Source: an uncultured Chlamydiales bacterium
Lineage (GTDB): Bacteria; Chlamydiota; Chlamydiia; Chlamydiales; Rhabdochlamydiaceae
Assembly (NCBI GenBank): GCA_963700985.1
Contig: OY969554.1
Location: 288,001 to 352,000 of the forward strand
DNA length: 64,000 nt
Direction: 5' to 3'
Both the position numbers and the translations under genes were made by a program. The notes under the pieces were generated by a model that was not told the origin of the DNA, did not search any database, and saw nothing but the letters and a program-made list of their open reading frames with translations. Position 1 is the first letter of the stretch. Each line of letters opens with the position of its first letter. Below, one piece after another: positions 1 to 64,000 of this stretch.

Positions 1-2
1 CA

Positions 3-692
3 GACTACGAAAGAGCAGAAGCGCACGCCAAGCAGCATTGGGGCAAGATCACTATCGATGAGTTCCATGCGAGTCTCTACTCTACGTATGCTCCTTCTTG
101 TCTGCCCGAGCTTGCCGTAAATGGAATCGTAGGCGGTGCTTACGAGCTCTATTTTATCAAACGTAATACTGGCACTTCTGCTGATAAACGCGTCGCCAAA
201 GGCACGCCTCATGGCGCGGCCTTTGATGCGCTCTTCGGCGTTGAATACGCGCTGGGCAATCGCTTCCAGGTTATTCCACTTGCCAACGTTCAATATGTCT
301 ATCTGCACACTCAAAAATATGAAGAGCATAACGCAGGCGCCTTCGATATGGAAGTGCACAGCCAAAGAATCAAATCTCTGCGCTCATCGTTAGGCTTGCG
401 TATGAACTACAATTTAGAGAGAACGAATATCAGCTTTGTGCCCGAGATTTATGGCGAGTGGCAAAGAGAATATCTCAACAAGCGCCGCCACATCCGTTTT
501 GAATCAGTAGAGCTTGATGTGCCAAGCGAAACACTGGTGATGCCAGGTTCTGGCCGCAACATTGCGCTGGCCGGCGTAGACCTCCTGCTAACACTTTACA
601 AGCGCTTCGGCATCGAAGGTAGCTACGAGTTTGAGTATAACAGCCTTTATAGAGATCACTTTTTCTACCTAGGCACGAATTTTAGATTCTAA
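3..692 (+). CDS. Autotransporter/outer-membrane beta-barrel C-terminal domain (5' partial)
   Basis: The frame of ORF 348..692 is open back to the window edge (DYERAEAH...IPLANVQYVYLHTQKYEEHNAG...SLRSSLGLRMNY...). Amphipathic strands, ending YLGTNFRF with a terminal Phe. Confidence 0.8.
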   Translation, partial: DYERAEAHAKQHWGKITIDEFHASLYSTYAPSCLPELAVNGIVGGAYELYFIKRNTGTSADKRVAKGTPHGAAFDALFGVEYALGNRFQVIPLANVQYVYLHTQKYEEHNAGAFDMEVHSQRIKSLRSSLGLRMNYNLERTNISFVPEIYGEWQREYLNKRRHIRFESVELDVPSETLVMPGSGRNIALAGVDLLLTLYKRFGIEGSYEFEYNSLYRDHFFYLGTNFRF

Positions 693-838
693 CGTAGTGG
701 GGAAAGGACCAAAAGAAATCAAAGGACCTTAAGGACAACAGGGACAAAAGATTAAAGTGCAGCTAGTTTCCTGGGCCGTCCTTTGGGTCGTTCTCTTTGT
801 CGATTGGGCCCAAATGAAAATTAAAAGGGGAGGATGTG

Positions 839-1303
839 ATGGAACCAAATTTAGGCATGAGTCAAAAAGGCAGAAAAGCTGTGGCGGATGGGCTCGCACA
901 ACTTCTGGCAAATACATATACCACTTATTTGAAGACGCAAAATTTCCATTGGAATGTGATCGGTTCAGATTTTTATGCACTGCACCTTTTGTTTGAAAAA
1001 CAATATGAAGAACTCAGCGAAGAAGTCGACGAAATTGCTGAGCGGATCCGCGCGCTGGGTTTTTCTGTCGATGCGACTTTTTCCGGATTTAGCAAGCTCA
1101 CAGAAGTTAAAGAGGAAAAGAGCGTGCGCACTCCTAAAGATATGCTCAAATATTTGGTTAAAGCGAACGAAACCGTTATTCGACAGCTGCGTGAAATAAC
1201 CCCTGCGGCCGAAAGAGATAACGATCAGGGCACGCTCGATATGCTTGGCCGTCTTTTAGGTGCTCGTGAGAAAGCTGCCTGGATGCTTCGTAGTCATTTA
1301 TAG
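839..1303 (+). CDS. dps: Dps family DNA-protection/ferritin-like protein
   Basis: KTQNFHWNVIG...LHLLFEKQYEE...DEIAERI ferroxidase signature, C-terminal WMLRSHL; GGAGG RBS before ATG 839. Confidence 0.95.
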   Translation: MEPNLGMSQKGRKAVADGLAQLLANTYTTYLKTQNFHWNVIGSDFYALHLLFEKQYEELSEEVDEIAERIRALGFSVDATFSGFSKLTEVKEEKSVRTPKDMLKYLVKANETVIRQLREITPAAERDNDQGTLDMLGRLLGAREKAAWMLRSHL

Positions 1304-1358
1304 TAAAATTTTTACTTCAGATGTGCAGAAAGCGCCATTATGTTATATTTCCTACCCT

Positions 1359-1769
1359 ATGGCGCTTTCTAACCAAAAATTTCGTGAAATTGTATTTCAG
1401 CTGCTCTTCGGTTTGGATTTTTCGAGTCCAATAGAAGAGGATACAACTGAGATGCTGATGCAGCAGCTAGCCGTGCCTAAAAGTGCACTGCGCCAAGCCG
1501 AAGCGCGCGCACGAAAAATGGTCGAACTTTTTCCAGAGATCGATCGCAAAATTGCTTCTCATGCGCAAGATTACGAATTCGATCGCATCCCACGCGTCGA
1601 GCGTTCCATCCTTCGTTTAGGGATTTTCGAACTCTTTCATGATGCAGAAATTCCTCCTAAAGTAGCCATTGCTGAAGCGATTCGCCTGGCGCGAAAATTC
1701 GCTACAGCAGAGGCCGCTTCTTTCATCAACGCCGTCTTAGACAGCGCCAAAGGAAAGGATGAAGGATGA
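1359..1769 (+). CDS. nusB: Transcription antitermination factor NusB
   Basis: RE..FQLLF, ERSILRLGIFEL, PKVAIAEAIRLARKF, FINAVLD; start taken as ATG 1359. Confidence 0.93.
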   Translation: MALSNQKFREIVFQLLFGLDFSSPIEEDTTEMLMQQLAVPKSALRQAEARARKMVELFPEIDRKIASHAQDYEFDRIPRVERSILRLGIFELFHDAEIPPKVAIAEAIRLARKFATAEAASFINAVLDSAKGKDEG

Positions 1770-1842
1770 ATTAGGAAAAGGAAGAAAATAACTCTTTCAT
1801 AATTTCCTGCTTTCCTATTTCAGCCTTCCGACTTCATCCTTT
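1755..1842. repeat. Short-period palindromic intergenic repeat (AGGATGA / TTCATCCTT type)
   Basis: aaggatgaaggatgaa...cttccgacttcatccttt; a similar element is at 7872-7962. Confidence 0.6.
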
Positions 1843-1901
1843 GTTTTTTCCTCTTTATTTTGTATAGTTGCGATTCCTTAGGAAAAGGAGTGGGTTGACT
1901 T

Positions 1902-2609
1902 ATGTTGCGGGCAATTTATAAACATGTTCGACTGTTCCTAGAAGGCAATTTTACCTACCTTCTAATCTCTCTGATCTTGCTCTTTGCTTTTCGACCATCA
2001 GCTCAAAGCGGAGTGGAATACTTGGGAATATGGGAATTGCTGCTGGGCCTAGTCTTTTTTGGGTCTGTTTTCAACATCAACCATCCCTTTAAAATCAAAG
2101 TCATTGCCCTCTGTTTAAATATTCCGGCACTTCTTTTAGATTGGACTAGCTTTTTTCATGCGTCGCACCCTCTGATTTTAGTCAGTATTATGCTCACGAT
2201 TTTGTTCTTGTTTTTGAGCATCTCTTCGATGATCTATAACGAGGTTTTAAATGTTCCTGCAACGATAGCGAGTTTGCGTCCCATTATTTGCGCATATTTT
2301 ATGTTGGGTTTTGCTTTTGGTTATGTCTATTTGCTAGCCGAGTACTTCGTCCCAGGATCAATCTTGCTTGCGACCCCGGAAAGCACTACATCTTTCTTTC
2401 ATCTTCGCTATCTTTCGGATGTGTTGTATTTTAGCTTTGGAAATTTAGCGACTGTTGGTGCGGGAAGCATATCAGCCATCAACACAGTGACTCAAACGAT
2501 TGCAGTTATGGAAGCCGTATTAGGGCAGTTCTATATAGCCGTATTGGTAGCAAGAGTGGTAGCTATTTATTCCCGAAGAGGATTAGGAAAGTTAAAAAAA
2601 GAATTATAA
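1902..2609 (+). CDS. Ion channel family (Ion_trans_2-like) membrane protein with atypical filter
   Basis: Multiple TM helices; YFSFGNLATVGAGSI pore region followed by MEAVLGQFYIAVLVARVV, typical of the family. Confidence 0.8.
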   Translation: MLRAIYKHVRLFLEGNFTYLLISLILLFAFRPSAQSGVEYLGIWELLLGLVFFGSVFNINHPFKIKVIALCLNIPALLLDWTSFFHASHPLILVSIMLTILFLFLSISSMIYNEVLNVPATIASLRPIICAYFMLGFAFGYVYLLAEYFVPGSILLATPESTTSFFHLRYLSDVLYFSFGNLATVGAGSISAINTVTQTIAVMEAVLGQFYIAVLVARVVAIYSRRGLGKLKKEL

Positions 2610-3487
2610 TGAGTATATCTTCGCGCTTTGTAAGCGGCAAACTCCTAAGCGAGCTTTCTACTTTTGGCATCGGTGGGCCAGCCCGTTTTTTCTTTGAGGC
2701 ACGCACCATTCAAGATATGCAAGATGTGCTTGCATATTGTGCTTCGTCTGCACTTCCCTATCTTATCATCGGCAAAGGCTCGAATTCACTTTTTGATGAT
2801 CGTGGCTTCAATGGCTTGGTGATTTTGAATAAGATCACTTTTTGCGAAGAGCAAAGTTCTGGCTGTTTTCATGTTGGGGCGGGCTATAGCTTTTCGCTAC
2901 TTGGCGTGCAGACAGCGCGCAATAAGTGGGCCGGTCTTGAGTTCGCTTCGGGCATTCCAGGTTCAGTGGGTGGCGCGGTTTACATGAACGCTGGAGCAAA
3001 TGGACACGAAACAGTTGGTCCTCTTATGCAAGTCTCTTACGTCACTGAAAAAGGCGAGCTTGAGCTCCTGCCCAAAGCCAATTTGGAGTTCAGCTATCGC
3101 TTTTCAGCTTTTCAACGCAAAAAAGGCGCGATCGTAGCTGCTACCTTTCAACTGACCCCCTCCGATGAGGCTCGAAAAAAGCAGCTCGGTATTGTCGAAT
3201 ATCGCACGCGCACCCAGCCTTATGGTGATCCATCTGCTGGTTGTGTGTTCCGCAATCCCACTGGAAATTTTGCAGGCGCTGTCATCGAACAGTGCGGACT
3301 TAAGGGCAAAGAGATTGGAGGGGCGCGAGTCTCTCCATTACACGCCAACTTCATTGTCAATGCGGGAAATGCAACTGCACACGATGTGTTAACTCTCGCC
3401 AATCTTGTAAAAGAGACAATTAAAGAGAAGTTGGGGCTCGATTTAGAAATGGAGATCCGTTACGTCGAATATGAGCCACAAAAATGA
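2609..3487 (+). CDS. murB: UDP-N-acetylmuramate dehydrogenase
   Basis: TFGIGGPA, GKGSNSL, GLEFASGIPGSVGGAVYMNAGA, SAGCVFRNP, HANFIVN. Confidence 0.97.
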   Translation: MSISSRFVSGKLLSELSTFGIGGPARFFFEARTIQDMQDVLAYCASSALPYLIIGKGSNSLFDDRGFNGLVILNKITFCEEQSSGCFHVGAGYSFSLLGVQTARNKWAGLEFASGIPGSVGGAVYMNAGANGHETVGPLMQVSYVTEKGELELLPKANLEFSYRFSAFQRKKGAIVAATFQLTPSDEARKKQLGIVEYRTRTQPYGDPSAGCVFRNPTGNFAGAVIEQCGLKGKEIGGARVSPLHANFIVNAGNATAHDVLTLANLVKETIKEKLGLDLEMEIRYVEYEPQK

Positions 3488-4305
3488 CATTTAGAGCAGA
3501 TCTACATTGTCATTCAACTTGTTCCGATGGAACACACACACCCGTTCAGCTCATTCAGCTCGCTAAGAAGGTGGGCCTCTCGGGGCTGTCAATCACCGAT
3601 CACGACACCATGGACGCCTACGAGACAGCCGTTCCAGAGGCAAAAAAACTGGGAATTCTGCTCGGTTCTGGCATAGAATTTTCCTGTGTATTTAAGCATT
3701 TAAGCGTGCATCTTTTAGCCTACGATTTTTCATTAGATTCCACAGAGCTGCGCGCCTTTTGTGGAAGGCATCAAGAGAGAAGAACGCAGCGCAATCAGAA
3801 GATCTTAGATAAGCTGACGGCGCGCAAAATGCCTATTAGCTCCGATGAACTTATTGAGGCAAATCCTCAGGCAAAAACTATCGGTCGTCCACACATTGCT
3901 AAACTCATGATCAAAAAGGGCTATGTGAAAACGATCAAAGAAGCCTTTAATATCTACATCGGCGATGACAAAAGCTGTTTCGATGAGGGTGAGTCGTTTT
4001 CAGTGGCAGAGACGATTGAATTAATTCACGGAGCCGGAGGCAAAGCTTTCCTTGCACATCCGCATCTTTTGCATAACGCTAAAACCACGCGTGAATTATT
4101 AGAGCTGCCTTTCGACGGCATCGAATGCCATTATGCAAAATTTACCCCAGATATAGAAAAAAAGTGGGTAAAGGCAGCCCAATCCAAGGGCGTGCTCATG
4201 AGCGGCGGCTCAGATTTTCATGGAGAAGATAAACATTATCTTCCACTCGGGTCATCTTGGGTTGATGAAGAGAGCTTTCGTAAGATTTTCCAACATTTAT
4301 TATAG
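3484..4305 (+). CDS. PHP-domain phosphoesterase (YciV/TrpH-like)
   Basis: DLHCHSTCSDG, ITDHD, GRPHIA, LAHP, GGSDFHG. Confidence 0.92.
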   Translation: MTFRADLHCHSTCSDGTHTPVQLIQLAKKVGLSGLSITDHDTMDAYETAVPEAKKLGILLGSGIEFSCVFKHLSVHLLAYDFSLDSTELRAFCGRHQERRTQRNQKILDKLTARKMPISSDELIEANPQAKTIGRPHIAKLMIKKGYVKTIKEAFNIYIGDDKSCFDEGESFSVAETIELIHGAGGKAFLAHPHLLHNAKTTRELLELPFDGIECHYAKFTPDIEKKWVKAAQSKGVLMSGGSDFHGEDKHYLPLGSSWVDEESFRKIFQHLL

Positions 4306-4314
4306 AGGTCTTCC

Positions 4315-4695
4315 ATGCGCATCTTTTTTAGTCTTCTTTTGCTTTTCTCATCTCTAGCTTCACTACAAGCTGCAAGTAAATCTCAAGTTTCAGAGTATGA
4401 GCAGGAGCTATACCTCAACTCAGGCGGAATATACTCCGTGGAAGACATCCTTGCCAATGAGGGCCTCACGCCTTCTCAGAAGTTCAGAGGGTTTATGGCA
4501 GCCCATAACGCGCATCCTAAAGATGGCGAAAAAATCTGCCCTGTGACACTCACCAAAGCTAATCCTCAATGCACTTGGGTGATCGCTGGCAAAACCTACC
4601 ATTTCTGCTGTCCACCTTGCATCGATGAATTTGTGACTTTAGCTAAAAATTCACCCCACCTAATCAAAGACCCCGAAGAATACGTAAAGCGTTAA
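4315..4695 (+). CDS. Secreted YHS/TRASH-like metal-binding protein
   Basis: Signal peptide; CPVT...YHFCCPPCIDEF...PEEY. Confidence 0.75.
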   Translation: MRIFFSLLLLFSSLASLQAASKSQVSEYEQELYLNSGGIYSVEDILANEGLTPSQKFRGFMAAHNAHPKDGEKICPVTLTKANPQCTWVIAGKTYHFCCPPCIDEFVTLAKNSPHLIKDPEEYVKR

Positions 4696-4881
4696 TAGAC
4701 TTCTTTCGAAACTCGCTTTACATGAAAAAATTGATGATTTTTTCTCTGGTTTTTAAAGCCGATTTATCGGCTTGTATCGTGCCGACGAGGCGACCCCAAG
4801 TGGGTCGGTGAGAAGGCTCGATAAAAAACCAGAAAAAAAAGGACGATTTTAGCATGTAAATGGAGTTTCGAAAGAAGTCTA
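4696..4881. mobile_element. RPE-like palindromic element/MITE (186 bp)
   Basis: Perfect 19-bp terminal inverted repeat TAGACTTCTTTCGAAACTC / GAGTTTCGAAAGAAGTCTA with further imperfect pairing inside. Confidence 0.8.
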
Positions 4882-4956
4882 ATTAGATTTTAAGGGTGTC
4901 TGGATAACAATGCGCTCGTTATAGTTTTTGGAAATTTACCAAAAAAGAGCGCATTT

Positions 4957-6246
4957 ATGCCGTTTGAAGTAAACAAAAGCAGAAATGACCAGCCCTTCTC
5001 AACTCAAATCTATCAGCGCCTCTTTCGCATGACAGCTTCTCACGAGGTGAAGCTCAATCTTGAAATCCCACATCTTCTGGATAAGTTTTTAAACTTTCCG
5101 CATAGAGCTTATCCTTGCATTCATGTCGCTGGCACAAATGGTAAAGGCTCGGTGGTAACGAAGATCGCTAAGGCGCTCGAGCTATCAGGCCTTAAGGTGG
5201 GACGTTACACATCTCCACATCTGGTTGATTTCCGAGAGCGCATGGCGGTACAAGGGGAGTGGATTTCAGAAGCAGCTGTAGTTGAAGGCATGCAGCGTTT
5301 ATTTGACTTTATCGATGAGCATAAAATTCCAGCCACTTTTTTTGAGCTCACCACGCTTTTAGCTTTCGATTATTTCCGTGCAAACCAAGTCGATGTAGCG
5401 GTAATTGAAACAGGTTTAGGGGGCAGATTGGATGCCACCAATATCATCCATCCTATTCTCACGGTGATCACTTCTATTAGCCGCGATCATGCTGATCTTT
5501 TGGGTGAGACGCTGGATGAGATTGCAGAAGAGAAGGCCGGTATTTTAAAACCTTTTGTGCCTGTGGTATTAGGTGCCCGTGCAACTTACGAACCAATTTT
5601 GAAAAAAGCGCATGAGCTTAACTGTCCCTGTGTGGTGGCGCCAAGTGAGCTTGGTTTCTATGATCTTGAAAACCGTGCAACTGCACGTGCAGCGCTTGAT
5701 CTGCTGGCAGAGCATTTTTCTGTGCCAAATCACGCGATAGAAGAGGGCTTAAGTTTTCGCCCAGCCAGCCGTTTTGAAAAGCTAGGAGATGTAATCTTCG
5801 ACGTCGCGCACAATCCAGATGGTTTCACACGTCTCTTTGAAGCATTAGATCAACAATATCCTGAGCGCTCCATCTTTGTTGTTTTAGGGATGTCAAAAGA
5901 CAAAGAGTATGAGAAGTGCTTAAGTTTAGTTGCTAAACGCGCGCAAAAAATTTTTCTGATAAGAGCAGAGAGTGGACGTGCAGCAGAGACCGATGAGTTA
6001 GCATCAACGCTAATTGCTGAAGGATATACGAAATTCGTTGAGGGAAAAAAAATCTCCTCCACAGTCAAATTGGCTATGGAGGAGGCGAAAGATGCTCAGG
6101 CACTTCTTCTGATATGTGGAAGCTTCTTCATCATGGAAGAGGCTAGACAAGCCATAACTGGCCGCCCTTATCCACCAACCGATCTATTCGGCCAAGAAGT
6201 ATTGGACGAGCCCAATGAAGCTTCTATGCCTTCGAGATCGCCGTAA
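4957..6246 (+). CDS. folC: Folylpolyglutamate/dihydrofolate synthase
   Basis: IHVAGTNGKGS, YTSPHL, ETGLGGRLDATN, EKAGI, DVAHNPDG, CGSFF. Confidence 0.95.
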   Translation: MPFEVNKSRNDQPFSTQIYQRLFRMTASHEVKLNLEIPHLLDKFLNFPHRAYPCIHVAGTNGKGSVVTKIAKALELSGLKVGRYTSPHLVDFRERMAVQGEWISEAAVVEGMQRLFDFIDEHKIPATFFELTTLLAFDYFRANQVDVAVIETGLGGRLDATNIIHPILTVITSISRDHADLLGETLDEIAEEKAGILKPFVPVVLGARATYEPILKKAHELNCPCVVAPSELGFYDLENRATARAALDLLAEHFSVPNHAIEEGLSFRPASRFEKLGDVIFDVAHNPDGFTRLFEALDQQYPERSIFVVLGMSKDKEYEKCLSLVAKRAQKIFLIRAESGRAAETDELASTLIAEGYTKFVEGKKISSTVKLAMEEAKDAQALLLICGSFFIMEEARQAITGRPYPPTDLFGQEVLDEPNEASMPSRSP

Positions 6247-7082
6247 TAAGCTGCGATCTCTTCTAGAGGGTTATCCAGTTTCTTGCCCTGAGTCAATTCC
6301 ATGGCTAATGCAAGCAGTGCAGTAGAGTAGAGCTTATCCGAAGATAGGCCTAAACTCGCTTCAAACTGCTGCTTTAACGCTTCCAGACGTCTTTGCAAGG
6401 CGGGTGGAAGACGTTCTTTTTTCTTAGCCGCAGATGTGTGGCCTGATTCGAACAGTTCAGCAGTTTCAAAGATTTCCATTAATAATTCGGCTCCCACGGG
6501 ATCCATCTCTGAGGCATAGATCTGAGGACGAACTTCGGCCCTTTGAGCTGCAAAAACTGGTCGGTCGGCAGGCGCATCTTTGGAGACTTCAATAAATTTT
6601 TCCACCATCTCGACGAAACGTTCAACCGACGTGATGACAGTTAAATTCTTTTGAGAAAGTGCATTATCATGACGCAAAGTTGAGATATGCTGTTTTAAGC
6701 TATCCACCTTTTTTGCCACGCTGAGCATATTCTCGTTCAAAAGAGAATTTTGAAGATTTTCGGCTTCACTGGTAATTTCTACCACTTCGCGGTCAACCGC
6801 GAGCGTGATAAGATCACCAAATAGCGAAGGGCATTTTCCTTCAAGTTTATCTAGGCGTTCGAGAAATTGCGTACCGCAATTGCTCATTGAACGCGCAGTC
6901 TCTTTCATTTGCTTGATTGGCCTAAATGCCTTATCAAGATCCATAAACAACTGATAGTAATCGGCAGAAGAATGCGGAGCTTGAAGCTGAGCTTCAATAT
7001 CACCCACTAAATTTTCAACATGCTCGATCTCTCGATCCAACTGCGCTAAGCAGTTGAATACTTGAACATCTATAATGGACAT
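6168..7082 (-). CDS. Hypothetical coiled-coil protein
   Basis: 304-aa helical ORF with AT-rich upstream region; 3' end overlaps folC. Confidence 0.7.
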   Translation of the reverse strand: MSIIDVQVFNCLAQLDREIEHVENLVGDIEAQLQAPHSSADYYQLFMDLDKAFRPIKQMKETARSMSNCGTQFLERLDKLEGKCPSLFGDLITLAVDREVVEITSEAENLQNSLLNENMLSVAKKVDSLKQHISTLRHDNALSQKNLTVITSVERFVEMVEKFIEVSKDAPADRPVFAAQRAEVRPQIYASEMDPVGAELLMEIFETAELFESGHTSAAKKKERLPPALQRRLEALKQQFEASLGLSSDKLYSTALLALAMELTQGKKLDNPLEEIAAYYGDLEGIEASLGSSNTSWPNRSVGG

Positions 7083-7255
7083 AGTTTACTCTCATATATT
7101 AATTATTATGCTTATTTTATATATGCATTGCTGCATACATTAATTTTACTCCTTATAGAGTATAATTAACAATTCATCAGAAATTATTGAAAAATAAGAA
7201 AAATTTTCATATGTATTTTTCATACATAATTTATTCTTTAATTTTTTGACAACAA

Positions 7256-7840
7256 CTATCTGCTTTGAACGAGAATTAGAGAGGGGGAAAGGGGGCGATT
7301 AAGCCAGCGGTGATGACAGACGCCCCACTTTGTGGAGGGCAGGGGAGTAAGCAGTTGAAGAAGAGCTTCTTCCTCGCGTTGCCCTTCAGGATGACCTGGG
7401 TAACAGGCCAGACTTATCACCCCTTGAGGGGGTAAAATATCTAAAGATTTTTTTACGCTTTCTAGGGTGCTATCTACTTTTGAAGTAATTTCTTTATTTC
7501 CGCCAGGGAGGTAGCCTAGATTGTAAACAATAAGTTTAATTTTTTTCTCTAGAGCGAGAGGGGGGAAATTCGCATGAGATTGCAAAAAGAGGTGGATTTT
7601 AGCCATTTGGCTAGGGGAGAGATGTTCTTCTAAAAGAGCGCGTGTTCGGGCTAGAGCCTCTTCTTGGATATCCAATCCAATTAACGCACCTTCTTCTCCG
7701 ATCAGCTGCGCTAACAGTAACGTGTCTTTGCCGTTGCCGCAGGTGGCATCGACTACGCAATCGCCCAGCTGCAAGAGCTGCTTCCAATAAATATGTGCTA
7801 ATTCAACAGCTGAAGAAAAAAGTGCAAAATCTCTGTGCAT
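7256..7840 (-). CDS. Class I SAM-dependent RNA methyltransferase (YtqB/MnmM-like)
   Basis: VVDATCGNGKDT, LDIQEEAL, YNLGYLPGGNKEITS, YPGHPEG. Confidence 0.88.
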   Translation of the reverse strand: MHRDFALFSSAVELAHIYWKQLLQLGDCVVDATCGNGKDTLLLAQLIGEEGALIGLDIQEEALARTRALLEEHLSPSQMAKIHLFLQSHANFPPLALEKKIKLIVYNLGYLPGGNKEITSKVDSTLESVKKSLDILPPQGVISLACYPGHPEGQREEEALLQLLTPLPSTKWGVCHHRWLNRPLSPSLILVQSR

Positions 7841-7871
7841 GCCAAACACTATAAAGGAAGTATGAATTATC

Positions 7872-7962
7872 AAGGATGAAGGATGAAAAGAAGAAAGAAA
7901 GATTTGCCTGCCTCTTTTCTTTTTCTTCTTTTCATCCTTCCGAATTCATACTTCATCCTTTC
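7872..7962. repeat. Short-period palindromic intergenic repeat (AGGATGA type)
   Basis: aaggatgaaggatgaaaag...cttttcatccttccgaattcatacttcatccttt. Confidence 0.65.
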
Positions 7963-8012
7963 TTTCAAATTCTGTCTGTTGTACACTTATTCAAGTAATT
8001 TATTTTTTTAAT

Positions 8013-8086
8013 GGGGTATTAGCTCAGTTGGTTAGAGCGCCACGTTGACATCGTGGAGGTCAGCTGTTCGAGTCAGCTATATCCCA
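8013..8086 (+). tRNA. tRNA-Val(GAC)
   Basis: GGGGTAT/ATATCCC acceptor stem, AGCTCAGTTGGTTAGAGC D arm, CCACG-TTGACAT-CGTGG anticodon arm, GTTCGAGTC T loop; CCA not encoded. Confidence 0.96.
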
Positions 8087-8099
8087 ACCCCGCCATATC

Positions 8100-9650
8100 A
8101 TGGAGACATTAAACTGTTCAGTAGAAGAGCTTCGGCAGATAGCATCTAAAGTGCTGGCTGCAGCTGTTCTTGAATTATTTCCTGAAACACTCATCGTCTC
8201 CTCTCATCTTACCTCTCAAGGTTTTTGTTGTGATTTTGTTTTCCCATTTCAATTTACCACTGAGCTGCTTAGCTTAGTTGAAGATCGCATGGGGCAGATT
8301 TTACGCGACAAACGCGAGGCTAGGGTTTTTGAAATGGTGCCCGTTTCGGCGGCTGCCTTTTTTGAACACCATGGCCAGCCTCTTCTTGCTGAAAAGGTGA
8401 GGAATCAGGGCGAGCCCCTTCTCACACTTTGCCAAATTGGCGAGTATGTCGACTTCTGCCCCAATGAACTCTCATTTGAACATAGCAATGAGATCAGAGC
8501 TTTAAAGCTTCTGACAGTCTCTCAGAAGCAGCGATATATGGGATATTCGGTCACACAAATCGGCGGTACAGCTTTTTTTGAAAAAGATGAACTCAAAGAG
8601 TTTTTAAAACGCCGTGAAGAATTTCCTCAAAAAGATCATCTACTTTTAGGCGCAGAACTCGAACTTTTCTCTTTAATCGAGGAGCGCTGCGTTTGGCATA
8701 AGCGAGGCGAAAAGCTCAGGCAGCTACTCGTCGAACGTTGGAAAGAGGAGCTGCTTCAGCAAAATTTTGAATCTATTTTGACCCGTGAGCTTGGCACAGA
8801 TCTCACCGCTAACCACAGCAAATATTTTCTTCTCAGACAAAAAAGTCATGCCCGATTTGTGGAATTTTCCAATGAGATGCCACCCCGTCGTGAAGAGTGG
8901 CAGCGGGGCTTGCTGACTCCAGAGCATCCAACTTGTGATCTAGCGCACGTCTTTTGCACTTCGGACGACCTTTTCAATATATGTATTTCTTCCTTGCAAA
9001 TCATCTGGAAGATGCTTAAAATTCTCGATTTTAAGTTTCGAGTTGTCATCTGCTTATCTCGTGGTACGCATAAACGCGAGCGAGATGCTAATCGTCTTCT
9101 TGAAGAAGCTCTACGTGTGCAAGGCATGCCTTATACTGTAGAAGAGCGCTCTCGAAGATACTCGGGTCCCACTGTAGAAGTGCGGATCCAAGATGGCATG
9201 GGGCAAGAATGGGCAGGTCCGTTTGTCGGCGTCGATTGCCGCCAACTCGTTCAAGAAGAGATTGTTGTTTTCTCGCTGTTTAATTCACTAGAGCGCTGTA
9301 TAGCTCTCTTGCTTGAACAAGGCGATGGAGAACTTCCCTTGTGGCTTGCACCTGAACAGGTGAGAGTCGTCGGGGTAAAAGAGAATGAATACGCCACGGA
9401 GATCAGCCAGCTTCTTCACGAGGCAGGCATAAGATCGACGCTTGACATAAGAGGCGATAAGTTAGCAAAAAGGCTGCATGAAGCCTTGAGTAGAAAGATT
9501 CCATGGCTCGTGGTTGTAGGAGAACGCGAGAGAAAAGATCAGCTCATTACCGTGCGATCTTTTTCCTCATCCGAACCAGAAGAGATGAATGTGGAAAGTT
9601 TTATTCAGAGAATATTGACAACAGAGGTAAGCAGCGTTGAGAATCAATAG
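8100..9650 (+). CDS. Degenerate threonyl-tRNA-synthetase-like protein (catalytic motifs eroded)
   Basis: ThrRS architecture ([56 protein letters not shown] anticodon-binding domain) in thrS position, but lacking KPMNCP and HRA motifs. Confidence 0.85.
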
Positions 9651-10158
9651 AGAAATTCGCGCTCCAAAAGTGCGTGTAATCGACAAAGATGGCGGCCAGT
9701 TGGGCGTGCTTTCGCTTTTGGAAGCCCTCATGAAAGCCGAAGAGGCGGGGCTCGATCTAGTTGAAATTTCTGCCTCGGCTGACCCTCCGGTTTGTAAGAT
9801 TATTGACTATGGTAAGCTGCGTTATCAGCAAACTAAGAAAGAGAAAGAGAGCAAAAAATCTCAGCACCAAGTCAAAGTTAAAGAAGTTAAGTTGAAGCCA
9901 AATACAGATGAACATGATGTTGGAGTAAAACTCAAACACGCCAGAGAGTTCATTGTAAAAGGCAACAAGGTGCGCCTCACTTGTGTCTTCCGCGGAAGAG
10001 AGATGATGCACCCTGAATTTGGTCAAAAAATTGTACACCGTATGTGTGAAGAGCTTTCAGACATCGCAACTCCTGAAGCTCCACCAAAGATGATGGGACG
10101 CAGCCTGTCTGTGGTTTTAGCACCTGGTGCGAAAAAGAAAGCAGCGAACACTGGTTGA
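9637..10158 (+). CDS. infC: Translation initiation factor IF-3
   Basis: [40 protein letters not shown] start with GAGGT RBS and an in-frame TAA three codons upstream. Confidence 0.97.
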
Positions 10159-10183
10159 TAGAGTTTATTAAGGAGAGCAAACC

Positions 10184-10378
10184 GTGCCAAAGATGAAAAG
10201 CCGTAAGGCGTTTAAATCAAGATTCAAAGTCACTGGAACTGGCAAACTTTTACGTCAGCGTCCAGGACGCCGTCACAAATTGACGAAGAAATCAGCGAAG
10301 CGCAAGAGACATCTGAGAAAAGATGCTGTTGTGAGTGCAGGACAGACAAAAATGTACCGCCGCCTGATTAGTGTATAA
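10184..10378 (+). CDS. rpmI: 50S ribosomal protein L35
   Basis: MPKMKS...RFKVTGTGK...H.LTKKS. Confidence 0.97.
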
Positions 10379-10401
10379 AAATTTAAAAGAGGAATGTTTC
10401 T

Positions 10402-10758
10402 ATGGCTAGAGTAACCAACGCCGTAGCTGCCCACAAAGCAAGAAAAAGACTGCTTAAGAGCGCTAAAGGATTTGTCGGAGATCGTAAAAATCACATTAGA
10501 CTTTCAGCAGATGCTGTATTGTCTGCAATGGCTTTCAACTACCTGCACCGTAAGCAGAAGAAGAGAGACTTCCGTAAACTTTGGATCATGCGCATTGGCG
10601 TAGGTGCAAAAATTAACGGCATCTCTTACAGTAAGCTAATCGGTGGTTTGAAATTAGCTGGTTGTGCTTTAGATCGAAAAATGCTTTCTGAGATGGCAAT
10701 CAAAGATCCAGAGAGTTTTGCTACTGTGGCAGCGCAAGCTAAAGCAGCACTCGCATAA
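10402..10758 (+). CDS. rplT: 50S ribosomal protein L20
   Basis: MARV...AKGF...KKRDFRKLWIMRI...LDRKMLSEMA. Confidence 0.97.
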   Translation: MARVTNAVAAHKARKRLLKSAKGFVGDRKNHIRLSADAVLSAMAFNYLHRKQKKRDFRKLWIMRIGVGAKINGISYSKLIGGLKLAGCALDRKMLSEMAIKDPESFATVAAQAKAALA

Positions 10759-10770
10759 TATCATCTATTC

Positions 10771-10795
10771 AAGCGGCTTCTAGAAGCCGCTTTTG
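10771..10795 (+). terminator. Intrinsic terminator after rplT
   Basis: AAGCGGCTTC-TA-GAAGCCGCTT followed by T residues. Confidence 0.7.
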
Positions 10796-10827
10796 CAATT
10801 TCTAATTAGAATCATGTAAGGTGTCTA

Positions 10828-11880
10828 ATGCACAAAGACGAGGCCGCTAGTTCAAAGACAGTCTCTGTCAAGCTATCGTCTCTTCGTCATGCCTTTCAGG
10901 CCGATCTGAATGGCGTTAAAGAGAGCAAAGATGTCGAACAGCTCAAAGTCAAATATCTGGGTAAAAAAGGCCCAATCCAAGAACTCCTCTTAGAACTGCG
11001 CAATTTTTCCAAAGAAGAGCGCCCAATCGCGGGCAAACTCATCAATGAAATCAAAGAAGAATTCGAAGCTCTTTGCAATCAAGCGGCGGCAGGCTTGCAT
11101 GAGATTCATCTCAAAGAGCGCCTTGAGCGCGAGAAAATCGATATTTCCCAGCCTGGGCGCCGTCAATTTTTAGGCCGCAAGCATCCTCTCACTTTGATGA
11201 TGGATGAACTGATTGAGATCTTTCAAGGTATGGGTTTTTCTGTGCAGATCGGCCCCGAGATCGATTCAGATTACTATAACTTCGAAGGCTTGAATTTTCC
11301 TAAGGATCACCCTGCGCGCGATATGCAGGATACGTTTTACATCACGCCAGATCTTCTGCTGCGTACACATACCAGCAACTCTCAATTACGCGTCATGGAA
11401 AGCCATGCGCCACCGTTGCGCATCATCTGTCCTGGCACTGTTTACCGCAAAGAGAACATCAGCGCTCGCTCGCATGTCTTCTTCCATCAGATTGAAGGTC
11501 TGTATGTAGACAAGGACGTTTCTTTTGCTGATCTTTTTGCCACCATGAACGAATTTTGCAATAAGCTGTTCAAAAAACATATTCCCACACGTTTTCGCCC
11601 TAGCTTTTTTCCTTTCGTCGAGCCCGGCTTAGAACTCGATATCCAGTGCACCTCTTGCGAGGGAAAAGGCTGCCGTCTCTGTAAGCAAACGGGTTGGCTT
11701 GAAGTTCTGGGTGCTGGCATGGTCCATCCGGAAGTGCTGCGCAATGGGGGAATCGATCCAGAAATCTACTCTGGCTTTGCTTGGGGAATGGGCATCGAGC
11801 GCCTCACCATGCTACGCTACGGCATCAAAGATATCCGTCAGTTTTTCGATAATGATATGCGCTTCCTTGCGCAATTCTAA
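10828..11880 (+). CDS. pheS: Phenylalanine--tRNA ligase alpha subunit
   Basis: HPARDMQDTFY, LLRTHTS, FHQIEGL, FRPSFFPFVEPG, GFAWGMGIERL. Confidence 0.98.
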   Translation: MHKDEAASSKTVSVKLSSLRHAFQADLNGVKESKDVEQLKVKYLGKKGPIQELLLELRNFSKEERPIAGKLINEIKEEFEALCNQAAAGLHEIHLKERLEREKIDISQPGRRQFLGRKHPLTLMMDELIEIFQGMGFSVQIGPEIDSDYYNFEGLNFPKDHPARDMQDTFYITPDLLLRTHTSNSQLRVMESHAPPLRIICPGTVYRKENISARSHVFFHQIEGLYVDKDVSFADLFATMNEFCNKLFKKHIPTRFRPSFFPFVEPGLELDIQCTSCEGKGCRLCKQTGWLEVLGAGMVHPEVLRNGGIDPEIYSGFAWGMGIERLTMLRYGIKDIRQFFDNDMRFLAQF

Positions 11881-12034
11881 TCCCTCTTAAAGCAGCACCC
11901 ACTTCCTATAAGCTTAATCAATCGTCCAATGCGCAAATTAAACTATTTAGTATGTATATTTTATTATTGAAGTTATTCTTAAAAAGAACTAAAATATTTG
12001 TAATTAATTATTAAAATGAGGATTTTGTTAAACT

Positions 12035-13756
12035 ATGGCAACAGCAAATAGTTCTATTTCATCCTTAACTCACTCGATTTCAAGCGCTTTGGTTATTAGT
12101 GATGAATCTAATTCACCAAGCGAGTTGAGAAGACGTCTTGATACAGGGCCGCTTTCGGCTAAGGTAGCAGGGCCATCTCAAAATGCGCATCTGGGACGCG
12201 TAGGCAGTGTGATCTGGGCAGAAGCTTTTTCCTATCTATCACTCCGAGAATTATGTTCTGGCGTTGTGCAAGCTTGCAAATATACACGCAAGTGTTCAAC
12301 TGAAGCATTAATGCTTATTTTTAAGTGCTCAGCATATGGAACCCATGGAATGGGTGGGCACCATTTTTGGCAATTTCCTGGCATGTTTGCAAAATTAAGA
12401 GGGGAAACTCTAAGCATCGATCAGCTTATTATGAAATATTGGAAGAATAAGAAAAGTCTCATTTTAGACTCATTTCATACTTCTGATAATAATCCTTTGG
12501 CTTTTAAAGCTATGAGTGCTTGCGGCTCTGAATTGGAAAATCTTATTGTTCATAACGTGCTGGAACTCCCACATGATGGTGAAATGGCTAAATTAGTTTC
12601 AGCCTTTCCTAATCTCAAAGAGTGCTCGCTCGTTCGCACAAAACCTACTGATAGTTTATTACGGGCGCTGGCTTCTTGTAGATCGCTTAAAAGCTTTAAA
12701 TTTAGCGCGCCTGGAGATTCTGATTACATGAGACATATAGATGCACGATCAAGGACTATTGCTACTTATGTACATAGTCGCCAAGATTCTATTCTCGAGC
12801 TTTTATCCTCTAACTCATTAGAGACATTTCATCACAATGGATGGCAGCTAACAGTTCCCGTTCTTAAGGCTATTGCTACTCATCAGCCGCAAATTAAAGA
12901 TCTTGCGCTAGGCCATAGCGGAGATTGTTTGGTAATCCCCGGTACTATATATCGTTTGCTTACCGTTTTTGATGGCCTAGATTTTGATCTTTTAGAGCGC
13001 GAGCTCATCACCACTCTTCAAACTACTCGCCAGTTGGAGACTCTTTTGCTTCGTCAAAATTTGGATTCTTTTTCTCCAATAGCTCCTCCTGGTGCTCGCA
13101 CACATTTTGTCACAGATGAAACGCTTCAGACGTTGGCTAAAAGTTGCAGTGATTTAAGACAACTTGAGCTTTTTGATTGTGCCCATATCACTAAGGCGGG
13201 TATCACATCTTTAGCCAAAGGTTGCCTTAACTTAGAAACGCTTTTTCTGAGCCAAGAACGTTATTATCCTATGGGTGAGATTGAACCGGCTGTTTATAAT
13301 GGAGTTGATGATGCGGCTCTGAAAGAGCTTTCTCTTGTCTCTTCTAATCTGAGAAATTTTGCTGTTTCTTCACTTAATGTTACAGATAAGGGTTTTGCAC
13401 ATCTAATGGCTTGCCAAAAGCTAGAGAGTCTAAATTTACGTAGGTGCAAAAGCATTACACCGCGCTGTCTGGAAGCTCTTCTATCTTCCATGCCGCCAAA
13501 TCTGGGATATATAAACCTTCAAAATACATTCGCTAACTCTAGGCCTGTTGTAGAGGGTATAGATATGCTACTCCAAAAAGTTTTGCCTCGACTTCCAAGT
13601 AGGTTTAAGCTCGAGCTAGATGTTGGCACGATATATATCGAAAAAGTAGAAGGGCAGAAAAGGTTAGCTTTTAAAGGTTTTCGGCAACGTCAAGAGAATG
13701 AGCATAGAATGTCTCATCTTGATGTGCTATGGAGCCAACGGCGTTCTACAGTTTAA
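12035..13756 (+). CDS. F-box-like + leucine-rich-repeat protein, paralogue 1 (candidate effector)
   Basis: IWAEAFSYLSLRELCSGVVQACKYTR F-box-like motif; Cys-containing LRRs (LRQLELFDCAHITKAGITSLAKGCLNLETL). Confidence 0.8.
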   Translation: MATANSSISSLTHSISSALVISDESNSPSELRRRLDTGPLSAKVAGPSQNAHLGRVGSVIWAEAFSYLSLRELCSGVVQACKYTRKCSTEALMLIFKCSAYGTHGMGGHHFWQFPGMFAKLRGETLSIDQLIMKYWKNKKSLILDSFHTSDNNPLAFKAMSACGSELENLIVHNVLELPHDGEMAKLVSAFPNLKECSLVRTKPTDSLLRALASCRSLKSFKFSAPGDSDYMRHIDARSRTIATYVHSRQDSILELLSSNSLETFHHNGWQLTVPVLKAIATHQPQIKDLALGHSGDCLVIPGTIYRLLTVFDGLDFDLLERELITTLQTTRQLETLLLRQNLDSFSPIAPPGARTHFVTDETLQTLAKSCSDLRQLELFDCAHITKAGITSLAKGCLNLETLFLSQERYYPMGEIEPAVYNGVDDAALKELSLVSSNLRNFAVSSLNVTDKGFAHLMACQKLESLNLRRCKSITPRCLEALLSSMPPNLGYINLQNTFANSRPVVEGIDMLLQKVLPRLPSRFKLELDVGTIYIEKVEGQKRLAFKGFRQRQENEHRMSHLDVLWSQRRSTV

Positions 13757-13765
13757 TCTTAAGCT

Positions 13766-15400
13766 ATGGCAACCCCTATAATTTCCAGCGCTTTAATTAG
13801 CGCAACTCAAGGCAGCGGGTCTGGTTCATCAAGTGTATCGAGAAGACGCGTTGATGCAGGGCCGTTTTCGGTTGAGATAGCGCCGCCATCTCATAATGCC
13901 CATCTCATGCGCATAAGCAATGTGGCTTGGGAAGAAGCTTTTTCCTACCTATCCTTCAAAGAGCTATATTTTGGTGTTGTGCAAGCATGCAAATACATGC
14001 GTCAGCGTTCAGCTGAAGCCTTGGTGCCTATTTTCAAGCGCTCAGCATATGGAAGTGCAAATTTTATCGGTCGAGGAGGAGAGCATCATTTTTGGCGCTT
14101 TCCTGCAGCATTCGCAGCGTTGAGAGGGGAATCTCTAAGCACCGATCAGCTCATTAAGAAGTATTGGGCAAATAAGAAGTGCCTCACTTTGGACTCATTT
14201 TCTCATACTAGTCTAGATTTTGGATGCGGGGATTTTAAAGCCATGCGCGCCCATAGCTCTTTATTGGAAAGTCTTACTGTTGAGAAAGCGCATGAAAACC
14301 CAGTCACTGGTGAAATAACCCGCTTGATTTTAGCATCTGCTAATCTCAAAGAGTGCTCGCTTTTTAACGCGCATCCTAGTGAAAGTTTGTTAATGGCGCT
14401 TGCTTCTCGCAGATCGCTTAGAAGCTTTAAATTTTTTGAGTCTGCAGATTCACGCTTCGTGCCATATTTTGAAACAAATATTGCGCGCAATACCGATTTT
14501 TTTTCTCGTTATGAAGCGGCTATTCTCAGCCTTTTGTGCTCTAATGAACTCGAATCATTTCATCATAATGGATGGCAGCTAACTACTGATGTGCTCCACG
14601 CCATAGCGCTTTGTCAGTCGCAAATTAAAGATCTTGCGCTTGGCTTTAGTGGTTATTCTGAGTCTAGTGAGGGGGGGTATGGGGCCCTGGCTGGTGTGGG
14701 TTTTGCTCTTTTAGAGCGTGAGCTCATTACCACTCTTAAAGCTACGCGGCAATTGAAGACCCTCATGCTTCGTCAAGATTGGACTTCTTGTGCGCATCCA
14801 GAAGAACCCAATGCGCGCAAATATTTTGTCACAGATAAAACGCTTGAAACGCTCGCTGAAAGCTGTAGTGATTTAACACGGCTTGAACTTTTCAATTGCA
14901 CCAATATAACTTCGGAAGGCATTACTTTTTTAGTGCTGGACTGCTTTAATAGTTTAGAACAGCTTTTTCTGGTTCAGGAGTGGTATGCTCCGCTACGTCA
15001 ACCAACTTCTTATGATGCAATTGATGATAAAGCTCTGAAAACGCTTTCTTACTGGTGTGACAAACTAAAAGATTTTGCTATTTCTTCTCGTAGCATTACA
15101 AATATAGGCGTTGCCCATCTATTGGCTTGCCCCAAGTTAGAGAGTCTGAATTTAGATGGATGTAGACTTCTAACACCAGACTGTCTGCAAACTCTTCGAA
15201 CATCTTTGCCGCCAAATCTGGATTATATAAACCTTCAACACACCTTCGTAAACTCTCCGACTGTAATTAAAGATATAGAGACTTTACTTCTCGAGCTTCT
15301 ACCGCGTCTTCTGGCGAAATTTAAGCTCGATCTAGATATCGGTACGTACTTCATCGAAAGAAAAAACGAGAAAAATAGTCTATTTTTTAAATGCTGTTGA
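13766..15400 (+). CDS. F-box-like + LRR protein, paralogue 2
   Basis: WEEAFSYLSFKELYFGVVQACKY; FHHNGWQLT; LRR-CC repeats. Confidence 0.8.
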   Translation: MATPIISSALISATQGSGSGSSSVSRRRVDAGPFSVEIAPPSHNAHLMRISNVAWEEAFSYLSFKELYFGVVQACKYMRQRSAEALVPIFKRSAYGSANFIGRGGEHHFWRFPAAFAALRGESLSTDQLIKKYWANKKCLTLDSFSHTSLDFGCGDFKAMRAHSSLLESLTVEKAHENPVTGEITRLILASANLKECSLFNAHPSESLLMALASRRSLRSFKFFESADSRFVPYFETNIARNTDFFSRYEAAILSLLCSNELESFHHNGWQLTTDVLHAIALCQSQIKDLALGFSGYSESSEGGYGALAGVGFALLERELITTLKATRQLKTLMLRQDWTSCAHPEEPNARKYFVTDKTLETLAESCSDLTRLELFNCTNITSEGITFLVLDCFNSLEQLFLVQEWYAPLRQPTSYDAIDDKALKTLSYWCDKLKDFAISSRSITNIGVAHLLACPKLESLNLDGCRLLTPDCLQTLRTSLPPNLDYINLQHTFVNSPTVIKDIETLLLELLPRLLAKFKLDLDIGTYFIERKNEKNSLFFKCC

Positions 15401-15472
15401 TCTCCAAGTAATTAACGTTGCTTCAATTATCCTCTTTTGTTTTTATAAAATAATTAATACATTTACTTGTTG

Positions 15473-15501
15473 TTGACAGTTAATTTAATAAATATTATAA
15501 T
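15473..15501 (+). promoter_or_regulatory. Consensus sigma70/sigma66 promoter for LRR paralogue 3
   Basis: TTGACA-17 bp-TATAAT, ending ~30 bp before ATG 15531. Confidence 0.8.
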
Positions 15502-15530
15502 TTTGTATTAATTATTATAACATTTAAATT

Positions 15531-17096
15531 ATGACAATCTCATCAAGTGTAGCGAGAATACGTACCGAGGCAGATTCAAGGGTATTTACTCCACCTTCGC
15601 AAAATCCGCATCTAGCCAAGATGGCTACTAGTGTGATTTGGGCAGAGGCCTTTTCATATCTATCGCTAGAAGAATTATGTCTTGGTGTGGTGCATAGCTG
15701 CAAAGATTTGCGTAAGTATTCTGCTCAAGCTTTGCTGCTTATTTTCAGAAACTCTGTTTATGGCACAAGGAGTTTTCAAAGGAGTGCGCATGCATTCCAT
15801 GCTTTGAGAGGCGAGAATCTCACAACGGATCAGCTTATATCGAAATATTGGGCGAATAAAAAAACGATCGATTTAGACGGGTGTTCTCTCACACTAAATC
15901 CCGCAGGAGAATTAGATTTTCAAGCGATGTGTGCGCATGATTCAGCTATAACAAGCCTGAGGATCCGAAACGGGCTTGAATATGCTCTTATAGGAAGGTC
16001 GGCCCGCTTAGCTTTAGCTTCTCCTAATCTCACACAATGCGAACTTATTGGAGCATCTCCCTCGCTATCTTTTCTCGAAGCACTCGCTTCAAGATCAGCG
16101 CTTAATAGCTTTAAATTTTTTGAGCCTGCGATGAGTCCCTTTGTTGCATTGATGGAATATAATTTTCTGTTGGGGAATGTTGAGTTTTACCTCAAATATC
16201 AAACGGCTATTCTCAAGCTTTTAGACATGCGCACATTTGAATCATTTCATCACAATGGCTGGCAGCTGACAGCTTCCACTCTCCAATCTATTGCGGCTCG
16301 TCAGCCGCAAATTAAAGATCTTGCGCTTGGCTACAGTGGAAATAACATTTTTCCAGGGCAGCCCAATGGAATCTTTGCTGCATTAGATTACGCTGCTTTA
16401 GAACAAGAGTTAATTACCACCCTTAAAAATACTAAGCAGCTAAGATCCCTTTCTCTGCGCCAGAATTGGGCAACTTATTCTGCTTCACCGCATTCTCTTT
16501 CTTGCAAACATTTTGTTTCAGATCGAACGCTTGAAACACTTGCCCAGAGTTGTGATGATTTAAGAGAGCTTCGCCTTTTCAACTGTTCCAACATCACAGG
16601 CAAAGGCATTGCCAATTTGGCCAAGTGTTGCAAGCATTTAGAAACACTCTCGCTCGTTCAGGAGTGGTATAATATATGGCTTCCGCAATACATCTTTTAT
16701 GATGCGATTGACGATAAAGCTCTGCAAGCCCTGGCTATTCATGCGTCGCAGCTAAAAAAACTTACTATTCGTTCAAGAAGTATCACTGATAAGGGTGTTG
16801 CCTGTGTGGCGGCTTGTCAAAAACTAGAAATCTTGGATCTCAATAGCTGCATGCAAGTCACAGCGCGCTGTATGCAGGCATTTCAATCTTTTATCCCGCC
16901 TAACCTACAGTACATTGATCTTCGAAAGACCTCAGATTCTAATACTTATCTTGGGGCTGGGAATATGGCATCCTCACTTCTGGAGCTTTTGCCCCGTCTT
17001 CCTGCTGCATTCAAACTTTTAATGGACACGGGCACTTTCAGTATCGAGCGAGAAAAAAGGGAAAATCGCTTGGCTTTTACTTATGCGCTTTCTTAG
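15531..17096 (+). CDS. F-box-like + LRR protein, paralogue 3
   Basis: IWAEAFSYLSLEELCLGVVHSCK; FHHNGWQLT; LRR-CC repeats. Confidence 0.8.
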   Translation: MTISSSVARIRTEADSRVFTPPSQNPHLAKMATSVIWAEAFSYLSLEELCLGVVHSCKDLRKYSAQALLLIFRNSVYGTRSFQRSAHAFHALRGENLTTDQLISKYWANKKTIDLDGCSLTLNPAGELDFQAMCAHDSAITSLRIRNGLEYALIGRSARLALASPNLTQCELIGASPSLSFLEALASRSALNSFKFFEPAMSPFVALMEYNFLLGNVEFYLKYQTAILKLLDMRTFESFHHNGWQLTASTLQSIAARQPQIKDLALGYSGNNIFPGQPNGIFAALDYAALEQELITTLKNTKQLRSLSLRQNWATYSASPHSLSCKHFVSDRTLETLAQSCDDLRELRLFNCSNITGKGIANLAKCCKHLETLSLVQEWYNIWLPQYIFYDAIDDKALQALAIHASQLKKLTIRSRSITDKGVACVAACQKLEILDLNSCMQVTARCMQAFQSFIPPNLQYIDLRKTSDSNTYLGAGNMASSLLELLPRLPAAFKLLMDTGTFSIEREKRENRLAFTYALS

Positions 17097-17183
17097 CTAA
17101 ACTTTAATATAATAGTTGAATAGATAGTTAAGTTTAGTGATAATATCTAAAATTAATTATTAAAATATTTGAGTTTTTAATTT

Positions 17184-18944
17184 ATGGCCGGCGCAATAAC
17201 TTCACTTCCTAGTTTAGAGAGAGCTCAGGTTGCATTAGATCAGGGCAGTGGATCCGGTTCGTCAAGCGTGGCGAGAAGACGCGTTGAGATAGCGCCTCCA
17301 TCTTGTAATGCACGCATTGGACGCGTTACTCCGCGGCTTCTGGTAGAGGCTTTTTCCTATCTATCTTTACGAGAGTTATGCCGCGGTGTTGTGCATGCAT
17401 GCAAATACACACGGCATCTTTCGGCCGATGCGTTGCTGCTTATTTTCAAAAACTCCGCTTACGGAGTGGATAATCATCAAAACAGCACGCACAATTTTTG
17501 GCGTTTTCCTGAAGTATTCATAGCATTGAGAAACGAGCAGCTGCCAGCTTTACCAGAGATATCAACTTTTGAAGAGATAATGGGGCTGCCAGATGAACAA
17601 CGAAGAGTAGCTTTTGATGAATTAGAAATTGCAAAGCAGGCAAGAACTGCACATCTTATTACGCAATATTGGGCTGGGAAGAAAAAACTCTGTCTAGATT
17701 CATTTCAACCTATGAACGGTAGGGATCAAGGCTTAGATTTAAAGGCCATGCAAACTCGAGGCGCATCCTTAGAAAGTCTTATTTTCCGTGACTCTGTTGT
17801 AAGATCTACAGACCGATTACTTACTAAGTGTGAATTTACCCACTTGGTATTGGCATCTTCTGGTTTAAAGCAGTGCGAGCTTATTGAATCGTTTCCCACC
17901 GTTCCTTTTTTTGAAGCGCTTGCTTCTTGTAAATCGCTTGAGAACTTTAGGTTTTTTGAGCCCATATGTTCCACAGCTCTTCTGACCTTAGAACAAAATA
18001 ATTCATATAATCCTGAATTTTTTTCTCGTCATGAAGTGGCTCTTCTCAAACTTTTGACTTCGGTCTCATTCGAATCATTCCATCACAATGGCTGGCAACT
18101 AACGATACCCACCCTAAAAGCCATTGCTACTCATCAGAAGCAAATTAAAGCCCTCTCGCTTGGGCACAGCGGAATTAGTCAGGTGCCAGGAAGGGAGAGG
18201 TACGGAATATTTGCTGGGATAAATTATGCTGATTTAGAAAAAGAGCTCATCGCTACTCTTCTCCTTACCAGCCAGTTGGAGTCGCTTTCTCTTCGCCAGG
18301 ATTGGACTTCTTGCGCAAACCCAGTACACCCAGATGTGCGCAAATACTACGTCACAGATCAAACGCTTAAGACGCTTGCTCTAAGTTGTGGTAACTTAAG
18401 AAAGCTTCATCTTTTCAATTGTTCCACTGTAACCACAGCTGGTATCGCATCTTTAGCAACAGGCTGTCCTCATCTAGAAGCACTTTCTCTGATTCAGGAA
18501 TGGCATGATACCGAGTATGATCTGCCGATACCCACCTGGGAGCATGGTATTTACGAAGCTGTTGATGATGGTGCCTTAGAGGCGCTTTCCCTTCATGCTT
18601 TGCAACTTAAAGATCTTACTATTTCCTCAAGTAGCATCACAGATAAGGGTGTTGCATATCTAAAGACTTGCAGGCAGTTAGAAACCTTGGATCTCCGCAA
18701 TAGCGAACGAGTTACAGCGCAGTCTATGCGGGATTTTCTGCCTTTTATTCCACCTAAGCTGCGTTTCATCGACCTTAGAGGCACATCTGTATTTGAAACT
18801 CTTCCAGGAGCCAGTCTTAAAGATTACCTAAGGAAGCGTCTGCCGCATCTTCCTGCTACATTCAAACTTCTAATGGATAAAGGCATCTATTACGTCACAA
18901 GAGAAAAAGAGGAAAATCGCTTGGTTTTCTTTCCAAAAGCTTGA
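17184..18944 (+). CDS. F-box-like + LRR protein, paralogue 4
   Basis: LLVEAFSYLSLRELCRGVVHACKY; FHHNGWQLT; LRR-CC repeats. Confidence 0.8.
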   Translation: MAGAITSLPSLERAQVALDQGSGSGSSSVARRRVEIAPPSCNARIGRVTPRLLVEAFSYLSLRELCRGVVHACKYTRHLSADALLLIFKNSAYGVDNHQNSTHNFWRFPEVFIALRNEQLPALPEISTFEEIMGLPDEQRRVAFDELEIAKQARTAHLITQYWAGKKKLCLDSFQPMNGRDQGLDLKAMQTRGASLESLIFRDSVVRSTDRLLTKCEFTHLVLASSGLKQCELIESFPTVPFFEALASCKSLENFRFFEPICSTALLTLEQNNSYNPEFFSRHEVALLKLLTSVSFESFHHNGWQLTIPTLKAIATHQKQIKALSLGHSGISQVPGRERYGIFAGINYADLEKELIATLLLTSQLESLSLRQDWTSCANPVHPDVRKYYVTDQTLKTLALSCGNLRKLHLFNCSTVTTAGIASLATGCPHLEALSLIQEWHDTEYDLPIPTWEHGIYEAVDDGALEALSLHALQLKDLTISSSSITDKGVAYLKTCRQLETLDLRNSERVTAQSMRDFLPFIPPKLRFIDLRGTSVFETLPGASLKDYLRKRLPHLPATFKLLMDKGIYYVTREKEENRLVFFPKA

Positions 18945-19083
18945 TAGAGGTGGTCTATTAATTAATTTATTTATAAGTTAATTAAACTATTTAAGGATGT
19001 GGTAATTTTTAGTTAGCATTGATAATCATAATCGGATTTTACATAGTTAATCTTATTTCGTTTATTAAATTAAAAGTTTAATC

Positions 19084-20706
19084 ATGGCATCGATCTCAGA
19101 TCTTCTTCCCGATTTTGCGGCTTTTAGCTCAAGCGCCGCACCAGAGGCGCATTCAAGTAAGCGACAAAGAGTAGTCTCCTCTGAGGTCGTGATTTCTCCA
19201 ATAGATGCGTCTATAAATCCACACCTTTACAGAATTGCCAACATAGGCTGGGAAGTGGCCTTATCTAACCTTAATGCGGGTGATCTATGTCGATTTGCTT
19301 CCACAAGCAAATTTGCCCATCTACAAGCACAAAAAAGTATTGAGCCGATGTTTAAAGCTGCGCCTTACATCGGCAATTCTGCAGTCGCATTTCAACGCGC
19401 CTTTTTTTCTCTTAGAAAAGAGAATCTAGTACATGTCAATCTTATTGAAAAATATTGGAAAGCCCGCACAGAACTGTGTTTATATAACTTTCAATATAAA
19501 ATGCCAGGCTCACCTCCAAATGAGGTTGAATTAAGGGCAATCGCCACGCACTGCACTTCTTTTAAAAAACTCTCTTTCCAACAAGCAACTAAGGGTGCTG
19601 AAACCCAAGATGAGGTGGCGCAAGTGATTAAAGCTGCTTCTGCAACACTTGAGCAATGCCATTTTACAGACGCTCAACCCTCAGAAACTACTCTTGTAGC
19701 ACTTCTTTTCTGCCCGAATCTAACGAGTTTAAGAATAGTTGAGCAAAACAAAAAGGAAGTTTCTCGCAATGACCTGCGATGCAATGAGCTAATTCTTCAA
19801 ATATTGACCTCGTCTGTGAGCCTAAATTCATTTCGTCAAACGGCTTGGGAGTTAACAGTTCCTGTTCTTACAGCCATCGCAGAACATCAGTCACAACTTT
19901 CCGATCTCGCCCTTGGTTATCGCAGCTTATCAGAGCTATCTTCACTTCCTGATAAATCCTATTATGACCATTTAGAAGGCACGTTAATCGCCACAATTCT
20001 TTGCTTATCTAACTTGAAAGTTTTTTCTCTAAATCAGGCTGCTTACCCAGCATGCATTTCAGATAATACCTACGTGACAAATAAAACGCTGAGAGCCATC
20101 GCAATTAGATGCACTGACTTGAAAGAGCTCAGCCTGTTCAATTGTTCAAAGGTGACAAGCACAGGTTTATCGCTTCTAGCCCAAAGGTGCCTTAGTTTAG
20201 AAACGCTTGTACTCATTCAAGAAGAAGCCCCTTCACGTTTTAACATACAGAGTCTAACTCAAGAGATTTTGAGTGATGAGGTTTTAAATGAGGGCATTGA
20301 TGATATTGCCTTAATGTCGATTGCGTCGTCAGCACCAAGTCTAAAAAATTTAACGATCCTCTCAAGAAAAATTACAGTTGCAGGAGTTTCGAGTTTGAGT
20401 GCTTGCAGCGCATTAGAAACCCTAAATCTACAAGGATGTAAAATGGTTGCATTAGGGGAGTTAAAAGCATTTCTACAAGCATTGCCACCCAAGCTCTGGT
20501 TTGTCGATCTTCGCAATATTGCAAAGAGTGAAACACCCTCTGGAAAGTTTGTGTTAGCACTGCATAGGGCTTTGCTTATGCGTTCGAATGGCTTTACTCT
20601 TGAGACTGACGCTGGGAAGTATGAAGTTGTCAAGAAAGTCAAGGCAGGGATGCTGCAATCTTATGTTTCGTTCACTCCGAGCCTTCCTCCTAATGAGTGG
20701 GACTGA
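19084..20706 (+). CDS. F-box-like + LRR protein, paralogue 5 (most divergent)
   Basis: WEVALSNLNAGDLCRFASTSKF; FRQTAWELT; LRR-CC repeats. Confidence 0.75.
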   Translation: MASISDLLPDFAAFSSSAAPEAHSSKRQRVVSSEVVISPIDASINPHLYRIANIGWEVALSNLNAGDLCRFASTSKFAHLQAQKSIEPMFKAAPYIGNSAVAFQRAFFSLRKENLVHVNLIEKYWKARTELCLYNFQYKMPGSPPNEVELRAIATHCTSFKKLSFQQATKGAETQDEVAQVIKAASATLEQCHFTDAQPSETTLVALLFCPNLTSLRIVEQNKKEVSRNDLRCNELILQILTSSVSLNSFRQTAWELTVPVLTAIAEHQSQLSDLALGYRSLSELSSLPDKSYYDHLEGTLIATILCLSNLKVFSLNQAAYPACISDNTYVTNKTLRAIAIRCTDLKELSLFNCSKVTSTGLSLLAQRCLSLETLVLIQEEAPSRFNIQSLTQEILSDEVLNEGIDDIALMSIASSAPSLKNLTILSRKITVAGVSSLSACSALETLNLQGCKMVALGELKAFLQALPPKLWFVDLRNIAKSETPSGKFVLALHRALLMRSNGFTLETDAGKYEVVKKVKAGMLQSYVSFTPSLPPNEWD

Positions 20707-20784
20707 TTTTTTTGGGGTAGAGAACGAATTTTGCAACTACCTCTTTTGATTTTTTATCGGTTTTGTTTATAATTTGCGGCCAAT

Positions 20785-20869
20785 GGAAGAGTGGCAGAGT
20801 GGCCTATCGCGGCTGTCTTGAAAACAGCAGTCGGGCAACCGACCGTGGGTTCGAATCCTACCTCTTCCG
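20785..20869 (+). tRNA. tRNA-Ser(TGA)
   Basis: GGAAGAG/CTCTTCC acceptor stem, GCTGT-CTTGAAA-ACAGC anticodon arm, long variable arm GTCGG-GCAA-CCGAC, GGTTCGAATCC. Confidence 0.96.
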
Positions 20870-20878
20870 TTTAAACTC

Positions 20879-20906
20879 AAAGGGAGACCCATTAGGGTCT
20901 CCCTTT
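20879..20906 (+). terminator. Hairpin/terminator after tRNA-Ser
   Basis: AAAGGGAGACCC-ATTA-GGGTCTCCCTTT. Confidence 0.65.
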
Positions 20907-20928
20907 GCTATTTAAACGGAAGAAGTAA

Positions 20929-21126
20929 GCCAACAGTTTGGCTTACGGGTAGGTTCGAAGTGAAGTGGGCGCAGCCCACGAACCGGCCCGCAGGGGAATC
21001 CTACCTCTTCCGTTCCCTAAAAGACCTAGTTTGTAGACGCCCTCTGCCAAAAGTTTGGTTTACGGGTAGGTTCGAAGTGAAGTGGGCGCAGCCCACGAAC
21101 CGGCCCGCAGGGGAATCCTACCTCTT
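20929..21126 (+). repeat. Two tandem ~80-bp repeats (period 117) containing the tRNA-Ser 3' end
   Basis: ttacgggtaggttcgaagtgaagtgggcgcagcccacgaaccggcccgcaggggaatcctacctctt is identical at 20943 and 21060. Confidence 0.9.
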
Positions 21127-21222
21127 TCTTTTCTTATGGAGCGATCGCTCCAGAGCTTTTTATCTTTCTGATTCTTAATTGATTAAGAGGAAACGATCTT
21201 TAAGTAATTGATCTTTAATGAC

Positions 21223-22623
21223 TTAAGATGTCTTGGGCTTTCTTTTCAGGAAGAAAAGGAAGGGGATTACGGCGAGAAAGAGCATGCCGCCAATCAAGAT
21301 CAGCTCATAGATGAAAACGTTGCCGATTTGGGCGTGTTCTGGCGGAATAAAGCCTATTCCTATAACCAAAAGACAGCTAAGCGCGCCTATTCCGGCGATG
21401 AGCCACATGCCGATTTTGCCACCTGGAACTTTATAGGAGCGGTGGATGTGCGGTTTTTTATGATGAAGAACGATTGCGCTAGCAAACATAAACACATAGA
21501 CGATCAGTGCGAGCTGAGCAGTAATTACGGAGAGCAGCCAAAATGATCCGCTCACCGTGGGCATAAGCACAAAAGCTAACGAGAGTAGTGTGACGATGAT
21601 GGCTTGCAAGACAAGAATGTTGATGGGCACTCCATGGCGATTTTCGCGCATGACAAAGGAGGGGAGTGAGCCATCTCTGCTGGCCACCATGAGTCCTTTG
21701 GTGGGTCCGATAATCCAGGCGGCGGCGCCACCTAGGCCTCCTAAGATGATAGATCCTGCTACAATCGGCAGCAGCCATCCAACATTAAGCGAACTGACGA
21801 ATGTTGCAAAAGCTTGCAGAGTTCCAACAACGAGATTTACATCATTACTTGGCACGACGATGGCGATTGCCAAAGAGGCGAGAACAGTTGTAGCTAAAAT
21901 GATGATCGCAGAGATGAGTAGCGCCCGTGGATAGTTGCGCTTTGGGTCTTTCATCTCCTCGGCATGCGAAGCTGACATCTCTAAACCGATTAGGCCAAAT
22001 AGAACGTTGGTTAAGTAGGCGGCATTAGGCACATCGAATGAAGTGGGAAAGAAGCTCTTCCAAGAAAAAGTGATCTGCATCGGTTCGCCTTTAATGATCC
22101 ACCAGCCAGCTAAAAAGATGATGATTAACATGGGAAGTATAGTGCCGACTGTGGCCGCAAGCGTGCTGAAGTGGCTGGAGATTTTCATGCCAAAGCAGTT
22201 GATCAGCGTAACTCCCCAAAAGAGAATTACGACGGTTGTGGTCATGAATAGCTTATTCGTAGCAAGTTCGGGGTTGAACATGTAGGTGATCGCGCCTGCG
22301 ATCAGCGCCATGATTGTGGGAAACCAGAAGAGGTTGTAAACCCAGTTTAGCCAGATAACCAGCAGGCTGATTTTCTTGCCGAAAGCTTCACGCACCCACA
22401 CATAGAGTCCACCTGTTGTCGGCCATCCTGTGCCCATTTCGGCTGCAACCATGGCAGCGGGCAGAAAAAATAAAAGCCCTGCAAAAATGTAATAAAAGAC
22501 GAGCGAAAAGCCATATGTGGCAGCAAATGGAAGATTGCGAATGCTATCCACTGCGATGACATTGATCATCACAACTTGGAAAAAGCTTAAAACCTTGCGG
22601 CGAGAAAGTGGGGTCTTTTCCAT
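21223..22623 (-). CDS. APC-family amino acid permease (GadC/YjeM-like)
   Basis: ~12 TM; IRNLP, FFLPAAMVAAEMGT, GGLYVWVREAFG, GLEMSASHAEEMKDPKRNYPRA. Confidence 0.9.
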   Translation of the reverse strand: MEKTPLSRRKVLSFFQVVMINVIAVDSIRNLPFAATYGFSLVFYYIFAGLLFFLPAAMVAAEMGTGWPTTGGLYVWVREAFGKKISLLVIWLNWVYNLFWFPTIMALIAGAITYMFNPELATNKLFMTTTVVILFWGVTLINCFGMKISSHFSTLAATVGTILPMLIIIFLAGWWIIKGEPMQITFSWKSFFPTSFDVPNAAYLTNVLFGLIGLEMSASHAEEMKDPKRNYPRALLISAIIILATTVLASLAIAIVVPSNDVNLVVGTLQAFATFVSSLNVGWLLPIVAGSIILGGLGGAAAWIIGPTKGLMVASRDGSLPSFVMRENRHGVPINILVLQAIIVTLLSLAFVLMPTVSGSFWLLSVITAQLALIVYVFMFASAIVLHHKKPHIHRSYKVPGGKIGMWLIAGIGALSCLLVIGIGFIPPEHAQIGNVFIYELILIGGMLFLAVIPFLFFLKRKPKTS

Positions 22624-22673
22624 ATTTTAGATTTATTGTATCTTGTTGCGTTTTCTCTTTAAACGGCTTTCTT

Positions 22674-23246
22674 ATGCATAGAGTTCCTCTTTTGAGCGCC
22701 TTGGATGAGTACGAGCAGCTTAGCCGAAAGCATTTTGCGCACTTTACTGATGAAGAAGAGCGCTTGCAAAAGGTGCGCGCCTTCGTGAATACACATACAA
22801 ATTGTTTTGATAGAGAAAATCTGCAGGGGCATCTTACCGCTTCGGCTTTTATCCTTTCTCCAGATCTGCAAAAGGTGCTTTTGACATTTCATGCTAAGCA
22901 TAAGAAGTGGCTGCAATTAGGTGGACATGCCGATGGGCATCCGCTGCTGCATGAGGTGGCGATGCGCGAGGCTCAAGAAGAGTCGGGCACGGAAAAGCTC
23001 TGCTTTTTCAACAAGATTTTAGCTCCATTTGATTTAGACATCCATCTTATTCCTCCTCACAAAGGCATATGCGAGCATTACCATTATGATTTGCGTTATT
23101 TACTGCTCTGTGAAAATGAGACTGCGATTTCAATTTCCCATGAGTCATTAGACCTGCGCTGGATCCGTTTGAATCAGGTAGCAACATATACACAAGAGAG
23201 TTCAGTGTTGCGACAGGTCGATAAGGTTTTATCCATCATAAAATAA
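22674..23246 (+). CDS. NUDIX hydrolase
   Basis: GHLTASAF, WLQLGGHADG...AMREAQEESG Nudix box, HYHYDLRY. Confidence 0.9.
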   Translation: MHRVPLLSALDEYEQLSRKHFAHFTDEEERLQKVRAFVNTHTNCFDRENLQGHLTASAFILSPDLQKVLLTFHAKHKKWLQLGGHADGHPLLHEVAMREAQEESGTEKLCFFNKILAPFDLDIHLIPPHKGICEHYHYDLRYLLLCENETAISISHESLDLRWIRLNQVATYTQESSVLRQVDKVLSIIK

Positions 23247-23440
23247 ACGCAGTAGGTTTTCTCTCTTAGTTCTTTGTCTTTAAAATCCTCCTTCTTTCTT
23301 CTAAAAGTTTTATTGAGAATATAATAAATAATTGTTGGTGTACTATTAAATAATTTTATCTTAAATAAACAATAATTAAGTTAAAGTTAACTGGGTTTTT
23401 TATTAGGATCATTACTCAAAATTTACTAAGGAAAAAGGGT

Positions 23441-25690
23441 ATGGCAAAACCAGCAGGTAGTGATAGTTCTCAGAGATATTTAGGATTAGGAAGTATCCCT
23501 GTTGCTCCAGGAGCCAGAATGGGTAGTTTCTTTGATGCTTTACCACCAGCGGCCGTTTCTGCAAGTGCTGCAGCTCCGATTAGAGCCCTAGATGATTCTG
23601 ATGATGATAATGACGAAAGTTTTGATGCTGCTTCTTGGCTAATGAGCTCAACTCCTTCTTTAGCTGCCACAAGTGAAAGAACTGAAGGCGCTTTCTTAAA
23701 CAGAAGAGCGGGATTGGAGCGTAAAAGAAACGCAGGATCTGATCGATCAGCGTCTATGCCATCTGGATTAGCATCTAAACCACGCAGCCGCATCCCGAGT
23801 ATTGAAGAGGGCAGTGAAGAGAGCTCAGAATCAAGAATCATCAGTGGAGATTTTTCTGAGTTTGTTCCTAAAGGTGGCAAAGTGAAGCAAGGTCTTCCTC
23901 TTGCAACTCCGATGCACAGCCCGACAACCTCGCCTCACAAAGCAGCCCCACGCGAATCAGTAAATGCCTCATCGGTTGGTGAAGGTGTATTTTCTCCAGA
24001 AAGCACTCTTTCTTATTCAGATTCTCTTTCGATCAAAGGATCTCGCGTTAAAAATTGGTCAATTAAAACTCCGACAAACTCACCGCAGCTCGCATCTCTG
24101 CAAGCCTCTCAAAGTCCGCCTTCTGCACACCTTTCGCCGGTTTCTTCACCATTGTCTTTGCATCAACCTAGAAGTCCTGTAAGGCCAGCCAATTTAGCGA
24201 CTGTATCTCCTGTGAAGGTGCATCCGGGTGTTGGAAGCATGGCTATGCCTTCCTTACCTAAAAAGCCTTCTCTACGACCGCGCCAACTGGTTTTTTCTTC
24301 TACACCACCTCGTCATCCTGCATCAGCGCTTTCTGAGGTCTCTCCAGTTCGAGCAGCCAAAAGTGCTGCGCTGCCAACGTCTTCTGATTCACCGGAAGAT
24401 AGCCCTTTTTCTTCGCCTGAGGCATCTCCTGTAAAAACGGTTCCTGCACAAAAACAGCACTCGAAATTTTTTGCAACACCACCTGATTCAAAGGAATCGA
24501 GTCCTTTTTCTTCATCTGAAGCATCACCAGCCAAAAAGGTTCCTGCACAAAAACAGCACTCGAAATTTTTTGCAACACCGCCTGATTCAAAGGAATCGAG
24601 TCCTTTTTCTTCACAAGAGGGCACTCCGAATAAAACTCCTAGTGCTCCTTTGGGAGTGCAGACTCCGCTGCAGGTACGTGAGGCTATAGATCTAATAAAT
24701 GAAACAAGTCCAAGTGCTTCGCTTAATCATGTAGAGACACAAACCATCAGAACTGCCATGAAAGCGCTTGCAGACATGCAAAAAAAGAGCCCTTCAAGTC
24801 AAGAAAAAGCCAAGCAAGTAGCTGGGCGAGCTCAAGCTATTGTACATGATAAACTGACTCGGGGTGAACGATCTGGTTCTTTAGCCTATCATAGTGAAGG
24901 TGTTTCTCGTTTAACAGGGGCGGCTAGCTGGATTAAAAAAGATGTTCTTCCTTCTCTAAAAGATGCGGGTATCTCTCCTTTGTGTTTTTATAATGCACCG
25001 CACGTACTCGCTTCTGGAAAAAGAGGGAAAGATGGAGGTTCACTGGTTGGCTTACATTTTATGAGTAAGACAGATTTCGATAAGGAGCATATTTGCTTAG
25101 CAGAATCTGTGAGTTCCTCCAATGGAGTGATAGGGCGCCATTTCTCACAAAAAGCCGATGCCGGCAAGAAAGCTCCTCCTTCTAAATTTTCTAGTTTTTT
25201 TCCTGAGAGCTGTTTTGATTCTTTCGAGCAGTTGATGAAGTTGGCCGATGCGTCGCCATATATTGCGCGATGTGAGAATCGCGGATTGATAAAGCTTCAG
25301 CTGAAAGATCGTTCACTTTATGCCGAGACCTACCTACGTGAAGGTGGCATGATTATTCATGATATTTTTCCGCTTTTTGCCTATTTAGAATTTGGCAAAG
25401 AGAAAAGCTATCAAATCACGAAGGATCTTACTCTTACTGAAGCGCAAATATTGACATTGATCACTGCTGCTTTAGATGATGTCGATCCTTACACTACAAC
25501 TAAAGATTGTCCTGTGCGCTATGTTGTTAAAAATGGCAAGCAAGCGGAGTTGTTAATTGATCTAGCTCCGCAACTGGAGGATCAAACTCACATTCCACAT
25601 GGAATTATGGTGCAGATCTCCAGCGAGGTTTTTGGGAATGTATCTCCGCTGGCGCAACATATCGCTGAGATCGTTAAATACTGGGCTTAA
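23441..25690 (+). CDS. Ser/Pro-rich candidate effector with C-terminal EndoU-like nuclease motif
   Basis: Low-complexity N-terminal ~430 aa; C-terminal NAPHVL...LVGLHF...NGV...SKFSSFFP. Confidence 0.65.
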   Translation: MAKPAGSDSSQRYLGLGSIPVAPGARMGSFFDALPPAAVSASAAAPIRALDDSDDDNDESFDAASWLMSSTPSLAATSERTEGAFLNRRAGLERKRNAGSDRSASMPSGLASKPRSRIPSIEEGSEESSESRIISGDFSEFVPKGGKVKQGLPLATPMHSPTTSPHKAAPRESVNASSVGEGVFSPESTLSYSDSLSIKGSRVKNWSIKTPTNSPQLASLQASQSPPSAHLSPVSSPLSLHQPRSPVRPANLATVSPVKVHPGVGSMAMPSLPKKPSLRPRQLVFSSTPPRHPASALSEVSPVRAAKSAALPTSSDSPEDSPFSSPEASPVKTVPAQKQHSKFFATPPDSKESSPFSSSEASPAKKVPAQKQHSKFFATPPDSKESSPFSSQEGTPNKTPSAPLGVQTPLQVREAIDLINETSPSASLNHVETQTIRTAMKALADMQKKSPSSQEKAKQVAGRAQAIVHDKLTRGERSGSLAYHSEGVSRLTGAASWIKKDVLPSLKDAGISPLCFYNAPHVLASGKRGKDGGSLVGLHFMSKTDFDKEHICLAESVSSSNGVIGRHFSQKADAGKKAPPSKFSSFFPESCFDSFEQLMKLADASPYIARCENRGLIKLQLKDRSLYAETYLREGGMIIHDIFPLFAYLEFGKEKSYQITKDLTLTEAQILTLITAALDDVDPYTTTKDCPVRYVVKNGKQAELLIDLAPQLEDQTHIPHGIMVQISSEVFGNVSPLAQHIAEIVKYWA
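24400..24613 (+). repeat. Intragenic 99-bp (33-aa) tandem repeat
   Basis: VPAQKQHSKFFATPPDSKESSPFSS twice; nucleotide copies start at 24439 and 24538. Confidence 0.9.
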
Positions 25691-26694
25691 GCTGCTTTTT
25701 TATCGCGCAGTGGTGGGCCAAAGTAAGTAGAGACATCTTGAGGGTGCTTGATGGTTTTTTTAAGAATACCATCGATCTCCCTTTTTGTGTTTTCGTCGAT
25801 ATGCCAGCCGAAGAAATTATTCAATGGGGCCAGCTGCGAGGGTTTACGTGCGCCCCAAATTGCAATTTCCACATTCTGATCAAGCACCCAACGCTCTGCA
25901 AACTCGAGCAGTGTTTTACCATATTTTTGCTGAGCGATCTCGCCTATTTCATCGGCTGCTTTGAGGTATTCTTCAAATGAAGGGGAGAGAAATTTTTTAT
26001 CTAATCCATTTCTAAGGTCATCGCCCTTAAAGGCTCTTCCCTTACTCATCTGCCCACTGAGCAGCCCACGGCAGAGCACGCTATAGCTCATCGTTAGGAT
26101 CTTCTCATTTTTGCAAAAGGGAAGTATGGCTTTTTCGATATCTCGCTCAAAGAGGTTATAAGGCGGCTGATAAAAATGAATTGGGGCAACTTGGCGAAAG
26201 AGCGCCAATTGTTTCGCATCGAAGTTGCTTAGGCCGATGGCGCGGATTTTGCCCTCTTTAAACAACTTATTCATCATATTGGCGATATCTTCGATTGGGA
26301 CAAGAGGATCCGGCCAATGCATAAAGTAAATATCGATATGATCTGTTTCTAATCTTTGCAGGGAATTATGTAGATCCTTGCGGATGAATTCTTCGGTTAG
26401 GTTACGCACGACACTTCCATCTGCGCGAAATTCAATACCGCCTTTAGTTGAAATAATTGTTTTATTGCGCTTTTTACTTTCGCGAAGCGCCTTGGCTACA
26501 AATTTTTCAGCTGTGCCCTGCCCGTAGGCGGGAGCCGTGTCGAGAACATTAATTCCACGCTCTAGCGCAGAGAGAATCGTTGCAATGGATTCTTTTTCAC
26601 TTGTGCCTCCCCAGAGAGATCCGCCAATGGCCCACGTGCCTAATGCGATGCGCGAGAGTTTTTCCGAGAAGAGCGGCGAGGTGATATACTCCAT
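25687..26694 (-). CDS. Aldo/keto reductase (YhdN-like)
   Basis: ALGTWAIGG, DTAPAYG, STKGG, DIYFMHWPD, GKIRAIGLSNF, QPPYNLFER. Confidence 0.93.
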   Translation of the reverse strand: MEYITSPLFSEKLSRIALGTWAIGGSLWGGTSEKESIATILSALERGINVLDTAPAYGQGTAEKFVAKALRESKKRNKTIISTKGGIEFRADGSVVRNLTEEFIRKDLHNSLQRLETDHIDIYFMHWPDPLVPIEDIANMMNKLFKEGKIRAIGLSNFDAKQLALFRQVAPIHFYQPPYNLFERDIEKAILPFCKNEKILTMSYSVLCRGLLSGQMSKGRAFKGDDLRNGLDKKFLSPSFEEYLKAADEIGEIAQQKYGKTLLEFAERWVLDQNVEIAIWGARKPSQLAPLNNFFGWHIDENTKREIDGILKKTIKHPQDVSTYFGPPLRDKKAA

Positions 26695-26850
26695 AAAATT
26701 TCTCCTAATTTTTTACTTATTTTTTTATTTTTACTGTTCACATTTTTTGAATTTGTTTCTAGAAAATTATTTAAAAAAGAAATGTTTGATTTGTTCTTAT
26801 TGTTAGTCAACTAGATGTAACAAAAGTATAAAATTAAAACTTTAATTAAA

Positions 26851-26879
26851 TTGACTTATATGATTATTGTCGTTACACT
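26851..26879 (+). promoter_or_regulatory. Putative sigma70-type promoter
   Basis: TTGACT-17 bp-TACACT upstream of ATG 26914. Confidence 0.55.
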
Positions 26880-26913
26880 AAAACCCTTTATGAAGTAAAC
26901 AGTAGGATCTTAT

Positions 26914-27834
26914 ATGCGTACTCGTTCCTCAGAACTTAAAAAGCCTTCGTTCTTTACTCGTATCTTAGCACGAGGAGTCGACTATTGCCTCCTGTATGCC
27001 TTAGGCATTCTTGTCTCTCTCGTATTGCCGGTTGAGGTGAGCAATTTATTTTACATAGTTTATGCCCTCACTGTGCCTGCACTTTTTGTGTCGATAGAAG
27101 CTCTGCTTTTAAGTACGTGGGGAAGCACACCTGGTAAAGCTCTTTTAGGCATTACAGTCCTACATAAAGATGGCAAGAAGCTTTCGATTCATGAAGCCAT
27201 GAGACGAGCTGCCTTTATCGGCAAACGTCCTGGTAGCCTTTTACAAGGTGATCCTGGTTTTTTACGTCGCTTTGCCGCTTATGCTCTTGCCGTGAGCTTG
27301 ATCGTATTCTCAGCACTTAGCAAAAATATTACTGATTCATCGATTGGGGGAGAGAAAGCTCAGAAGGTTTCAGGATGGGTTCAATACTCATCTACAGAGG
27401 CTGGATTTCGCGTCGACTTTCCTAAAGATCCTGTAATTGAATCTAAAGAGGTAGCAAGTACCGAGGGATCTGTTAACTATAATGAATACACCAGTGAAGG
27501 TAAGTCAAAAGTTACTTATGCAGTAAGTTACATCGATATTCCTAAAAAATGGGGATTTGTTAGTTCGAAGAGGATTTTAAAGGGCGTACTCGATGTCTTG
27601 CTAAAGTTAGATCCAGAAACTGTACTTCTTAACAAAGCTTTCGCTTCTCATGCAGAGCACTCAGCTCTGAACTTCCATTCAAAAAAGGGAGATGAAGAGG
27701 TGAGCGGCAGATTGATTCGAGTAGGTCAGAGGCTGTTTAAGCTAACCATTACCTATCCAACAGCTACGCCAGAACATCTTGTTACACATACCTTCCTCGA
27801 CTCTTTCGAGTTAGTAAAAACTGCTAAGCAGTAA
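26914..27834 (+). CDS. RDD-family membrane protein with C-terminal soluble domain
   Basis: RILARGVD, GSTPGKALLGITV, R motif; C-terminal W..YSS.EAGFRVDFP domain. Confidence 0.8.
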   Translation: MRTRSSELKKPSFFTRILARGVDYCLLYALGILVSLVLPVEVSNLFYIVYALTVPALFVSIEALLLSTWGSTPGKALLGITVLHKDGKKLSIHEAMRRAAFIGKRPGSLLQGDPGFLRRFAAYALAVSLIVFSALSKNITDSSIGGEKAQKVSGWVQYSSTEAGFRVDFPKDPVIESKEVASTEGSVNYNEYTSEGKSKVTYAVSYIDIPKKWGFVSSKRILKGVLDVLLKLDPETVLLNKAFASHAEHSALNFHSKKGDEEVSGRLIRVGQRLFKLTITYPTATPEHLVTHTFLDSFELVKTAKQ

Positions 27835-27840
27835 ACCATC

Positions 27841-27877
27841 AATCCAGCTAAACCCTTAGCTGGATTTTCTTTTTTTT
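27841..27877 (+). terminator. Intrinsic terminator
   Basis: AATCCAGCTAA-ACCC-TTAGCTGGATT followed by a T run. Confidence 0.75.
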
Positions 27878-27901
27878 AGATCTCATAGCACAGAAGAATT
27901 A

Positions 27902-27980
27902 AACCACAGAGTCACAGAGAGCACAGAGTTAAGAAAAGAAAATCCTTTCTTAACTCTGTGCTCTCTGTGACTCTGTGGTT
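27902..27980. repeat. Long palindrome built of CACAGAG units
   Basis: aaccacagagtcacagagagcacagagttaagaaa ... tttcttaactctgtgctctctgtgactctgtggtt. Confidence 0.85.
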
Positions 27981-28001
27981 AATCTTAAGACCCCCTCAAC
28001 A

Positions 28002-30089
28002 CTAAAGTTGATTTGCAGCTTGGATGCGTTCGAGGTAAATTCGGGTAGGGGCGTCGGCAGGATAGCGTTGTTGGATTTGTAGAAAGAGCTTTTTGGCCTC
28101 TTCCATTTTTCCGGCATAGAAAGCATTGTAAGCTTCTGTAAATGCCCGGCATAGTTCGATTTCAGCAGGAGTCGGTGCAACTTCAACTTCTTTTTGCATG
28201 CCTACTAATTCATAAATTTCAAGTTTCTGCTTTTTACCCTTCACGGCAACGATATCAAGTGGGCGAGTTACAAAACTCGCATCTAGGCTCTCTTTTACGG
28301 TTTGACTAATAGTGATTGAAGTTTGATAGGCTTTGTTGATTCCTTCAAGACGTGAAGCGATGTTGACGCTATCGCCAATCGCTGTATAGTTCATGCGTTC
28401 GGCAGTACCAATATTTCCCACAATCACTTCTCCTGCATGAATGCCAAAGCGGGTATACCATTTTTCTTCACCATTTTCTTTTAAGAGCTGTCGGCAAGCT
28501 TTGCGGCAGCGCAATGCCGCCAGACATGCTTTATTTGCCTGTTCATCGACTATTTTTGGAGCACCCCAAAAGGCCATGATGCTGTCACCGATAAATTTAT
28601 CAATCGTACCCTCTGTTTCTAAGATAATCTTAGAGAGAAGATCGAAATATTCAGCTAGGGAAGACATCAATGTTTCTACCGGCATCGCTTCTGAGCTGCT
28701 GGTGAAATCCTTAATATCGGTGAACATAATGGTAATCGTACGTTTTTCTCCGCCTAGGACGATTTCACGACCCTGCTCCACCAATGATCTGACAATCTCT
28801 TTTGGCACATACCGCCCAAAGGAATGTAATGCGGCGCGCATGGCTGTAATGGAAGAGTCTAAAGTCATGATTTCTTGAATGTGTGTCTTAATTTTAATAG
28901 GATTCTCAAAATCAAAATGCCGAATTTTATCAACCTCATGGGCGAGTTCAACGATCGGTTTGGAGATGTGTTTAGAGGAGTAAAATACAAAGATTGCAAA
29001 CAAGACCAAAATGGCTAAGCAGATGAGGATTGTTTGATGTTGGGTTTTGATCGTTTGTCCAAAAAAATCCTCGAAAGGTACGGCAACTGCAATTGACCAT
29101 TTCTGAGCAAGTGAGATTGGGAAGTTAGAGATATAGACGATATATCTAACCTTCTCGTATTCCATCAAAAAATGGGTCTGGCGTGAGAGAGTAAATTGTT
29201 GAAAAGCTGGGGCAATAATATTTTGGGCAATGCCCTTTGAAGCTGAATCCAAATTATTGGGGGCTGGCACTAGGAGGCTTCCTTGGGAATCAAGCACAAA
29301 AGCCTTTCCAGTGACTCCGATCCTTTGATGTGTGATGAAATTAGAGAGGAATTTAAGAGAGAGATTGATTCCTATCACCGCCTTGAATTTTCCCTCGCTG
29401 TCTGTGACAGGTGCAGACACTGTAATTCCAGGTTCGCCACCTGTAATCTGTTTAGCCAACCCTCTAGGTAAATAGGTGTTACTCCACTGAATGGATGGCC
29501 ACTTCTGCATGTCAGTAAACCAAGAGTCGGTTTTTGGATCGTAGCTGATTGGTGAAACAGTTTCCGACGCTAAAACGCTCATATCCGTGCCCAAATATTG
29601 CCAAGTCTCGCTAGGTGGGGTCTGCTGCTGGTCGATGATGCGCACAGCGTATTTCGAGCCTTGTGGGAGTGACTGTTCAGGCTTGGAATAGTAAGTTGTT
29701 ATGTTAGCTAGGCTTAAATTGATCGTTGAAATGAAGCTTGAATTTTCGAGCGCGACGTTAATGCTATAGACCATCTGGTCGTTTTTAAGCGCATTGATGA
29801 GAAAAGAGACTAAGTTATTGTGAAGCGCGGTATTTGGATCGGTGTTGCTTAGAGCGCCTTTTGTCAGTTCAGATAGAAGCTTGGCTTGATCCGTAATGTT
29901 GTCGATCTTTAAGACGAGGTCATCGCTTGTCTCATGGATCATGGCATCAGAGAGATCTACAATTCCCCTATAGTTTCTACTGTATGTAAAAAAAATAGTG
30001 AAAAGGCAGGCGGTGCTGATTAATAGAAGAAAAACAGTGACAATGTCGACTCTAATTTTTCTTACTTTAAAAGGATTTGGCACGGCCAT
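28002..30089 (-). CDS. Class III adenylate cyclase with 2 TM, Cache-like sensor and HAMP domain
   Basis: MFTDIKDFT, IDKFIGDSIMAFWG, RFGIHAG, YTAIGDSVNIASRLE, VKGK. Confidence 0.93.
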   Translation of the reverse strand: MAVPNPFKVRKIRVDIVTVFLLLISTACLFTIFFTYSRNYRGIVDLSDAMIHETSDDLVLKIDNITDQAKLLSELTKGALSNTDPNTALHNNLVSFLINALKNDQMVYSINVALENSSFISTINLSLANITTYYSKPEQSLPQGSKYAVRIIDQQQTPPSETWQYLGTDMSVLASETVSPISYDPKTDSWFTDMQKWPSIQWSNTYLPRGLAKQITGGEPGITVSAPVTDSEGKFKAVIGINLSLKFLSNFITHQRIGVTGKAFVLDSQGSLLVPAPNNLDSASKGIAQNIIAPAFQQFTLSRQTHFLMEYEKVRYIVYISNFPISLAQKWSIAVAVPFEDFFGQTIKTQHQTILICLAILVLFAIFVFYSSKHISKPIVELAHEVDKIRHFDFENPIKIKTHIQEIMTLDSSITAMRAALHSFGRYVPKEIVRSLVEQGREIVLGGEKRTITIMFTDIKDFTSSSEAMPVETLMSSLAEYFDLLSKIILETEGTIDKFIGDSIMAFWGAPKIVDEQANKACLAALRCRKACRQLLKENGEEKWYTRFGIHAGEVIVGNIGTAERMNYTAIGDSVNIASRLEGINKAYQTSITISQTVKESLDASFVTRPLDIVAVKGKKQKLEIYELVGMQKEVEVAPTPAEIELCRAFTEAYNAFYAGKMEEAKKLFLQIQQRYPADAPTRIYLERIQAANQL

Positions 30090-30104
30090 GTCGATTCCTA
30101 GCTG

Positions 30105-30695
30105 TTACTTTTTGGCGCTCTGTTTTGTTGTAGGGGGAGTGCCATTCTCTTTGGAGTTTTCAGAGATCTTAATGATCGAAAATAGGAAGCTGGTTATGGC
30201 GGGCTCATTGTCAGGCTGAATGAAGATAAATCCCAATGAGGGACCACTAGATGAATAGCCTGCACTAATCGTATCTCCCGCTTTGAGCGTTAGCGCGGCT
30301 TGTGAGACCACTACTCCAATTTGCGTAGAATCGCTAATTGACATGCGGCATCCAGAGTTAGGAATTGACTTGCCGTTTTTGATAAACCAGAGATCCATAT
30401 ATCCAGAAGCTTCAGAAGTAATCGCACCCACTTGGCCAGAGGCGATGATGAGATAAACGCCATCTTCTTTGATGATTACTTTATCTTTTTTGGGGCCAAC
30501 TTCAAGGTTTAGGATTTCATCAATCATTTCCATTTTGACTAAATTCGTGCCCGCCGAAGTAGGCGCTTGCGTAGTCAAACTAGAGAGTTGCCCATAAGAA
30601 GTGGCATTTAAAGCTTCTAATTTAAATAGAAAGACTATTGGCAGAACTATTCGGAAAATATGACTGCGCAAGATGTTGGTAATTAATTTAAGCAT
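30105..30695 (-). CDS. Secreted C1q/TNF-like beta-sandwich protein
   Basis: Signal-like N-terminus; VIIKEDGVYLIIASGQV, WFIKNG, LTLKAGDTIS. Confidence 0.6.
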   Translation of the reverse strand: MLKLITNILRSHIFRIVLPIVFLFKLEALNATSYGQLSSLTTQAPTSAGTNLVKMEMIDEILNLEVGPKKDKVIIKEDGVYLIIASGQVGAITSEASGYMDLWFIKNGKSIPNSGCRMSISDSTQIGVVVSQAALTLKAGDTISAGYSSSGPSLGFIFIQPDNEPAITSFLFSIIKISENSKENGTPPTTKQSAKK

Positions 30696-30752
30696 AAGCT
30701 TTTCCTTCTGGAGATGATCTATTCTTCAATAAATATTTCCCGAAGGAATTTG

Positions 30753-31370
30753 TCAAGGCTTCTTCGATGAATGAAGATCTTTCAGCCAGAAGACTAGGGA
30801 TTTAACAGAAACTTGCTCTTCACCTAAGTCTGGCCAGGCGACATCACACGTCAGTTCTGGATGTTTGACATAACCGCGCTTTTTCCAAAAGTCTGCAAGA
30901 GGGACATAATCATCAGGTTTGCGCGGATCGTCGTCTGTGCGGATCGTACTGCAGAAGCAGGTATGCGTATAGGTGCGCAGTTTTTGCGCATGTGCCTCAC
31001 GCTCATCAAAAAAGTGGTGGCCAAGACCCCGACCCCGGTATTTTTTTAAGAGCATGGATTCGCTAAAGTAGTAATAGGAAGAAAGCTCGAGCTTGCTCTC
31101 GATGAAGGGTTTTTTTACTTCTTCGATCTCATTTTCAAGCGGAATCCCTGTGGAAACACCGACGATTTCGGAGCCATCAAAGACAACCACTAATACCGCA
31201 TCTTTGCAATCAGCATATTTTTTTAAATACTCTACCTCATCTTGCATGTTACCTTCATACAGATAGGGATAGTCGCGAAAGACCTCAATGCGCAGCCGGG
31301 CAATAGCGGGAAGGTAGGTTTTCATTGCAGTGCCAGTGAATTTGCAGATCTTGATATTCGATTGTGACAT
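30753..31370 (-). CDS. GNAT family N-acetyltransferase
   Basis: LRIEVFRDYPYLYEG, YFSESMLLKKYRGRGLGHHFFDERE, FWKKRGY; AGGAGG RBS before ATG 31370. Confidence 0.9.
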   Translation of the reverse strand: MSQSNIKICKFTGTAMKTYLPAIARLRIEVFRDYPYLYEGNMQDEVEYLKKYADCKDAVLVVVFDGSEIVGVSTGIPLENEIEEVKKPFIESKLELSSYYYFSESMLLKKYRGRGLGHHFFDEREAHAQKLRTYTHTCFCSTIRTDDDPRKPDDYVPLADFWKKRGYVKHPELTCDVAWPDLGEEQVSVKSLVFWLKDLHSSKKP

Positions 31371-31498
31371 GAATCCAAACCTCCTAAAGAAGTTGCAAAT
31401 GTCTGATGGCTTGTTAAAATCTAGATTTTTCAAACCGCGAGATTTTTGCTATCTTCTCCTTTTTTTAATAATTTCTTAACTTATCCAGAGGAAAAATT

Positions 31499-32098
31499 AT
31501 GGCCAAGCTTTATTTTAGACACGGTACGGTTGGAAGTGCCAAGACGCTTAATCTTCTAGCTGTTGCGCATAACTATCGCAACCAAGGTAAAAACGTCCTG
31601 CTGCTCAAGCCGGAAATGGAAGAGCGCTTTGGCCGAGAAAGGATCCGTTCCCGAGCTGGCCTCGAAATGGATGCGGATATCCTGGTTAATTCCGAAACAG
31701 ATCTTTTAAGCTACAACCTCGAGACAGTCAGCTGTATTTTAGTTGACGAAGCGCAGTTTCTGGGCAGCGTCATCATCGATCAGCTGCGCGAGATCACTCT
31801 TAGCAAAAACATACCCGTCATCTGTTATGGACTCAGGACAGATTTTCGCACTAAGCTGTTCGAAGGTTCGCTTAGATTGATGGAGCTTGCCGATTCTATC
31901 GAAGAGGTCAAAGCGACCTGCCATTTCTGCGAGCGCAAATCGATCATGAATCTCAAGCACGTAAACGGCATTGCCACCCTCGACGGGCCCACCGTCCAAC
32001 TCGGCGCCGAAGAGAAGTACTACCCCACCTGCTTCCGCTGCTACTCCTCCCAGCTCGCAAATAGCCCTCTTAAGTGCTGCGCTTCGCGCACCCCTTAA
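31499..32098 (+). CDS. tdk: Thymidine kinase
   Basis: AKLYFRHGTVGSAKT, RSRAG, LVDEAQF, YGLRTDFR..LFEGS, CxxC...CxxC. Confidence 0.96.
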   Translation: MAKLYFRHGTVGSAKTLNLLAVAHNYRNQGKNVLLLKPEMEERFGRERIRSRAGLEMDADILVNSETDLLSYNLETVSCILVDEAQFLGSVIIDQLREITLSKNIPVICYGLRTDFRTKLFEGSLRLMELADSIEEVKATCHFCERKSIMNLKHVNGIATLDGPTVQLGAEEKYYPTCFRCYSSQLANSPLKCCASRTP

Positions 32099-32123
32099 TT
32101 GGATTGAATCATTTTTTTGGGTA

Positions 32124-32599
32124 TCTATAGACATGTCGGATGGTGCGTCCTGATGGCGCACCTCCCGCGACCACCTTGAGCCTCATCTCGCTTTGCCAAA
32201 CCGCGTCCTCGAAGGCGAGGTGTACATAGTACCCTTCGGACCCGGTTCGCTTTGCTCACCTGTTTCGCACTACAAAGGTCCGCTGGACCTTTTCGTGTCT
32301 TCAACAGCCCTTCTCGCGTCACCTCGCAGAACTAACTTAAGAAATTCAGAATATCCCAAACAGTACTGCGAGGCGACGTGGAAGGGGCCCCCAGCGAAGC
32401 TAGAGGGGAGGGAACGCGCTCGAGCAGCCCGACGACTCAGATCGCAAAGTAAAATTGCAGCGCAGTAGAGCCCGAAGGGCGTGCGGCGGTCGTACTGTGT
32501 ACACCCCGCCTACGAGCAGGCGATTTGACGAAGCGAGATGGGGCGCAAGGTGGTCGCGGGAGGGGCGCCAACGGACGCCCCATCCGACATGTCTATAGA
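32124..32599. mobile_element. Large nested palindromic element/MITE (476 bp, GC-rich)
   Basis: Perfect 20-bp TIR TCTATAGACATGTCGGATGG / CCATCCGACATGTCTATAGA, ~105-bp imperfect arms, internal hairpins. Confidence 0.85.
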
Positions 32600-32638
32600 A
32601 AATCGAAAAAGAGAAATTTAAATACTTAATTCTATTGA

Positions 32639-33958
32639 TTACTTGCTGGGGAAGTTGAGGGTGATGGGTGTGCTTTGGGTGCCGGATGCGTTCACGCTTA
32701 CAAGGCTATACACGTCACTCTCGTTTTTATGGCGATTCTGGTCGTTATACTCAAATGGACCAGAGGCGTTGATTTGAGCGATTTGGCTGCCGTTGCGTGA
32801 GAGAATGTAATCGACAACCGTCGTGTCTGAGCTGGGGCTCCACTGAAGCTTATGGATGTATTCAGTTTGGGTAGCAAAGATGACTTTGCGCAGTTGCCCC
32901 GTGAGGTTTGAAGGTGGCAAAGGGGCTGGAGGAACGGGAGGGATGAAGTTTGACATCACAATAAAATTCGGTATACTTCCCAGAGTTTGATTAGCGAGCT
33001 CTGTATTATTTGCAGTATCGATAACAGTGAGGATGCTGTTTCCATTCGCAACAAGCAAAGTTAGCCCATCAGGGGTTATAGCAATAGGTTTAACATCATT
33101 CCCAGTACTGAGAGTGATCGTAGCTGCTACTACACTAGGATTTGCTGTATTGATCACACTAATTGTATTGGCAGTGCTGTTGCCTACATAGGCATTGATG
33201 CCGCTGGGTGTATTTCCTATGGCAACATATCTAGGGTGAGCGCCTACTGTAACCACATTTGTGACAGTATTCGTACTCGTATCGATCACCGAAACTGTGT
33301 TATCCAACAAGTTAGTAACATAGACGAATTGAGAGTCTGGTGTCACAGCGACTTGCTCGGGAGCAGTACCTACTGTAACCGTAGCCACTACTTGATTATA
33401 TGTTCCAGAGGTGGGATTGGCATCGATAACAGAAACGTTGTTAGAAGTGGTGTTGGCTACATAAACACGTAAGCCATTAGGCGCGACTGCAATGCCTTCA
33501 GCGCCAGAACCAACGGTAATAATAGAAGATACTGTATTCGTGTTAGTATCGATTACATCGACGGAAGGACTATTATTCGTGAGATAGACAAATTTTCCGT
33601 TGGGAGTTACGGCAAGAAACTGAGCAGTACCTGATGGCGCAAGTGTAGCTATAACTGTATTTGTGGCTGTTTCGATAACATTGATTTCGGTACCATCTGC
33701 ACCGTTAGCTGCCACGTAGATAAAAGCATTATCGGGAGTAATAGCGAGTCCATTAGCACTATTTGTAATTGGAATTGTGTGGATCAACGAATAGTCAGGG
33801 CTAGTCTCCCAAATCTCAACTTGACCTGCAAAAGAAGAGCCTTCGGCAATATAAGCGCTGATACCTGTTTGTGCTAATAGGTTTAAACTAGGCGTTACTA
33901 ATGATGCGATGACAGCTACATATCTGATCCAAAAACGTGTCTTTGAGCGTGTCTGCAT
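32639..33958 (-). CDS. Secreted YVTN/YncE beta-propeller + conserved FN3-like C-terminal domain (copy 1)
   Basis: Signal peptide; repeats like VAVTPDSQFVYVTNLLDNTVSVIDT; Pro linker; PPSNLTGQLRKVIFATQTEYIHKLQW tail. Confidence 0.88.
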   Translation of the reverse strand: MQTRSKTRFWIRYVAVIASLVTPSLNLLAQTGISAYIAEGSSFAGQVEIWETSPDYSLIHTIPITNSANGLAITPDNAFIYVAANGADGTEINVIETATNTVIATLAPSGTAQFLAVTPNGKFVYLTNNSPSVDVIDTNTNTVSSIITVGSGAEGIAVAPNGLRVYVANTTSNNVSVIDANPTSGTYNQVVATVTVGTAPEQVAVTPDSQFVYVTNLLDNTVSVIDTSTNTVTNVVTVGAHPRYVAIGNTPSGINAYVGNSTANTISVINTANPSVVAATITLSTGNDVKPIAITPDGLTLLVANGNSILTVIDTANNTELANQTLGSIPNFIVMSNFIPPVPPAPLPPSNLTGQLRKVIFATQTEYIHKLQWSPSSDTTVVDYILSRNGSQIAQINASGPFEYNDQNRHKNESDVYSLVSVNASGTQSTPITLNFPSK

Positions 33959-34033
33959 ACGATTTGTCCTTTTGTTAAAAAAACATGTTAAACAAAAAGA
34001 AAAATCTAAGAAAAGAAAATTTTTGATCTAATC

Positions 34034-35167
34034 TTAAAGCTCGTCGTTGAGGATGGCAGTGCGGTAGGTATTCATGAGTTGAACCATGAAGTGGAGGTTG
34101 TGTACGGTGGCGAGGGTGAGGGCGGTGATCTCGCGGGCTTTGAAGAGGTGGTGCAAGTATGCCATGCTGAAGCGCGTGCAGGTGGGACACTGGCAGCCAG
34201 GCATTGGCGGGCCAAAATTTTTTGCGCCTTCGGCTTTGGTGATGTTAAGGCCGCCAGTTGGGGTGAGCAGCAGTCCGTGTCTGGCAGCGCGAGTTGGATA
34301 AGAGCTATCAAAAGTATCGATGCCGAGGGGAACGCAGCGTTGAATCGATTCTAGATCTCCGATCCCGAGTAGGTGCACGGGCTTTTCATCGGGAAGATGT
34401 GGCATGGTGGATGAGAGCATCTCTCCCATTTGGCTACGCGTCTTGCCCATGCTGCCACCAACGGCAAAACCGTCAAAGGGGCGGGCCTTTAGAAAATCGC
34501 AGCTCTGTTTGCGCAGTTCAAGATCGACGCCGCCATGCACCACAGCATACATAGCTTGGTTTTGCGGCTTGCTCAGGTGTGCCTCAAGTGAGCGGACTTC
34601 CCAACGGTGTGTGCGTTCGAGAGATTCTTTTAGATTTTTCGCAGAGAAGTGATAAGGGGGAAGTTCGTCGAACGGGATGATGATATCGGCTCCTAGATCT
34701 TTTTGCGCGGCGATAGAACTCTCCGGTGTGAGCATTACTTTTTGGCCATCACGATAGGAACGGAATAGAACGCCTTCTTCGGTGATTTTAAGTACGCTGC
34801 CGCCTTCTTTTTTTGTGCCGCGGCTTTTGAGTTCATCCGCTACCGATCCATAAGCTAAGCTAAAAACTTGAAATCCACCCGAGTCGGTGATGATGGGCAG
34901 CTGGCGATTGATGAATTTATGCAGGCCGCCACCTTGGCGCACCACTTCTGTGCCGGGTTGTAGCAGTAGGTGATAAGTATTGCAAAACATCAGCTGCAGG
35001 CCGATTTCGCTGACGAGCGCATTATCGAGAGCTTTGATGGTGCCATTTGTGCCGACGGCTACAAAATTAGGCGTATCGATTACGCCATGTGGAGTATGGA
35101 TCTTGCCCACGCGTGCACGGGATTTTTTTGAGGTGTGCAGAAGTTCAAAAGAGAAGCTATTGCTCAT
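34034..35167 (-). CDS. tgt: tRNA-guanine transglycosylase (chlamydia-like, probably queuine-inserting)
   Basis: CNTYHL, TDSGGFQVFSL, HLLGIG, DTFDS, CQCPTC...H zinc site. Confidence 0.95.
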   Translation of the reverse strand: MSNSFSFELLHTSKKSRARVGKIHTPHGVIDTPNFVAVGTNGTIKALDNALVSEIGLQLMFCNTYHLLLQPGTEVVRQGGGLHKFINRQLPIITDSGGFQVFSLAYGSVADELKSRGTKKEGGSVLKITEEGVLFRSYRDGQKVMLTPESSIAAQKDLGADIIIPFDELPPYHFSAKNLKESLERTHRWEVRSLEAHLSKPQNQAMYAVVHGGVDLELRKQSCDFLKARPFDGFAVGGSMGKTRSQMGEMLSSTMPHLPDEKPVHLLGIGDLESIQRCVPLGIDTFDSSYPTRAARHGLLLTPTGGLNITKAEGAKNFGPPMPGCQCPTCTRFSMAYLHHLFKAREITALTLATVHNLHFMVQLMNTYRTAILNDEL

Positions 35168-35819
35168 GGATGTAACGCCTCATTAGTGAAAGCATGGGCA
35201 TCATGCATAGAATGATGAGTAACTTGATCAAGAAGCTAAAAATAAGAATATCGGCGATCGAGGAGATGAGGCCGTACAATCCTAAAAAAGTAAAGAGCGT
35301 GGTATCTAAGAGTTGTGAAAGCACCAAGCTAAACGTATTGCGCAGAGGAAGTGAAGCAAAGGGGAGGGCGGCTTTTAAATATCCGTAAATGCGGAGGTCT
35401 ACTTGCTGCACGATGAAAAAGGTCGCAAGGGAGGCCACCAGAAGTCTTGGTGTTGCCATTAGAATTGTTGTGAAGGCGGTTTGTGTTTGATCATCTGCGC
35501 TTGGGGCATAAAGCAGGTGCATGCCAGCCATAAGCGCAAAGAAGATCATCACAAAGAAACAGATCCAAGCTGCGCGTTTGGCGCTTTCTTTTCCAAAATA
35601 TTCTTGAAGCAGGTTTAGACCTAGAATACTTCCAATTGCATAGACGTCACTGCAGGTTACGGTTAAGCCCATCAAATTCATCTGTTTGATGACAAATAAA
35701 TTTGCCAATACAGCTTGGATTGCCACCCAGCTGATGAGAGCTTCTTTGCCAAGTTTAAGTGCTCCCCAAGCAAAGGTGAGCACTAAGAGAAGATGTAATA
35801 GAAAAAGCAGTTCGTTCAT
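35157..35819 (-). CDS. yhhQ: Queuosine precursor transporter (YhhQ/DUF165)
   Basis: ANLFVIKQ, SDVY, LLQEYFGKE, RLLVAS, RN..S..LSQLLDT..F; overlaps the tgt start. Confidence 0.88.
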   Translation of the reverse strand: MNELLFLLHLLLVLTFAWGALKLGKEALISWVAIQAVLANLFVIKQMNLMGLTVTCSDVYAIGSILGLNLLQEYFGKESAKRAAWICFFVMIFFALMAGMHLLYAPSADDQTQTAFTTILMATPRLLVASLATFFIVQQVDLRIYGYLKAALPFASLPLRNTFSLVLSQLLDTTLFTFLGLYGLISSIADILIFSFLIKLLIILCMMPMLSLMRRYIHEQ

Positions 35820-35881
35820 AATTAGTCATGCAGTATAGCATTTCGCTTGGAAAAGATCACAAAAAAGGAGTTTAGTGACCT

Positions 35882-36361
35882 ATGAAAAAATTATTTACTT
35901 TGTTTGGCGTTCTATTTGCACTTTCTAGCCCAGCCTTTGCTGAGCAAACCCTTTCGATTATTAAGCCGGACGCGGTAGCAGCGAACCATATCGGTGCTAT
36001 CATAGAACGTTTTGAAAATAATGGTTTAAAGGTGGTGGCCGGCCGCATGACGAAGCTTTCTAAGAAACAAGCTGAAGATTTCTATGCCGTGCATAAGGAT
36101 CGCCCTTTCTATAAAGACCTAGTCAATTTCATGATTTCAGGCCCAATTTTTGTGCAGGTGCTAGAAGGCCCTGATGCTGTGGCAAAAAATCGCAAGATCA
36201 TGGGTGCAACCAATCCTAAAGATGCAGAAAAAGGCACTTTAAGAGCAGATTTTGCGACCAGTATGGAGAAGAATGCCGTGCATGGATCTGACAGCATTGA
36301 TAATGCCAAAAAAGAGATCGCATTCTTTTTCAAGTCGAGTGAGATCTACTCGCGTCCTTAA
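35882..36361 (+). CDS. ndk: Nucleoside diphosphate kinase with N-terminal signal peptide
   Basis: [42 protein letters not shown]; preceded by [20 protein letters not shown]. Confidence 0.95.
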
Positions 36362-38141
36362 CAGGGGTGCGTTCTTCAAAGAGAATGCTAGATGGAGCAT
36401 GATGCTTTGAAGAATTTTCGATATGCAGGAAGGGGGAGATGTCAATCTTTTGCCCTTCCTGAAATTTTTCAAGTAGCTCTTCTAAAGAGAAAATATTCAG
36501 GTGGCGGTTTGAAGAAGGGTTCACCAGATTAATTGGCAGATTGAGCGTGCGTGATCGGTTGAAAAAAAGACCGAGGCGTTTCTTTTTTCTTATTTTGTCC
36601 CAGCTAGCTTCAAGAGTATTGGGGTTCGTAAAACTGAGCGAGCGTAGATCTTTTTCTATGTCTGCTTTGCGATAGAGAACCATGTCGAGGCTGTTCGGAT
36701 AGTTCCAGTCGGCTTCGGCTTCTTTGAATTTCCAGCCATAAATATCTTTATCAACTGTTACATGCTTGGGGATTTTTTGAGCTTTATCTTGCATGAAGCA
36801 GTAGTTTAGATGCAGGCCATGCGCTAAGTAGAAGCCATAGGCTTTTGTCTTTTCTAGCGCCTGAATACACTGCTTAAAATCCACCGGATCTTTAACGATG
36901 ATGTCATCGACCGCAAATATAAGGTATGGGCAGGTGTTATCTGGGTTAAAAGCTGTTTCTAAAAGCAGCGGCTGAAAATCTGTGTGCGGGCTCGCGGATT
37001 GTTTAATAAAGCGGATAGATGGAAAAGCGCGAGCCAGTTGATCGTAGCTCGATGCAAATGAGCTATTGCTTGTTCGATAGATCACCGAAACTTGGTTGAG
37101 CCCCTGCATGAAGTTTCCAATAGACTCGAGCAGAGCGTAGAGTTGTAGCGGGCGATCAAAGGAGAAGATCACCAGATCAGCTTTTTCAAAGGCTTTTATT
37201 TGCTGCGGCAGCTTTTTTAGAGGCAGATAAGGATGTGCATCACGGATGGTATTTGCACATGCTTCTTGCAGAGAAAAATTGATCTTATGATCGTTCAAAG
37301 GATTGGTGCGGTTATACAAATAGAGCACGTCAGGGATAAAACACGAGTGCTTTCCAGATTGTTCTAATAGTGGGAACATCATGGCCAAATCGCCGGCCAT
37401 AGGATAAAAGCTGTCTTTGTAGAGCAGATCTTCTAGTTTAATTTGTTTGAAGAGCGATGCATAAAAAGTGCGTAGATGAGAAGAGATCCACGGTGCTTTG
37501 CGGTAACTATTATGTCGGATAATCGTATCTGAAATTTTCTTGCATTTGATGACCGACTGTTTATAACTCGGATAGTCTAAATAGTTGCCATAGGTCATCC
37601 AGACATCGCTTTTAGCATAAACCCGATTGAGCTTGGTAAGGACGCCTTCATGTGCAAGAAAATCATCGCCATCCAGCGCTATAACAATTTCATGATCGAG
37701 ACATGAGTGGATGGCATGATAGAAATTTGCGAGCGCGCCACGGTTCGTCTCATTGTGGATTAGCGTAAAGCGATCTTTTTTGCTGCTTTTTTCTACCAGG
37801 TCTTTGACTTTTGCAAAGGTGTCGTCTGTTGAGCAGTCGTCGATATAAATTACACGGAAATTTTCATATTTCTGTTCGAGTACGGAATGAATGTTTTTTT
37901 CACAAAATCCACTGTTGTTATACGAGGGGATAATGATGACAAAGGGCTTTTCTTCTTTGGCAAGCGCCGTTTTTAGATGTGAGGGGGCTTTTTTGTGAGC
38001 TTTGTAGTAGCGGAGGCCTTGCCATGTGGCAGCGGCAGCGATCAGTAAAGCCAGAAAACAAAGGATGAAGGATGACCTATAAACGCGAAAAAAGGCAGAG
38101 AAGTTACTTCTGCCTTTTTTTTCATTCTTCTGAGTCAGCAT
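36330..38141 (-). CDS. Membrane-anchored glycosyltransferase: GT2 domain + second GT-A-like domain
   Basis: N-terminal TM; IIIPSYN, IDDCSTD, LDGDD; second domain [17 protein letters not shown]...FAVDD. Confidence 0.88.
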
Positions 38142-41100
38142 CTACTTGCCTGGCTTGCCGCTTGCACGAGGAAGTGGAGGACGCACACCGAGTTTCGGTA
38201 AGACGTTTGCTTCAGCTTCCGTTTTAGCTCCTGCTGCCTTGCTTGTAGATTTTGCTTCTACGAGGCCATTCACACTGATTCTATACACAGGGGCAATGGC
38301 TTGCAGTCCAGAAAGATCGACCTTAACCAGCGGGTTATTCAGCGCAAAAGCATACATGTTTGGCCCGTCGATGTATCGATGTGGATCTGGGGTGAGCCAG
38401 TGTCCAGTTTCTGGGTCGTAATAGCGCATTCCGAAATACGCAAGCCCGATCTCATCATCTATGCGTTTTGAAGAAAAACGCCAGGGCTGTGAAATATGTG
38501 GAATGTAGGGCACAGCTTTTTCTTCTCCGAAGGCAGTGTAACGATACTGTTCAACCATCGTACGCGAGCTGAATGAAAGAAGCGCACTTATGTTGCCTTG
38601 CAGATCATGCAGAGGAGCATAAATCTCTTCACCTAATTCAATTGCTACAGTAGCACCGATATCAGCCTGTGTTGTTCTTCCTAACACACGTAGCTGGACG
38701 AGATTGCCTGAAGCATCGGCTGCACCAATCTCATTCGTGTCGTCATAAAGGAAAGACAATCTTTGCTGTTCATTCCAGTCATTTTCTTTCCAGGCATAGG
38801 AAAACTTCTCTTGGCGTCTATTCCAGCCATCATAAGTATAAGCTAAACGCCAGGCATAGGGTTTAGTGACTTCGACTAACCGGTCAAGGGCGTCGTAGCG
38901 GAAGTAGACTTCACCTTGAGCAGTGCGCTTGCAGATGAGGTTGCCACAGGGATCATAAAAATAACGTGTCTGTGGAGTAGAGAGCAGTTGTTTTAATGGA
39001 TCAACCTGATAGTTAAATCCATCTTTGCTCAAACGATTCTGATGCGAGTCGTAGGTATAGCTATGAGAAAATATACCCTCCTCTTGTGTGAGTTGGTGCA
39101 GATTGTCATATTGATACTCTACGTCGAAATCTTTTCGAGGTGTTTTCCAAGCCATCTTTTCGATATTTCCTGCGACATCAAAGGAGAGCACTTTTTGTTC
39201 GCCCCAACGAGATGCGAGCGCAGCTTTGCGCCCCATAACATCGAAGTTATAAATCACTCTACCCATGCCTCCGATAGGCCGCTCTTCAAGGAGGTTTCCT
39301 GAAAGGTCATATTTCGCAAAGTGGTGCATATATTGGAGAAGCCCCTCTTTGGAATTGCGGATGACCTTTTTCATGTTCAGGGCATCATAGGTGTAACGAA
39401 CTGTTGAGTTATCTGGGAAGATGGTCTCAATTCGTCTGCCCATGGTGTCATAACGATTTTTCAGAACCAGGCCATTTTCTTGGCTCTCTTCTAGAATACG
39501 ACCTACTGCATCGAGCTCTCGAGCAGTGATTCGCTGTGTCTTGAGATCGCAAGTAGAGGTCTGACGTCCATTACGATCATAGGTAAATGAATAATCGACT
39601 GAATAATCAGAGGAATAGACGCGTACGAGTCTTCCTAAGCCATCATATGTATGATGAATAATCACGCCGTCCGGCTTGATTTTTTGGCTGACTAGACCTT
39701 TATGCGTGTAGGTGTAGCGTGTTACACGCTTATCGTTTGAACCATAACTTTCTGTTAAGGTAAGCAAGCGTTTCATCGGGCCATATTCCCAGCGTGTCTC
39801 AGTCATACGCGGAGGTAATTCTGGCGATAGGATCGTGCTTACTTGTCTAGCTAAATTGCCTGCTGCATCATAAAAGAGCTCTTCTTTAGAAAGAGGTAAA
39901 CCTTCGGCATTCTCTTTTTCAATGCTTGCAAGTCTGCCAAGCGCATCTTGCGTCTCGATTGTACGATTGCCCAGAGTATCAATTACAATTTTACGTGTGA
40001 CAATCTGACCGAGATCGTTTAAGAAGTGCCCGTCATATTCAACTTTTGTAATATCACCAAGAGCATTCGTGTGTTGGATTAGGCGATTGAACGCATCGAA
40101 GAGGAAGCGTTCTTTTGCTTCTTGACCATCAATGATACGTGAAATTGCAGAAGTATTACCTGCATTGTCATATTCAAAGCGGATCAATGAAAGCAATTTA
40201 CCTTTGCCATTTTCAACACGCTCTTCGATCACGCGATCCATGAAGTCATATTGCTTGTATGTCAGCTGTGTGACATTTTGGGTGCCTTTTTCTATGGAAG
40301 CGATGCGTCCTAAGTTATCATAGGTATAAAGTGTTTTCTCACCTTGGATCTCTTCGGCGATTTTTCTTCCAGCTGAATCGTATGCGTAGGTCGTGGTATT
40401 TCCTTCCGCATCGGTTTTTGCTAATAGGTTAAATGCATCGTATACAAAATGCTCTTCGGAGAGGAGACCTCCAGTTGAACTTACGATTTTTTTAGATGTG
40501 ACTCTGCCCGCAAAATCATAAGTGTAATGGGTAGCATTTTGCTCTTGATCGTAGTGCGTTTTTAAAGTGCCATCGAGAGAGTAAATGAATTTTTCGCGTC
40601 CATTATCTGGGTGGATAATCAGAAATGGTTTATCTCTAACTGTGTAAGAGAAAGAGGTGGTTTCGTTTTTGGCATTTGTTTCACTTAAAACTCGTCCCAG
40701 CGCATCACACTGTTTATATGTGGTGGGATGGAGGAGTCTTCCCTCTAGATCTAAAACAGCAGGGTAGTGCGTTGCAAGCTCGTGGCCAGCTGCATCAAAT
40801 ACTGAATGGGTCTCATTTCCTTGTGGATCGATTGTAGCAACTTTATTGCCTTTAAGATTGTACTTATAGGAAGTTGTTTTAATCGTTCCGTCGATATTCT
40901 GCTCGTCCACTTGGGCAAGACGGTTAGCGAAATCGTAGGTTAATCTTTTTGAACCTTTGCCATTAAAATCTTGATAGAGGATTTTATTGCCATTTGCATC
41001 AAAGATAGACTTGGCGATTTTGCCGAAAGCATTGCGTTCTTCAATCGGATAACCCATTGAGTTATAGCGAGTTTGAAGAGTATAAGCTAGAGAGTTATTA

Positions 41101-42983
41101 GCGTCATAAATCTCTTGCTTAGCAACATTTCCATCAGCTGAATAGATAAGGTCCGTGCGCTTCAGGAGCTTCTCTTCATTGGTTTCTAAGTCGACATAGC
41201 GTTCTTCGATGCTATGGGGAAGACCAATGAATGGTTCCTCTGTTCGTGGGATTATCGCTTTTACCTTGCGGACGTTGACTCCAGTTAGATCGGCTTTGTC
41301 AAGAGAAGAACCATTGTCGCTAATTTCGCGCAGTAGGATGAGATCTTCATTATATTCGAAAAAGTCGCGTTGTCTAACTTTACCATTTTCGAGATGTAAT
41401 CTTGCTGTGACAAGATCCGAGTTAGGTAAATAGGAGAAGACGAGGCCCTGGCCATTATCTTCTTCTACTTTTAGCAGTAAATTGCGTCCGTCTTGTGAAT
41501 AAGTGTAACGTTTTGCATACCACTCGATGCCATTTTCTTCAGGGAGGCCTTGCGCATTTAATTTTAGCGCAGTTGAGCGTGTGCCGCTGAGGTTTCCATA
41601 AAATTTCTCAAGTGTAACGTTGCTGTTGTTGTCGTAAAAAAATCTACGGCTATAGACTGGATTGTTGTGCTGATCCAAGAAGGTGCGGCAGAGCAGGTTC
41701 GTGTCATTTTCCCAAATAAACTGCTCAGCGCTGAGAAGAGCAGAACCACGCTCTTTACTATCGTAATTTTCAATGGATTTGAGTCTTAAAGAGGGGGTGT
41801 ATCGATAGATTGTTTTGCTTCCATCGTTTTGATATACCTCAGTAATACCCGTCAGTTGTTTATTAGCCTGTGGTACAGTGTAAACAAAGGAGTGTGTAGT
41901 TGAGAGATTGCCATTGTCACCAATAGGAGCTAGCAGCTCCTTTACGCGGTAATATCTAGGATCAGATTTATTATTGAGAACGATATCCTGTCCATTTACA
42001 GAGTTATGGGTGGCTGCGTAATAATCGGCAGCAACCGCATTACCTGGAGTAAATCGGCGCTGAGTTACAAGAGGGCTGCTTGGTTTATAGGGATTAGAAT
42101 AGTCGATCTCATCTTCGGGAAACCCATCACATACCACTTGTTCGAGAATAAACGCGTCGGTGTTGCCTCGCTCATCTAGTTTGCGGAACTGGTATTGAAG
42201 TTTTTTAGCGTTGCTAGTCTCGATTTCTACGCTGCGGATCTGTTGCTGTTCTTCTTTATAGCTAAACTTAGCCCATGCATAGGTCTTTGTGCCACTTCCA
42301 TTCGTTGTTTTAATAGTGGCGATCTCATCATTTCGATCATATGAATAATGGATCATGTTTCCATGGGGTAGCTTTTCCCAAAGAAGATAGTAGTGCGTTG
42401 TGAGGAATTCTTTTTCTACGTGACTATGTTGGCCAGGGATTTTTCCATAGCAACGTTCTGTGCCATCGGCGGCAAAAACCTTTAACTCACTTTGATCTGC
42501 TGACAGTGAGACATGATTGTTTTTCAGGTTAGTGCGGCCAGAAATTTCTCCATGCGCTGAATTTGTTAGCCCTTTACCAAAAAGACTTACATTCAATGGC
42601 TTAAAGTTAGTCGTAACGGAATTTTTGATCTTCGCGTTACCTGCGGTAGAGTAGTATAAGGTTGCTCCTGTTGGTTCTGGAACATAGGCTGTGCCTCTGG
42701 CTCCGTGTACGAACGCATAAAGGTGAGGGTGCAAGGACCATTTGGCAAGTTTTCCTTTGCCATTGCCGCTGACATAGCTGCGTTTTAAGTGGATGGGTTC
42801 TTGTCCTTCGATGGTTAAATCTTCTTGTGAAATGAAAAAATCGCCTGTTAAGACGTTCACGCAGGAAGAGACAAAGGAAGAGGGATCTCCTTCAGTAACA
42901 GATAGTACGCTCGGCCGTTTTGTGGCACAGTTTCCATCGATCGCAAAGCCGAGGACGAGAGAGCAAGCAAGAAGAGTTCGCAT
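38142..42983 (-). CDS. Rhs/YD-repeat protein with short (53-aa) C-terminal tip
   Basis: Signal-like N-terminus, VNVLTGDFF...LKRSY (DUF6531-like), many YD repeats, core end RYYDPETGHWLTPDP...NMYAFALNNPLVKVDLSGL. Confidence 0.93.
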   Translation of the reverse strand: MRTLLACSLVLGFAIDGNCATKRPSVLSVTEGDPSSFVSSCVNVLTGDFFISQEDLTIEGQEPIHLKRSYVSGNGKGKLAKWSLHPHLYAFVHGARGTAYVPEPTGATLYYSTAGNAKIKNSVTTNFKPLNVSLFGKGLTNSAHGEISGRTNLKNNHVSLSADQSELKVFAADGTERCYGKIPGQHSHVEKEFLTTHYYLLWEKLPHGNMIHYSYDRNDEIATIKTTNGSGTKTYAWAKFSYKEEQQQIRSVEIETSNAKKLQYQFRKLDERGNTDAFILEQVVCDGFPEDEIDYSNPYKPSSPLVTQRRFTPGNAVAADYYAATHNSVNGQDIVLNNKSDPRYYRVKELLAPIGDNGNLSTTHSFVYTVPQANKQLTGITEVYQNDGSKTIYRYTPSLRLKSIENYDSKERGSALLSAEQFIWENDTNLLCRTFLDQHNNPVYSRRFFYDNNSNVTLEKFYGNLSGTRSTALKLNAQGLPEENGIEWYAKRYTYSQDGRNLLLKVEEDNGQGLVFSYLPNSDLVTARLHLENGKVRQRDFFEYNEDLILLREISDNGSSLDKADLTGVNVRKVKAIIPRTEEPFIGLPHSIEERYVDLETNEEKLLKRTDLIYSADGNVAKQEIYDANNSLAYTLQTRYNSMGYPIEERNAFGKIAKSIFDANGNKILYQDFNGKGSKRLTYDFANRLAQVDEQNIDGTIKTTSYKYNLKGNKVATIDPQGNETHSVFDAAGHELATHYPAVLDLEGRLLHPTTYKQCDALGRVLSETNAKNETTSFSYTVRDKPFLIIHPDNGREKFIYSLDGTLKTHYDQEQNATHYTYDFAGRVTSKKIVSSTGGLLSEEHFVYDAFNLLAKTDAEGNTTTYAYDSAGRKIAEEIQGEKTLYTYDNLGRIASIEKGTQNVTQLTYKQYDFMDRVIEERVENGKGKLLSLIRFEYDNAGNTSAISRIIDGQEAKERFLFDAFNRLIQHTNALGDITKVEYDGHFLNDLGQIVTRKIVIDTLGNRTIETQDALGRLASIEKENAEGLPLSKEELFYDAAGNLARQVSTILSPELPPRMTETRWEYGPMKRLLTLTESYGSNDKRVTRYTYTHKGLVSQKIKPDGVIIHHTYDGLGRLVRVYSSDYSVDYSFTYDRNGRQTSTCDLKTQRITARELDAVGRILEESQENGLVLKNRYDTMGRRIETIFPDNSTVRYTYDALNMKKVIRNSKEGLLQYMHHFAKYDLSGNLLEERPIGGMGRVIYNFDVMGRKAALASRWGEQKVLSFDVAGNIEKMAWKTPRKDFDVEYQYDNLHQLTQEEGIFSHSYTYDSHQNRLSKDGFNYQVDPLKQLLSTPQTRYFYDPCGNLICKRTAQGEVYFRYDALDRLVEVTKPYAWRLAYTYDGWNRRQEKFSYAWKENDWNEQQRLSFLYDDTNEIGAADASGNLVQLRVLGRTTQADIGATVAIELGEEIYAPLHDLQGNISALLSFSSRTMVEQYRYTAFGEEKAVPYIPHISQPWRFSSKRIDDEIGLAYFGMRYYDPETGHWLTPDPHRYIDGPNMYAFALNNPLVKVDLSGLQAIAPVYRISVNGLVEAKSTSKAAGAKTEAEANVLPKLGVRPPLPRASGKPGK

Positions 42984-43025
42984 AAGCCCACCATTTGAAG
43001 AGTTGAGAAGTTGAAGTTACTAAAG

Positions 43026-43910
43026 TTAAAGATTCTCTGTAGTTTTTGGCAAGCATTCTCGATCACTTGAAAGATCAGAGAGAAGGTCGGGGTGATGTTT
43101 TTTTAGCCAACGGTGAAGGCGAGAAGTTAGACGTTCTACCTCTGCGCGCTGCCCTGAGGGCTCCTTTACTCTTTCATCTTTTAGAAATGAGCCCAGGTCT
43201 AATGCGATAGCTTTTTTATTTGATGCCCCGAAATTGCGTTTAAAAGAAGCGTCCGTATTTGTGATGCCTTTCTGGCACTGTTTATTAATTAAACGCATAA
43301 GCGAGCGGATCTGTTCTTTTGCGGCCGCAACTTCATTTTGCTGCATTCTTTTATCTATGGCTTCACAAAAAGGCTCAACATGTTCTTGCAATACGAACTC
43401 TGTGGCATCTAAATCGACCTCATGGCGAACGCCCAGCTTATCATAGATCGTTAAGCGTTGAAATGCCCCCTGCGTCTTATTCAAATGGAGATAGAGAAGA
43501 GCTGTCTCTTCTCTAAGTTCATCATATGCGAGCTTTGCGCTATCAAACAGCGGAGTTAAGTCATAGCGCGATTTACGTGCTAAAATGGAGTTTTTCAATT
43601 GGGTTGGAAGGGGAAGATAGCGTATGAGCTGCTTTGGGCTTAAGTGATCATGCCTGAAAAACTTGAGCACTGTTTTCTGATCGCTTCCTAGAAAAGCGTA
43701 AAACTGCTCGCCATTTCCTAAATAAAAGAAAGGCTGCGCTAAAAGCTGTTCTTTCATTGCAGCTGGCAGAGAAAGTGTTTCCCATCTTTCTCTATTGGGC
43801 ATCGCACTAACAATCTCATAGAGACGGAAGCCGGCCGTCTGCATATTACAGACCCAATTAGTAGCCCCAATCACAACTAGTGCAAAAACCACCTTGAAAA
43901 ATGTTCGCAA
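43026..43910 (-). CDS. Membrane-anchored kinase-like paralogue K1
   Basis: LGNGEQFYAF...VLKFF; GITNTDASFKRNFG...LDLGSF. Confidence 0.72.
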   Translation of the reverse strand: MRTFFKVVFALVVIGATNWVCNMQTAGFRLYEIVSAMPNRERWETLSLPAAMKEQLLAQPFFYLGNGEQFYAFLGSDQKTVLKFFRHDHLSPKQLIRYLPLPTQLKNSILARKSRYDLTPLFDSAKLAYDELREETALLYLHLNKTQGAFQRLTIYDKLGVRHEVDLDATEFVLQEHVEPFCEAIDKRMQQNEVAAAKEQIRSLMRLINKQCQKGITNTDASFKRNFGASNKKAIALDLGSFLKDERVKEPSGQRAEVERLTSRLHRWLKKHHPDLLSDLSSDRECLPKTTENL

Positions 43911-44055
43911 ACGGCACTTTCTCCAATAGGATACTGATCGTAACTCTCTTTGATACGATAAAAGTTGGTCAAATTATTAGCCACGCCTTTGAAATCTTAT
44001 TAGAGGGAGAAGCGTAATTTCATCAGCGTCTCTGCTCTTCTCTGCGCTGATGAAG

Positions 44056-44952
44056 TTATCTCTCAGCTGTTTCTTGGGATAAGGCTTCGATCATTGTGTT
44101 GTAGTCGTGCCAAAGCTCGTGATCGCATTTGGCAAGTGAGCGGGAGAGACGCCAAGTTTTTTCTTTCACCTCTTTTTGCAGGTTTTGGCGTTGAGCTAGC
44201 GCAGGATCTTTTGAGAAAGAGCCAATATCGATTGCAACGGCTCGGCCATTGAGCAGGCCAGTGTTGCGACGAAATCCATTGTCATTATCTTTAATGCCTT
44301 TTTGGCAGCGAGAAGCGACGTTGTTAAGGATGGAAGCGATTGCTCGCTTGGCTTCTTCTTTTTTGCCGTCACGGATCATTTTTTTTACGGTAGCGTGGGC
44401 AAGCGAAGCGCGCTTTTGCAGCGCAAACTCTAAATTGTCTAGATCGACCTGATGCGAAATGCCCAATTTGTCGATGAGTGTGATGCTGCGCTTCCACTGG
44501 TTTGTTTTATTGAGTTGCATATACAAAAGGCCGGTTTCTTCGCGCAATTCATCAAAGGCGATTTTGCAGCTTTGGAAAAACTGCGCTTGATGTTTTTCGC
44601 GTGCCCGGATGAATGAAGTAGCAATTTCAGGGAGCGGAAGTGCTTTCAAACCAGAAAAATTATTCAAGTGGTGATGCTTGAAGAGTTTCAGCACGCTTTT
44701 TCCGTCTTGGCTTAAAAATGCGTAGGCCTGGCCCCCACTACCTAAAAAGGTAAAGGGCTGTGCCAGGATCTTTTGAACTGCGGCTAACTCAGGCGCTGAG
44801 AGGGGCGTGACGTCGCGATTTGGATCATAGGTGAGATTCGAAAGGATATTGCAGACCTTAAATCCTTCTGTTTTTTGATGACAGAAGCGCTCTGTAAAAC
44901 GAAAAGCCAAACAGAAGCAGAGCAGTTTAAACCAGAAAGAGAGGTGTTTCAT
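44056..44952 (-). CDS. Membrane-anchored kinase-like paralogue K2
   Basis: LGSGGQAYAF...VLKLF; GIKDNDNGFRRNTG...IDIGSF. Confidence 0.72.
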   Translation of the reverse strand: MKHLSFWFKLLCFCLAFRFTERFCHQKTEGFKVCNILSNLTYDPNRDVTPLSAPELAAVQKILAQPFTFLGSGGQAYAFLSQDGKSVLKLFKHHHLNNFSGLKALPLPEIATSFIRAREKHQAQFFQSCKIAFDELREETGLLYMQLNKTNQWKRSITLIDKLGISHQVDLDNLEFALQKRASLAHATVKKMIRDGKKEEAKRAIASILNNVASRCQKGIKDNDNGFRRNTGLLNGRAVAIDIGSFSKDPALAQRQNLQKEVKEKTWRLSRSLAKCDHELWHDYNTMIEALSQETAER

Positions 44953-45827
44953 GAATTCTCAAGGATTTTGTTAAATTCTTCTTCAAATGCCACCAGAAGT
45001 TCGGGGAAGTGTTTTGTAAGCAGGCAGCGTAAAGGCAGCGTCTCGTAAAAGAGTTCGCGTTTGTAGGTTTGGGGGTGCTTTAAAAATACATTTTTAGAGA
45101 ATGAACCCACATCGATTACAATCGCATGCTCTTTCAAAAATCCAAAATTCTTGCATAGAGTTGGATCTCGATCTGCAATCCCTTTTTTGCAGCGCTCAAC
45201 AATTAGGGACATTAGAGCTGAGATCTGTTTTCTTGCAGCTTCTGCATCGCCATTTTCTAAACTACGTTCTAAAGAAGGCATAAGCAGATCAGCGCGTTTT
45301 TGAACCATGAACTGCACCTCGTCTAAAGCCACTTTATGCTTTAGGCCTAACTTGTCGATAAGAGTGATAACAGGAAGTTGTTTGGTGGTTTTGCTCAAGT
45401 GTAAATAGAGCAGGCCGGTCTCTGCTTTTAATTCTTCGTAGGCAATTTTACAGCTGGCAAAGGTGCTTGTTAAACGCTCTTCTTTTTCGCGTTTTAGTTT
45501 TTCAAGATTTGCGAGGGGCAAGATCTTGGCAATTAGTTGTGCTTGGCGGATGTGATGGTGTTTAAAAACTTTTAATACGATCTGCTTGTCTTGGCTGAGG
45601 AATGCATAGCACTCGAGACCGCTATCTAAAAAGGTAAAAGGCTGAGAAAGGAGCGTTTGCAACTCAATTGAGGGGAGATCTGCTGGAGTATTCACGAATG
45701 CCGTTTCAGAATAGATATTCGGCAAGCTAAAGCCACGCGTTTGTTTGTGACAAAAGCGTTCTAAGGCAAAAAAGATGCCGATACCGATAAATAGTTTAAT
45801 TACGCTCGAGGATAGTTTGAATCTCAT
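44949..45827 (-). CDS. Membrane-anchored kinase-like paralogue K3
   Basis: LDSGLECYAF...VLKVF; GIADRDPTLCKNFG...IDVGSF. Confidence 0.72.
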   Translation of the reverse strand: MRFKLSSSVIKLFIGIGIFFALERFCHKQTRGFSLPNIYSETAFVNTPADLPSIELQTLLSQPFTFLDSGLECYAFLSQDKQIVLKVFKHHHIRQAQLIAKILPLANLEKLKREKEERLTSTFASCKIAYEELKAETGLLYLHLSKTTKQLPVITLIDKLGLKHKVALDEVQFMVQKRADLLMPSLERSLENGDAEAARKQISALMSLIVERCKKGIADRDPTLCKNFGFLKEHAIVIDVGSFSKNVFLKHPQTYKRELFYETLPLRCLLTKHFPELLVAFEEEFNKILENS

Positions 45828-46680
45828 GTGCCACATAATCTGAAAATTCTGGGATGCGATTTGCAGCCCAGCGTTGCATTTTGAACAGCTCCTTGCGCAT
45901 CTCTCTATATTTGTGCTTTGGTTTTCTTACTGATTTTATTTTTTTGTAAGATCCTACATCGATTTCAATAGCTTCTGTGCCAGTAAACCCGATATTGCGA
46001 TCAAAGCGCAGGTCGTGATTCGAGATCTCTTTCTCACAACGCGTGGCTATTAGTTTGATAAGGGAGCTTAAACACTGCTCCATCTCTTGGCGCGCGCCTG
46101 CTTTCATAAGCAGGTCGATCTTTTCAGGCAGCATCTCTACTCTTTTTTGGAGTATGAAAGCTGTCTGATCAGCATTGATCTGATGCTCGATGCCCAACTT
46201 ATCAACCAGCGTAATCGTGCGCTTTAAAGAATGCGTTGGCTGTAAATGTGTGCCGAGCATGCCAGTTTCATTCTTAAATTCGTGTTCAGCGATTTCGCAG
46301 CTTGTGAAAATCGAGTTTAATCGCTTGGTGCGTCTTTCCGCTAATGATGTGCGCCAGTTTTCAAGAGAGGCAGGAAGGGGGAATGTTTTTAAAATCCCTT
46401 TGATGGGGAAATTGTGGTAATGCTTAAAAACCTTAAGCACAGTCTGTTCATCTTGGCCTAAAAAAGCATAGCATTGGACGCCACTGCCCAAAAATGTGAA
46501 GCGCTGGTCTAAGAGTTTGCCAAACGAGGGGTTTTCGTTATGGGGATATGTAGGTTGAAAAACAAAATCAGAATGCAGCTTATCTAAGCGGAAGCCAGCT
46601 GTCTGATAACGGCAAAAACGTTCAACCGCAAAGATTGCGAGCAGCGAACAAACAATTGTAAATGTTTTTTTAAAGCGCAT
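45796..46680 (-). CDS. Membrane-anchored kinase-like paralogue K4
   Basis: LGSGVQCYAF...VLKVF; EISNHDLRFDRNIG...IDVGSY. Confidence 0.72.
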   Translation of the reverse strand: MRFKKTFTIVCSLLAIFAVERFCRYQTAGFRLDKLHSDFVFQPTYPHNENPSFGKLLDQRFTFLGSGVQCYAFLGQDEQTVLKVFKHYHNFPIKGILKTFPLPASLENWRTSLAERRTKRLNSIFTSCEIAEHEFKNETGMLGTHLQPTHSLKRTITLVDKLGIEHQINADQTAFILQKRVEMLPEKIDLLMKAGARQEMEQCLSSLIKLIATRCEKEISNHDLRFDRNIGFTGTEAIEIDVGSYKKIKSVRKPKHKYREMRKELFKMQRWAANRIPEFSDYVAHEIQTILERN

Positions 46681-47548
46681 GCGGACATTGTATCTCTTCT
46701 TCTAAGAAGAGGGCAAGTCCGGCTTCACGCATAGCCAGCCAATCCCTCAGGCTTTGGGTGATTTTTCGGATTTCTGCTAGAGCAAGCGCGCTGGGTTTTG
46801 CATCAATATTTTTTGAAAATGGTCCTAAATCTAGAAAAATAGCTTTACCCTCGATGAAACCGATGTTAGTACGAATCAGCGGATCTCGGTCACTTAGCTC
46901 TTTATTCAGGCGGCTCTGCAGCAGGGCAAGCAAAGAAGAGATTCCTTGTTGAGCAGATAAAATATCGCCTTTTTGAAGCCACTCTTCAAACTGAGGATAG
47001 GCTAGTGTTGCCCTTTTTTGGAGGATGAAACCCATATTATCGAGATCAACTGCATGTGCAATTCCTAATTTGTCGATCACAGTGACTTTTTTGCGAAGAT
47101 GTTGTGTTGTATTTAGGTGAAGAAAGAGCAGGCCGGTCTCTTCACGTAGATCGGAAAATGAGAGTTCATAGCTTTGCGCGGTCATCTGCATTTTTCTCTG
47201 GAAATATGAGAGCCTTTCTTTTTGCCAAGCAAAGGTTGGAAGCCACTCAAGCATTTGAATGCGTTTTTGATAGTGGTTATTTAATAGTTTAAGCACTGTT
47301 TTTCCATCTCGTGAGAGAAAGACAAAGCTCTGCTTGCCGCGTGCAAGATAGGTAAAGGGCTGGTCTAAAATTTCTAGCGCTTGTTTTTCTAGCTTCGTTG
47401 AGCAGATTTGTTGAACATTAAAAGTGTTGTCCTGGATTTTTGAAATGCGGAAGCCATCGGTCGCTTTGTGGCAGAAGCGGCTGATACCAATCGCAAGCAG
47501 AGCCAAGCTTAAGAGTTTAACAATTCTCTTTTTAATTATTTTCTTCAT
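46670..47548 (-). CDS. Membrane-anchored kinase-like paralogue K5
   Basis: LARGKQSFVF...VLKLL; ELSDRDPLIRTNIG...LDLGPF. Confidence 0.72.
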   Translation of the reverse strand: MKKIIKKRIVKLLSLALLAIGISRFCHKATDGFRISKIQDNTFNVQQICSTKLEKQALEILDQPFTYLARGKQSFVFLSRDGKTVLKLLNNHYQKRIQMLEWLPTFAWQKERLSYFQRKMQMTAQSYELSFSDLREETGLLFLHLNTTQHLRKKVTVIDKLGIAHAVDLDNMGFILQKRATLAYPQFEEWLQKGDILSAQQGISSLLALLQSRLNKELSDRDPLIRTNIGFIEGKAIFLDLGPFSKNIDAKPSALALAEIRKITQSLRDWLAMREAGLALFLEEEIQCPHAL

Positions 47549-48408
47549 TGAGAGGTCACCAGAGAATCGAGATGTTTAATTAAAAGAGGAGATGTCGAGG
47601 GATCTTCATTGGCAAGCCAGCTCCTCAGACGCGCTGTGATGGCAATGAGATCGCGCTCATAAACATCAGGCTGCTTGCGCGCGCTATCGCGTTTAAATCG
47701 GCCTACGTCGACAAAAATGGGCTCATCACCCACAAACCCTAAGTTTTTATGCAGGCGTGGATCCTCATCAAAAATTCCCAGTTGGCAGCGTTTGCGCAGA
47801 AGTGAGACGGTCTTTTCAAGTGTGGCTTTAGCTGCATCCATTTGATCATTATTAATCTGCCGTTGAAGGTAAGGAAGTAGCATTTCGGCTTTGGCTTGCA
47901 GAATGAAAGCAGTTTTATCGAGGTCGATAGCGTGAGCAATTCCCAACTTATCGACAATCGTGAGTTTTGTGCCAATAGTATTAGTTTCAGTTAAATGAAG
48001 ATGAATGAGCCCGGTTTCTTGTTTTAGCTCATTAAAAGCGAGTAGATAACTATTCAGATCTCGCTGCCATCCTTTTTCAACTCTAGCCACTCTTTTTGCT
48101 GCAGCTTTTTTGAGAAAAGAGGGGAGATGCCAGTCTAAAAGAAAAGCAGGCGTAATGCCTCGGCTCATTAGCTTGAGCACATATTTTCCATCCTGGGAAA
48201 CGAAAGCGAAGCACTGACCTCCGTGACCCAAAAAATAGAACTTCTGATTCAAGATTTTTTTGTCAAAGTTGCATGGCTCATGGCCTTTTGGAAGCGCAAA
48301 TGTGATGCGGGCAATTGAAAACCCCGCTGTCTTTTTTGTGCAAAAGTGACGCAAAGGAATGATTGTCGCGCCTAAAATGAGATAAACTAAGATTAGCTTT
48401 CTGTTCAC
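47545..48408 (-). CDS. Membrane-anchored kinase-like paralogue K6
   Basis: LGHGGQCFAF...VLKLM; GIFDEDPRLHKNLG...VDVGRF. Confidence 0.72.
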   Translation of the reverse strand: MNRKLILVYLILGATIIPLRHFCTKKTAGFSIARITFALPKGHEPCNFDKKILNQKFYFLGHGGQCFAFVSQDGKYVLKLMSRGITPAFLLDWHLPSFLKKAAAKRVARVEKGWQRDLNSYLLAFNELKQETGLIHLHLTETNTIGTKLTIVDKLGIAHAIDLDKTAFILQAKAEMLLPYLQRQINNDQMDAAKATLEKTVSLLRKRCQLGIFDEDPRLHKNLGFVGDEPIFVDVGRFKRDSARKQPDVYERDLIAITARLRSWLANEDPSTSPLLIKHLDSLVTSQ

Positions 48409-49256
48409 AGTGCACTCGCATTGTTCATAGCATTTTCAAAAAACGGCAAAAGCTCAGGGTCTTCAGCTCCCAGCCATTTTTTAAGCGCACCAGCTTTTAT
48501 TTTAGGCTCGTCTTCAGGCTTTTTTTTAGCCAAGCTGCCACAGTCGATAAGAACGGCTTGATCGCCAATAAATCCAAAGTTTTTTGTCAGATGTGAATCT
48601 CGATCGTAGATTCCTTTTTGATCAAGCGTATGCAAGAGCTTAGCTAACGATTCAAGAAGAGTCTTTTTTTCTTGCTGCGCCATGAGCGTGGGAAGCACCA
48701 GATTTGCGCGCTTTTGTAAAACAAATTCAAGCCTGTCTGCATCCAAACGATGTTGAATATTCAAGCGATCTACCAGTGTAAGGCGGCAGTTTAAATCAGA
48801 GGATTTATTGAGATGGAGGAAAATTAAACCACTCTCATCTCTAACTTCATCGAAGGCTAGTTTGTAACTTTGAAATAATTTCGTGAGCTCTGCTTGCTTT
48901 TTTCCCTGCTTTGCAACTCTCCAATCATCTAATCCATGCGGCAAGGGAATAGCATCCAAAAAGGGCGGCAGACGAAGATGTTGAAACTTAAAAAACTTAA
49001 GCACGTATTTTCCATCTGGCGAAGCAAATACGTAGCTCTGAGCGCCTTTGCCCAGATAGTAAAAAGGTTTGGCTAAAATTGTGCGGATTTCGTCTTTTTC
49101 AACTTGGTTCAGCGCAGCTGTATCCCATACCGCCTGCGGTTCAAGTGCTGAGCGGATATTTGCCACCTCAAAGCCATCCGTAACTCTGTGGCAAAGCCTT
49201 TCAGCTGCAATAACTGCTATGATAAAAATAAGAAGAAGAAAAAGCCGTTTATACAT
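48405..49256 (-). CDS. Membrane-anchored kinase-like paralogue K7
   Basis: LGKGAQSYVF...VLKFF; GIYDRDSHLTKNFG...IDCGSL. Confidence 0.72.
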   Translation of the reverse strand: MYKRLFLLLIFIIAVIAAERLCHRVTDGFEVANIRSALEPQAVWDTAALNQVEKDEIRTILAKPFYYLGKGAQSYVFASPDGKYVLKFFKFQHLRLPPFLDAIPLPHGLDDWRVAKQGKKQAELTKLFQSYKLAFDEVRDESGLIFLHLNKSSDLNCRLTLVDRLNIQHRLDADRLEFVLQKRANLVLPTLMAQQEKKTLLESLAKLLHTLDQKGIYDRDSHLTKNFGFIGDQAVLIDCGSLAKKKPEDEPKIKAGALKKWLGAEDPELLPFFENAMNNASAL

Positions 49257-49373
49257 CTGTCCGCGTGTCAAAAGCGATTAAGCGATTAGATTATGAGGCT
49301 GATACAAAATTCACTACCAGTAAATTTTCTTTATCAATTAGTATAATTTTTTTTGATGCTGGAGGAAAAAATC

Positions 49374-50726
49374 ATGGCACACAAAAAGTTGATTGGAAGT
49401 TTTGTTTTCTTTTCTTGTCTGCTGTCACCTAATTTGAAACTCTTTTCTCAGGCAGGCATTAGCCTCTATGTGACAGATCAAACAAACATACAGCTAGTGG
49501 TTATTGATACAGACACCTTTGCTATAACCGCTACCATTCCTCTTATTTCTCAACCGGGTGCAGGAGGCCCTAACGGAGTCGCGATTACTCCGGATAACAA
49601 GTTCGCTTATGTAGGTACCGTTCCATTAACTTCAACTCCTATTCCGGGCGTCAATGCTGTAAATTTGTCTACCGCAGTTGTTACCGAAATCCAGATCGAT
49701 GATGGAAATACTGGCCAAGGTGTGGCCATAACTCCTGATGGTACTATGGCTTATGTTACTAATGGCAGTAGTAAGGTTTTCCCTATAGATGTTGCCACAA
49801 ACGTAGCTGGATCTGGTATTACGGTCGGAGGTGATCCTGATAGCATTGCAATTCAGCCTGTAGGGGCGCCAATTCAAGCCTATGTGGCTAATTTTAGTGA
49901 TCAAAATATTTCTGTAATCAACACAGCAACGAATGCGGTTATAGCTACTATTACTCTTCCGGCTGGCAGTTTGCCAACCAGCGTGGCAATCACCCCCACC
50001 GGTTTATTCACCTACGTTGGTGTTCTTGATAACACTGATGTTTCTGTGATCAGCACAACTTCGAATACTATATCTGCTACTGTGGATTTAGGAGCTTTCG
50101 CGGACGCTATAACTATAGCAAATGTACCAAATCCACCCTCCTCTCCTGATGTCCCTGGTATATTCGCGTATGCTTACATCTTCGGTTCTCAGACAGTTAA
50201 TGTGATCGATACGAGCACAAATACAATAGTTGGGACCATTAATCTTCCCGAATCGTCTACTACAGCTTTTATGGCTTCTACCCCTGATGGAACACAAGTT
50301 TTTCTGGTAGATAACAGTAATAATGTCATTGAAATCGATACTGCTACAAATACAGCTACGGTGGCGCTTGCACTCCCTGGCACCGCAGGCGGTATTGCAA
50401 TGGGTCCCGTGCCGCCAATTCCACCACCACCCAACCCGAAACCTCTACCACCTTCTAATCTCACAGGTGAGCTGCGCAAGGTGATTTTCGCCACACAAAC
50501 AGAGTACATTCACAAGCTGCAGTGGACCCCCAGCACTGACACGACTGTCGTTGATTATCTTGTTTTCCGCAACGGCATCCAGATCGCCGTGATTAGTGCC
50601 TCTGGACCATTTGAGTATAACGACCAGAATCGCCATAAAAATGAGAGCGACGTTTACACATTAGTGAGTGTAAATGCATTAGGTGTGCAGAGCGACCCCA
50701 TCACACTTAATTTCAACGGGAAGTAA
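49374..50726 (+). CDS. Secreted YVTN beta-propeller + conserved C-terminal domain (copy 2)
   Basis: GGAGG RBS before ATG 49374; signal peptide; propeller repeats; shared tail. Confidence 0.88.
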   Translation: MAHKKLIGSFVFFSCLLSPNLKLFSQAGISLYVTDQTNIQLVVIDTDTFAITATIPLISQPGAGGPNGVAITPDNKFAYVGTVPLTSTPIPGVNAVNLSTAVVTEIQIDDGNTGQGVAITPDGTMAYVTNGSSKVFPIDVATNVAGSGITVGGDPDSIAIQPVGAPIQAYVANFSDQNISVINTATNAVIATITLPAGSLPTSVAITPTGLFTYVGVLDNTDVSVISTTSNTISATVDLGAFADAITIANVPNPPSSPDVPGIFAYAYIFGSQTVNVIDTSTNTIVGTINLPESSTTAFMASTPDGTQVFLVDNSNNVIEIDTATNTATVALALPGTAGGIAMGPVPPIPPPPNPKPLPPSNLTGELRKVIFATQTEYIHKLQWTPSTDTTVVDYLVFRNGIQIAVISASGPFEYNDQNRHKNESDVYTLVSVNALGVQSDPITLNFNGK

Positions 50727-50852
50727 TTTAAGTCTAAAACAGAACAGGATAGATAGGATCAGGCAGGATATGAAAGATCGAATAGAGAAAATATCCTGCA
50801 TATCCTGTAAATGATTTACCGAAAAGGTTCGATCTTACCTACTTAACTTTAA
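50727..50852. repeat. CAGGAT/ATCCTG palindromic element downstream of propeller gene (copy A)
   Basis: agaacaggata...ggatcaggcaggatat...aaatatcctgcatatcctgtaaatgatttacc; also at 52190 and 54643. Confidence 0.85.
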
Positions 50853-50860
50853 TGGATGGT

Positions 50861-52189
50861 ATGGCTCATAAAAAATGGATTGGAAATTTTGTTTTTTTAT
50901 CTTGTCTGCTGACGCCTAACTGGAATCTTTTTTCTCAGGCAGGCATTAGCCTCTACCTGACAGATGAAAGCCATCAGCAAATGTACGTGATAGACACGGA
51001 AACCTTTGCTATAACGGCTACGATTCCCCTAACGAATCCTGGGCCTCGAGGCTTAGCCATTAATGCAGATAATACATTTGCTTATGTAGGTGTTAGCCCT
51101 GGCGTAAACCTTGTAAACCTAACCACTCAGCAAGCTGAGTCTGTAATTTTTATAGGTGGTGCTGCTGGCCAAGATGCAGCTATAACACCCGACGGCACTA
51201 CTGTTTATGTTCCAGATGGTAGCATGTCTGTTTGGGTGATTGATACGGCTACGAATGTGTCTACAGCTTCTATTGGGACCGGAAGTCAGCCCAGTTTTGT
51301 TGCAATTCAACCTGTTGCACCATTCCAGGCGTATGTTTCCAATTTTGGTTCTGGTACTGTTACTGTAATCGACACAAATACGATGAGTTTTGTAACTAAT
51401 ATTGTAGTTGGGACTAGTTCTAGTGATCCTTCCGGTATAGCCGCCACTCCTAACATTCCTAGCACTCCTAACGGTTTGTTTGCCTATGTTGGCTTTGATA
51501 GTGGCGATACGATCACTGTGATTGACGCTGGCACGAATACCATCTCATCTACTGTGACTGTAGGATCTGTTCCTTTAGATGTTACCATAGCAAATGTGCC
51601 GAGTCCCCCTTCTCCCTTATCTCCTGGTGCATATGCTTATACTGCCAACTCAAACGCAGGCACTGTTTCTGTTATAAATGCAGCCGCTTCTCCACCGGTA
51701 ACGGTAACAACGCTTACCCCTCCTAATGCGAACGCGCTACAGTTTATTGCTGCGACTCCTGACGGAAAACAGGTGTTTGTGATTGATGGTCATAGTGATA
51801 TCTCGGTAATCGATACTTCTACAAATGAAGCTACTTTGGTAGTTACAATAATTGACTCTATCCCAGGTGGTGTGGCAATGGGTAATGTGCTGCCAAACCC
51901 GCAGCCTCAGCCGCCTTCTAATCTCACTGGGCAGCTGCGCAAGGTGATCTTTGCCACTCAAACAGAATATATCCACAAGCTGCAGTGGAGCCCTAGCACT
52001 GACACGACCGTGGTCAATTACATTCTTTTCCGCAATGGCAGCCAGATCGCGGTGATCAGCGCCTCTGGGCCATTTGAGTATAACGACCAGAACCGCCATA
52101 AAAATGAGAGCGACGTTTACACATTAGTGAGCGTGAACGCATCAGGCGCGCAAAGCACACCCATCACCTTAAACTTCAACGGGAAGTAA
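50861..52189 (+). CDS. Secreted YVTN beta-propeller + conserved C-terminal domain (copy 3)
   Basis: MAHKKWIG..LLTPNWNLFSQAGISLY, parallel to copy 2; shared tail. Confidence 0.88.
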   Translation: MAHKKWIGNFVFLSCLLTPNWNLFSQAGISLYLTDESHQQMYVIDTETFAITATIPLTNPGPRGLAINADNTFAYVGVSPGVNLVNLTTQQAESVIFIGGAAGQDAAITPDGTTVYVPDGSMSVWVIDTATNVSTASIGTGSQPSFVAIQPVAPFQAYVSNFGSGTVTVIDTNTMSFVTNIVVGTSSSDPSGIAATPNIPSTPNGLFAYVGFDSGDTITVIDAGTNTISSTVTVGSVPLDVTIANVPSPPSPLSPGAYAYTANSNAGTVSVINAAASPPVTVTTLTPPNANALQFIAATPDGKQVFVIDGHSDISVIDTSTNEATLVVTIIDSIPGGVAMGNVLPNPQPQPPSNLTGQLRKVIFATQTEYIHKLQWSPSTDTTVVNYILFRNGSQIAVISASGPFEYNDQNRHKNESDVYTLVSVNASGAQSTPITLNFNGK

Positions 52190-52332
52190 TTTAATTCTAA
52201 AGCAGAACAAGATGTAGAGAGGATCAGGCAGGATATAAAGGATGGAAGAAATATCCTGCATATCCTGTCGCTTGCGATCATGCACATCCTGTAAATGATT
52301 TACCGAAAGAGCTTGGTCTTATCTACTTAACT
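52190..52332. repeat. CAGGAT/ATCCTG element (copy B)
   Basis: Homologous to 50727-50852. Confidence 0.85.
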
Positions 52333-53223
52333 TTAAGGGATAGCTTGGATCTGTTGGTCTAAGTAGCTAGCGAGTTCAGGTTGACGCATCTGTAGCCACT
52401 GTTTGAAGTGGTCTGTGATGCGCAGCACTTCATGTTGAAAAGGCTCATTTTTCTTATTTGATTCACCCTTCTTAAAACGGCCGATATCGAATTGAATTGG
52501 CTCTGCATCGATTAAGCCAAAGTTAGTCTTAAGATCCGGATCTTTATCGGTGAGACCGGCATCGTGTCTTTTGGCGAGTAGATGGAGAAGTCCTACGAGC
52601 GCACTTTTAGCTTTTTCTATCTGATTCGTTTGAATCATCTCTTCAATTGCCGCGTAAAAAGGTTTCGCTCTCTTTTGCAGAATGAATTCCATCTGATCTA
52701 AATCGAGTGTGTGGGTGATTTTCCCCTTGTCAGTGATCTGGATCTTTTGCCTTAGATTATCACTTTTAGTGAGATGCAGATAGATCAAGCCCGTCTCTTC
52801 TTTTAGATGCTGAAAAGCAAATTGGTAGCTGGAGAAATCTTTTTCGCGCTTGCTTTCTTTGATCGCAATTTTTTGCTGCCGCCATTGCTCAAGTGAAGAG
52901 GGGAGGGGAAGGTTTTTTAGCCACCTCGGAGCTTCGATATGACTTACCCGAAAAAATTTGATCACATATAGCTGATCTTGCGAGACAAATACGTAACACT
53001 GTGCACCTTTGCCTAAATAAGTGAAAGGTTGTGCCAAAATTGTGCGCAGGCCCCCATCTTGCTTAAAATGAGCAGGAGACTCCCAACGCGCGTCATATGC
53101 AAGGCGGGAAGAGATCTTGTTTAGAGCAAAACCATCCGTCTGTTTATAGCAGAAATGCTTAAGCCCAAAAAAAACGCCCACAACCAGAGTTAACCACCCC
53201 GCTTGCTGATAAATTTTCTTCAT
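52333..53223 (-). CDS. Membrane-anchored kinase-like paralogue K8
   Basis: LGKGAQCYVF...VIKFF; GLTDKDPDLKTNFG...FDIGRF. Confidence 0.72.
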   Translation of the reverse strand: MKKIYQQAGWLTLVVGVFFGLKHFCYKQTDGFALNKISSRLAYDARWESPAHFKQDGGLRTILAQPFTYLGKGAQCYVFVSQDQLYVIKFFRVSHIEAPRWLKNLPLPSSLEQWRQQKIAIKESKREKDFSSYQFAFQHLKEETGLIYLHLTKSDNLRQKIQITDKGKITHTLDLDQMEFILQKRAKPFYAAIEEMIQTNQIEKAKSALVGLLHLLAKRHDAGLTDKDPDLKTNFGLIDAEPIQFDIGRFKKGESNKKNEPFQHEVLRITDHFKQWLQMRQPELASYLDQQIQAIP

Positions 53224-53313
53224 GCTGAGGATTATCATGCCGTGCAAAATTCCCTTCCACTAGATTTTCTTTTTGTGTAATTTATAATTTTTTTTTATAA
53301 ATGGAAAAAACTT

Positions 53314-54642
53314 ATGAAGTTACGTTCTTGGACTGCAAGTTTTATCTTTGTCGCATCTCTTTTAACGCCTAATTTGAATCTGTTTTCTGAAGCTGGAGTT
53401 AATGCCTATGTTCTTAGTCATGGCGCTGCAAATGATGGTTTTGTCGGTGTATTTGAGACAGATACTCCTTTCACTCAAACAGCTTCTATCGGCAGTTCGT
53501 TCTCGAATCCGACCGGAATGGTTTATACGGTCGTTCCTGTTGTTCCTCCCACCGTTCCACCGACAGATCATGAATTAGTTTATGTGGCAGCAACTGACGA
53601 GATAGAAGTCATTGATGTTCTGACGGGTACATTAGTGGCACCGATATCGATAACCGGTAATACTGCTTTTGATGTTGCAGCCACTTCCAATGGCGCTTTT
53701 GTCTATGCAACAATTATCAATGCTGCCCAAGTGTTAGTGATTGATACAAGTACCAATACAATAGTTGGGGCGCCTATCCCCGTAGGACACAGCCCTGAAG
53801 GCATTGCTATTACGCCCAGCGATCAACGGGCATATGTTGCCAATGCCGCCGATGGCACTGTTTCTGTGATCAACACAATTTCGAATACCGTTGTTGCGAC
53901 CGTCACCGTGGGCTCTGATCCTGTTCGAGTTGCCATCACACCGAATGGAAACTCTGTCTATGTTGTCAATACCGGATCCGATAATGTATCTGTAATTAAT
54001 ACTGCCACGAATACAGTAGTTGCAACTATTACCGTAGGAGACACTCCAATAAACATCGCCATAGCAACTGTGCAAGGTGGCGCTCACGTATATGCGTATG
54101 TCACCAACGGCGACAGCGATACTGTTACTGTGATCGACACGGACACAATGCTGGCAGTCGGTTCGCCAATCATCGTAGGGCTTGATCCTGGCCCTATCGC
54201 CGCGACTCCTGATGGAATGTCTGTTTTTGTGGGAATAGGTAACAACGATACTCTCTCTATTATCGATACCGCCACAAATGTAGTTAATAATGTGCCAGGA
54301 GTTCCAATCCAGTCGGCCATCGTGATGGTGCCGGCTGCACCCCCACCCCCACCTCAACCTCAACCACCATCAAATCTTACTGGGCTGCTACGTAAAGTGA
54401 TCTTTGCTACCCAAACCGAATACATCCATCAGCTGCAGTGGAGCCCTAGTATCGATACAACCGTGGTTGATTACATTCTTTTCCGCAACGGCAGCCAGAT
54501 CGCGGTGATCAGCGCCTCTGGGCCGTTTGAGTATAACGACCAGAACCGCCACAAAAATGAAAGCGACATTTATAGTCTAGTGAGTGTGAATGCCTCGGGT
54601 GTGCAAAGCGATCCCATCACACTTCTTTTCAATGGGAAGTAA
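53314..54642 (+). CDS. Secreted YVTN beta-propeller + conserved C-terminal domain (copy 4)
   Basis: Signal peptide, VAITPNGNSVYVVNTGSDNVSVINT repeats, shared tail. Confidence 0.88.
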   Translation: MKLRSWTASFIFVASLLTPNLNLFSEAGVNAYVLSHGAANDGFVGVFETDTPFTQTASIGSSFSNPTGMVYTVVPVVPPTVPPTDHELVYVAATDEIEVIDVLTGTLVAPISITGNTAFDVAATSNGAFVYATIINAAQVLVIDTSTNTIVGAPIPVGHSPEGIAITPSDQRAYVANAADGTVSVINTISNTVVATVTVGSDPVRVAITPNGNSVYVVNTGSDNVSVINTATNTVVATITVGDTPINIAIATVQGGAHVYAYVTNGDSDTVTVIDTDTMLAVGSPIIVGLDPGPIAATPDGMSVFVGIGNNDTLSIIDTATNVVNNVPGVPIQSAIVMVPAAPPPPPQPQPPSNLTGLLRKVIFATQTEYIHQLQWSPSIDTTVVDYILFRNGSQIAVISASGPFEYNDQNRHKNESDIYSLVSVNASGVQSDPITLLFNGK

Positions 54643-54765
54643 TCTTGAGTCTAAAAGAGAACAGGATATACAGGATCAGGCAGGATATGAAGGATAGGAT
54701 TGAGAAAATATCTTGCGTATCCTGTCGTTTACGATCCTACATATCCTGTAAATGATTTACCAAAA
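54643..54765. repeat. CAGGAT/ATCCTG element (copy C)
   Basis: Homologous to 50727-50852. Confidence 0.85.
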
Positions 54766-54799
54766 AAGTAGTGACCCCATCACACTTGTCTTCACTAGG

Positions 54800-54860
54800 A
54801 AATTTTCTTCATGCCCAGGATTATCATGCCGCGCAAAATTCCCTTCCACTAGATTTTTCT
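54800..54860 (-). pseudogene. Remnant of the 5' end and upstream region of a kinase-like paralogue
   Basis: aaattttcttcatgcccaggattatcatgccgcgcaaaattcccttccactagatttt closely matches 53211-53268, including the K8 start ATGAAGAAAATTT. Confidence 0.7.
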
Positions 54861-54925
54861 CGATTTTTGATGAAAGTTAAATAAAACATTTGCAAGTTGA
54901 CGAGTCTTGGGGTATTGAGAAGTAA

Positions 54926-55600
54926 ATGAAACACAATAACCCCAGATTTTCTATGCTTACAAAAAAATGTTCTAGCCTAGCAATAGGCGCATCTCTCTTA
55001 GTTCTGAGCAGTTTTGCAGCAAGTCAGCTAAATGCCGTAGAGTGCTCCTCTGTCAAATCTGGCTTTGAAGTAAGCGCTCGCGCTGCGGCGTTTGTTCCTT
55101 CATCGCATAAGATAAGAAAGATCTATAACGATGCGTGGGGAGACTATCAACTCGAATTCGGTCAATCGATATATAAATCCTTGAGCATTTGGGCTGGGGG
55201 TCAATACACCTATAGCAATGGGCATTCTCGTTCAGGTAGCGACACCATTCGTGCTAGGACGAAAATACAACTAGCGCCCGTGAGCTTAGGCTTAAAATAC
55301 AATTTCTTCTTCGGTTCTTGCACCAGTCTCTACTTAGGCGCTGGCCCTACGTATACTTTCCTGCGCATACACGACCATTGGCCCTTTGTACATAGACACA
55401 TAAGCAAAGCAGGCGTAGGCGGGTTATTCAAAGTGGGCATGAAGCACTACTTTGCCCGTGCATTTTTTATCGAAGGTTTTGTGGATTACCTCGTACAGCG
55501 TTTTCACTTCCATAACAAGAGTTCTGGCCCTTTCGTACAGCGGCATGAGCTCTTTATGGATGCTATCGTAGCTGGCGGCAGCATCGGCTTCCACTTCTAG
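54926..55600 (+). CDS. Small outer-membrane beta-barrel protein
   Basis: Signal peptide, amphipathic strands (PVSLGLKYNF, LYLGAGPTY), terminal GGSIGFHF. Confidence 0.8.
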   Translation: MKHNNPRFSMLTKKCSSLAIGASLLVLSSFAASQLNAVECSSVKSGFEVSARAAAFVPSSHKIRKIYNDAWGDYQLEFGQSIYKSLSIWAGGQYTYSNGHSRSGSDTIRARTKIQLAPVSLGLKYNFFFGSCTSLYLGAGPTYTFLRIHDHWPFVHRHISKAGVGGLFKVGMKHYFARAFFIEGFVDYLVQRFHFHNKSSGPFVQRHELFMDAIVAGGSIGFHF

Positions 55601-55627
55601 CAATAATTGCGATCGATTCATTCTTAT

Positions 55628-55724
55628 TCGTGCCCGTGTGCGTGTGCGTGCCTGATCTTTCTTAAAAGCAGAAGTCTATAAGAAAAAGAAAGAGAGCCGG
55701 GCACGGGCACGCACACGGGCACGA
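55628..55724. repeat. Palindrome built of GTGCCC/GGGCAC hexamer units
   Basis: tcgtgcccgtgtgcgtgtgcgtgcc ... gggcacgggcacgcacacgggcacga. Confidence 0.8.
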
Positions 55725-55789
55725 TTAAGAAAGAAGCAATTCTTTCTCTCTTCCTCTGTGATCTCGGTGGTGAAATTCTTCAGCAGCAC

Positions 55790-56620
55790 TTAGCGGAGGA
55801 TGATTTCTCGATCGACAGAGTTGTAAGCTCCGGAAACGGGCTTGTTTCTCTGATCGATCAGCTGCAGATGGATTTTATGAGTGCCTTTTTTGAGACCATA
55901 GATGTAATAGGGGATCCAGCTGGTTATGACGCGTTCTTTTTTGCCGTCGATAGAGAGTTCTACTTTATAGCCGTCACGTGAGAGTTGGCAGTTTGTGATG
56001 TAGAAGTCGAGTAAAATAGGCTCAGTTGGGCTGTAATCATAATCGCCCTGAGGTTCATTGTAGGTGAGGTAGGGAGCCGAAAGATCCACGCCATGTAATG
56101 GTTCCTTGTCCTGGAAATAGAAGGTGCCAGAGACAAAGCAGCCATCGCCTTTAAGGCTCTCATTGTAAGAGCGCACAGGGAAAATGCGAATCGTGTGTGC
56201 ACCGGGCTTTAGTTTAAAAGGAAGATCAAAATCTAATGATTGATCGAAGTAGTTCTCATTGTCGTCTAAGGCCATAATGAAAGACTCATTGATCTCAAAG
56301 TAGGGACGATCGTCGATGACGATATGAAGAGCTTGTCCAACCGGATCGTTAAAGATCTCTTTTCTTCTAGGAAAATCGCTGTCTGTGCCTATTGGATAGC
56401 CCTGGATGCGCAGTTCCATGTTGACTGGGTTTGAGTTCTTAACATCACCTTCTTTAGGGAAGACTATGAAAAGCTCCACATTATCAGATTCAGGCGTTGG
56501 GTTGACCGGTACGACACGGATCTCTCCGGGATTGGCCTTATGAGGCTTTATATCCGCAGCAGAGGCCGCATTCGAAGATAGCACCAGAAGAGAACAGAGA
56601 CCCAGTAGACCAAATCGCAT
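55790..56620 (-). CDS. Secreted hypothetical protein (two beta-rich domains)
   Basis: Signal peptide; GQALHIVIDDRPY, GAHTIRIFPVRSYNESLK, PYLTYNEPQG, LLDFYITN. Confidence 0.75.
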   Translation of the reverse strand: MRFGLLGLCSLLVLSSNAASAADIKPHKANPGEIRVVPVNPTPESDNVELFIVFPKEGDVKNSNPVNMELRIQGYPIGTDSDFPRRKEIFNDPVGQALHIVIDDRPYFEINESFIMALDDNENYFDQSLDFDLPFKLKPGAHTIRIFPVRSYNESLKGDGCFVSGTFYFQDKEPLHGVDLSAPYLTYNEPQGDYDYSPTEPILLDFYITNCQLSRDGYKVELSIDGKKERVITSWIPYYIYGLKKGTHKIHLQLIDQRNKPVSGAYNSVDREIILR

Positions 56621-56692
56621 AAATCCTCCATAAACATTAATCCGACGTGTACCCTTCTATCCTTTAAAAGGCAACCTTGATATGGAGAAGGT

Positions 56693-57676
56693 ATGGGCGA
56701 TATCATTTTACTCATTATTGTTTTTGGGCTTATCTTCGACTACACCAACGGCTTTCATGATGCCGCCAATGTAGTAGCCACGGTTATTGCCACGCGCGTG
56801 CTAGCTCCATTTGCGGCAATTGTCATGGCGGGTATCTTAAATATGATTGGAGCCACCCAAGTGAGCGGTGTTGCTAAAACCATCACGACAGGATTGATCG
56901 ATCCAAGCTTAACCACGCCCCTCATTGTTTTGTGTGCTGTAATCGGCGCCATTTGCTGGAATATTGCCACTTGGTATTTCGGCCTGCCAAGCAGCTCCTC
57001 TTATGCCCTGATTGGAGGACTCGTCGGTGCTGCCTGGGTAGCAGGTGGGCCTGGCATGGTTCTCTGGTATGGGATAATTGGTAAGGTTCTAATCCCACTT
57101 GTGGTCTCTCCCATCGTGGGCTTTGTGCTTGCCTTTTTGCTTATGAAGTTTCTCATGTCTTATGCAAAGGGGCGCAAAAAGGAAAAGCTCTTCGGCTATT
57201 TGCAGATTGGATCTGCCGCATTGGTGGCTCTGGCTCATGGGTTTAATGACGCTCAGAAGAGCATGGCGCTCATTACGTTGGGGCTTTTTTCTGCTGGGTA
57301 TTTGAGCGCACCTATCATTCCCATCTGGGTTATCCTTCTCTGTGCGCTTATGATGGGCCTTGGTACTGCCGCGGGCGGATTTCGAATTATTAAAACCGTC
57401 GGTTTTGATATCGCAAAAATTACTCCGGTTCAAGGCTTTGCAACCGAACTCAGCGCTTCTTGCGTGATTCTAACAGCCAGCTTTTTAGGAATGCCTTTGA
57501 GCTCAACTCAAATGATCGTTGGCAGCGTGACAGGTGTGGGAGCCGCTAAATCCAAAAAAGAGGTGAATTGGGCCACTCCTAAAAAAATTGGAATTGCCTG
57601 GGCTTTAACCCTTCCGGGTGCCGCGTTATTCTCAGCAGTGCTTTTCTCATCTCTTTCTCATTTCTTATCTCCTTAA
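56693..57676 (+). CDS. pit: PiT family inorganic phosphate transporter
   Basis: NGFHDAANVVAT, GLPSSSS, AHGFNDAQKSM, LGMPLSSTQ. Confidence 0.93.
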   Translation: MGDIILLIIVFGLIFDYTNGFHDAANVVATVIATRVLAPFAAIVMAGILNMIGATQVSGVAKTITTGLIDPSLTTPLIVLCAVIGAICWNIATWYFGLPSSSSYALIGGLVGAAWVAGGPGMVLWYGIIGKVLIPLVVSPIVGFVLAFLLMKFLMSYAKGRKKEKLFGYLQIGSAALVALAHGFNDAQKSMALITLGLFSAGYLSAPIIPIWVILLCALMMGLGTAAGGFRIIKTVGFDIAKITPVQGFATELSASCVILTASFLGMPLSSTQMIVGSVTGVGAAKSKKEVNWATPKKIGIAWALTLPGAALFSAVLFSSLSHFLSP

Positions 57677-57780
57677 CTTTCAATCTGTTTAATTTAATAA
57701 TCAAATTAAATAGTTATAATAGTTTGATTATTAAAAGAATTTGATTTAATAATTAGATTAATCGGCTCGAAAGAGGAGTT

Positions 57781-59976
57781 ATGCAGAATAAACGGCTTCG
57801 CAAAGATCAAACTAGCGCATTAACGATGATGGAGGCGGTGGATAACCTCTCTAGCATGGCCGAACTCGATATTCCCGCTTCTCCTATGGAAGAGGATAAA
57901 GATCTATCATCCGTTTACTTTGAAGAAAGTAAGTCTGCTAATTGGCTCGATGCTTCGCATATTGTTGAAAATCGCGAAGCTGTGAAAGAGACCTTTCGGG
58001 TGATTCACAATTACCTCGAACATCTTTATGAAAGAGAAAAGGGTGAGCTTAAAGACCCCGAACTGCAGCGCGGCGTTCAGGCCATTATGGTTCTGGCAGG
58101 TGAAGCTGCCCAAAAAATGGATAAATATACCTCACTCTTTAAAAACGCTATTCCAAGTGAAAAAATCGTGCAGCTCAAAGAGTATCAAGAGTTGCAAAAT
58201 TTCTATCTCACCAAAGTCGTCAAACGCTTTCATAAGGGCGCAGGTGCTAAAGCCGGAGCAAACGCTGGAGCTGAACCCTGGGAAAAAGAATGGGAACAAG
58301 GCCAATCTGAAGAAACAATCAGTGGCGAACGTCGTAGCCTCAAAGACTTAGAAACCGTGCGTCGAGATAAAGAGTATGAGCTCTTCTATATCCGCAAACA
58401 AAACGGAGAGCGCTTTTTCAATCCTAACCTTTTACGACATATTCGCTTGGTTGGAGAGTTTGATGAAGCATTGAGTGGTCCTGAAGGCGATGATCCTCTT
58501 TTAAAGATCAAAATGGTCGAAGACCATGACATTTACGTAAGCGCCAGAGAGATTCTGCGTCAAGTATCCTTTCAAATAGATGAGTTCTATAAGGAAGCAA
58601 TGCGTCATAAGGAGCGTGATTTCGTAGCCGCGCTCAATAGCGCGCTTATGGCACTTATGCTCTGTGCAAATGCACGTAATCGTATGCCGGCGGACAGCGG
58701 CAAAAACTGCACCAATTATTTCATCGATTTCCACACTTTTTTGCGCTCCGCTCTCACTTCCGAAGATTATCAGAATTATGTTTCAGAGCAGGGTGAGCTA
58801 GATCATTTCGCCAGCGTGTTGCTCAATTTAACGCATGCGCTTTGCGCAGCATTTTTTACACGCATTGGCAGCCATAAAGAAACGGTGGCGTTTATTAAGC
58901 ATCTGATTGAAAGAGGGGAGTCAAACGAGAAGAAAGCTTCAGGACCCGCAATTTGGAATGAATTCTTACAAGATGATGCCAAGATCCGTCAGATCTTGAA
59001 ACATTATCCCAATGGGCCTCTACTTAAAACCCTCGATCTTTTCCGTGAAAGTGCGGCACATGAGGGCTTCGATCCGCTTTCGCAAGAGAATTTTCCATCT
59101 CAACTCTATACGCTTACATTTAAAGATTTTCATTTGACGACTTTACGCATCCCTGCGCCTGTGCATCAAGAGATCATCGATAAAGTCGAAGTGGCGCCAG
59201 AGTTTCGAGGTTTTCTAAGAGCTTTGCAAACACAGATGCATGGACAACGCCACCTGCTTTTTAATCTACAAGATCGCACCTCTTGGCAAGAGCATGCGCG
59301 TTGCAGCGTGTTGGAAAAGATGCAAAATGAAGCGGAGTTTGCAAAACCACTTACCGTAATTACCATCTGCAAAAATACGGATTTTTACAATCAGACAGGG
59401 CCTTATCAAATGCAGGCAGATGCCGCAGCTTTTATCGCCAGCTTCATCGATCAGATCGCCAGTGGAGAAGCTAGTGGTTATTTTTTCCCTCCTTCTCTAA
59501 ATAAGCAAGAGATCAATGCCTTTACTAGCGAGGCGCTTGAACTGATTCACAAGCTGTTTTTCTCCTCTGAGACGACACTCTCAAGAAAACAGCGCATGGA
59601 TTTCATCGAGATCTTCTATCAGTTCCTATTTATGAAGCTCATCCAAATGGTCAAACCCGATTCAATGAGCTTTACTTGCAAAGATGCCATCGACATCGGT
59701 GAGTCTACCGCTGCCGGTTTTTTTGCCTTTTTAAAGATGCTAGAGGGCAAAGCTTGGGGCCGCGAAGATAAAGAGTTCTTCCTCTGGATGCTCTATTCGC
59801 CTGCACTTACTATCCGTGAAAGGCCCATCGATTCAAATAGATTGCTGCGTATTGTCAATGCCTCTTCGATCATCCAAACCGAACTCGAAAGCCATCGCAA
59901 AGCTATCTTGGAACAGGTGCATAAACTGCTAGGGCAGCTTGCGCTGCGCGAAATCGAGCTCAAACCAGCCGCTTGA
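57781..59976 (+). CDS. Large hypothetical protein with degenerate CX5R phosphatase-like motif
   Basis: 731-aa ORF with GAGGAG RBS; C-terminal SMSFTCKDAIDIG. Confidence 0.7.
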   Translation: MQNKRLRKDQTSALTMMEAVDNLSSMAELDIPASPMEEDKDLSSVYFEESKSANWLDASHIVENREAVKETFRVIHNYLEHLYEREKGELKDPELQRGVQAIMVLAGEAAQKMDKYTSLFKNAIPSEKIVQLKEYQELQNFYLTKVVKRFHKGAGAKAGANAGAEPWEKEWEQGQSEETISGERRSLKDLETVRRDKEYELFYIRKQNGERFFNPNLLRHIRLVGEFDEALSGPEGDDPLLKIKMVEDHDIYVSAREILRQVSFQIDEFYKEAMRHKERDFVAALNSALMALMLCANARNRMPADSGKNCTNYFIDFHTFLRSALTSEDYQNYVSEQGELDHFASVLLNLTHALCAAFFTRIGSHKETVAFIKHLIERGESNEKKASGPAIWNEFLQDDAKIRQILKHYPNGPLLKTLDLFRESAAHEGFDPLSQENFPSQLYTLTFKDFHLTTLRIPAPVHQEIIDKVEVAPEFRGFLRALQTQMHGQRHLLFNLQDRTSWQEHARCSVLEKMQNEAEFAKPLTVITICKNTDFYNQTGPYQMQADAAAFIASFIDQIASGEASGYFFPPSLNKQEINAFTSEALELIHKLFFSSETTLSRKQRMDFIEIFYQFLFMKLIQMVKPDSMSFTCKDAIDIGESTAAGFFAFLKMLEGKAWGREDKEFFLWMLYSPALTIRERPIDSNRLLRIVNASSIIQTELESHRKAILEQVHKLLGQLALREIELKPAA

Positions 59977-60020
59977 AAAAAGATGAAGTAGGAAGTAAGA
60001 AGGATGAAAAAGGGATTTGT

Positions 60021-60212
60021 CTACTGGCGCTTCTTTTTTTTTGCGGCAGGCTTGATCGGGACTAACTTGTATCGATAAGGTGGCTTGATCTCCACGACCT
60101 TGCCATTTCGAGTAAAAACAAGAGCAGTACCAGTGCGAACCGCAGTTTCAAAAGCTCTTTGAAAACTGCGCTCATGGGCCTTTAATATTTTTTCATTAAA
60201 ATCATCGCTCAT
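60021..60212 (-). CDS. Small partner protein of zeta-toxin-like ATPase (putative antitoxin)
   Basis: 63-aa ORF overlapping the ATPase stop; GTALVFTRNGKVVEIKP. Confidence 0.6.
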   Translation of the reverse strand: MSDDFNEKILKAHERSFQRAFETAVRTGTALVFTRNGKVVEIKPPYRYKLVPIKPAAKKKKRQ

Positions 60213-60789
60213 AAGCAGTTTTCTCCAATTTTTTCCAAATGGTTCTATCAAAGATATCTATAGAACCATTGATATTTTTCCTAGTGATTAGCCTCTTTGA
60301 GGACTCTTCAGAGGAATTGTCTAAAACATTTGCTGTATCTGCAATGGGTAGATAGCATGTTAGAAGGTTTTTGAGGCCAGCATAATAACGTCTTATTATC
60401 GTTTCTTCTGGGACAAAATGTCCTCCTTGCTTCACCCTCTGAGCAACTCTTTTTACTGCTTGATCGGGACTTGCAAGCCATAAAAAAGTAAGATTGATTT
60501 CATACCCTTTCGATTTTGCTGCCTTGAGGTGCTTCACGTAATTTGTTCCTGAAGCGGTTGATTCGAATGCAAAGCTTTTATTGATATCGAGAAGTTCTTT
60601 GAGCCTTCTTATCATTAATTTACTGGCAGTCAAAGCCACGCTTTCGGGATTTAAAGGTGCAAGTCCTCTGGCAATCTCATCGGCATTTATAAATTCATAA
60701 AGTATTGAACGATCAGCAATGAACTCAAGGGTCATTGTTGTTTTGCCAGCACCGTTAGGTCCAGCTATCATAAGAATTTTTTTTGACAT
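60202..60789 (-). CDS. Zeta-toxin-like / COG4185-type P-loop ATPase
   Basis: IAGPNGAGKTT, FINADEIA, SFAFEST, RVAQRVKQGGH.VPEETIIRRY, LDNS. Confidence 0.88.
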   Translation of the reverse strand: MSKKILMIAGPNGAGKTTMTLEFIADRSILYEFINADEIARGLAPLNPESVALTASKLMIRRLKELLDINKSFAFESTASGTNYVKHLKAAKSKGYEINLTFLWLASPDQAVKRVAQRVKQGGHFVPEETIIRRYYAGLKNLLTCYLPIADTANVLDNSSEESSKRLITRKNINGSIDIFDRTIWKKLEKTAYER

Positions 60790-60935
60790 AAGAGTTAAGC
60801 TCTTAGAAAAGATAACAACAATAAGATTAAAAGTTTAGAGGGATTCGGGCTTTTGACAAGGATCTTTGTTTGCGAGATGATTTTTGAAAAAGGAGATTCT
60901 TTCCCTCTTCATTCTTCCTTCCGCCTTACTATTTC

Positions 60936-61505
60936 CTAATTTAGAGAAAGATCTTCGGGGATCATGGAGAGGGTGGCGTATTTTCCGCCCATTTCGCGCA
61001 AGATCGCCTGCCACATTTTCTCAGGTGGGGTTTCAAAGATGTGCTTGGCCGAGGCAGGATGTAGAAACCAGCCTCCATTCATGAACTCACGTTCAAGTTG
61101 TCCTGCACCCCAGCCTGTGTAACCGAAACAGAGGCGTATATGGGGGCCTTCGGGGTTGCTAATCGCTTCTTGTAGAAATTGCAGATCACCACCCAGATAA
61201 ACGCCTTCGCAGATTTTCAATGTCTGCTCGGTGAGCTGATCAGATGAATGCAGAAGCATCATCTGGTTAGGTTGAATGGGGCCGCCTGAGCGGATCTGGA
61301 CATGGGGATTTGCGACTTGTTTAAGATTGATGATGTCTTCGGGGAGCTCAACTTCAAGCGGCCTATTGATCATAAGGGCGAATGAGCCGCTAGGGCTATG
61401 TTCGCAGATCACGAGCACAGCGCGGAAATAGAGCCCTTGATCGATGTCTGGATTCGCGATCAGCAGGGTGCCCTTAGCTAAATGTGCATAAGGCGGCGTA
61501 TCCAT
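60936..61505 (-). CDS. yqgE: YqgE/AlgH (UPF0301) family protein
   Basis: [37 protein letters not shown]. Confidence 0.92.
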
Positions 61506-62705
61506 CTACTTTTGCATCTCCATCAACTGTTGATTATAGAGCTTTAGATTGTCGGCCAGTTCATTTGCCTTGCGAAGCAGCTCGGCGAAGTCATCTTTGA
61601 ACAGGTCGTTTTGCAGGATTACTTCTCGTTCTGGCGTCAGCTCCGCTTTTTCAAGCAGCATTGAGATCCTCTGCATAGAGCTATTTACCTGGTCGACCTC
61701 TTGCTCAAAATAGCTTTTAAAGCTCTCGGGTGTGTTTAAAGAAGTGAGTAGATTTACCCTCTGAAGATGTGTGCGCTGCCAGCTCTTATTGAGGTGGAAG
61801 AGAATGCCATATTGATTGACGTCATTCATAAGCGTATCGACTTTACTCATCACAGCTGTAAAGCGCAGATAGAGATCGTCAGATTTGAGCAATCTACCAA
61901 TCGTGCCTTTGCCATCTACCAGATCTTGCGCAATCACATCAATCGAGCCTGTGGCTTGTTTGAGGTTTTTAGCCGTAGCCGCCAAGTTTGTGAAGGTACC
62001 TTTTTCATCCATATCACAAATGACTTCGTGGATCTTGGTAATAGTATCTCTAAGCTGACATGCAGTCTCAGAAATTGTCTGGATGAGATTTTGCTGATTA
62101 ACACTGGTGATCATCTGATCGACCTGGGTCATCGCGCTGCCGAAGCTTTTCACAGCACAGCCGACATCATCGCCATATTGTTTAAGCCACTTAGTGACTT
62201 CATCAAACGTTATGCTCATTTTACTTGAGACACGCGAGAGCTCATTCATGGCTTGATCGATTGGATCAAGGGAGTTTGCATAGATGGGCTGGTTAGTGAT
62301 TAACTTTGGTGTGATTCCTTTTGGGGGACGTTTTGGAATGATCGCCACGGACTTTTCACCCAAAAGACCAGAAGTCTGAAGAGAGATGTCGTCGGTGTTA
62401 TAAACCACTACGCTAGAGTCGACTTTCAAAGTCAGTTGATAGAAATAGAAACGTCCTTCCGTGTCGACCGGCTGTGATCTTGCATGGTAAATTTCAGAGA
62501 TGGCCACGACTTCGCCCACGGGCTTTCCGGCATAGGTAACCCGCGTGCCGAGATCGATTTTATTGATATTCGCAAAACGCACATAGAGAGTCTTTTTTCC
62601 ATCACCCACAGAAGGTTTGAGAAACATGACAATTCCTATCAGCAAGGAGCATGCAGCGATAACAAAAATGCCTATTAGCATGTTTTTGACTGAGTTATTG
62701 CCCAT
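61506..62705 (-). CDS. mlaD: MlaD/MCE family protein
   Basis: IGIFVI TM, RVTYAGKPVGEV, TSGLLGEKSVAI, GKGTIGRLL; operon with ABC ATPase and permease. Confidence 0.9.
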   Translation of the reverse strand: MGNNSVKNMLIGIFVIAACSLLIGIVMFLKPSVGDGKKTLYVRFANINKIDLGTRVTYAGKPVGEVVAISEIYHARSQPVDTEGRFYFYQLTLKVDSSVVVYNTDDISLQTSGLLGEKSVAIIPKRPPKGITPKLITNQPIYANSLDPIDQAMNELSRVSSKMSITFDEVTKWLKQYGDDVGCAVKSFGSAMTQVDQMITSVNQQNLIQTISETACQLRDTITKIHEVICDMDEKGTFTNLAATAKNLKQATGSIDVIAQDLVDGKGTIGRLLKSDDLYLRFTAVMSKVDTLMNDVNQYGILFHLNKSWQRTHLQRVNLLTSLNTPESFKSYFEQEVDQVNSSMQRISMLLEKAELTPEREVILQNDLFKDDFAELLRKANELADNLKLYNQQLMEMQK

Positions 62706-63477
62706 CTAATTCCTCCCTGAATTTTCTCGGGTCTTGAGAAATTGTCTTTCTTAAGAACTCTATAATTGGATCGTCGATTTTCATAAAGGCATCTGGATTA
62801 TCTATAAAAGCAATCTTACCATTTTCGATCAGCGCAAGTCTATCTCCGACAAAGAGCGAAGAAAGAATGTCATGAGTGACGACGATGCTGGTGGCCTTTA
62901 ATTCTTGTTGAGTTTTCACAATAAGGCTATTGATTTGCATAGCGGTAATTGGATCTAAGCCCGTGGTTGGCTCATCATAGAGAATAACTGTGGGGCGATA
63001 GACGATCAGTCTGGCAAGAGCAGCCCGTTTGCGCATTCCACCAGAAAGCTCGGAGGGCATTTTTAGTTGGGTGTCTTGCAATCCCACCATCTCAAGCGCG
63101 TGATCGACGCGCTCTTTGATCTCTGCTTTACTGTATCTTTGTCCGGTTTTAGTATCGCCATGCTGGGTCAGATAAAAACCGATATTTTCTTCGATGTTCA
63201 TGGAGTCAAAGAGCGCAGAGCCCTGAAAGAGCATGCCCATATTCTGCACGGCTTTGTAAAGTTCAGGACCATAGAGATCAGTGATTCGTATGCCATCGAC
63301 ATCGATTTGGCCAGCATCGGGTTTAGAGATGCCAATGATATGCTTAAGCAGCACGCTCTTTCCCACGCCCGAGCGGCCAAGCACGACTAGTGTTTCACTG
63401 GTCTTAACATCTAAGTCTAGCCCTGCCAGAACTTGCAGCTTTCCATATTTTTTCCAAAGGTTGCGAATCTGAATCAT
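62695..63477 (-). CDS. mlaF: MlaF-type ABC ATPase
   Basis: GRSGVGKS, FQGSALFDS, LSGGMRKR, YDEPTTGLDP, VTHD. Confidence 0.93.
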   Translation of the reverse strand: MIQIRNLWKKYGKLQVLAGLDLDVKTSETLVVLGRSGVGKSVLLKHIIGISKPDAGQIDVDGIRITDLYGPELYKAVQNMGMLFQGSALFDSMNIEENIGFYLTQHGDTKTGQRYSKAEIKERVDHALEMVGLQDTQLKMPSELSGGMRKRAALARLIVYRPTVILYDEPTTGLDPITAMQINSLIVKTQQELKATSIVVTHDILSSLFVGDRLALIENGKIAFIDNPDAFMKIDDPIIEFLRKTISQDPRKFREELDGQ

Positions 63478-64000
63478 CCCACAACCCTCGAAATTTGCTC
63501 ATGGATCACGTTTAGCGCTACAGTTAAGAAGAAGTTCAGCAACAGAATGCAGCAGTAGGTAATAACCACCGAGTTTGTGGTTGAACGTCCTACACCTTCA
63601 GCGCCACCAGTAGTGGTCATCCCTTTATAGCAGGCGATAGTCATAATTAGAATGCCATAGAGAAACGATTTTATAATTCCGGTGGTCAAATCGAACATGG
63701 TGACATGCGTACGCATAGGATCGAAGTAGCTCACAGGCGCCATATTGAAAAAGTAGACCGTAATGAGATAGCCACCGAAGATGCCCATGGCAATACTAAA
63801 GAGCGTTAAAAGCGGCATCATGAAAATACCACTCATTAACCTAGGTGCAATGAGGTAGCGGTTAGGGTTTATGGCCATCGTTTGCAAGGCGTCGACCTGT
63901 TCGGTTACGCGCATCGTGCCCAGTTCGGCGCACATCGCAGCTCCGACGCGACCAGTTACCATGAATGCAGTAAGGACCGGACCGAGCTCTGTGATCATGG
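63474..64000 (-). CDS. mlaE: MlaE ABC permease (5' partial)
   Basis: ELGPVLTA...GRVGAAMCAELGTMRVTEQVDAL, GGAEGVGRSTT. Confidence 0.93.
   Translation of the reverse strand, partial: MITELGPVLTAFMVTGRVGAAMCAELGTMRVTEQVDALQTMAINPNRYLIAPRLMSGIFMMPLLTLFSIAMGIFGGYLITVYFFNMAPVSYFDPMRTHVTMFDLTTGIIKSFLYGILIMTIACYKGMTTTGGAEGVGRSTTNSVVITYCCILLLNFFLTVALNVIHEQISRVVG

Follow-up and report, generated by a model that had tools for sequence, protein, structure and literature searches.

Several proteins bear the class II fold of aminoacyl-tRNA synthetases, carry out no aminoacylation and are kept by selection, such as HisZ, the accessory subunit of DNA polymerase gamma (Pol gamma B), SLIMP and the HisRS-like domain of GCN2. 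These synthetase-derived proteins serve as binding or regulatory modules and typically act as a dimer or as the partner of another protein. To our knowledge, none of the four is derived from threonyl-tRNA synthetase (ThrRS) or contains an N2 domain of the editing type, and we know of none that resides at the ancestral locus of a synthetase after its displacement. Second ThrRS-type genes within a single genome are represented by T1/T2 of Anabaena and ThrRS-L of vertebrates, and the excerpts of PMC4787780 and PMC9437257 describe hetero-oligomers formed between the ThrRS copies of Anabaena. Our search of the literature returned neither a published description of the family treated below nor a non-catalytic protein derived from a bacterial ThrRS.

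The window analyzed here, a stretch of 64,000 nucleotides from the genome of an uncultured Chlamydiales bacterium, carries an ORF of 516 codons plus stop at positions 8100..9650 of the forward strand, which begins with ATG and contains no internal stop. The chance of such a frame being open was calculated by hand as (61/64)^516, or approximately 2e-11, placing its length far above the random expectation, and the metagenomic short-read contigs of three independent runs covered parts of the ORF with no insertion or deletion. The sequencing runs found, six in number, were DNA metagenomes, and none held RNA. The AlphaFold2 model of the protein encoded (termed the window protein; pLDDT 94.3 and pTM 0.90) was best matched in Foldseek by full-length bacterial ThrRS, namely those of Escherichia coli (1qf6_A, E-value 1.3e-40) and Staphylococcus aureus (1nyq_B, TMq 0.78), with TMq values of 0.74-0.78 for the two. 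The model, the structural matches and the Pfam hit described below together demonstrate the overall fold of ThrRS comprising N2, a class II core and a class IIa anticodon-binding domain (ABD). The Arg and Glu of motif 3, the DH-LG linker, the WxPxG segment and the position before infC are likewise common to the window protein and bacterial ThrRS. In the Pfam scan of the window protein, HGTP_anticodon (PF03129; residues 420-506, 62.1 bits) was the sole domain found, with no TGS, tRNA_SAD or tRNA-synt_2b, and the score against the NCBIfam model of thrS (TIGR00418) was 189.9 bits, under the cut-off of 383.65. A search of the ESM Atlas returned the family's own cluster alone, labelled 'hypothetical protein'. 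Thus, the first-pass annotation of the window, which took the ORF for an uninterrupted but eroded homologue of ThrRS devoid of TGS, was well founded.

Four segments were distinguished in the window protein, all encoded on the forward strand. Residues 1-160 (8100..8579; the boundary is approximate) constitute a domain derived from the editing domain N2, as judged from the alignment, the conservation pattern and a phmmer match of residues 8-216 to 6vu9 and 1qf6 (i-Evalue 1.5e-14). The editing residues H73, H77 and H186 are gone from this domain, and the residues conserved specifically in the family are M79, N83 (Ser in the window protein), H90, Q93 and A97. A linker helix follows at residues 161-180 (8580..8639; a DSSP helix spans 162-178 in the model, consistent with the conservation), in which K166 and K170 are specific to the family and DH is common to canonical ThrRS. 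The degenerate class II core, delimited by the alignment, the conservation and the complex prediction (see below), occupies residues 181-412 (8640..9335); approximately 37 residues are missing over the zinc/threonine loop and the motif-2 residues are gone, SxER of motif 3 is retained, residues 296-302 form a family-specific helix of the ISSLQ type, and the surface predicted for class II dimerization comprises residues 191-207 and 224-232. The remainder, residues 413-516 (9336..9647), is the ABD, as delimited by PF03129 and the alignment to 1qf6.

In contrast to bacterial ThrRS, the window protein has lost the zinc, threonine, motif-2 and editing sites along with TGS and the 37 or so residues above. 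When aligned with the canonical ThrRS of the same genome, HTSAH is replaced by QIASK, DLCRGPH by DFCPNEL, the KPMNCPG loop by LTANHSK (adjoining the deletion), FYGPK by YSGPT, and WQCGTVQLD by WAGPFVGVD, while HRALFGSIER gives way to a ten-residue stretch that still has ER but no longer the His and Arg. All of these changes had been listed in the first-pass annotation, and only the register assigned to the last motif was off by one. Under what we take to be the E. coli numbering of the 22 key residues of ThrRS, which include the zinc ligands Cys334, His385 and His511, six were found to be retained (D180, C182, H385, S517, E519 and R520). Thus, His385 is the sole zinc ligand present. R363, E365 and R375 of motif 2, together with D383, Y462, K465, Q479 and Q484, read P, R, T, L, S, T, A and G, respectively, whereas GSxER of motif 3 is recognizable as NSLER. 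The editing signature HxxxH...CxxxH is absent, D180 and C182 being all that is left of its residues. With 6 of the 22 key residues left, the sites for zinc, threonine, ATP and editing are gone, so that neither the synthesis of Thr-tRNA nor the editing of Ser-tRNA should be possible. Free-standing trans-editing factors of the AlaX or ThrRS-editing type likewise differ from the window protein, as they need the HxxxH and CxxxH motifs, both of which it has lost. As read from its residues, the window protein is an intact, selected protein of the ThrRS fold with its catalytic residues lost, that is, a pseudo-synthetase.

This genome also carries a canonical thrS at a distance of 1.25 Mb (contig 1 of G000, 1542149-1543801), as the first-pass annotation had anticipated. 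Its 640-aa product scored 655.1 bits with TIGR00418, over the cut-off, and possesses TGS, SAD, the core and ABD. No other gene exceeded the thrS cut-off in the profile search of this genome, the remaining weak matches being serS and hisS. On the basis of this gene content, the charging of tRNA-Thr is done by the second, complete thrS. The gene in the window is a second ThrRS-type gene like T1/T2 of Anabaena and ThrRS-L of vertebrates, but the latter copies are catalytically active, and the window protein has lost the catalytic residues.

The loss of key residues is not peculiar to the window protein. Among 263 aligned sequences, the number of key residues retained was distributed bimodally, with 2-9 of the 22 in 179 sequences, 18-22 in 84 sequences and 10-17 in none; the window protein thus has at least 179 dead relatives. 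All three zinc ligands were found in 84/84 canonical sequences, whereas Cys334 occurred in 0/179 of the dead relatives, His511 in 2/179, and two or more ligands in 0/179. Some of the former catalytic and editing residues have persisted, namely Arg (157/179), Glu (149/179) and Ser (137/179) of motif 3, D180 (133/179) and C182 (86/179). The persistence of D180, C182 and the motif-3 Arg and Glu, together with the newly conserved H90, Q93 and N83 of the N2-like domain, which presumably lie near the former editing Lys156, would suit an enzyme of altered chemistry or substrate, in which a remodelled N2 pocket acts on another aminoacyl-tRNA or the core catalyzes a zinc-free reaction. We regard such an enzyme as very improbable, because the positions of H73 and H77 are variable in the family (Q, R, L, H or N at one and E, K, A or V at the other), R363 and E365 of motif 2 remain in 19/179 and 29/179, and D383, a threonine/adenylate contact, in 3/179. 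Furthermore, Pro is aligned with the canonical Phe that we assume to stack on adenine, the active-site loop is deleted, and no catalytic domain is recognized by Pfam.

Conservation in at least 75% of the dead copies but less than 25% of canonical ThrRS was found for eighteen residues, among which M79, K170 and R422 reach 99%, 96% and 96%, respectively. For five genomes of the genus, omega under GY+F3X4 was 0.166 for the pseudo-ThrRS gene as compared to 0.038 for thrS, 0.041 for infC and 0.032 for rplT, although these values are rough because synonymous sites are saturated (for pseudo-ThrRS, pN of 0.20-0.38 where pS is 0.63-0.78). By domain, the core gave an omega of 0.180 and the ABD one of 0.171, and the value of 0.037 obtained for N2 is not reliable, the tree length being 25.7. 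In a genus whose copies are devoid of the ABD, the gene was open and omega was 0.143 across six genomes. An omega near 1, which the first-pass annotation had named as the mark of simple decay, was thus not borne out. The synthetase fold without catalytic residues and the purifying selection (omega of 0.166 and 0.143, both rough as dS is saturated) are shared with pseudoenzymes such as HisZ, Pol gamma B and SLIMP. The frame was intact in 94/103 of the dead-copy matches listed across the order, and one or two in-frame stops were found in 9/103, as compared to 1/47 of the canonical ones. In addition, the gene was not found in 29/29 scored genomes of one family with small genomes (1.0-1.4 Mb). The stops imply that the gene is dispensable in some lineages. 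A copy with 12 stops (G003) was rejected as evidence for decay, since IF3, L20 and PheS of that locus are disrupted as well, indicating an error-rich assembly. Altogether, it is very likely that the dead copy is not drifting but maintains the ThrRS fold under purifying selection in most of the order, with residues of its own that are absent from working ThrRS.

The tRNA-Val gene with the anticodon GAC (8013..8086, forward strand; Rfam RF00005, 66.8 bits) precedes the pseudo-ThrRS ORF, and the spacer between the two (8087..8099, forward strand) lacks a purine run resembling a Shine-Dalgarno sequence when the letters are read directly. The spacer is 13 nt long with the Rfam boundaries, in agreement with the first-pass annotation, and 10 nt with those of ARAGORN (8012..8089). 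On the other side, infC encoding IF3 (9637..10158, forward strand) appears to start with TTG at 9637 and overlaps the last 14 nt of the ORF, as had also been pointed out, and rpmI, rplT and pheS complete the conserved cluster (10184..11880, forward strand). In a scan of 7700-10900 for promoters and terminators, matches were not commoner than in shuffled sequence. The tRNA gene was present in 23/24 related loci, in which a spacer of 5-29 nt (22/23) or 64 nt (one locus) separates it from the first in-frame start, and the stop of pseudo-ThrRS fell at an offset of -23 to +11 nt from the aligned N-terminus of IF3 in 19/23. Immediately upstream as it is, tRNA-Val(GAC) is probably co-transcribed with the pseudo-ThrRS gene. 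Given that there is nearly no leader after the tRNA and that the stop overlaps the start of infC, the translation of pseudo-ThrRS is probably coupled to that of IF3.

The same arrangement could be read in another way, in which the ORF has no function as a protein and its frame is merely kept open for ribosomes reaching the start of infC, or for signals of infC, while the protein erodes slowly. The short spacers without an evident Shine-Dalgarno sequence and the position of the stop would fit, as would the in-frame stops in some copies, the lost domains and a dN exceeding that of thrS by a factor of 2.7 to 4. Erosion is indeed graded, as Pfam still recognizes tRNA-synt_2b in forms of 613 aa, fails to do so in the window protein and detects no domain at all in the shortest forms; slow reduction fits this gradation as well. 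However, such a carrier frame is expected to show an omega near 1, in conflict with the values of 0.166 and 0.143, and dead-copy proteins remain alignable across the order (E-values of 1e-40 to 1e-200) despite synonymous sites being saturated already within the genus. Neither the family-specific residues conserved at 90-99% nor a fold modelled with a pLDDT of 94 agrees with this reading, and the ORF stays intact in the 4/23 loci in which a gap of 72-98 nt lies ahead of infC. We consequently find a frame without protein function highly unlikely.

The order of tRNA-Val(GAC), the gene, infC, rpmI, rplT and pheS was found in 19/20 related loci, and the twentieth is cut by the end of its contig. 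In the records of Binatus/deltaproteobacterial, Eisenbacteria, Kiritimatiellia, Krumholzibacteriia, Desulfobulbales and Theseobacter origin, the same order holds a canonical thrS retaining 22/22 key residues (21 in one). Furthermore, thrS of Verrucomicrobiota, Lentisphaerae, Victivallales and Kiritimatiellia lacks TGS and lies before infC, with tRNA-Val(GAC) ahead of it in one Kiritimatiellia record. These TGS-less ThrRS, 572-595 aa in length for Verrucomicrobiota, Lentisphaerae and Kiritimatiellia, begin at N2 like the window protein and share a segment of ten residues with the dead copies, but keep 22/22 key residues (21 in one Victivallales record) in contrast to 6 in the window protein. 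The pattern of the 20-row family alignment also matches canonical ThrRS of many phyla and, with 80 of at least 600 matches retained, gives no taxonomic range. In the AU test, the likelihood was best when the dead copies joined the TGS-less clade (p-AU of 0.80), whereas their union with the working chlamydial thrS was rejected (delta lnL of 72.6, p-AU of 0.0023), in a phylogeny with long branches and a simple model in which the free fast search, not being exhaustive, ended at a tree inferior to that of one constrained search. The constrained searches were done in iqtree2 under LG+F+G4 with 37/66 rows, sampling each clade and favouring dead copies with shorter branches.

As a working thrS occupies the same position in other phyla, the gene in the window probably represents the thrS native to this position. 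This origin, and with it the assignment of the working chlamydial thrS to another lineage, is indicated by synteny, by the architecture without TGS and by the topology tests. A recent duplication of the working chlamydial thrS was rejected by the topology tests, and the term 'paralogue' in the first-pass annotation, in the sense of a spare copy, is not supported. We propose that the ancestor was the native TGS-less thrS of an ancient cluster of tRNA-Val, thrS, infC, rpmI, rplT and pheS, and that a second, complete thrS would have taken over the charging while the dead copy stayed. If so, a history can be read from the genomes, running from the ancient operon position through the takeover by the second synthetase to a displaced gene kept through the whole radiation of the order as an intact, selected and catalytically dead protein, which then lost further domains in some genera and disappeared altogether from the family with small genomes.

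The ABD is well preserved in the window protein, and the first-pass annotation had proposed that the protein is kept for binding tRNA or mRNA. E477 and R486 correspond to Glu600 and Arg609 of E. coli ThrRS in the alignment to 1qf6, which are named as contacts of the anticodon loop in the excerpt of PMC6430810. Thus, two of the three known contact residues are retained, and each is at least 90% conserved (alignment A1), while the third, Arg583, corresponds to His460 and is His in 61% of the family. Canonical ThrRS has 15 ABD columns with a conservation of at least 90%, and seven of these are kept in at least 70% of the dead copies. E. coli ThrRS is known to act on its own leader, and it is conceivable that the dead protein is a stand-alone regulator independent of ThrRS, the ABD of which binds tRNA-Thr or an anticodon-like operator in mRNA for repression or sequestration. 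The recognition of the ABD by Pfam, the conserved E477 and R486, the columns mentioned above and the omega of 0.171 for this domain speak for such a regulator. On the other hand, at least four genera of the same family have lost the ABD through clean deletions that coincide with the domain boundary and leave the frames open, and no domain was found in the Pfam scan of three short forms (G022, G007 and G014). Since the orthologues without the ABD are still selected, with an omega of 0.143, the ABD and RNA binding through it cannot be the basis of the common function of the family. The replacement of Arg583 by His speaks against such a regulator as well. No signature of RNA binding was seen in the net charge per domain, that of the ABD being slightly under canonical ThrRS, and the leaders of working thrS differ between genera without conservation, inspection by eye in 19 genomes revealing no operator-like hairpin with an anticodon-like loop. 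Altogether, the conserved contacts agree with the proposal of RNA binding in the genera retaining the ABD, but not as the reason for which the family as a whole is kept, and we consider a stand-alone RNA regulator unlikely.

The reading that we prefer is a selected pseudo-synthetase descended from the native thrS and serving as a non-catalytic dimer partner, to which we assign a probability of roughly 0.6 as a whole. In the complex prediction, residues 236-640 of the working ThrRS and residues 175-516 of the window protein gave a score of 0.77, whereas the best of three controls gave 0.00; a score of 0.77 was reached in 116/157 solved complexes and 2/215 mismatched pairs. The runs shared at least 81% of contacts with a partner pLDDT of at least 82, and one of the three runs scored 0.20. 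The interface predicted coincides with the motif-1 region, of which the near-invariant W199 is a part. As ThrRS homodimers have already been solved, the score of 0.77 shows likeness to those rather than binding by this copy. The predicted interface was not better conserved than the remainder of the core (0.307 vs 0.404; permutation p of 0.98) across 146 members with buried and exposed residues pooled.

Under the preferred reading, the dead protein would be a non-catalytic subunit whose class II motif-1 surface mediates dimerization, either between two copies of the protein or between one copy and the working ThrRS. Where the ABD is kept, it could hold the anticodon arm of tRNA-Thr, or an RNA mimic of it, without charging, and the activity of ThrRS or the availability of tRNA-Thr may be tuned as the outcome. 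We infer this dimer mechanism only tentatively and hold it as somewhat less likely than not. A still more specific version resembling a prozyme of environmental chlamydiae, in which the native thrS product, displaced by a thrS of another lineage, pairs with the working enzyme, tunes the charging of tRNA-Thr and is translated almost without a leader in coupling with infC, is improbable in our view. If true, the supply of IF3 would be tied to the same unit, and the family would represent the first pseudo-synthetase derived from ThrRS as well as a bacterial dead paralogue regulating a live synthetase. The dead copies offer a natural series for the question of how a synthetase fold is used after catalysis has been lost. 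Members of the family are found in the databases under the names 'threonine--tRNA ligase', 'threonyl-tRNA synthetase', 'hypothetical protein' and 'tRNA ligase C-terminal domain-containing protein', and these proteins are wrongly counted in annotation if taken as ThrRS.

The gene under study (8100..9650, forward strand) is a single open frame of 516 codons. In its product, pseudo-ThrRS, Pfam recognized the class IIa anticodon-binding domain (ABD) alone at residues 420-506, and the NCBIfam thrS model scored 189.9 bits, the cut-off being 383.65. In phmmer searches against PDB sequences, ThrRS was matched over residues 8-216, corresponding to the N2 or editing domain, and over a second stretch (residues 269-505) comprising the second half of the core and the ABD; the top match was 6vu9 with an E-value of 3.5e-37, and E. 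coli 1qf6 was matched at 7e-32. All of the motif changes listed in the first-pass annotation were confirmed in the alignment with the genome's own canonical ThrRS, in which approximately 37 residues of the zinc/threonine loop are deleted from pseudo-ThrRS. Among the 22 residues defining ThrRS catalysis and editing, scored in what we take to be the E. coli numbering, pseudo-ThrRS keeps six (D180, C182, H385, S517, E519, and R520). To the extent that sequence allows such a verdict, ThrRS-type catalysis is excluded. Fold, linker, the WxPxG/motif-1 region, and motif 3 are retained. The AlphaFold2 model calculated from a 146-row family alignment had a pLDDT of 94.3 and a pTM of 0.90, and its top PDB matches in Foldseek were full-length bacterial ThrRS with about 21% identity (1qf6_A, E = 1.3e-40 and TMq = 0.74; 1nyq_B, TMq = 0.78).

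The working thrS, predicted by the same annotation to lie elsewhere, was found by searching the 2.07-Mb genome. One gene exceeded the cut-off of the family model (contig 1, 1542149-1543801; 655 bits), a 640-aa ORF with TGS, tRNA_SAD, tRNA-synt_2b, and ABD as well as all of the 22 scored residues. Two further weak matches to the thrS model are serS and hisS.

A word-indexed search yielded 1097 proteins at E <= 1e-5 (7997 candidates scored), and HMMER, applied exhaustively to 1.84 billion representatives, yielded 391 at E <= 1e-30; lengths in the best 150 ranged from 168 to 612 aa. Where source names were given, the family members were of Chlamydiales, Chlamydiota, or Chlamydiae, and an ESM Atlas cluster labelled 'hypothetical protein' had Chlamydiota as its commonest taxon. 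When 262 returned proteins were aligned along with the genome's canonical ThrRS, 179 sequences kept 2-9 of the 22 residues and 84 kept 18-22, while none kept 10-17. Among the 179 dead copies, the zinc ligand Cys334 was found in none, His511 in two, and Asp383 in three; no copy had two zinc ligands together or a TGS domain. The motif-3 Arg and Glu were kept in 157 and 149 copies, respectively, and the ABD was present in 166 and absent in 13, the latter including fragments. Eighteen family-specific residues (at least 75% in 162 dead copies of at least 470 aa, below 25% in 84 canonical ThrRS) were identified, namely M79 (99%), N83, H90, Q93, A97, K166, K170, I296, S297, S298, Q300, I302, E360, S392, A402, L403, R422, and L455. 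Full-text searches of the main text of openly accessible papers uncovered no account of a ThrRS homologue, from Chlamydiae or any other bacteria, that is catalytically dead. Synthetase paralogues are reviewed in PMC5388404 and PMC9437257, and among the ThrRS duplicates named in the latter are Anabaena T1/T2 and vertebrate ThrRS-L, both active (PMC9437257). One record labelled Verrucomicrobia (L072) bears a chlamydia-type dead ThrRS of 439 aa after tRNA-Val, and its IF3 is 71% identical to that of the window; the record may be mislabelled or its bin incorrect.

Selection was assessed in five genomes of the window's genus. Nei-Gojobori pS was saturated (0.63-0.78), and pN was 0.20-0.38 for pseudo-ThrRS vs. 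0.065-0.136 for the working thrS; the least saturated pair (G004/G005) gave a dS of 1.34, a dN of 0.233, and a dN/dS of 0.17 for pseudo-ThrRS. On the tree, the GY+F3X4 omega was 0.166 for pseudo-ThrRS, 0.038 for thrS, 0.041 for infC, and 0.032 for rplT. By domain, it was 0.180 (core) and 0.171 (ABD), while the value for N2 (0.037) is unreliable because the tree length blew up to 25.7. Thus, pseudo-ThrRS evolves about four times faster than its essential neighbours yet nowhere near neutrality, although the absolute omegas are rough because synonymous sites are saturated. Simple decay, for which the first-pass annotation would have expected a dN/dS near 1, does not agree with these values, and the family-specific residues provide a line of evidence independent of dS. 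Altogether, the motif losses, the six remaining residues, and the omega bear out the earlier proposal of a selected pseudoenzyme. In G003, a genome of the same genus (locus L013), the gene contains 12 stops; as IF3, L20, and PheS are fragmented too, we set gene decay aside and regard this assembly as probably rich in indel errors. A database protein from another assembly (P0002, 451 aa) is 99% identical to the window protein over residues 1-328 (8100-9083) and diverges completely thereafter, reflecting either a frameshift in a strain nearly identical to this one or a misassembly; an independent contig covering 9030-9180 shows zero differences from the window.

The gene lies downstream of tRNA-Val(GAC), which ends 13 nt (Rfam, 8013..8086) or 10 nt (ARAGORN) before it, and its final 14 nt (9637-9650) overlap infC, which is followed by rpmI, rplT, and pheS. 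The apparent TTG start of infC at 9637 sits within the final codons of the ORF; a non-ATG infC start recalls IF3 autoregulation in E. coli. In 22 of 23 related loci, 5-29 nt separate tRNA-Val from the first in-frame start, with no Shine-Dalgarno run evident, and in 19 of 23 the stop falls between -23 and +11 nt relative to the IF3 N-terminus as aligned. Scans for promoter-like and terminator-like sites showed no excess over shuffles. Given these distances and scans, the gene is probably cotranscribed with tRNA-Val, translated from a very short leader, and coupled to infC. Upstream, a long near-perfect hairpin (7864-7961) was observed in the divergent intergenic region between tRNA-Val and an ORF judged by eye as methyltransferase-like (7256..7873, minus strand); Rfam gave the hairpin sub-threshold miRNA-precursor matches only (top 32.4 bits vs. 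a gathering score of 62).

The family profile matched every scored genome in a phylum-level sample of 401, none of which was more distant than the same order. Since this profile also gives canonical ThrRS about 400 bits, the number of matches per genome is the informative figure. In the window's own family, at least two matches were found in 81 of 89 genomes; two were found in all 46 of a family with 2-3.6-Mb genomes, in which the longest, best-scoring forms (580-606 aa) occur, and a single match in each of the 29 genomes scored from a family with genome sizes of 1.0-1.4 Mb. Four genomes of the latter (L045-L048; 1.1-1.2 Mb) have no tRNA-Val upstream of infC and carry there an opposite-strand ORF, nusB-like by eye; in a genome of another family (L044), an unrelated 236-aa ORF lies between tRNA-Val and infC. 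One or two in-frame stops occurred in 9 of 103 dead-type vs. 1 of 47 canonical sequences among the matches listed.

The erosion of the dead family is graded. Both the tRNA-synt_2b and ABD models of Pfam match a 613-aa form, only the latter matches the window's protein, and no Pfam domain was found in three short forms (391-461 aa). As infC starts 20-75 nt past the end of the core in the short forms, their ABD was lost by a clean removal. One ABD-less genus, represented by six genomes, retains the order of tRNA-Val, ORF (389-458 codons stop to stop), and infC, and the omega of the ORF is 0.143 vs. 0.048 for infC. A frame kept purely for coupling to infC rather than for its protein would account for the ORF staying open, but it fails to account for omegas of 0.14-0.17, the family-specific residues, and the confident fold.

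Among 20 loci from relatives, tRNA-Val(GAC), the pseudo-ThrRS gene, infC, rpmI, and rplT were found in this order in 19, and the 20th is truncated by the contig start. The order tRNA-Val(GAC)-thrS-infC with a canonical thrS recurs in records labelled deltaproteobacterium, Binatus, Eisenbacteria, Kiritimatiellia, Krumholzibacteriia, Desulfobulbales/Desulfobulbus, and Theseobacter (loci L053, L054, L058, L063, L064, L077, L085, L093, L103, and L123), with 22 of the 22 residues (21 in one). These records represent several distant phyla, which makes the pairing of tRNA and thrS an old and widespread one. A canonical yet TGS-less thrS (572-595 aa), with the same architecture as that of the dead family, precedes infC in Verrucomicrobiota, Lentisphaerae, Victivallales, and Kiritimatiellia. 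In a 66-row tree (LG+C20 PMSF, quick search), the dead copies occupied one side of a branch with an SH-aLRT of 100 and a length of 1.14. The working chlamydial ThrRS formed a clade (100) that joined Clostridia, Fastidiosipilaceae, and Sedimentisphaerales (98; limited sample) and did not group with the TGS-less clade (100). In an AU test on 37 of those rows (574 columns, LG+F+G4), the best tree was that constrained to unite the dead copies with the TGS-less clade (lnL -32027.3, p-AU 0.80), followed by the free fast search (lnL -32053.8, p-AU 0.22); grouping the dead copies with the working chlamydial thrS was rejected (lnL -32099.9, p-AU 0.0023). Taken together, and with long branches and thin, pattern-biased sampling, architecture, position, and topology point to the dead gene as the native thrS and to a working thrS that belongs to another lineage. 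Hence, a displaced native thrS describes the gene better than a spare paralogue.

The working ThrRS (residues 236-640) and pseudo-ThrRS (175-516) were subjected to complex prediction in three runs (0.81, 0.20, and 0.77) with three controls. The score was 0.77, a mark that 116 of 157 solved complexes attained, as did 2 of 215 mismatched pairs; the top control was 0.00. The runs share at least 81% of contacts with a partner pLDDT of at least 82, and the predicted interface is the class II motif-1 surface (191-207, 224-232, 241-242, 258, and 275-276). As ThrRS homodimers are among solved structures, the score, which reads the same for a hetero- and a homodimer, shows a modelled dimer surface that is still ThrRS-like rather than binding. 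The interface residues were no more conserved than the other core residues (0.307 vs. 0.404, permutation p = 0.98; buried and exposed pooled), which speaks against a selected interface. Because ABD-less orthologues are still under selection, we place the family's common function in the N2-like domain and the core. Tentatively, with a probability of roughly one in three, pseudo-ThrRS may be a non-catalytic dimer partner, to which ABD-mediated tRNA-Thr binding would be added in ABD-keeping lineages like that of the window. The earlier idea of retention for RNA binding via the ABD is wrong or at least incomplete for the family, given the ABD-less orthologues, and finds some support in the window's lineage, in which E477 and R486 are kept. 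In the phmmer alignment, these correspond to Glu600 and Arg609 of E. coli ThrRS, which, with Arg583, are described in PMC6430810 as binding the anticodon or an anticodon-like loop (PMC6430810). The position of Arg583 is His460 in pseudo-ThrRS, and His occupies it in 61% of the family.

Follow-up and report, generated by a model that had tools for sequence, protein, structure and literature searches.

Eight similar genes lie in a 64,000-nucleotide stretch of DNA from an uncultured Chlamydiales bacterium (the window), and they raise the question of what their membrane-anchored, kinase-like products are, how old the set is and on which side of the membrane the catalytic domains would act. A first-pass annotation had proposed an active, diversified family of atypical kinases with the catalytic domain outside the cytoplasm.

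An ancient gene array with a fixed order

All eight open reading frames (ORFs) were found on the minus strand and encode proteins of 287–304 aa (Table 1), with the overlapping ORF ends and the 145-bp spacing of K1 and K2 that the annotation had described. From K2 to K7 the successive overlaps are 4, 41, 11, 4 and 4 nt, and these five end-to-start overlaps are evidence that K2–K7 form an operon; K8 is split from K7 by two beta-propeller genes on the plus strand. Each motif listed by the annotation is present in 8/8 proteins, namely the basic N-terminus, the single hydrophobic helix, C-x3-TxGF, the Gly loop, V[LI]K, the E-E-T-G segment, [DN]xD-x5-NxG and DxG. Across the aligned proteins K1–K8, identity to K1 is 30–37% and 26 columns are invariant, including (K1 numbering) C21, T25, G27, F28, G67, K83, E135, D220, N226, D238 and G240. 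When the genome was searched with a family profile, every copy scored between E 2.7e-111 and 2.6e-128, far beyond chance; K1–K8 are true paralogs. The annotation's count of eight members stands for the window but not for the genome, which holds ten.

Table 1 Members of the family in the genome (positions of K1–K8 are those of the window)
Gene	Coordinates	Strand	Length	Remarks
K1	43026..43910	-	294 aa	Anchor and protein-kinase-like domain; closes the array; the modelled protein
K2	44056..44952	-	298 aa	Paralog
K3	44949..45836	-	295 aa	Paralog; overlaps K2 by 4 nt
K4	45796..46680	-	294 aa	Paralog; overlaps K3 by 41 nt
K5	46670..47548	-	292 aa	Paralog; six Lys/Arg ahead of the hydrophobic helix
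K6	47545..48408	-	287 aa	Paralog; GTG start codon
K7	48405..49271	-	288 aa	Paralog; opens the seven-gene block
K8	52333..53247	-	304 aa	Length with TTG at 53247; 296 aa with ATG at 53223, the end coordinate given by the annotation
K9	G000:C1:1644293-1645045; ORF L001 4267-5160	-	297 aa	
K10	822962-823753; ORF L002 4897-5772	+	291 aa	

Local diversification of the array was rejected, because its paralogs are collinear with array members of another genome: K1–K7 correspond in order to members 9, 8, 7, 6, 5, 4 and 2 of locus L020. Seven of the eight genes in the window have a particular array partner at starred support. In the tree, K1 groups with L016_2of2 (support 99, starred) and then L020_9of9 (98, starred), and K2 groups with L016_1of2 (94) and L020_8of9 (97, starred). 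The sisters of K3, K4 and K5 are L020_7of9 (100, starred), L020_6of9 (99, starred) and L020_5of9 (99, starred), the wider clade of K5 also holding the Simkaniaceae members L025_1 and L026_1. K7 is sister to L005_2of3 (99, starred), followed by L020_2of9 (96, starred), while the branch joining K6 to its nearest relative, L020_4of9, is drawn open as not well supported (88). K8 falls in a 14-row clade (97, starred) of first-in-array genes from many genomes and is the array's ancestral head gene, whose counterparts in related loci follow the c1 gene at a distance of 68–476 bp. The family is an ancient set that keeps a fixed gene order in most environmental chlamydiae.

At 50% identity the family comprises 2,546 clusters, and a survey of the phylum found it in 298 of 400 genomes; in the taxonomic family with genomes of 1.0–1.2 Mb, the kinase-like proteins were present in 0 of 29. 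A query of the ESM Atlas with K3 returned 30 nearest clusters, all 30 without a name, with Chlamydiota as the commonest phylum. Curated models gave no Pfam or NCBIfam match, a search of PDB sequences gave no match, and the literature searched holds no description of the family, bearing out the annotation's statement that it did not recognise a characterised family. K1–K10 belong to a new, undescribed protein-kinase-like (PKL) family of chlamydiae that is probably active. No consistent partner was found among the genes neighbouring the family's loci; a GT2 glycosyltransferase gene follows the array in three of them (the window, L016 and L020).

Fold and catalytic residues

Each protein begins with a short basic tail and a single hydrophobic helix of ~19 residues, followed directly by a conserved juxtamembrane motif (R-F-C-x2-Q-T-x-G-F), a variable linker and a compact kinase-fold domain of ~230 residues. 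In the AlphaFold2 model of K1 (pLDDT 83.4, pTM 0.80), the N-terminal helix continues unbroken into the juxtamembrane motif (residues 2–25), the Gly loop lies between strands 61–66 and 70–75, and K83 lies in strand 80–85. Foldseek returned 59 PDB matches at E<=0.001, and the matches listed were exclusively kinase-fold proteins, led by WbdD, PRPK, AceK, MSMEG_1954, Rio2, WaaP and COQ8A. Re-comparison with VIA-align gave Z scores of 12.2 for PRPK, 11.4 for AceK and 10.6 for Rio1. An independent structure search against 48,161 representatives had only kinase-fold chains among its best 50 (Z 11.2 for AceK, 10.9 for PINK1 and 10.7 for TkArkI, followed by Bud32, Rio1 and POMK, the last at 10.3). The bilobed PKL fold that the annotation had anticipated is therefore borne out by the model and by PKL-only matches in all three comparisons. 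As modelled, the family has the PKL features: a bilobed fold, a Gly loop, a beta3 Lys, the catalytic-loop Asp and Asn, and the DFG Asp. From the predicted secondary-structure positions and a motif-level alignment to AceK, we infer that K83, D220, N226 and D238 are arranged around one pocket.

Residue counts over 339 distinct full-length members (K1 numbering) extend the retention of the Lys/Asp/Asn/Asp set, noted by the annotation in eight divergent proteins, to hundreds. G67 of the Gly loop, K83 of beta3, N226 of the catalytic loop and Q175 are each present in 339/339, D238 and G240 of the DxG motif in 337 and 336, and the catalytic Asp D220 in 328; of the five catalytic positions, the alphaC Glu, E135, varies most (291/339). 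The His of HRD is replaced, as the annotation had it, by Asp (290) or Asn (46). The extra residue before the catalytic-loop Asn also held up: the spacing D-x5-N is one residue longer than the canonical one, and hhalign placed a one-residue gap before the Asn against both Escherichia coli WaaY and AceK, neither alignment being significant alone. In a K10-type subfamily of seven sequences, Arg or Leu replaces the catalytic Asp, and these members may be inactive.

Conservation is highest in beta3 (3.12 bits), the hinge (3.11) and beta4 (2.99), followed by the Gly loop (2.80), the catalytic loop (2.50) and DxG (2.45), with the juxtamembrane motif (2.31) among the better-kept segments. The least conserved parts are the stretch after DxG (1.20), the beta3–alphaC insert (1.24) and the C-terminal helices (1.43). 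A beta-hairpin insert, D157-K-L-G-x-x-H163-x-x-D-L-D168, is conserved in the family as well.

Relation to known kinases

Membership of several known groups was considered and rejected. There was no Pfam match to the Hanks-type Pkinase models (PF00069/PF07714) in K1–K8 or in 129 members; where that group has an activation segment ending in APE and an alphaF–alphaI C-lobe, only ~55 residues follow DxG, and positions 242–252 include no conserved column. Neither UbiB/ABC1 (no PF03109 match in K1–K8 or the 129 members) nor RIO/Bud32 (no RIO1 or Bud32-type Pfam match) accommodates the family, the likeness to RIO/Bud32 being in fold only. The Kdo/WaaP (PF06293) and WaaY (PF06176) models matched 0/129 members at E<=1, and the hhalign values for E. 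coli WaaP (E 0.5), E. coli WaaY (E 0.082) and AceK (E 0.033, probability 1.55%) were not significant. The AceK_kinase model (PF06315) gave weak hits in 2/129 members, with a best E of 0.033 that missed the gathering threshold and no full match.

Structural likenesses are spread over several of these groups. AceK (PDB 3eps, 6k5l) led the independent search, with 205 residues aligned at an rmsd of 4.3; hhalign sets its D457, N462 and D475 opposite D220, N226 and D238, and AceK, like the chlamydial proteins, is a compact kinase that lacks a classical activation segment. However, AceK is a cytoplasmic, two-domain protein of 578 aa without a membrane anchor, and its catalytic loop is one residue shorter. 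PRPK had the highest VIA-align score (191 residues aligned, rmsd 4.3), and Bud32/PRPK and Rio (PDB 7szc, 6wqx, 4ww5, 1zp9, 1zao) share with the family the minimal size of ~230 residues and the positions of the Lys, Asp, Asn and Asp. These are soluble proteins with targets in the ribosome or tRNA machinery, whereas the family is N-terminally anchored, confined to chlamydiae and set apart by its beta-hairpin insert.

WbdD had the best Foldseek E value (1.9e-05) and WaaP reached 1.3e-04 (PDB 6dfl, 4ax8, 4azs). WaaP, WaaY, KdkA and WbdD work at membranes on glycolipid or glycan substrates, and one of the closest ESM Atlas clusters that bear a name is WaaY (0.86, a value at the level of a lead only). 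Unlike the family, they are cytoplasmic, peripheral and without an N-terminal signal anchor, and their catalytic-loop spacing is one residue shorter. UbiB/ABC1/COQ8 proteins (PDB 7udp, 7cz2, 5yjz; Foldseek E 6.8e-05 to 6.5e-04) are membrane-associated PKL proteins that differ in size and in anchor position. POMK, Fam20 and FAM69/DIPK carry a signal anchor at the N-terminus and, behind it, a kinase domain that lies outside the cytosol. To these eukaryotic secretory-pathway kinases the family is likened by layout, the extracytoplasmic site of the chlamydial domain being predicted; they are structurally no nearer than other kinases (POMK Z 10.3) and show no sequence match.

Membrane orientation and proposed function

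Charges flanking the helix were counted in 331 members. With the finer of two boundary definitions, the N side carries 2.53 K+R and 0.10 D+E and the C flank 2.07 K+R and 1.09 D+E, for net charges of +2.4 and +1.0; by member, the N side is more positive in 230, equal in 68 and less positive in 33, and at least three K/R precede the helix in 141. A cruder boundary definition gave 1.97 versus 2.49 Lys+Arg, favouring the reverse orientation. The positive-inside topology of the annotation is thus favoured by net charge, but K+R alone is near-equal on the two sides. A conserved Arg and Lys directly after the helix are unfavourable to Sec export. The N-terminal hydrophobic segment persists in the most distant members examined; the two-domain member P0013 has a short h-region and an A-H-A site resembling a cleavable signal peptide, and fused two-domain forms lack a second membrane helix.

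Cysteine content averages 3.7 per member, or 1.35%, against 1.38% in the cytoplasmic set of the genome and 0.95% in a crude exported set. Even numbers of Cys are not preferred (169 even, 170 odd among 339 members), a comparison for which the control is uninformative, as the exported set itself has 129 even and 113 odd. No covarying Cys pairs involving C21 were found, and position 70 in the Gly loop is Cys in 146/339, which would be odd in an oxidising compartment. For an extracytoplasmic domain, then, net flank charge speaks in favour, and the cytoplasm-like Cys content and basic C flank speak against; with moderate support for the outward topology, we regard this placement as fairly likely.

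The best explanation of the whole, to which we give about an even chance, is that the proteins are membrane-anchored minimal PKL phosphotransferases at the periplasmic face, each with its own envelope substrate. Because of the kinase fold and the conserved residues, ATP would be held by G67 of the Gly-rich loop, K83 and E135, D220 would be the catalytic base, and N226 and D238 would bind Mg2+. Since an activation segment is absent, constitutive competence would be expected of the enzymes, as for Rio, Bud32, AceK and WaaP. The N-terminus would be kept in the cytoplasm, so that the helix would be a signal anchor, possibly a cleaved signal peptide, leaving the kinase domain on the periplasmic side of the inner membrane. 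The paralogs, ancient, fixed in order and apparently most different at the substrate-binding regions of the kinase, would each probably have a phosphorylation target of its own in the envelope, be it a protein there or a glycolipid or glycan.

The same active enzymes might instead sit on an N-out/C-in anchor in the style of ZipA or LapB, with the domain facing the cytoplasm and phosphorylating membrane-embedded intermediates of the inner leaflet; we think this unlikely, though it is the alternative to which we give most weight. Its candidate substrates, equally tentative, are lipid A/Kdo, lipid-linked glycans and other glycolipids, as for WaaP, WaaY, KdkA and WbdD. ATP is certain in the cytoplasm, the Cys content without even bias and the basic residues after the helix fit that compartment, and the GT2 gene after three arrays is compatible with glycan substrates. 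WbdD, WaaP and UbiB-type proteins rank high in the Foldseek results, and of the named ESM Atlas clusters WaaY, YrbL-PhoP_reg and Kinase-PolyVal come nearest (0.86–0.87, again leads only). Yet none of the 129 members matches the Kdo/WaaP or WaaY models, and the N-terminal tail is basic and nearly without acidic residues, reaching six K/R in K5, whereas the tails of known N-out anchors (E. coli ZipA, LapB and YhcB) are neutral or acidic. The signal-peptide-like N-terminus of P0013 is, moreover, too short to span the membrane.

That N-terminus, with its A-H-A site, would suit a cleaved Sec signal peptide and export of the kinases by type II secretion or vesicles to the inclusion lumen or host cytosol as effectors, where host ATP is plentiful. 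The tail and hydrophobic stretch (median 22 residues before the conserved motif) are signal-peptide-like, several paralogs have small residues at -3 and -1 close to the helix end, and the large, diverged family varies most in putative substrate-binding regions, as effector families do. We nevertheless consider this improbable: a conserved cleavage motif is absent, the motif after the helix is well kept, the modelled helix runs on into it, and the paralogs are old and keep their order from genome to genome, unlike lineage-specific expansions and the typical effector family with its fast turnover. Slightly less probable still is nucleotide binding without phosphotransfer to a substrate, by membrane ATPases or nucleotide-gated scaffolds of the kind proposed for UbiB/COQ8, Bud32 and Rio. 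COQ8, Bud32 and Rio are described as ATPases, the closest folds include COQ8A, MSMEG_1954, Rv3197, PRPK/Bud32 and Rio, and the weaker conservation of the alphaC Glu and the K10-type loss of the catalytic Asp would agree. Against it stands the near-complete retention of D220, N226 and D238, the pattern of enzymes that do chemistry, but one that fits phosphotransfer and hydrolysis alike.

If the periplasmic placement is true, the kinase family would act on the outward face of the cell membrane. ATP has to cross the periplasm of an obligate energy parasite to reach the nucleotide transporters and would therefore be available there. A precedent for nucleotide-dependent bacterial enzymes outside the chlamydial cytoplasm is given by Gehre et al. 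2016 (PMC4829429). Among the genome's own genes are two for full-length TLC nucleotide transporters (E 8.9e-225 and 2.7e-185).

Kinase fold and catalytic residues

We modelled K1, one of eight membrane-anchored paralogs in the window (K1 to K8), with AlphaFold2 from the eight-sequence alignment (pLDDT 83.4, pTM 0.80). The model begins with an N-terminal helix (residues 2-25), followed by three strands bearing the Gly loop and K83 (K1 numbering is used throughout), a long helix whose end forms the E-E-T-G segment, and more strands. A helix then enters the D220...N226 loop, and a pair of short strands precedes D238-x-G240 and a mostly helical C-terminus of ~55 residues. A Foldseek search of the PDB returned 59 matches at E<=0.001; all matches listed were kinase-fold proteins, led by WbdD, PRPK, AceK, MSMEG_1954, Rio2, WaaP and COQ8A, in agreement with the protein-kinase-like fold claimed in the first-pass annotation. 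VIA-align gave Z 12.2 for PRPK and Z 11.4 for AceK. In a Foldseek-independent search of 48,161 representatives, the best 50 were all kinase-fold chains, headed by AceK (Z 11.2), PINK1 (10.9) and TkArkI (10.7), then Bud32, Rio1 and POMK (10.3), with many Hanks kinases at Z 9.3-10.6. With scores on such a plateau, none of the known families stands out as the nearest.

No kinase family scored above threshold in Pfam (8 and 129 members), NCBIfam (8 members) or PDB sequence profiles (family alignments as query), and hhalign of the family alignment against single E. coli WaaP, WaaY and AceK sequences gave nothing significant. The nearest 30 ESM Atlas clusters all lack a name, Chlamydiota being their commonest phylum; the nearest named clusters, leads at 0.86-0.87, were YrbL-PhoP_reg, Kinase-PolyVal and WaaY. 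A full-text literature search found no description of the family, which the first-pass annotation had not recognised as a characterised one. It forms a new family-level branch within a known superfamily.

The alignment to the family profile comprised 339 full-length members, all distinct, gathered from four sources: the window, the loci fetched, the search of representatives and the homolog search. G67, K83, Q175 and N226 were each present in 339/339 members, D238 and D157 each in 337, G240 in 336, D77 and F172 each in 334, D220 in 328 and E135 in 291 (Gln in 20); the position two residues before D220 was Asp in 290 and Asn in 46. Some departure from the K-E-D-N-D set occurred in 60/339 members, chiefly at E135. 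The retention of Lys, Asp, Asn and DFG-Asp first described for the eight paralogs is thus borne out across the wider family. The extra residue claimed before the Asn also has a counterpart in the hhalign comparisons, in which D220, N226 and D238 face catalytic-loop/DFG residues of AceK and WaaY with a one-residue gap, in alignments that lack significance on their own (E 0.033 and 0.082, respectively).

Conservation peaked in the nucleotide-binding and catalytic segments and was lowest after DxG and in the beta3-alphaC insert, the alphaD region and the C-terminal helices. Kinases usually bind their substrates at regions matching these variable segments, and the pattern, read from the alignment, fits a common chemistry with divergent substrates. 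Outside the classical kinase motifs, D77, D157 and Q175 are near-invariant, as are H163 (297/339) and D168 (288/339); D157, H163 and D168 sit in a conserved beta-hairpin, D-K-L-G-x-x-H-x-x-D-L-D, and Q175 in F-x-L-Q-K. These family-specific residues could bind metal or substrate.

In one subfamily of seven sequences, including this genome's K10 (a copy outside the window), Arg or Leu replaces D220. Judged by sequence, this subfamily may be inactive. K10 and its six relatives (at loci L031, L032 and L034) retain K83, N226 and D238 despite the D220 loss, and may be a pseudokinase subfamily.

The array, its history and its distribution

Eight ORFs of 287-304 aa were called in the window, all on the minus strand, with 30-37% identity to K1 and 26 invariant columns across the eight-protein alignment. 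Every motif noted in the first-pass annotation was found in 8/8, and its eight-member ORF family is real. Its description of the layout was also accurate: 145 bp separate K1 from the preceding K2, and the end-to-start overlaps from K2 to K7 measure 4, 41, 11, 4 and 4 nt. Upstream of K7, two plus-strand beta-propeller genes intervene before K8, at a distance of 3 kb; the end coordinate given in the first-pass annotation, 53223, falls on an in-frame ATG, eight codons into the longest K8 ORF. Promoter and terminator scans gave sites no more numerous than in shuffles. The size of the family had been slightly understated. Searched with a profile built from the eight, the genome (2.07 Mb, a single contig) yielded ten copies, K1 to K8 at E 2.7e-111 to 2.6e-128 and the others, K9 (E 1.0e-66) and K10 (E 3.8e-50), at two distant sites.

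Array size varied over 24 loci, 15 of which had two to nine adjacent copies and nine a single copy. We built a FastTree phylogeny of 88 full-length members, leaving out fragments <250 aa and the duplicate locus L003; locus names below carry array position as a suffix. K1 grouped with L016_2 and L020_9 (support 99 and 98), K2 with L016_1 and L020_8 (94 and 97), K3 with L020_7 (100), K4 with L020_6 (99), K5 with L020_5 (99), K7 with L005_2 and L020_2 (99 and 96) and K8 with a 14-row clade of array-leading genes (97). All are well-supported branches except that with L016_1; the pairing of K6 with L020_4 (88) is not well supported. This positional orthology implies that the paralogs arose before these genomes diverged and that their order has been retained since. 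The wider gene order in the window (731-aa protein, PiT phosphate transporter, the secreted protein c1, array, GT2 glycosyltransferase, Vut_1, Tgt) recurs partially in other loci. Only the window locus has the RHS gene that follows K1 and the beta-propeller genes that part K8 from K7; these are insertions, the RHS gene being lineage-specific.

A profile search of 1.84 billion representatives yielded 2,546 clusters (at 50% identity) at E<=0.001, of which 1,802 also passed E<=1e-30. The 120 homologs listed carried no Pfam domain and solely the name 'hypothetical protein', and were labelled mostly Chlamydiae, Chlamydiales or Parachlamydiales, with a few Verrucomicrobia, one Anaerolineae and one Melainabacteria. 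Two Verrucomicrobia-labelled loci (L022, L023) have chlamydial synteny and nest within chlamydial clades in the tree. Named loci came from MAGs of Rhabdochlamydiaceae, Simkaniaceae, Neptunochlamydia, Waddliaceae and Parachlamydiaceae. In a survey across the phylum, 298/400 genomes had a family match, including 85/89, 21/23, 46/46, 68/69 and 31/35 in families f1, f3, f6, f7 and f9 of the sample, and 0/29 in f4 (1.0-1.2 Mb genomes), which we infer from genome size to be Chlamydiaceae-like. The kinase-like family is nearly universal among non-Chlamydiaceae chlamydiae and, being absent from all 29 of the small-genome relatives searched, is a candidate marker of envelope biology dividing environmental chlamydiae from vertebrate pathogens.

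Membrane topology and proposed function

The first-pass annotation had placed the catalytic domain outside the cytoplasm by the positive-inside rule. With the conserved motif taken as the reference for the boundary, Lys+Arg averaged 2.53 and Asp+Glu 0.10 on the N side, against 2.07 and 1.09 in the 15-residue C flank. Among 331 members, net charge was greater on the N side in 230 and on the C side in 33, with 68 ties, and 141 had at least three Lys/Arg on the N side. Other points also favour an N-in, domain-out orientation: the most distant members examined retain the hydrophobic N-terminus, the start of one two-domain protein, P0013, resembles a cleavable signal peptide (short h-region, A-H-A site), and the fused two-domain proteins lack a second helix. 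Against it, a cruder boundary definition reverses the Lys+Arg count (2.49 on the C side, 1.97 on the N side), Arg and Lys come immediately after the helix, and Cys content (1.35%) resembles that of the genome's cytoplasmic set (1.38%) more than that of a crude exported set (0.95%). Topology is the weak point of the first-pass annotation, and we regard N-in, domain-out as somewhat more likely than not. The parity of Cys number (169 members even, 170 odd) is uninformative, as the crude exported set likewise shows no even bias. A Tat-type RR pattern occurred in just 5/339 scanned sequences.

The bacterial periplasm normally contains no ATP, and ATP-dependent kinases are therefore unexpected there. 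TLC-type nucleotide transporters import host ATP, and this genome encodes two full-length copies, from which we infer that host ATP crosses the periplasm. The use of imported UDP-glucose by chlamydial enzymes outside the bacterial cytoplasm has been documented (Gehre et al. 2016, PMC4829429). We see an even chance that the proteins are active, minimal kinases that would be anchored on the periplasmic side of the inner membrane and constitutively active, each paralog having its own envelope substrate. A broader proposal, which we advance tentatively, is a periplasmic kinome of environmental chlamydiae, in which signal-anchored kinases of ancient divergence, up to ten or more in number, would use host-derived periplasmic ATP to phosphorylate envelope glycolipids or proteins. 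If true, such chemistry would be possible solely because these bacteria are energy parasites, and the kinome would parallel, in bacteria, the secretory-pathway kinases of eukaryotes.

The same enzymes might instead face the cytoplasm and act on lipid-linked intermediates, like WaaP, KdkA or WbdD. We consider this arrangement rather unlikely. Cleavage and export as effector kinases is a good deal less probable. An ATPase or scaffold role like that of UbiB, Bud32 or Rio would accord with the place of Bud32 and Rio1 among the structural matches, and seems the least probable.

Returning to periplasmic kinases, the layout of the family is unusual and its location possibly unprecedented. If outward-facing, this conserved multi-paralog family would show energy parasitism opening the cell envelope to nucleotide-driven chemistry and would point to phosphorylated envelope components not yet known; even with the domain facing inward, it is a large family with no Pfam model, name or known substrate. 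The soluble domain is small and confidently predicted, leaving activity and topology open to direct test.

Neighbouring genes

Features near the array, and the K10 gene (positions in the window unless a locus is given)
Feature	Coordinates	Strand	Length (aa)	Description
Beta-propeller 1	32639-33958	-		secreted, YncE/lactonase-like
GT2 glycosyltransferase	36330-38141	-	603	long basic N-tail, one hydrophobic helix, then catalytic domain
RHS-repeat protein	38142-42983	-	1613	signal peptide, DUF6531; immediately downstream of K1
Beta-propeller 2	49353-50726	+		secreted, YncE/lactonase-like
Beta-propeller 3	50852-52189	+		secreted, YncE/lactonase-like
Beta-propeller 4	53314-54642	+		secreted, YncE/lactonase-like
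c1	55790-56620	-	276	clear signal peptide, no Pfam match
PiT phosphate transporter	56693-57676			divergent, adjoins c1
Zeta-toxin/AAA_33-like P-loop kinase	60202-60789	-	195	between 731-aa protein and AlgH/MlaD/MlaF-like genes
K10	L002 4897-5772 (G000:C1:822897-823772, source genome contig)	+		overlaps end of M32 carboxypeptidase gene

No neighbour identifies a partner of the kinases. In 12 loci the gene c1 (46-70% identity) is found on the upstream side of the array; its AlphaFold2 model (pLDDT 77.1) has two beta-sandwich domains, all of whose matches are generic FN3/Ig-like ones. We rejected it as an obligate partner, because it occurs in 196/400 genomes with a distribution unlike that of the kinases (0/23 versus 21/23 in f3, 0/46 versus 46/46 in f6 and 14/17 versus 4/17 in f30). 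A predicted complex of c1 with the K8 domain scored 0.00 (mark 0.32), which says nothing either way. RHS and beta-propeller genes were also set aside, being missing from other arrays, where the neighbours are mixed (inverse-autotransporter-like, MFS, SBP_bac_5, photolyase, epimerase and S1). A search for longer forms fused to other domains found none, which is weak evidence; the long forms seen were tandem kinase-kinase fusions. These natural two-domain proteins (P0001, P0002, P0013, P0151, P0154 and P0156; 495-564 aa) have a single N-terminal hydrophobic segment and no second membrane helix.

Pfam reported no toxin domain in the RHS-repeat protein. Three of the four beta-propeller paralogs end in a module of ~90 aa (PPSNLTG...NFNGK) that is nearly identical among them. 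In L016 and L020 the GT2 gene comes straight after the array, and in the window the RHS gene sits between it and K1; the association is confined to these 3 loci. The layout of the GT2 protein presents a topological puzzle like that of the kinases.
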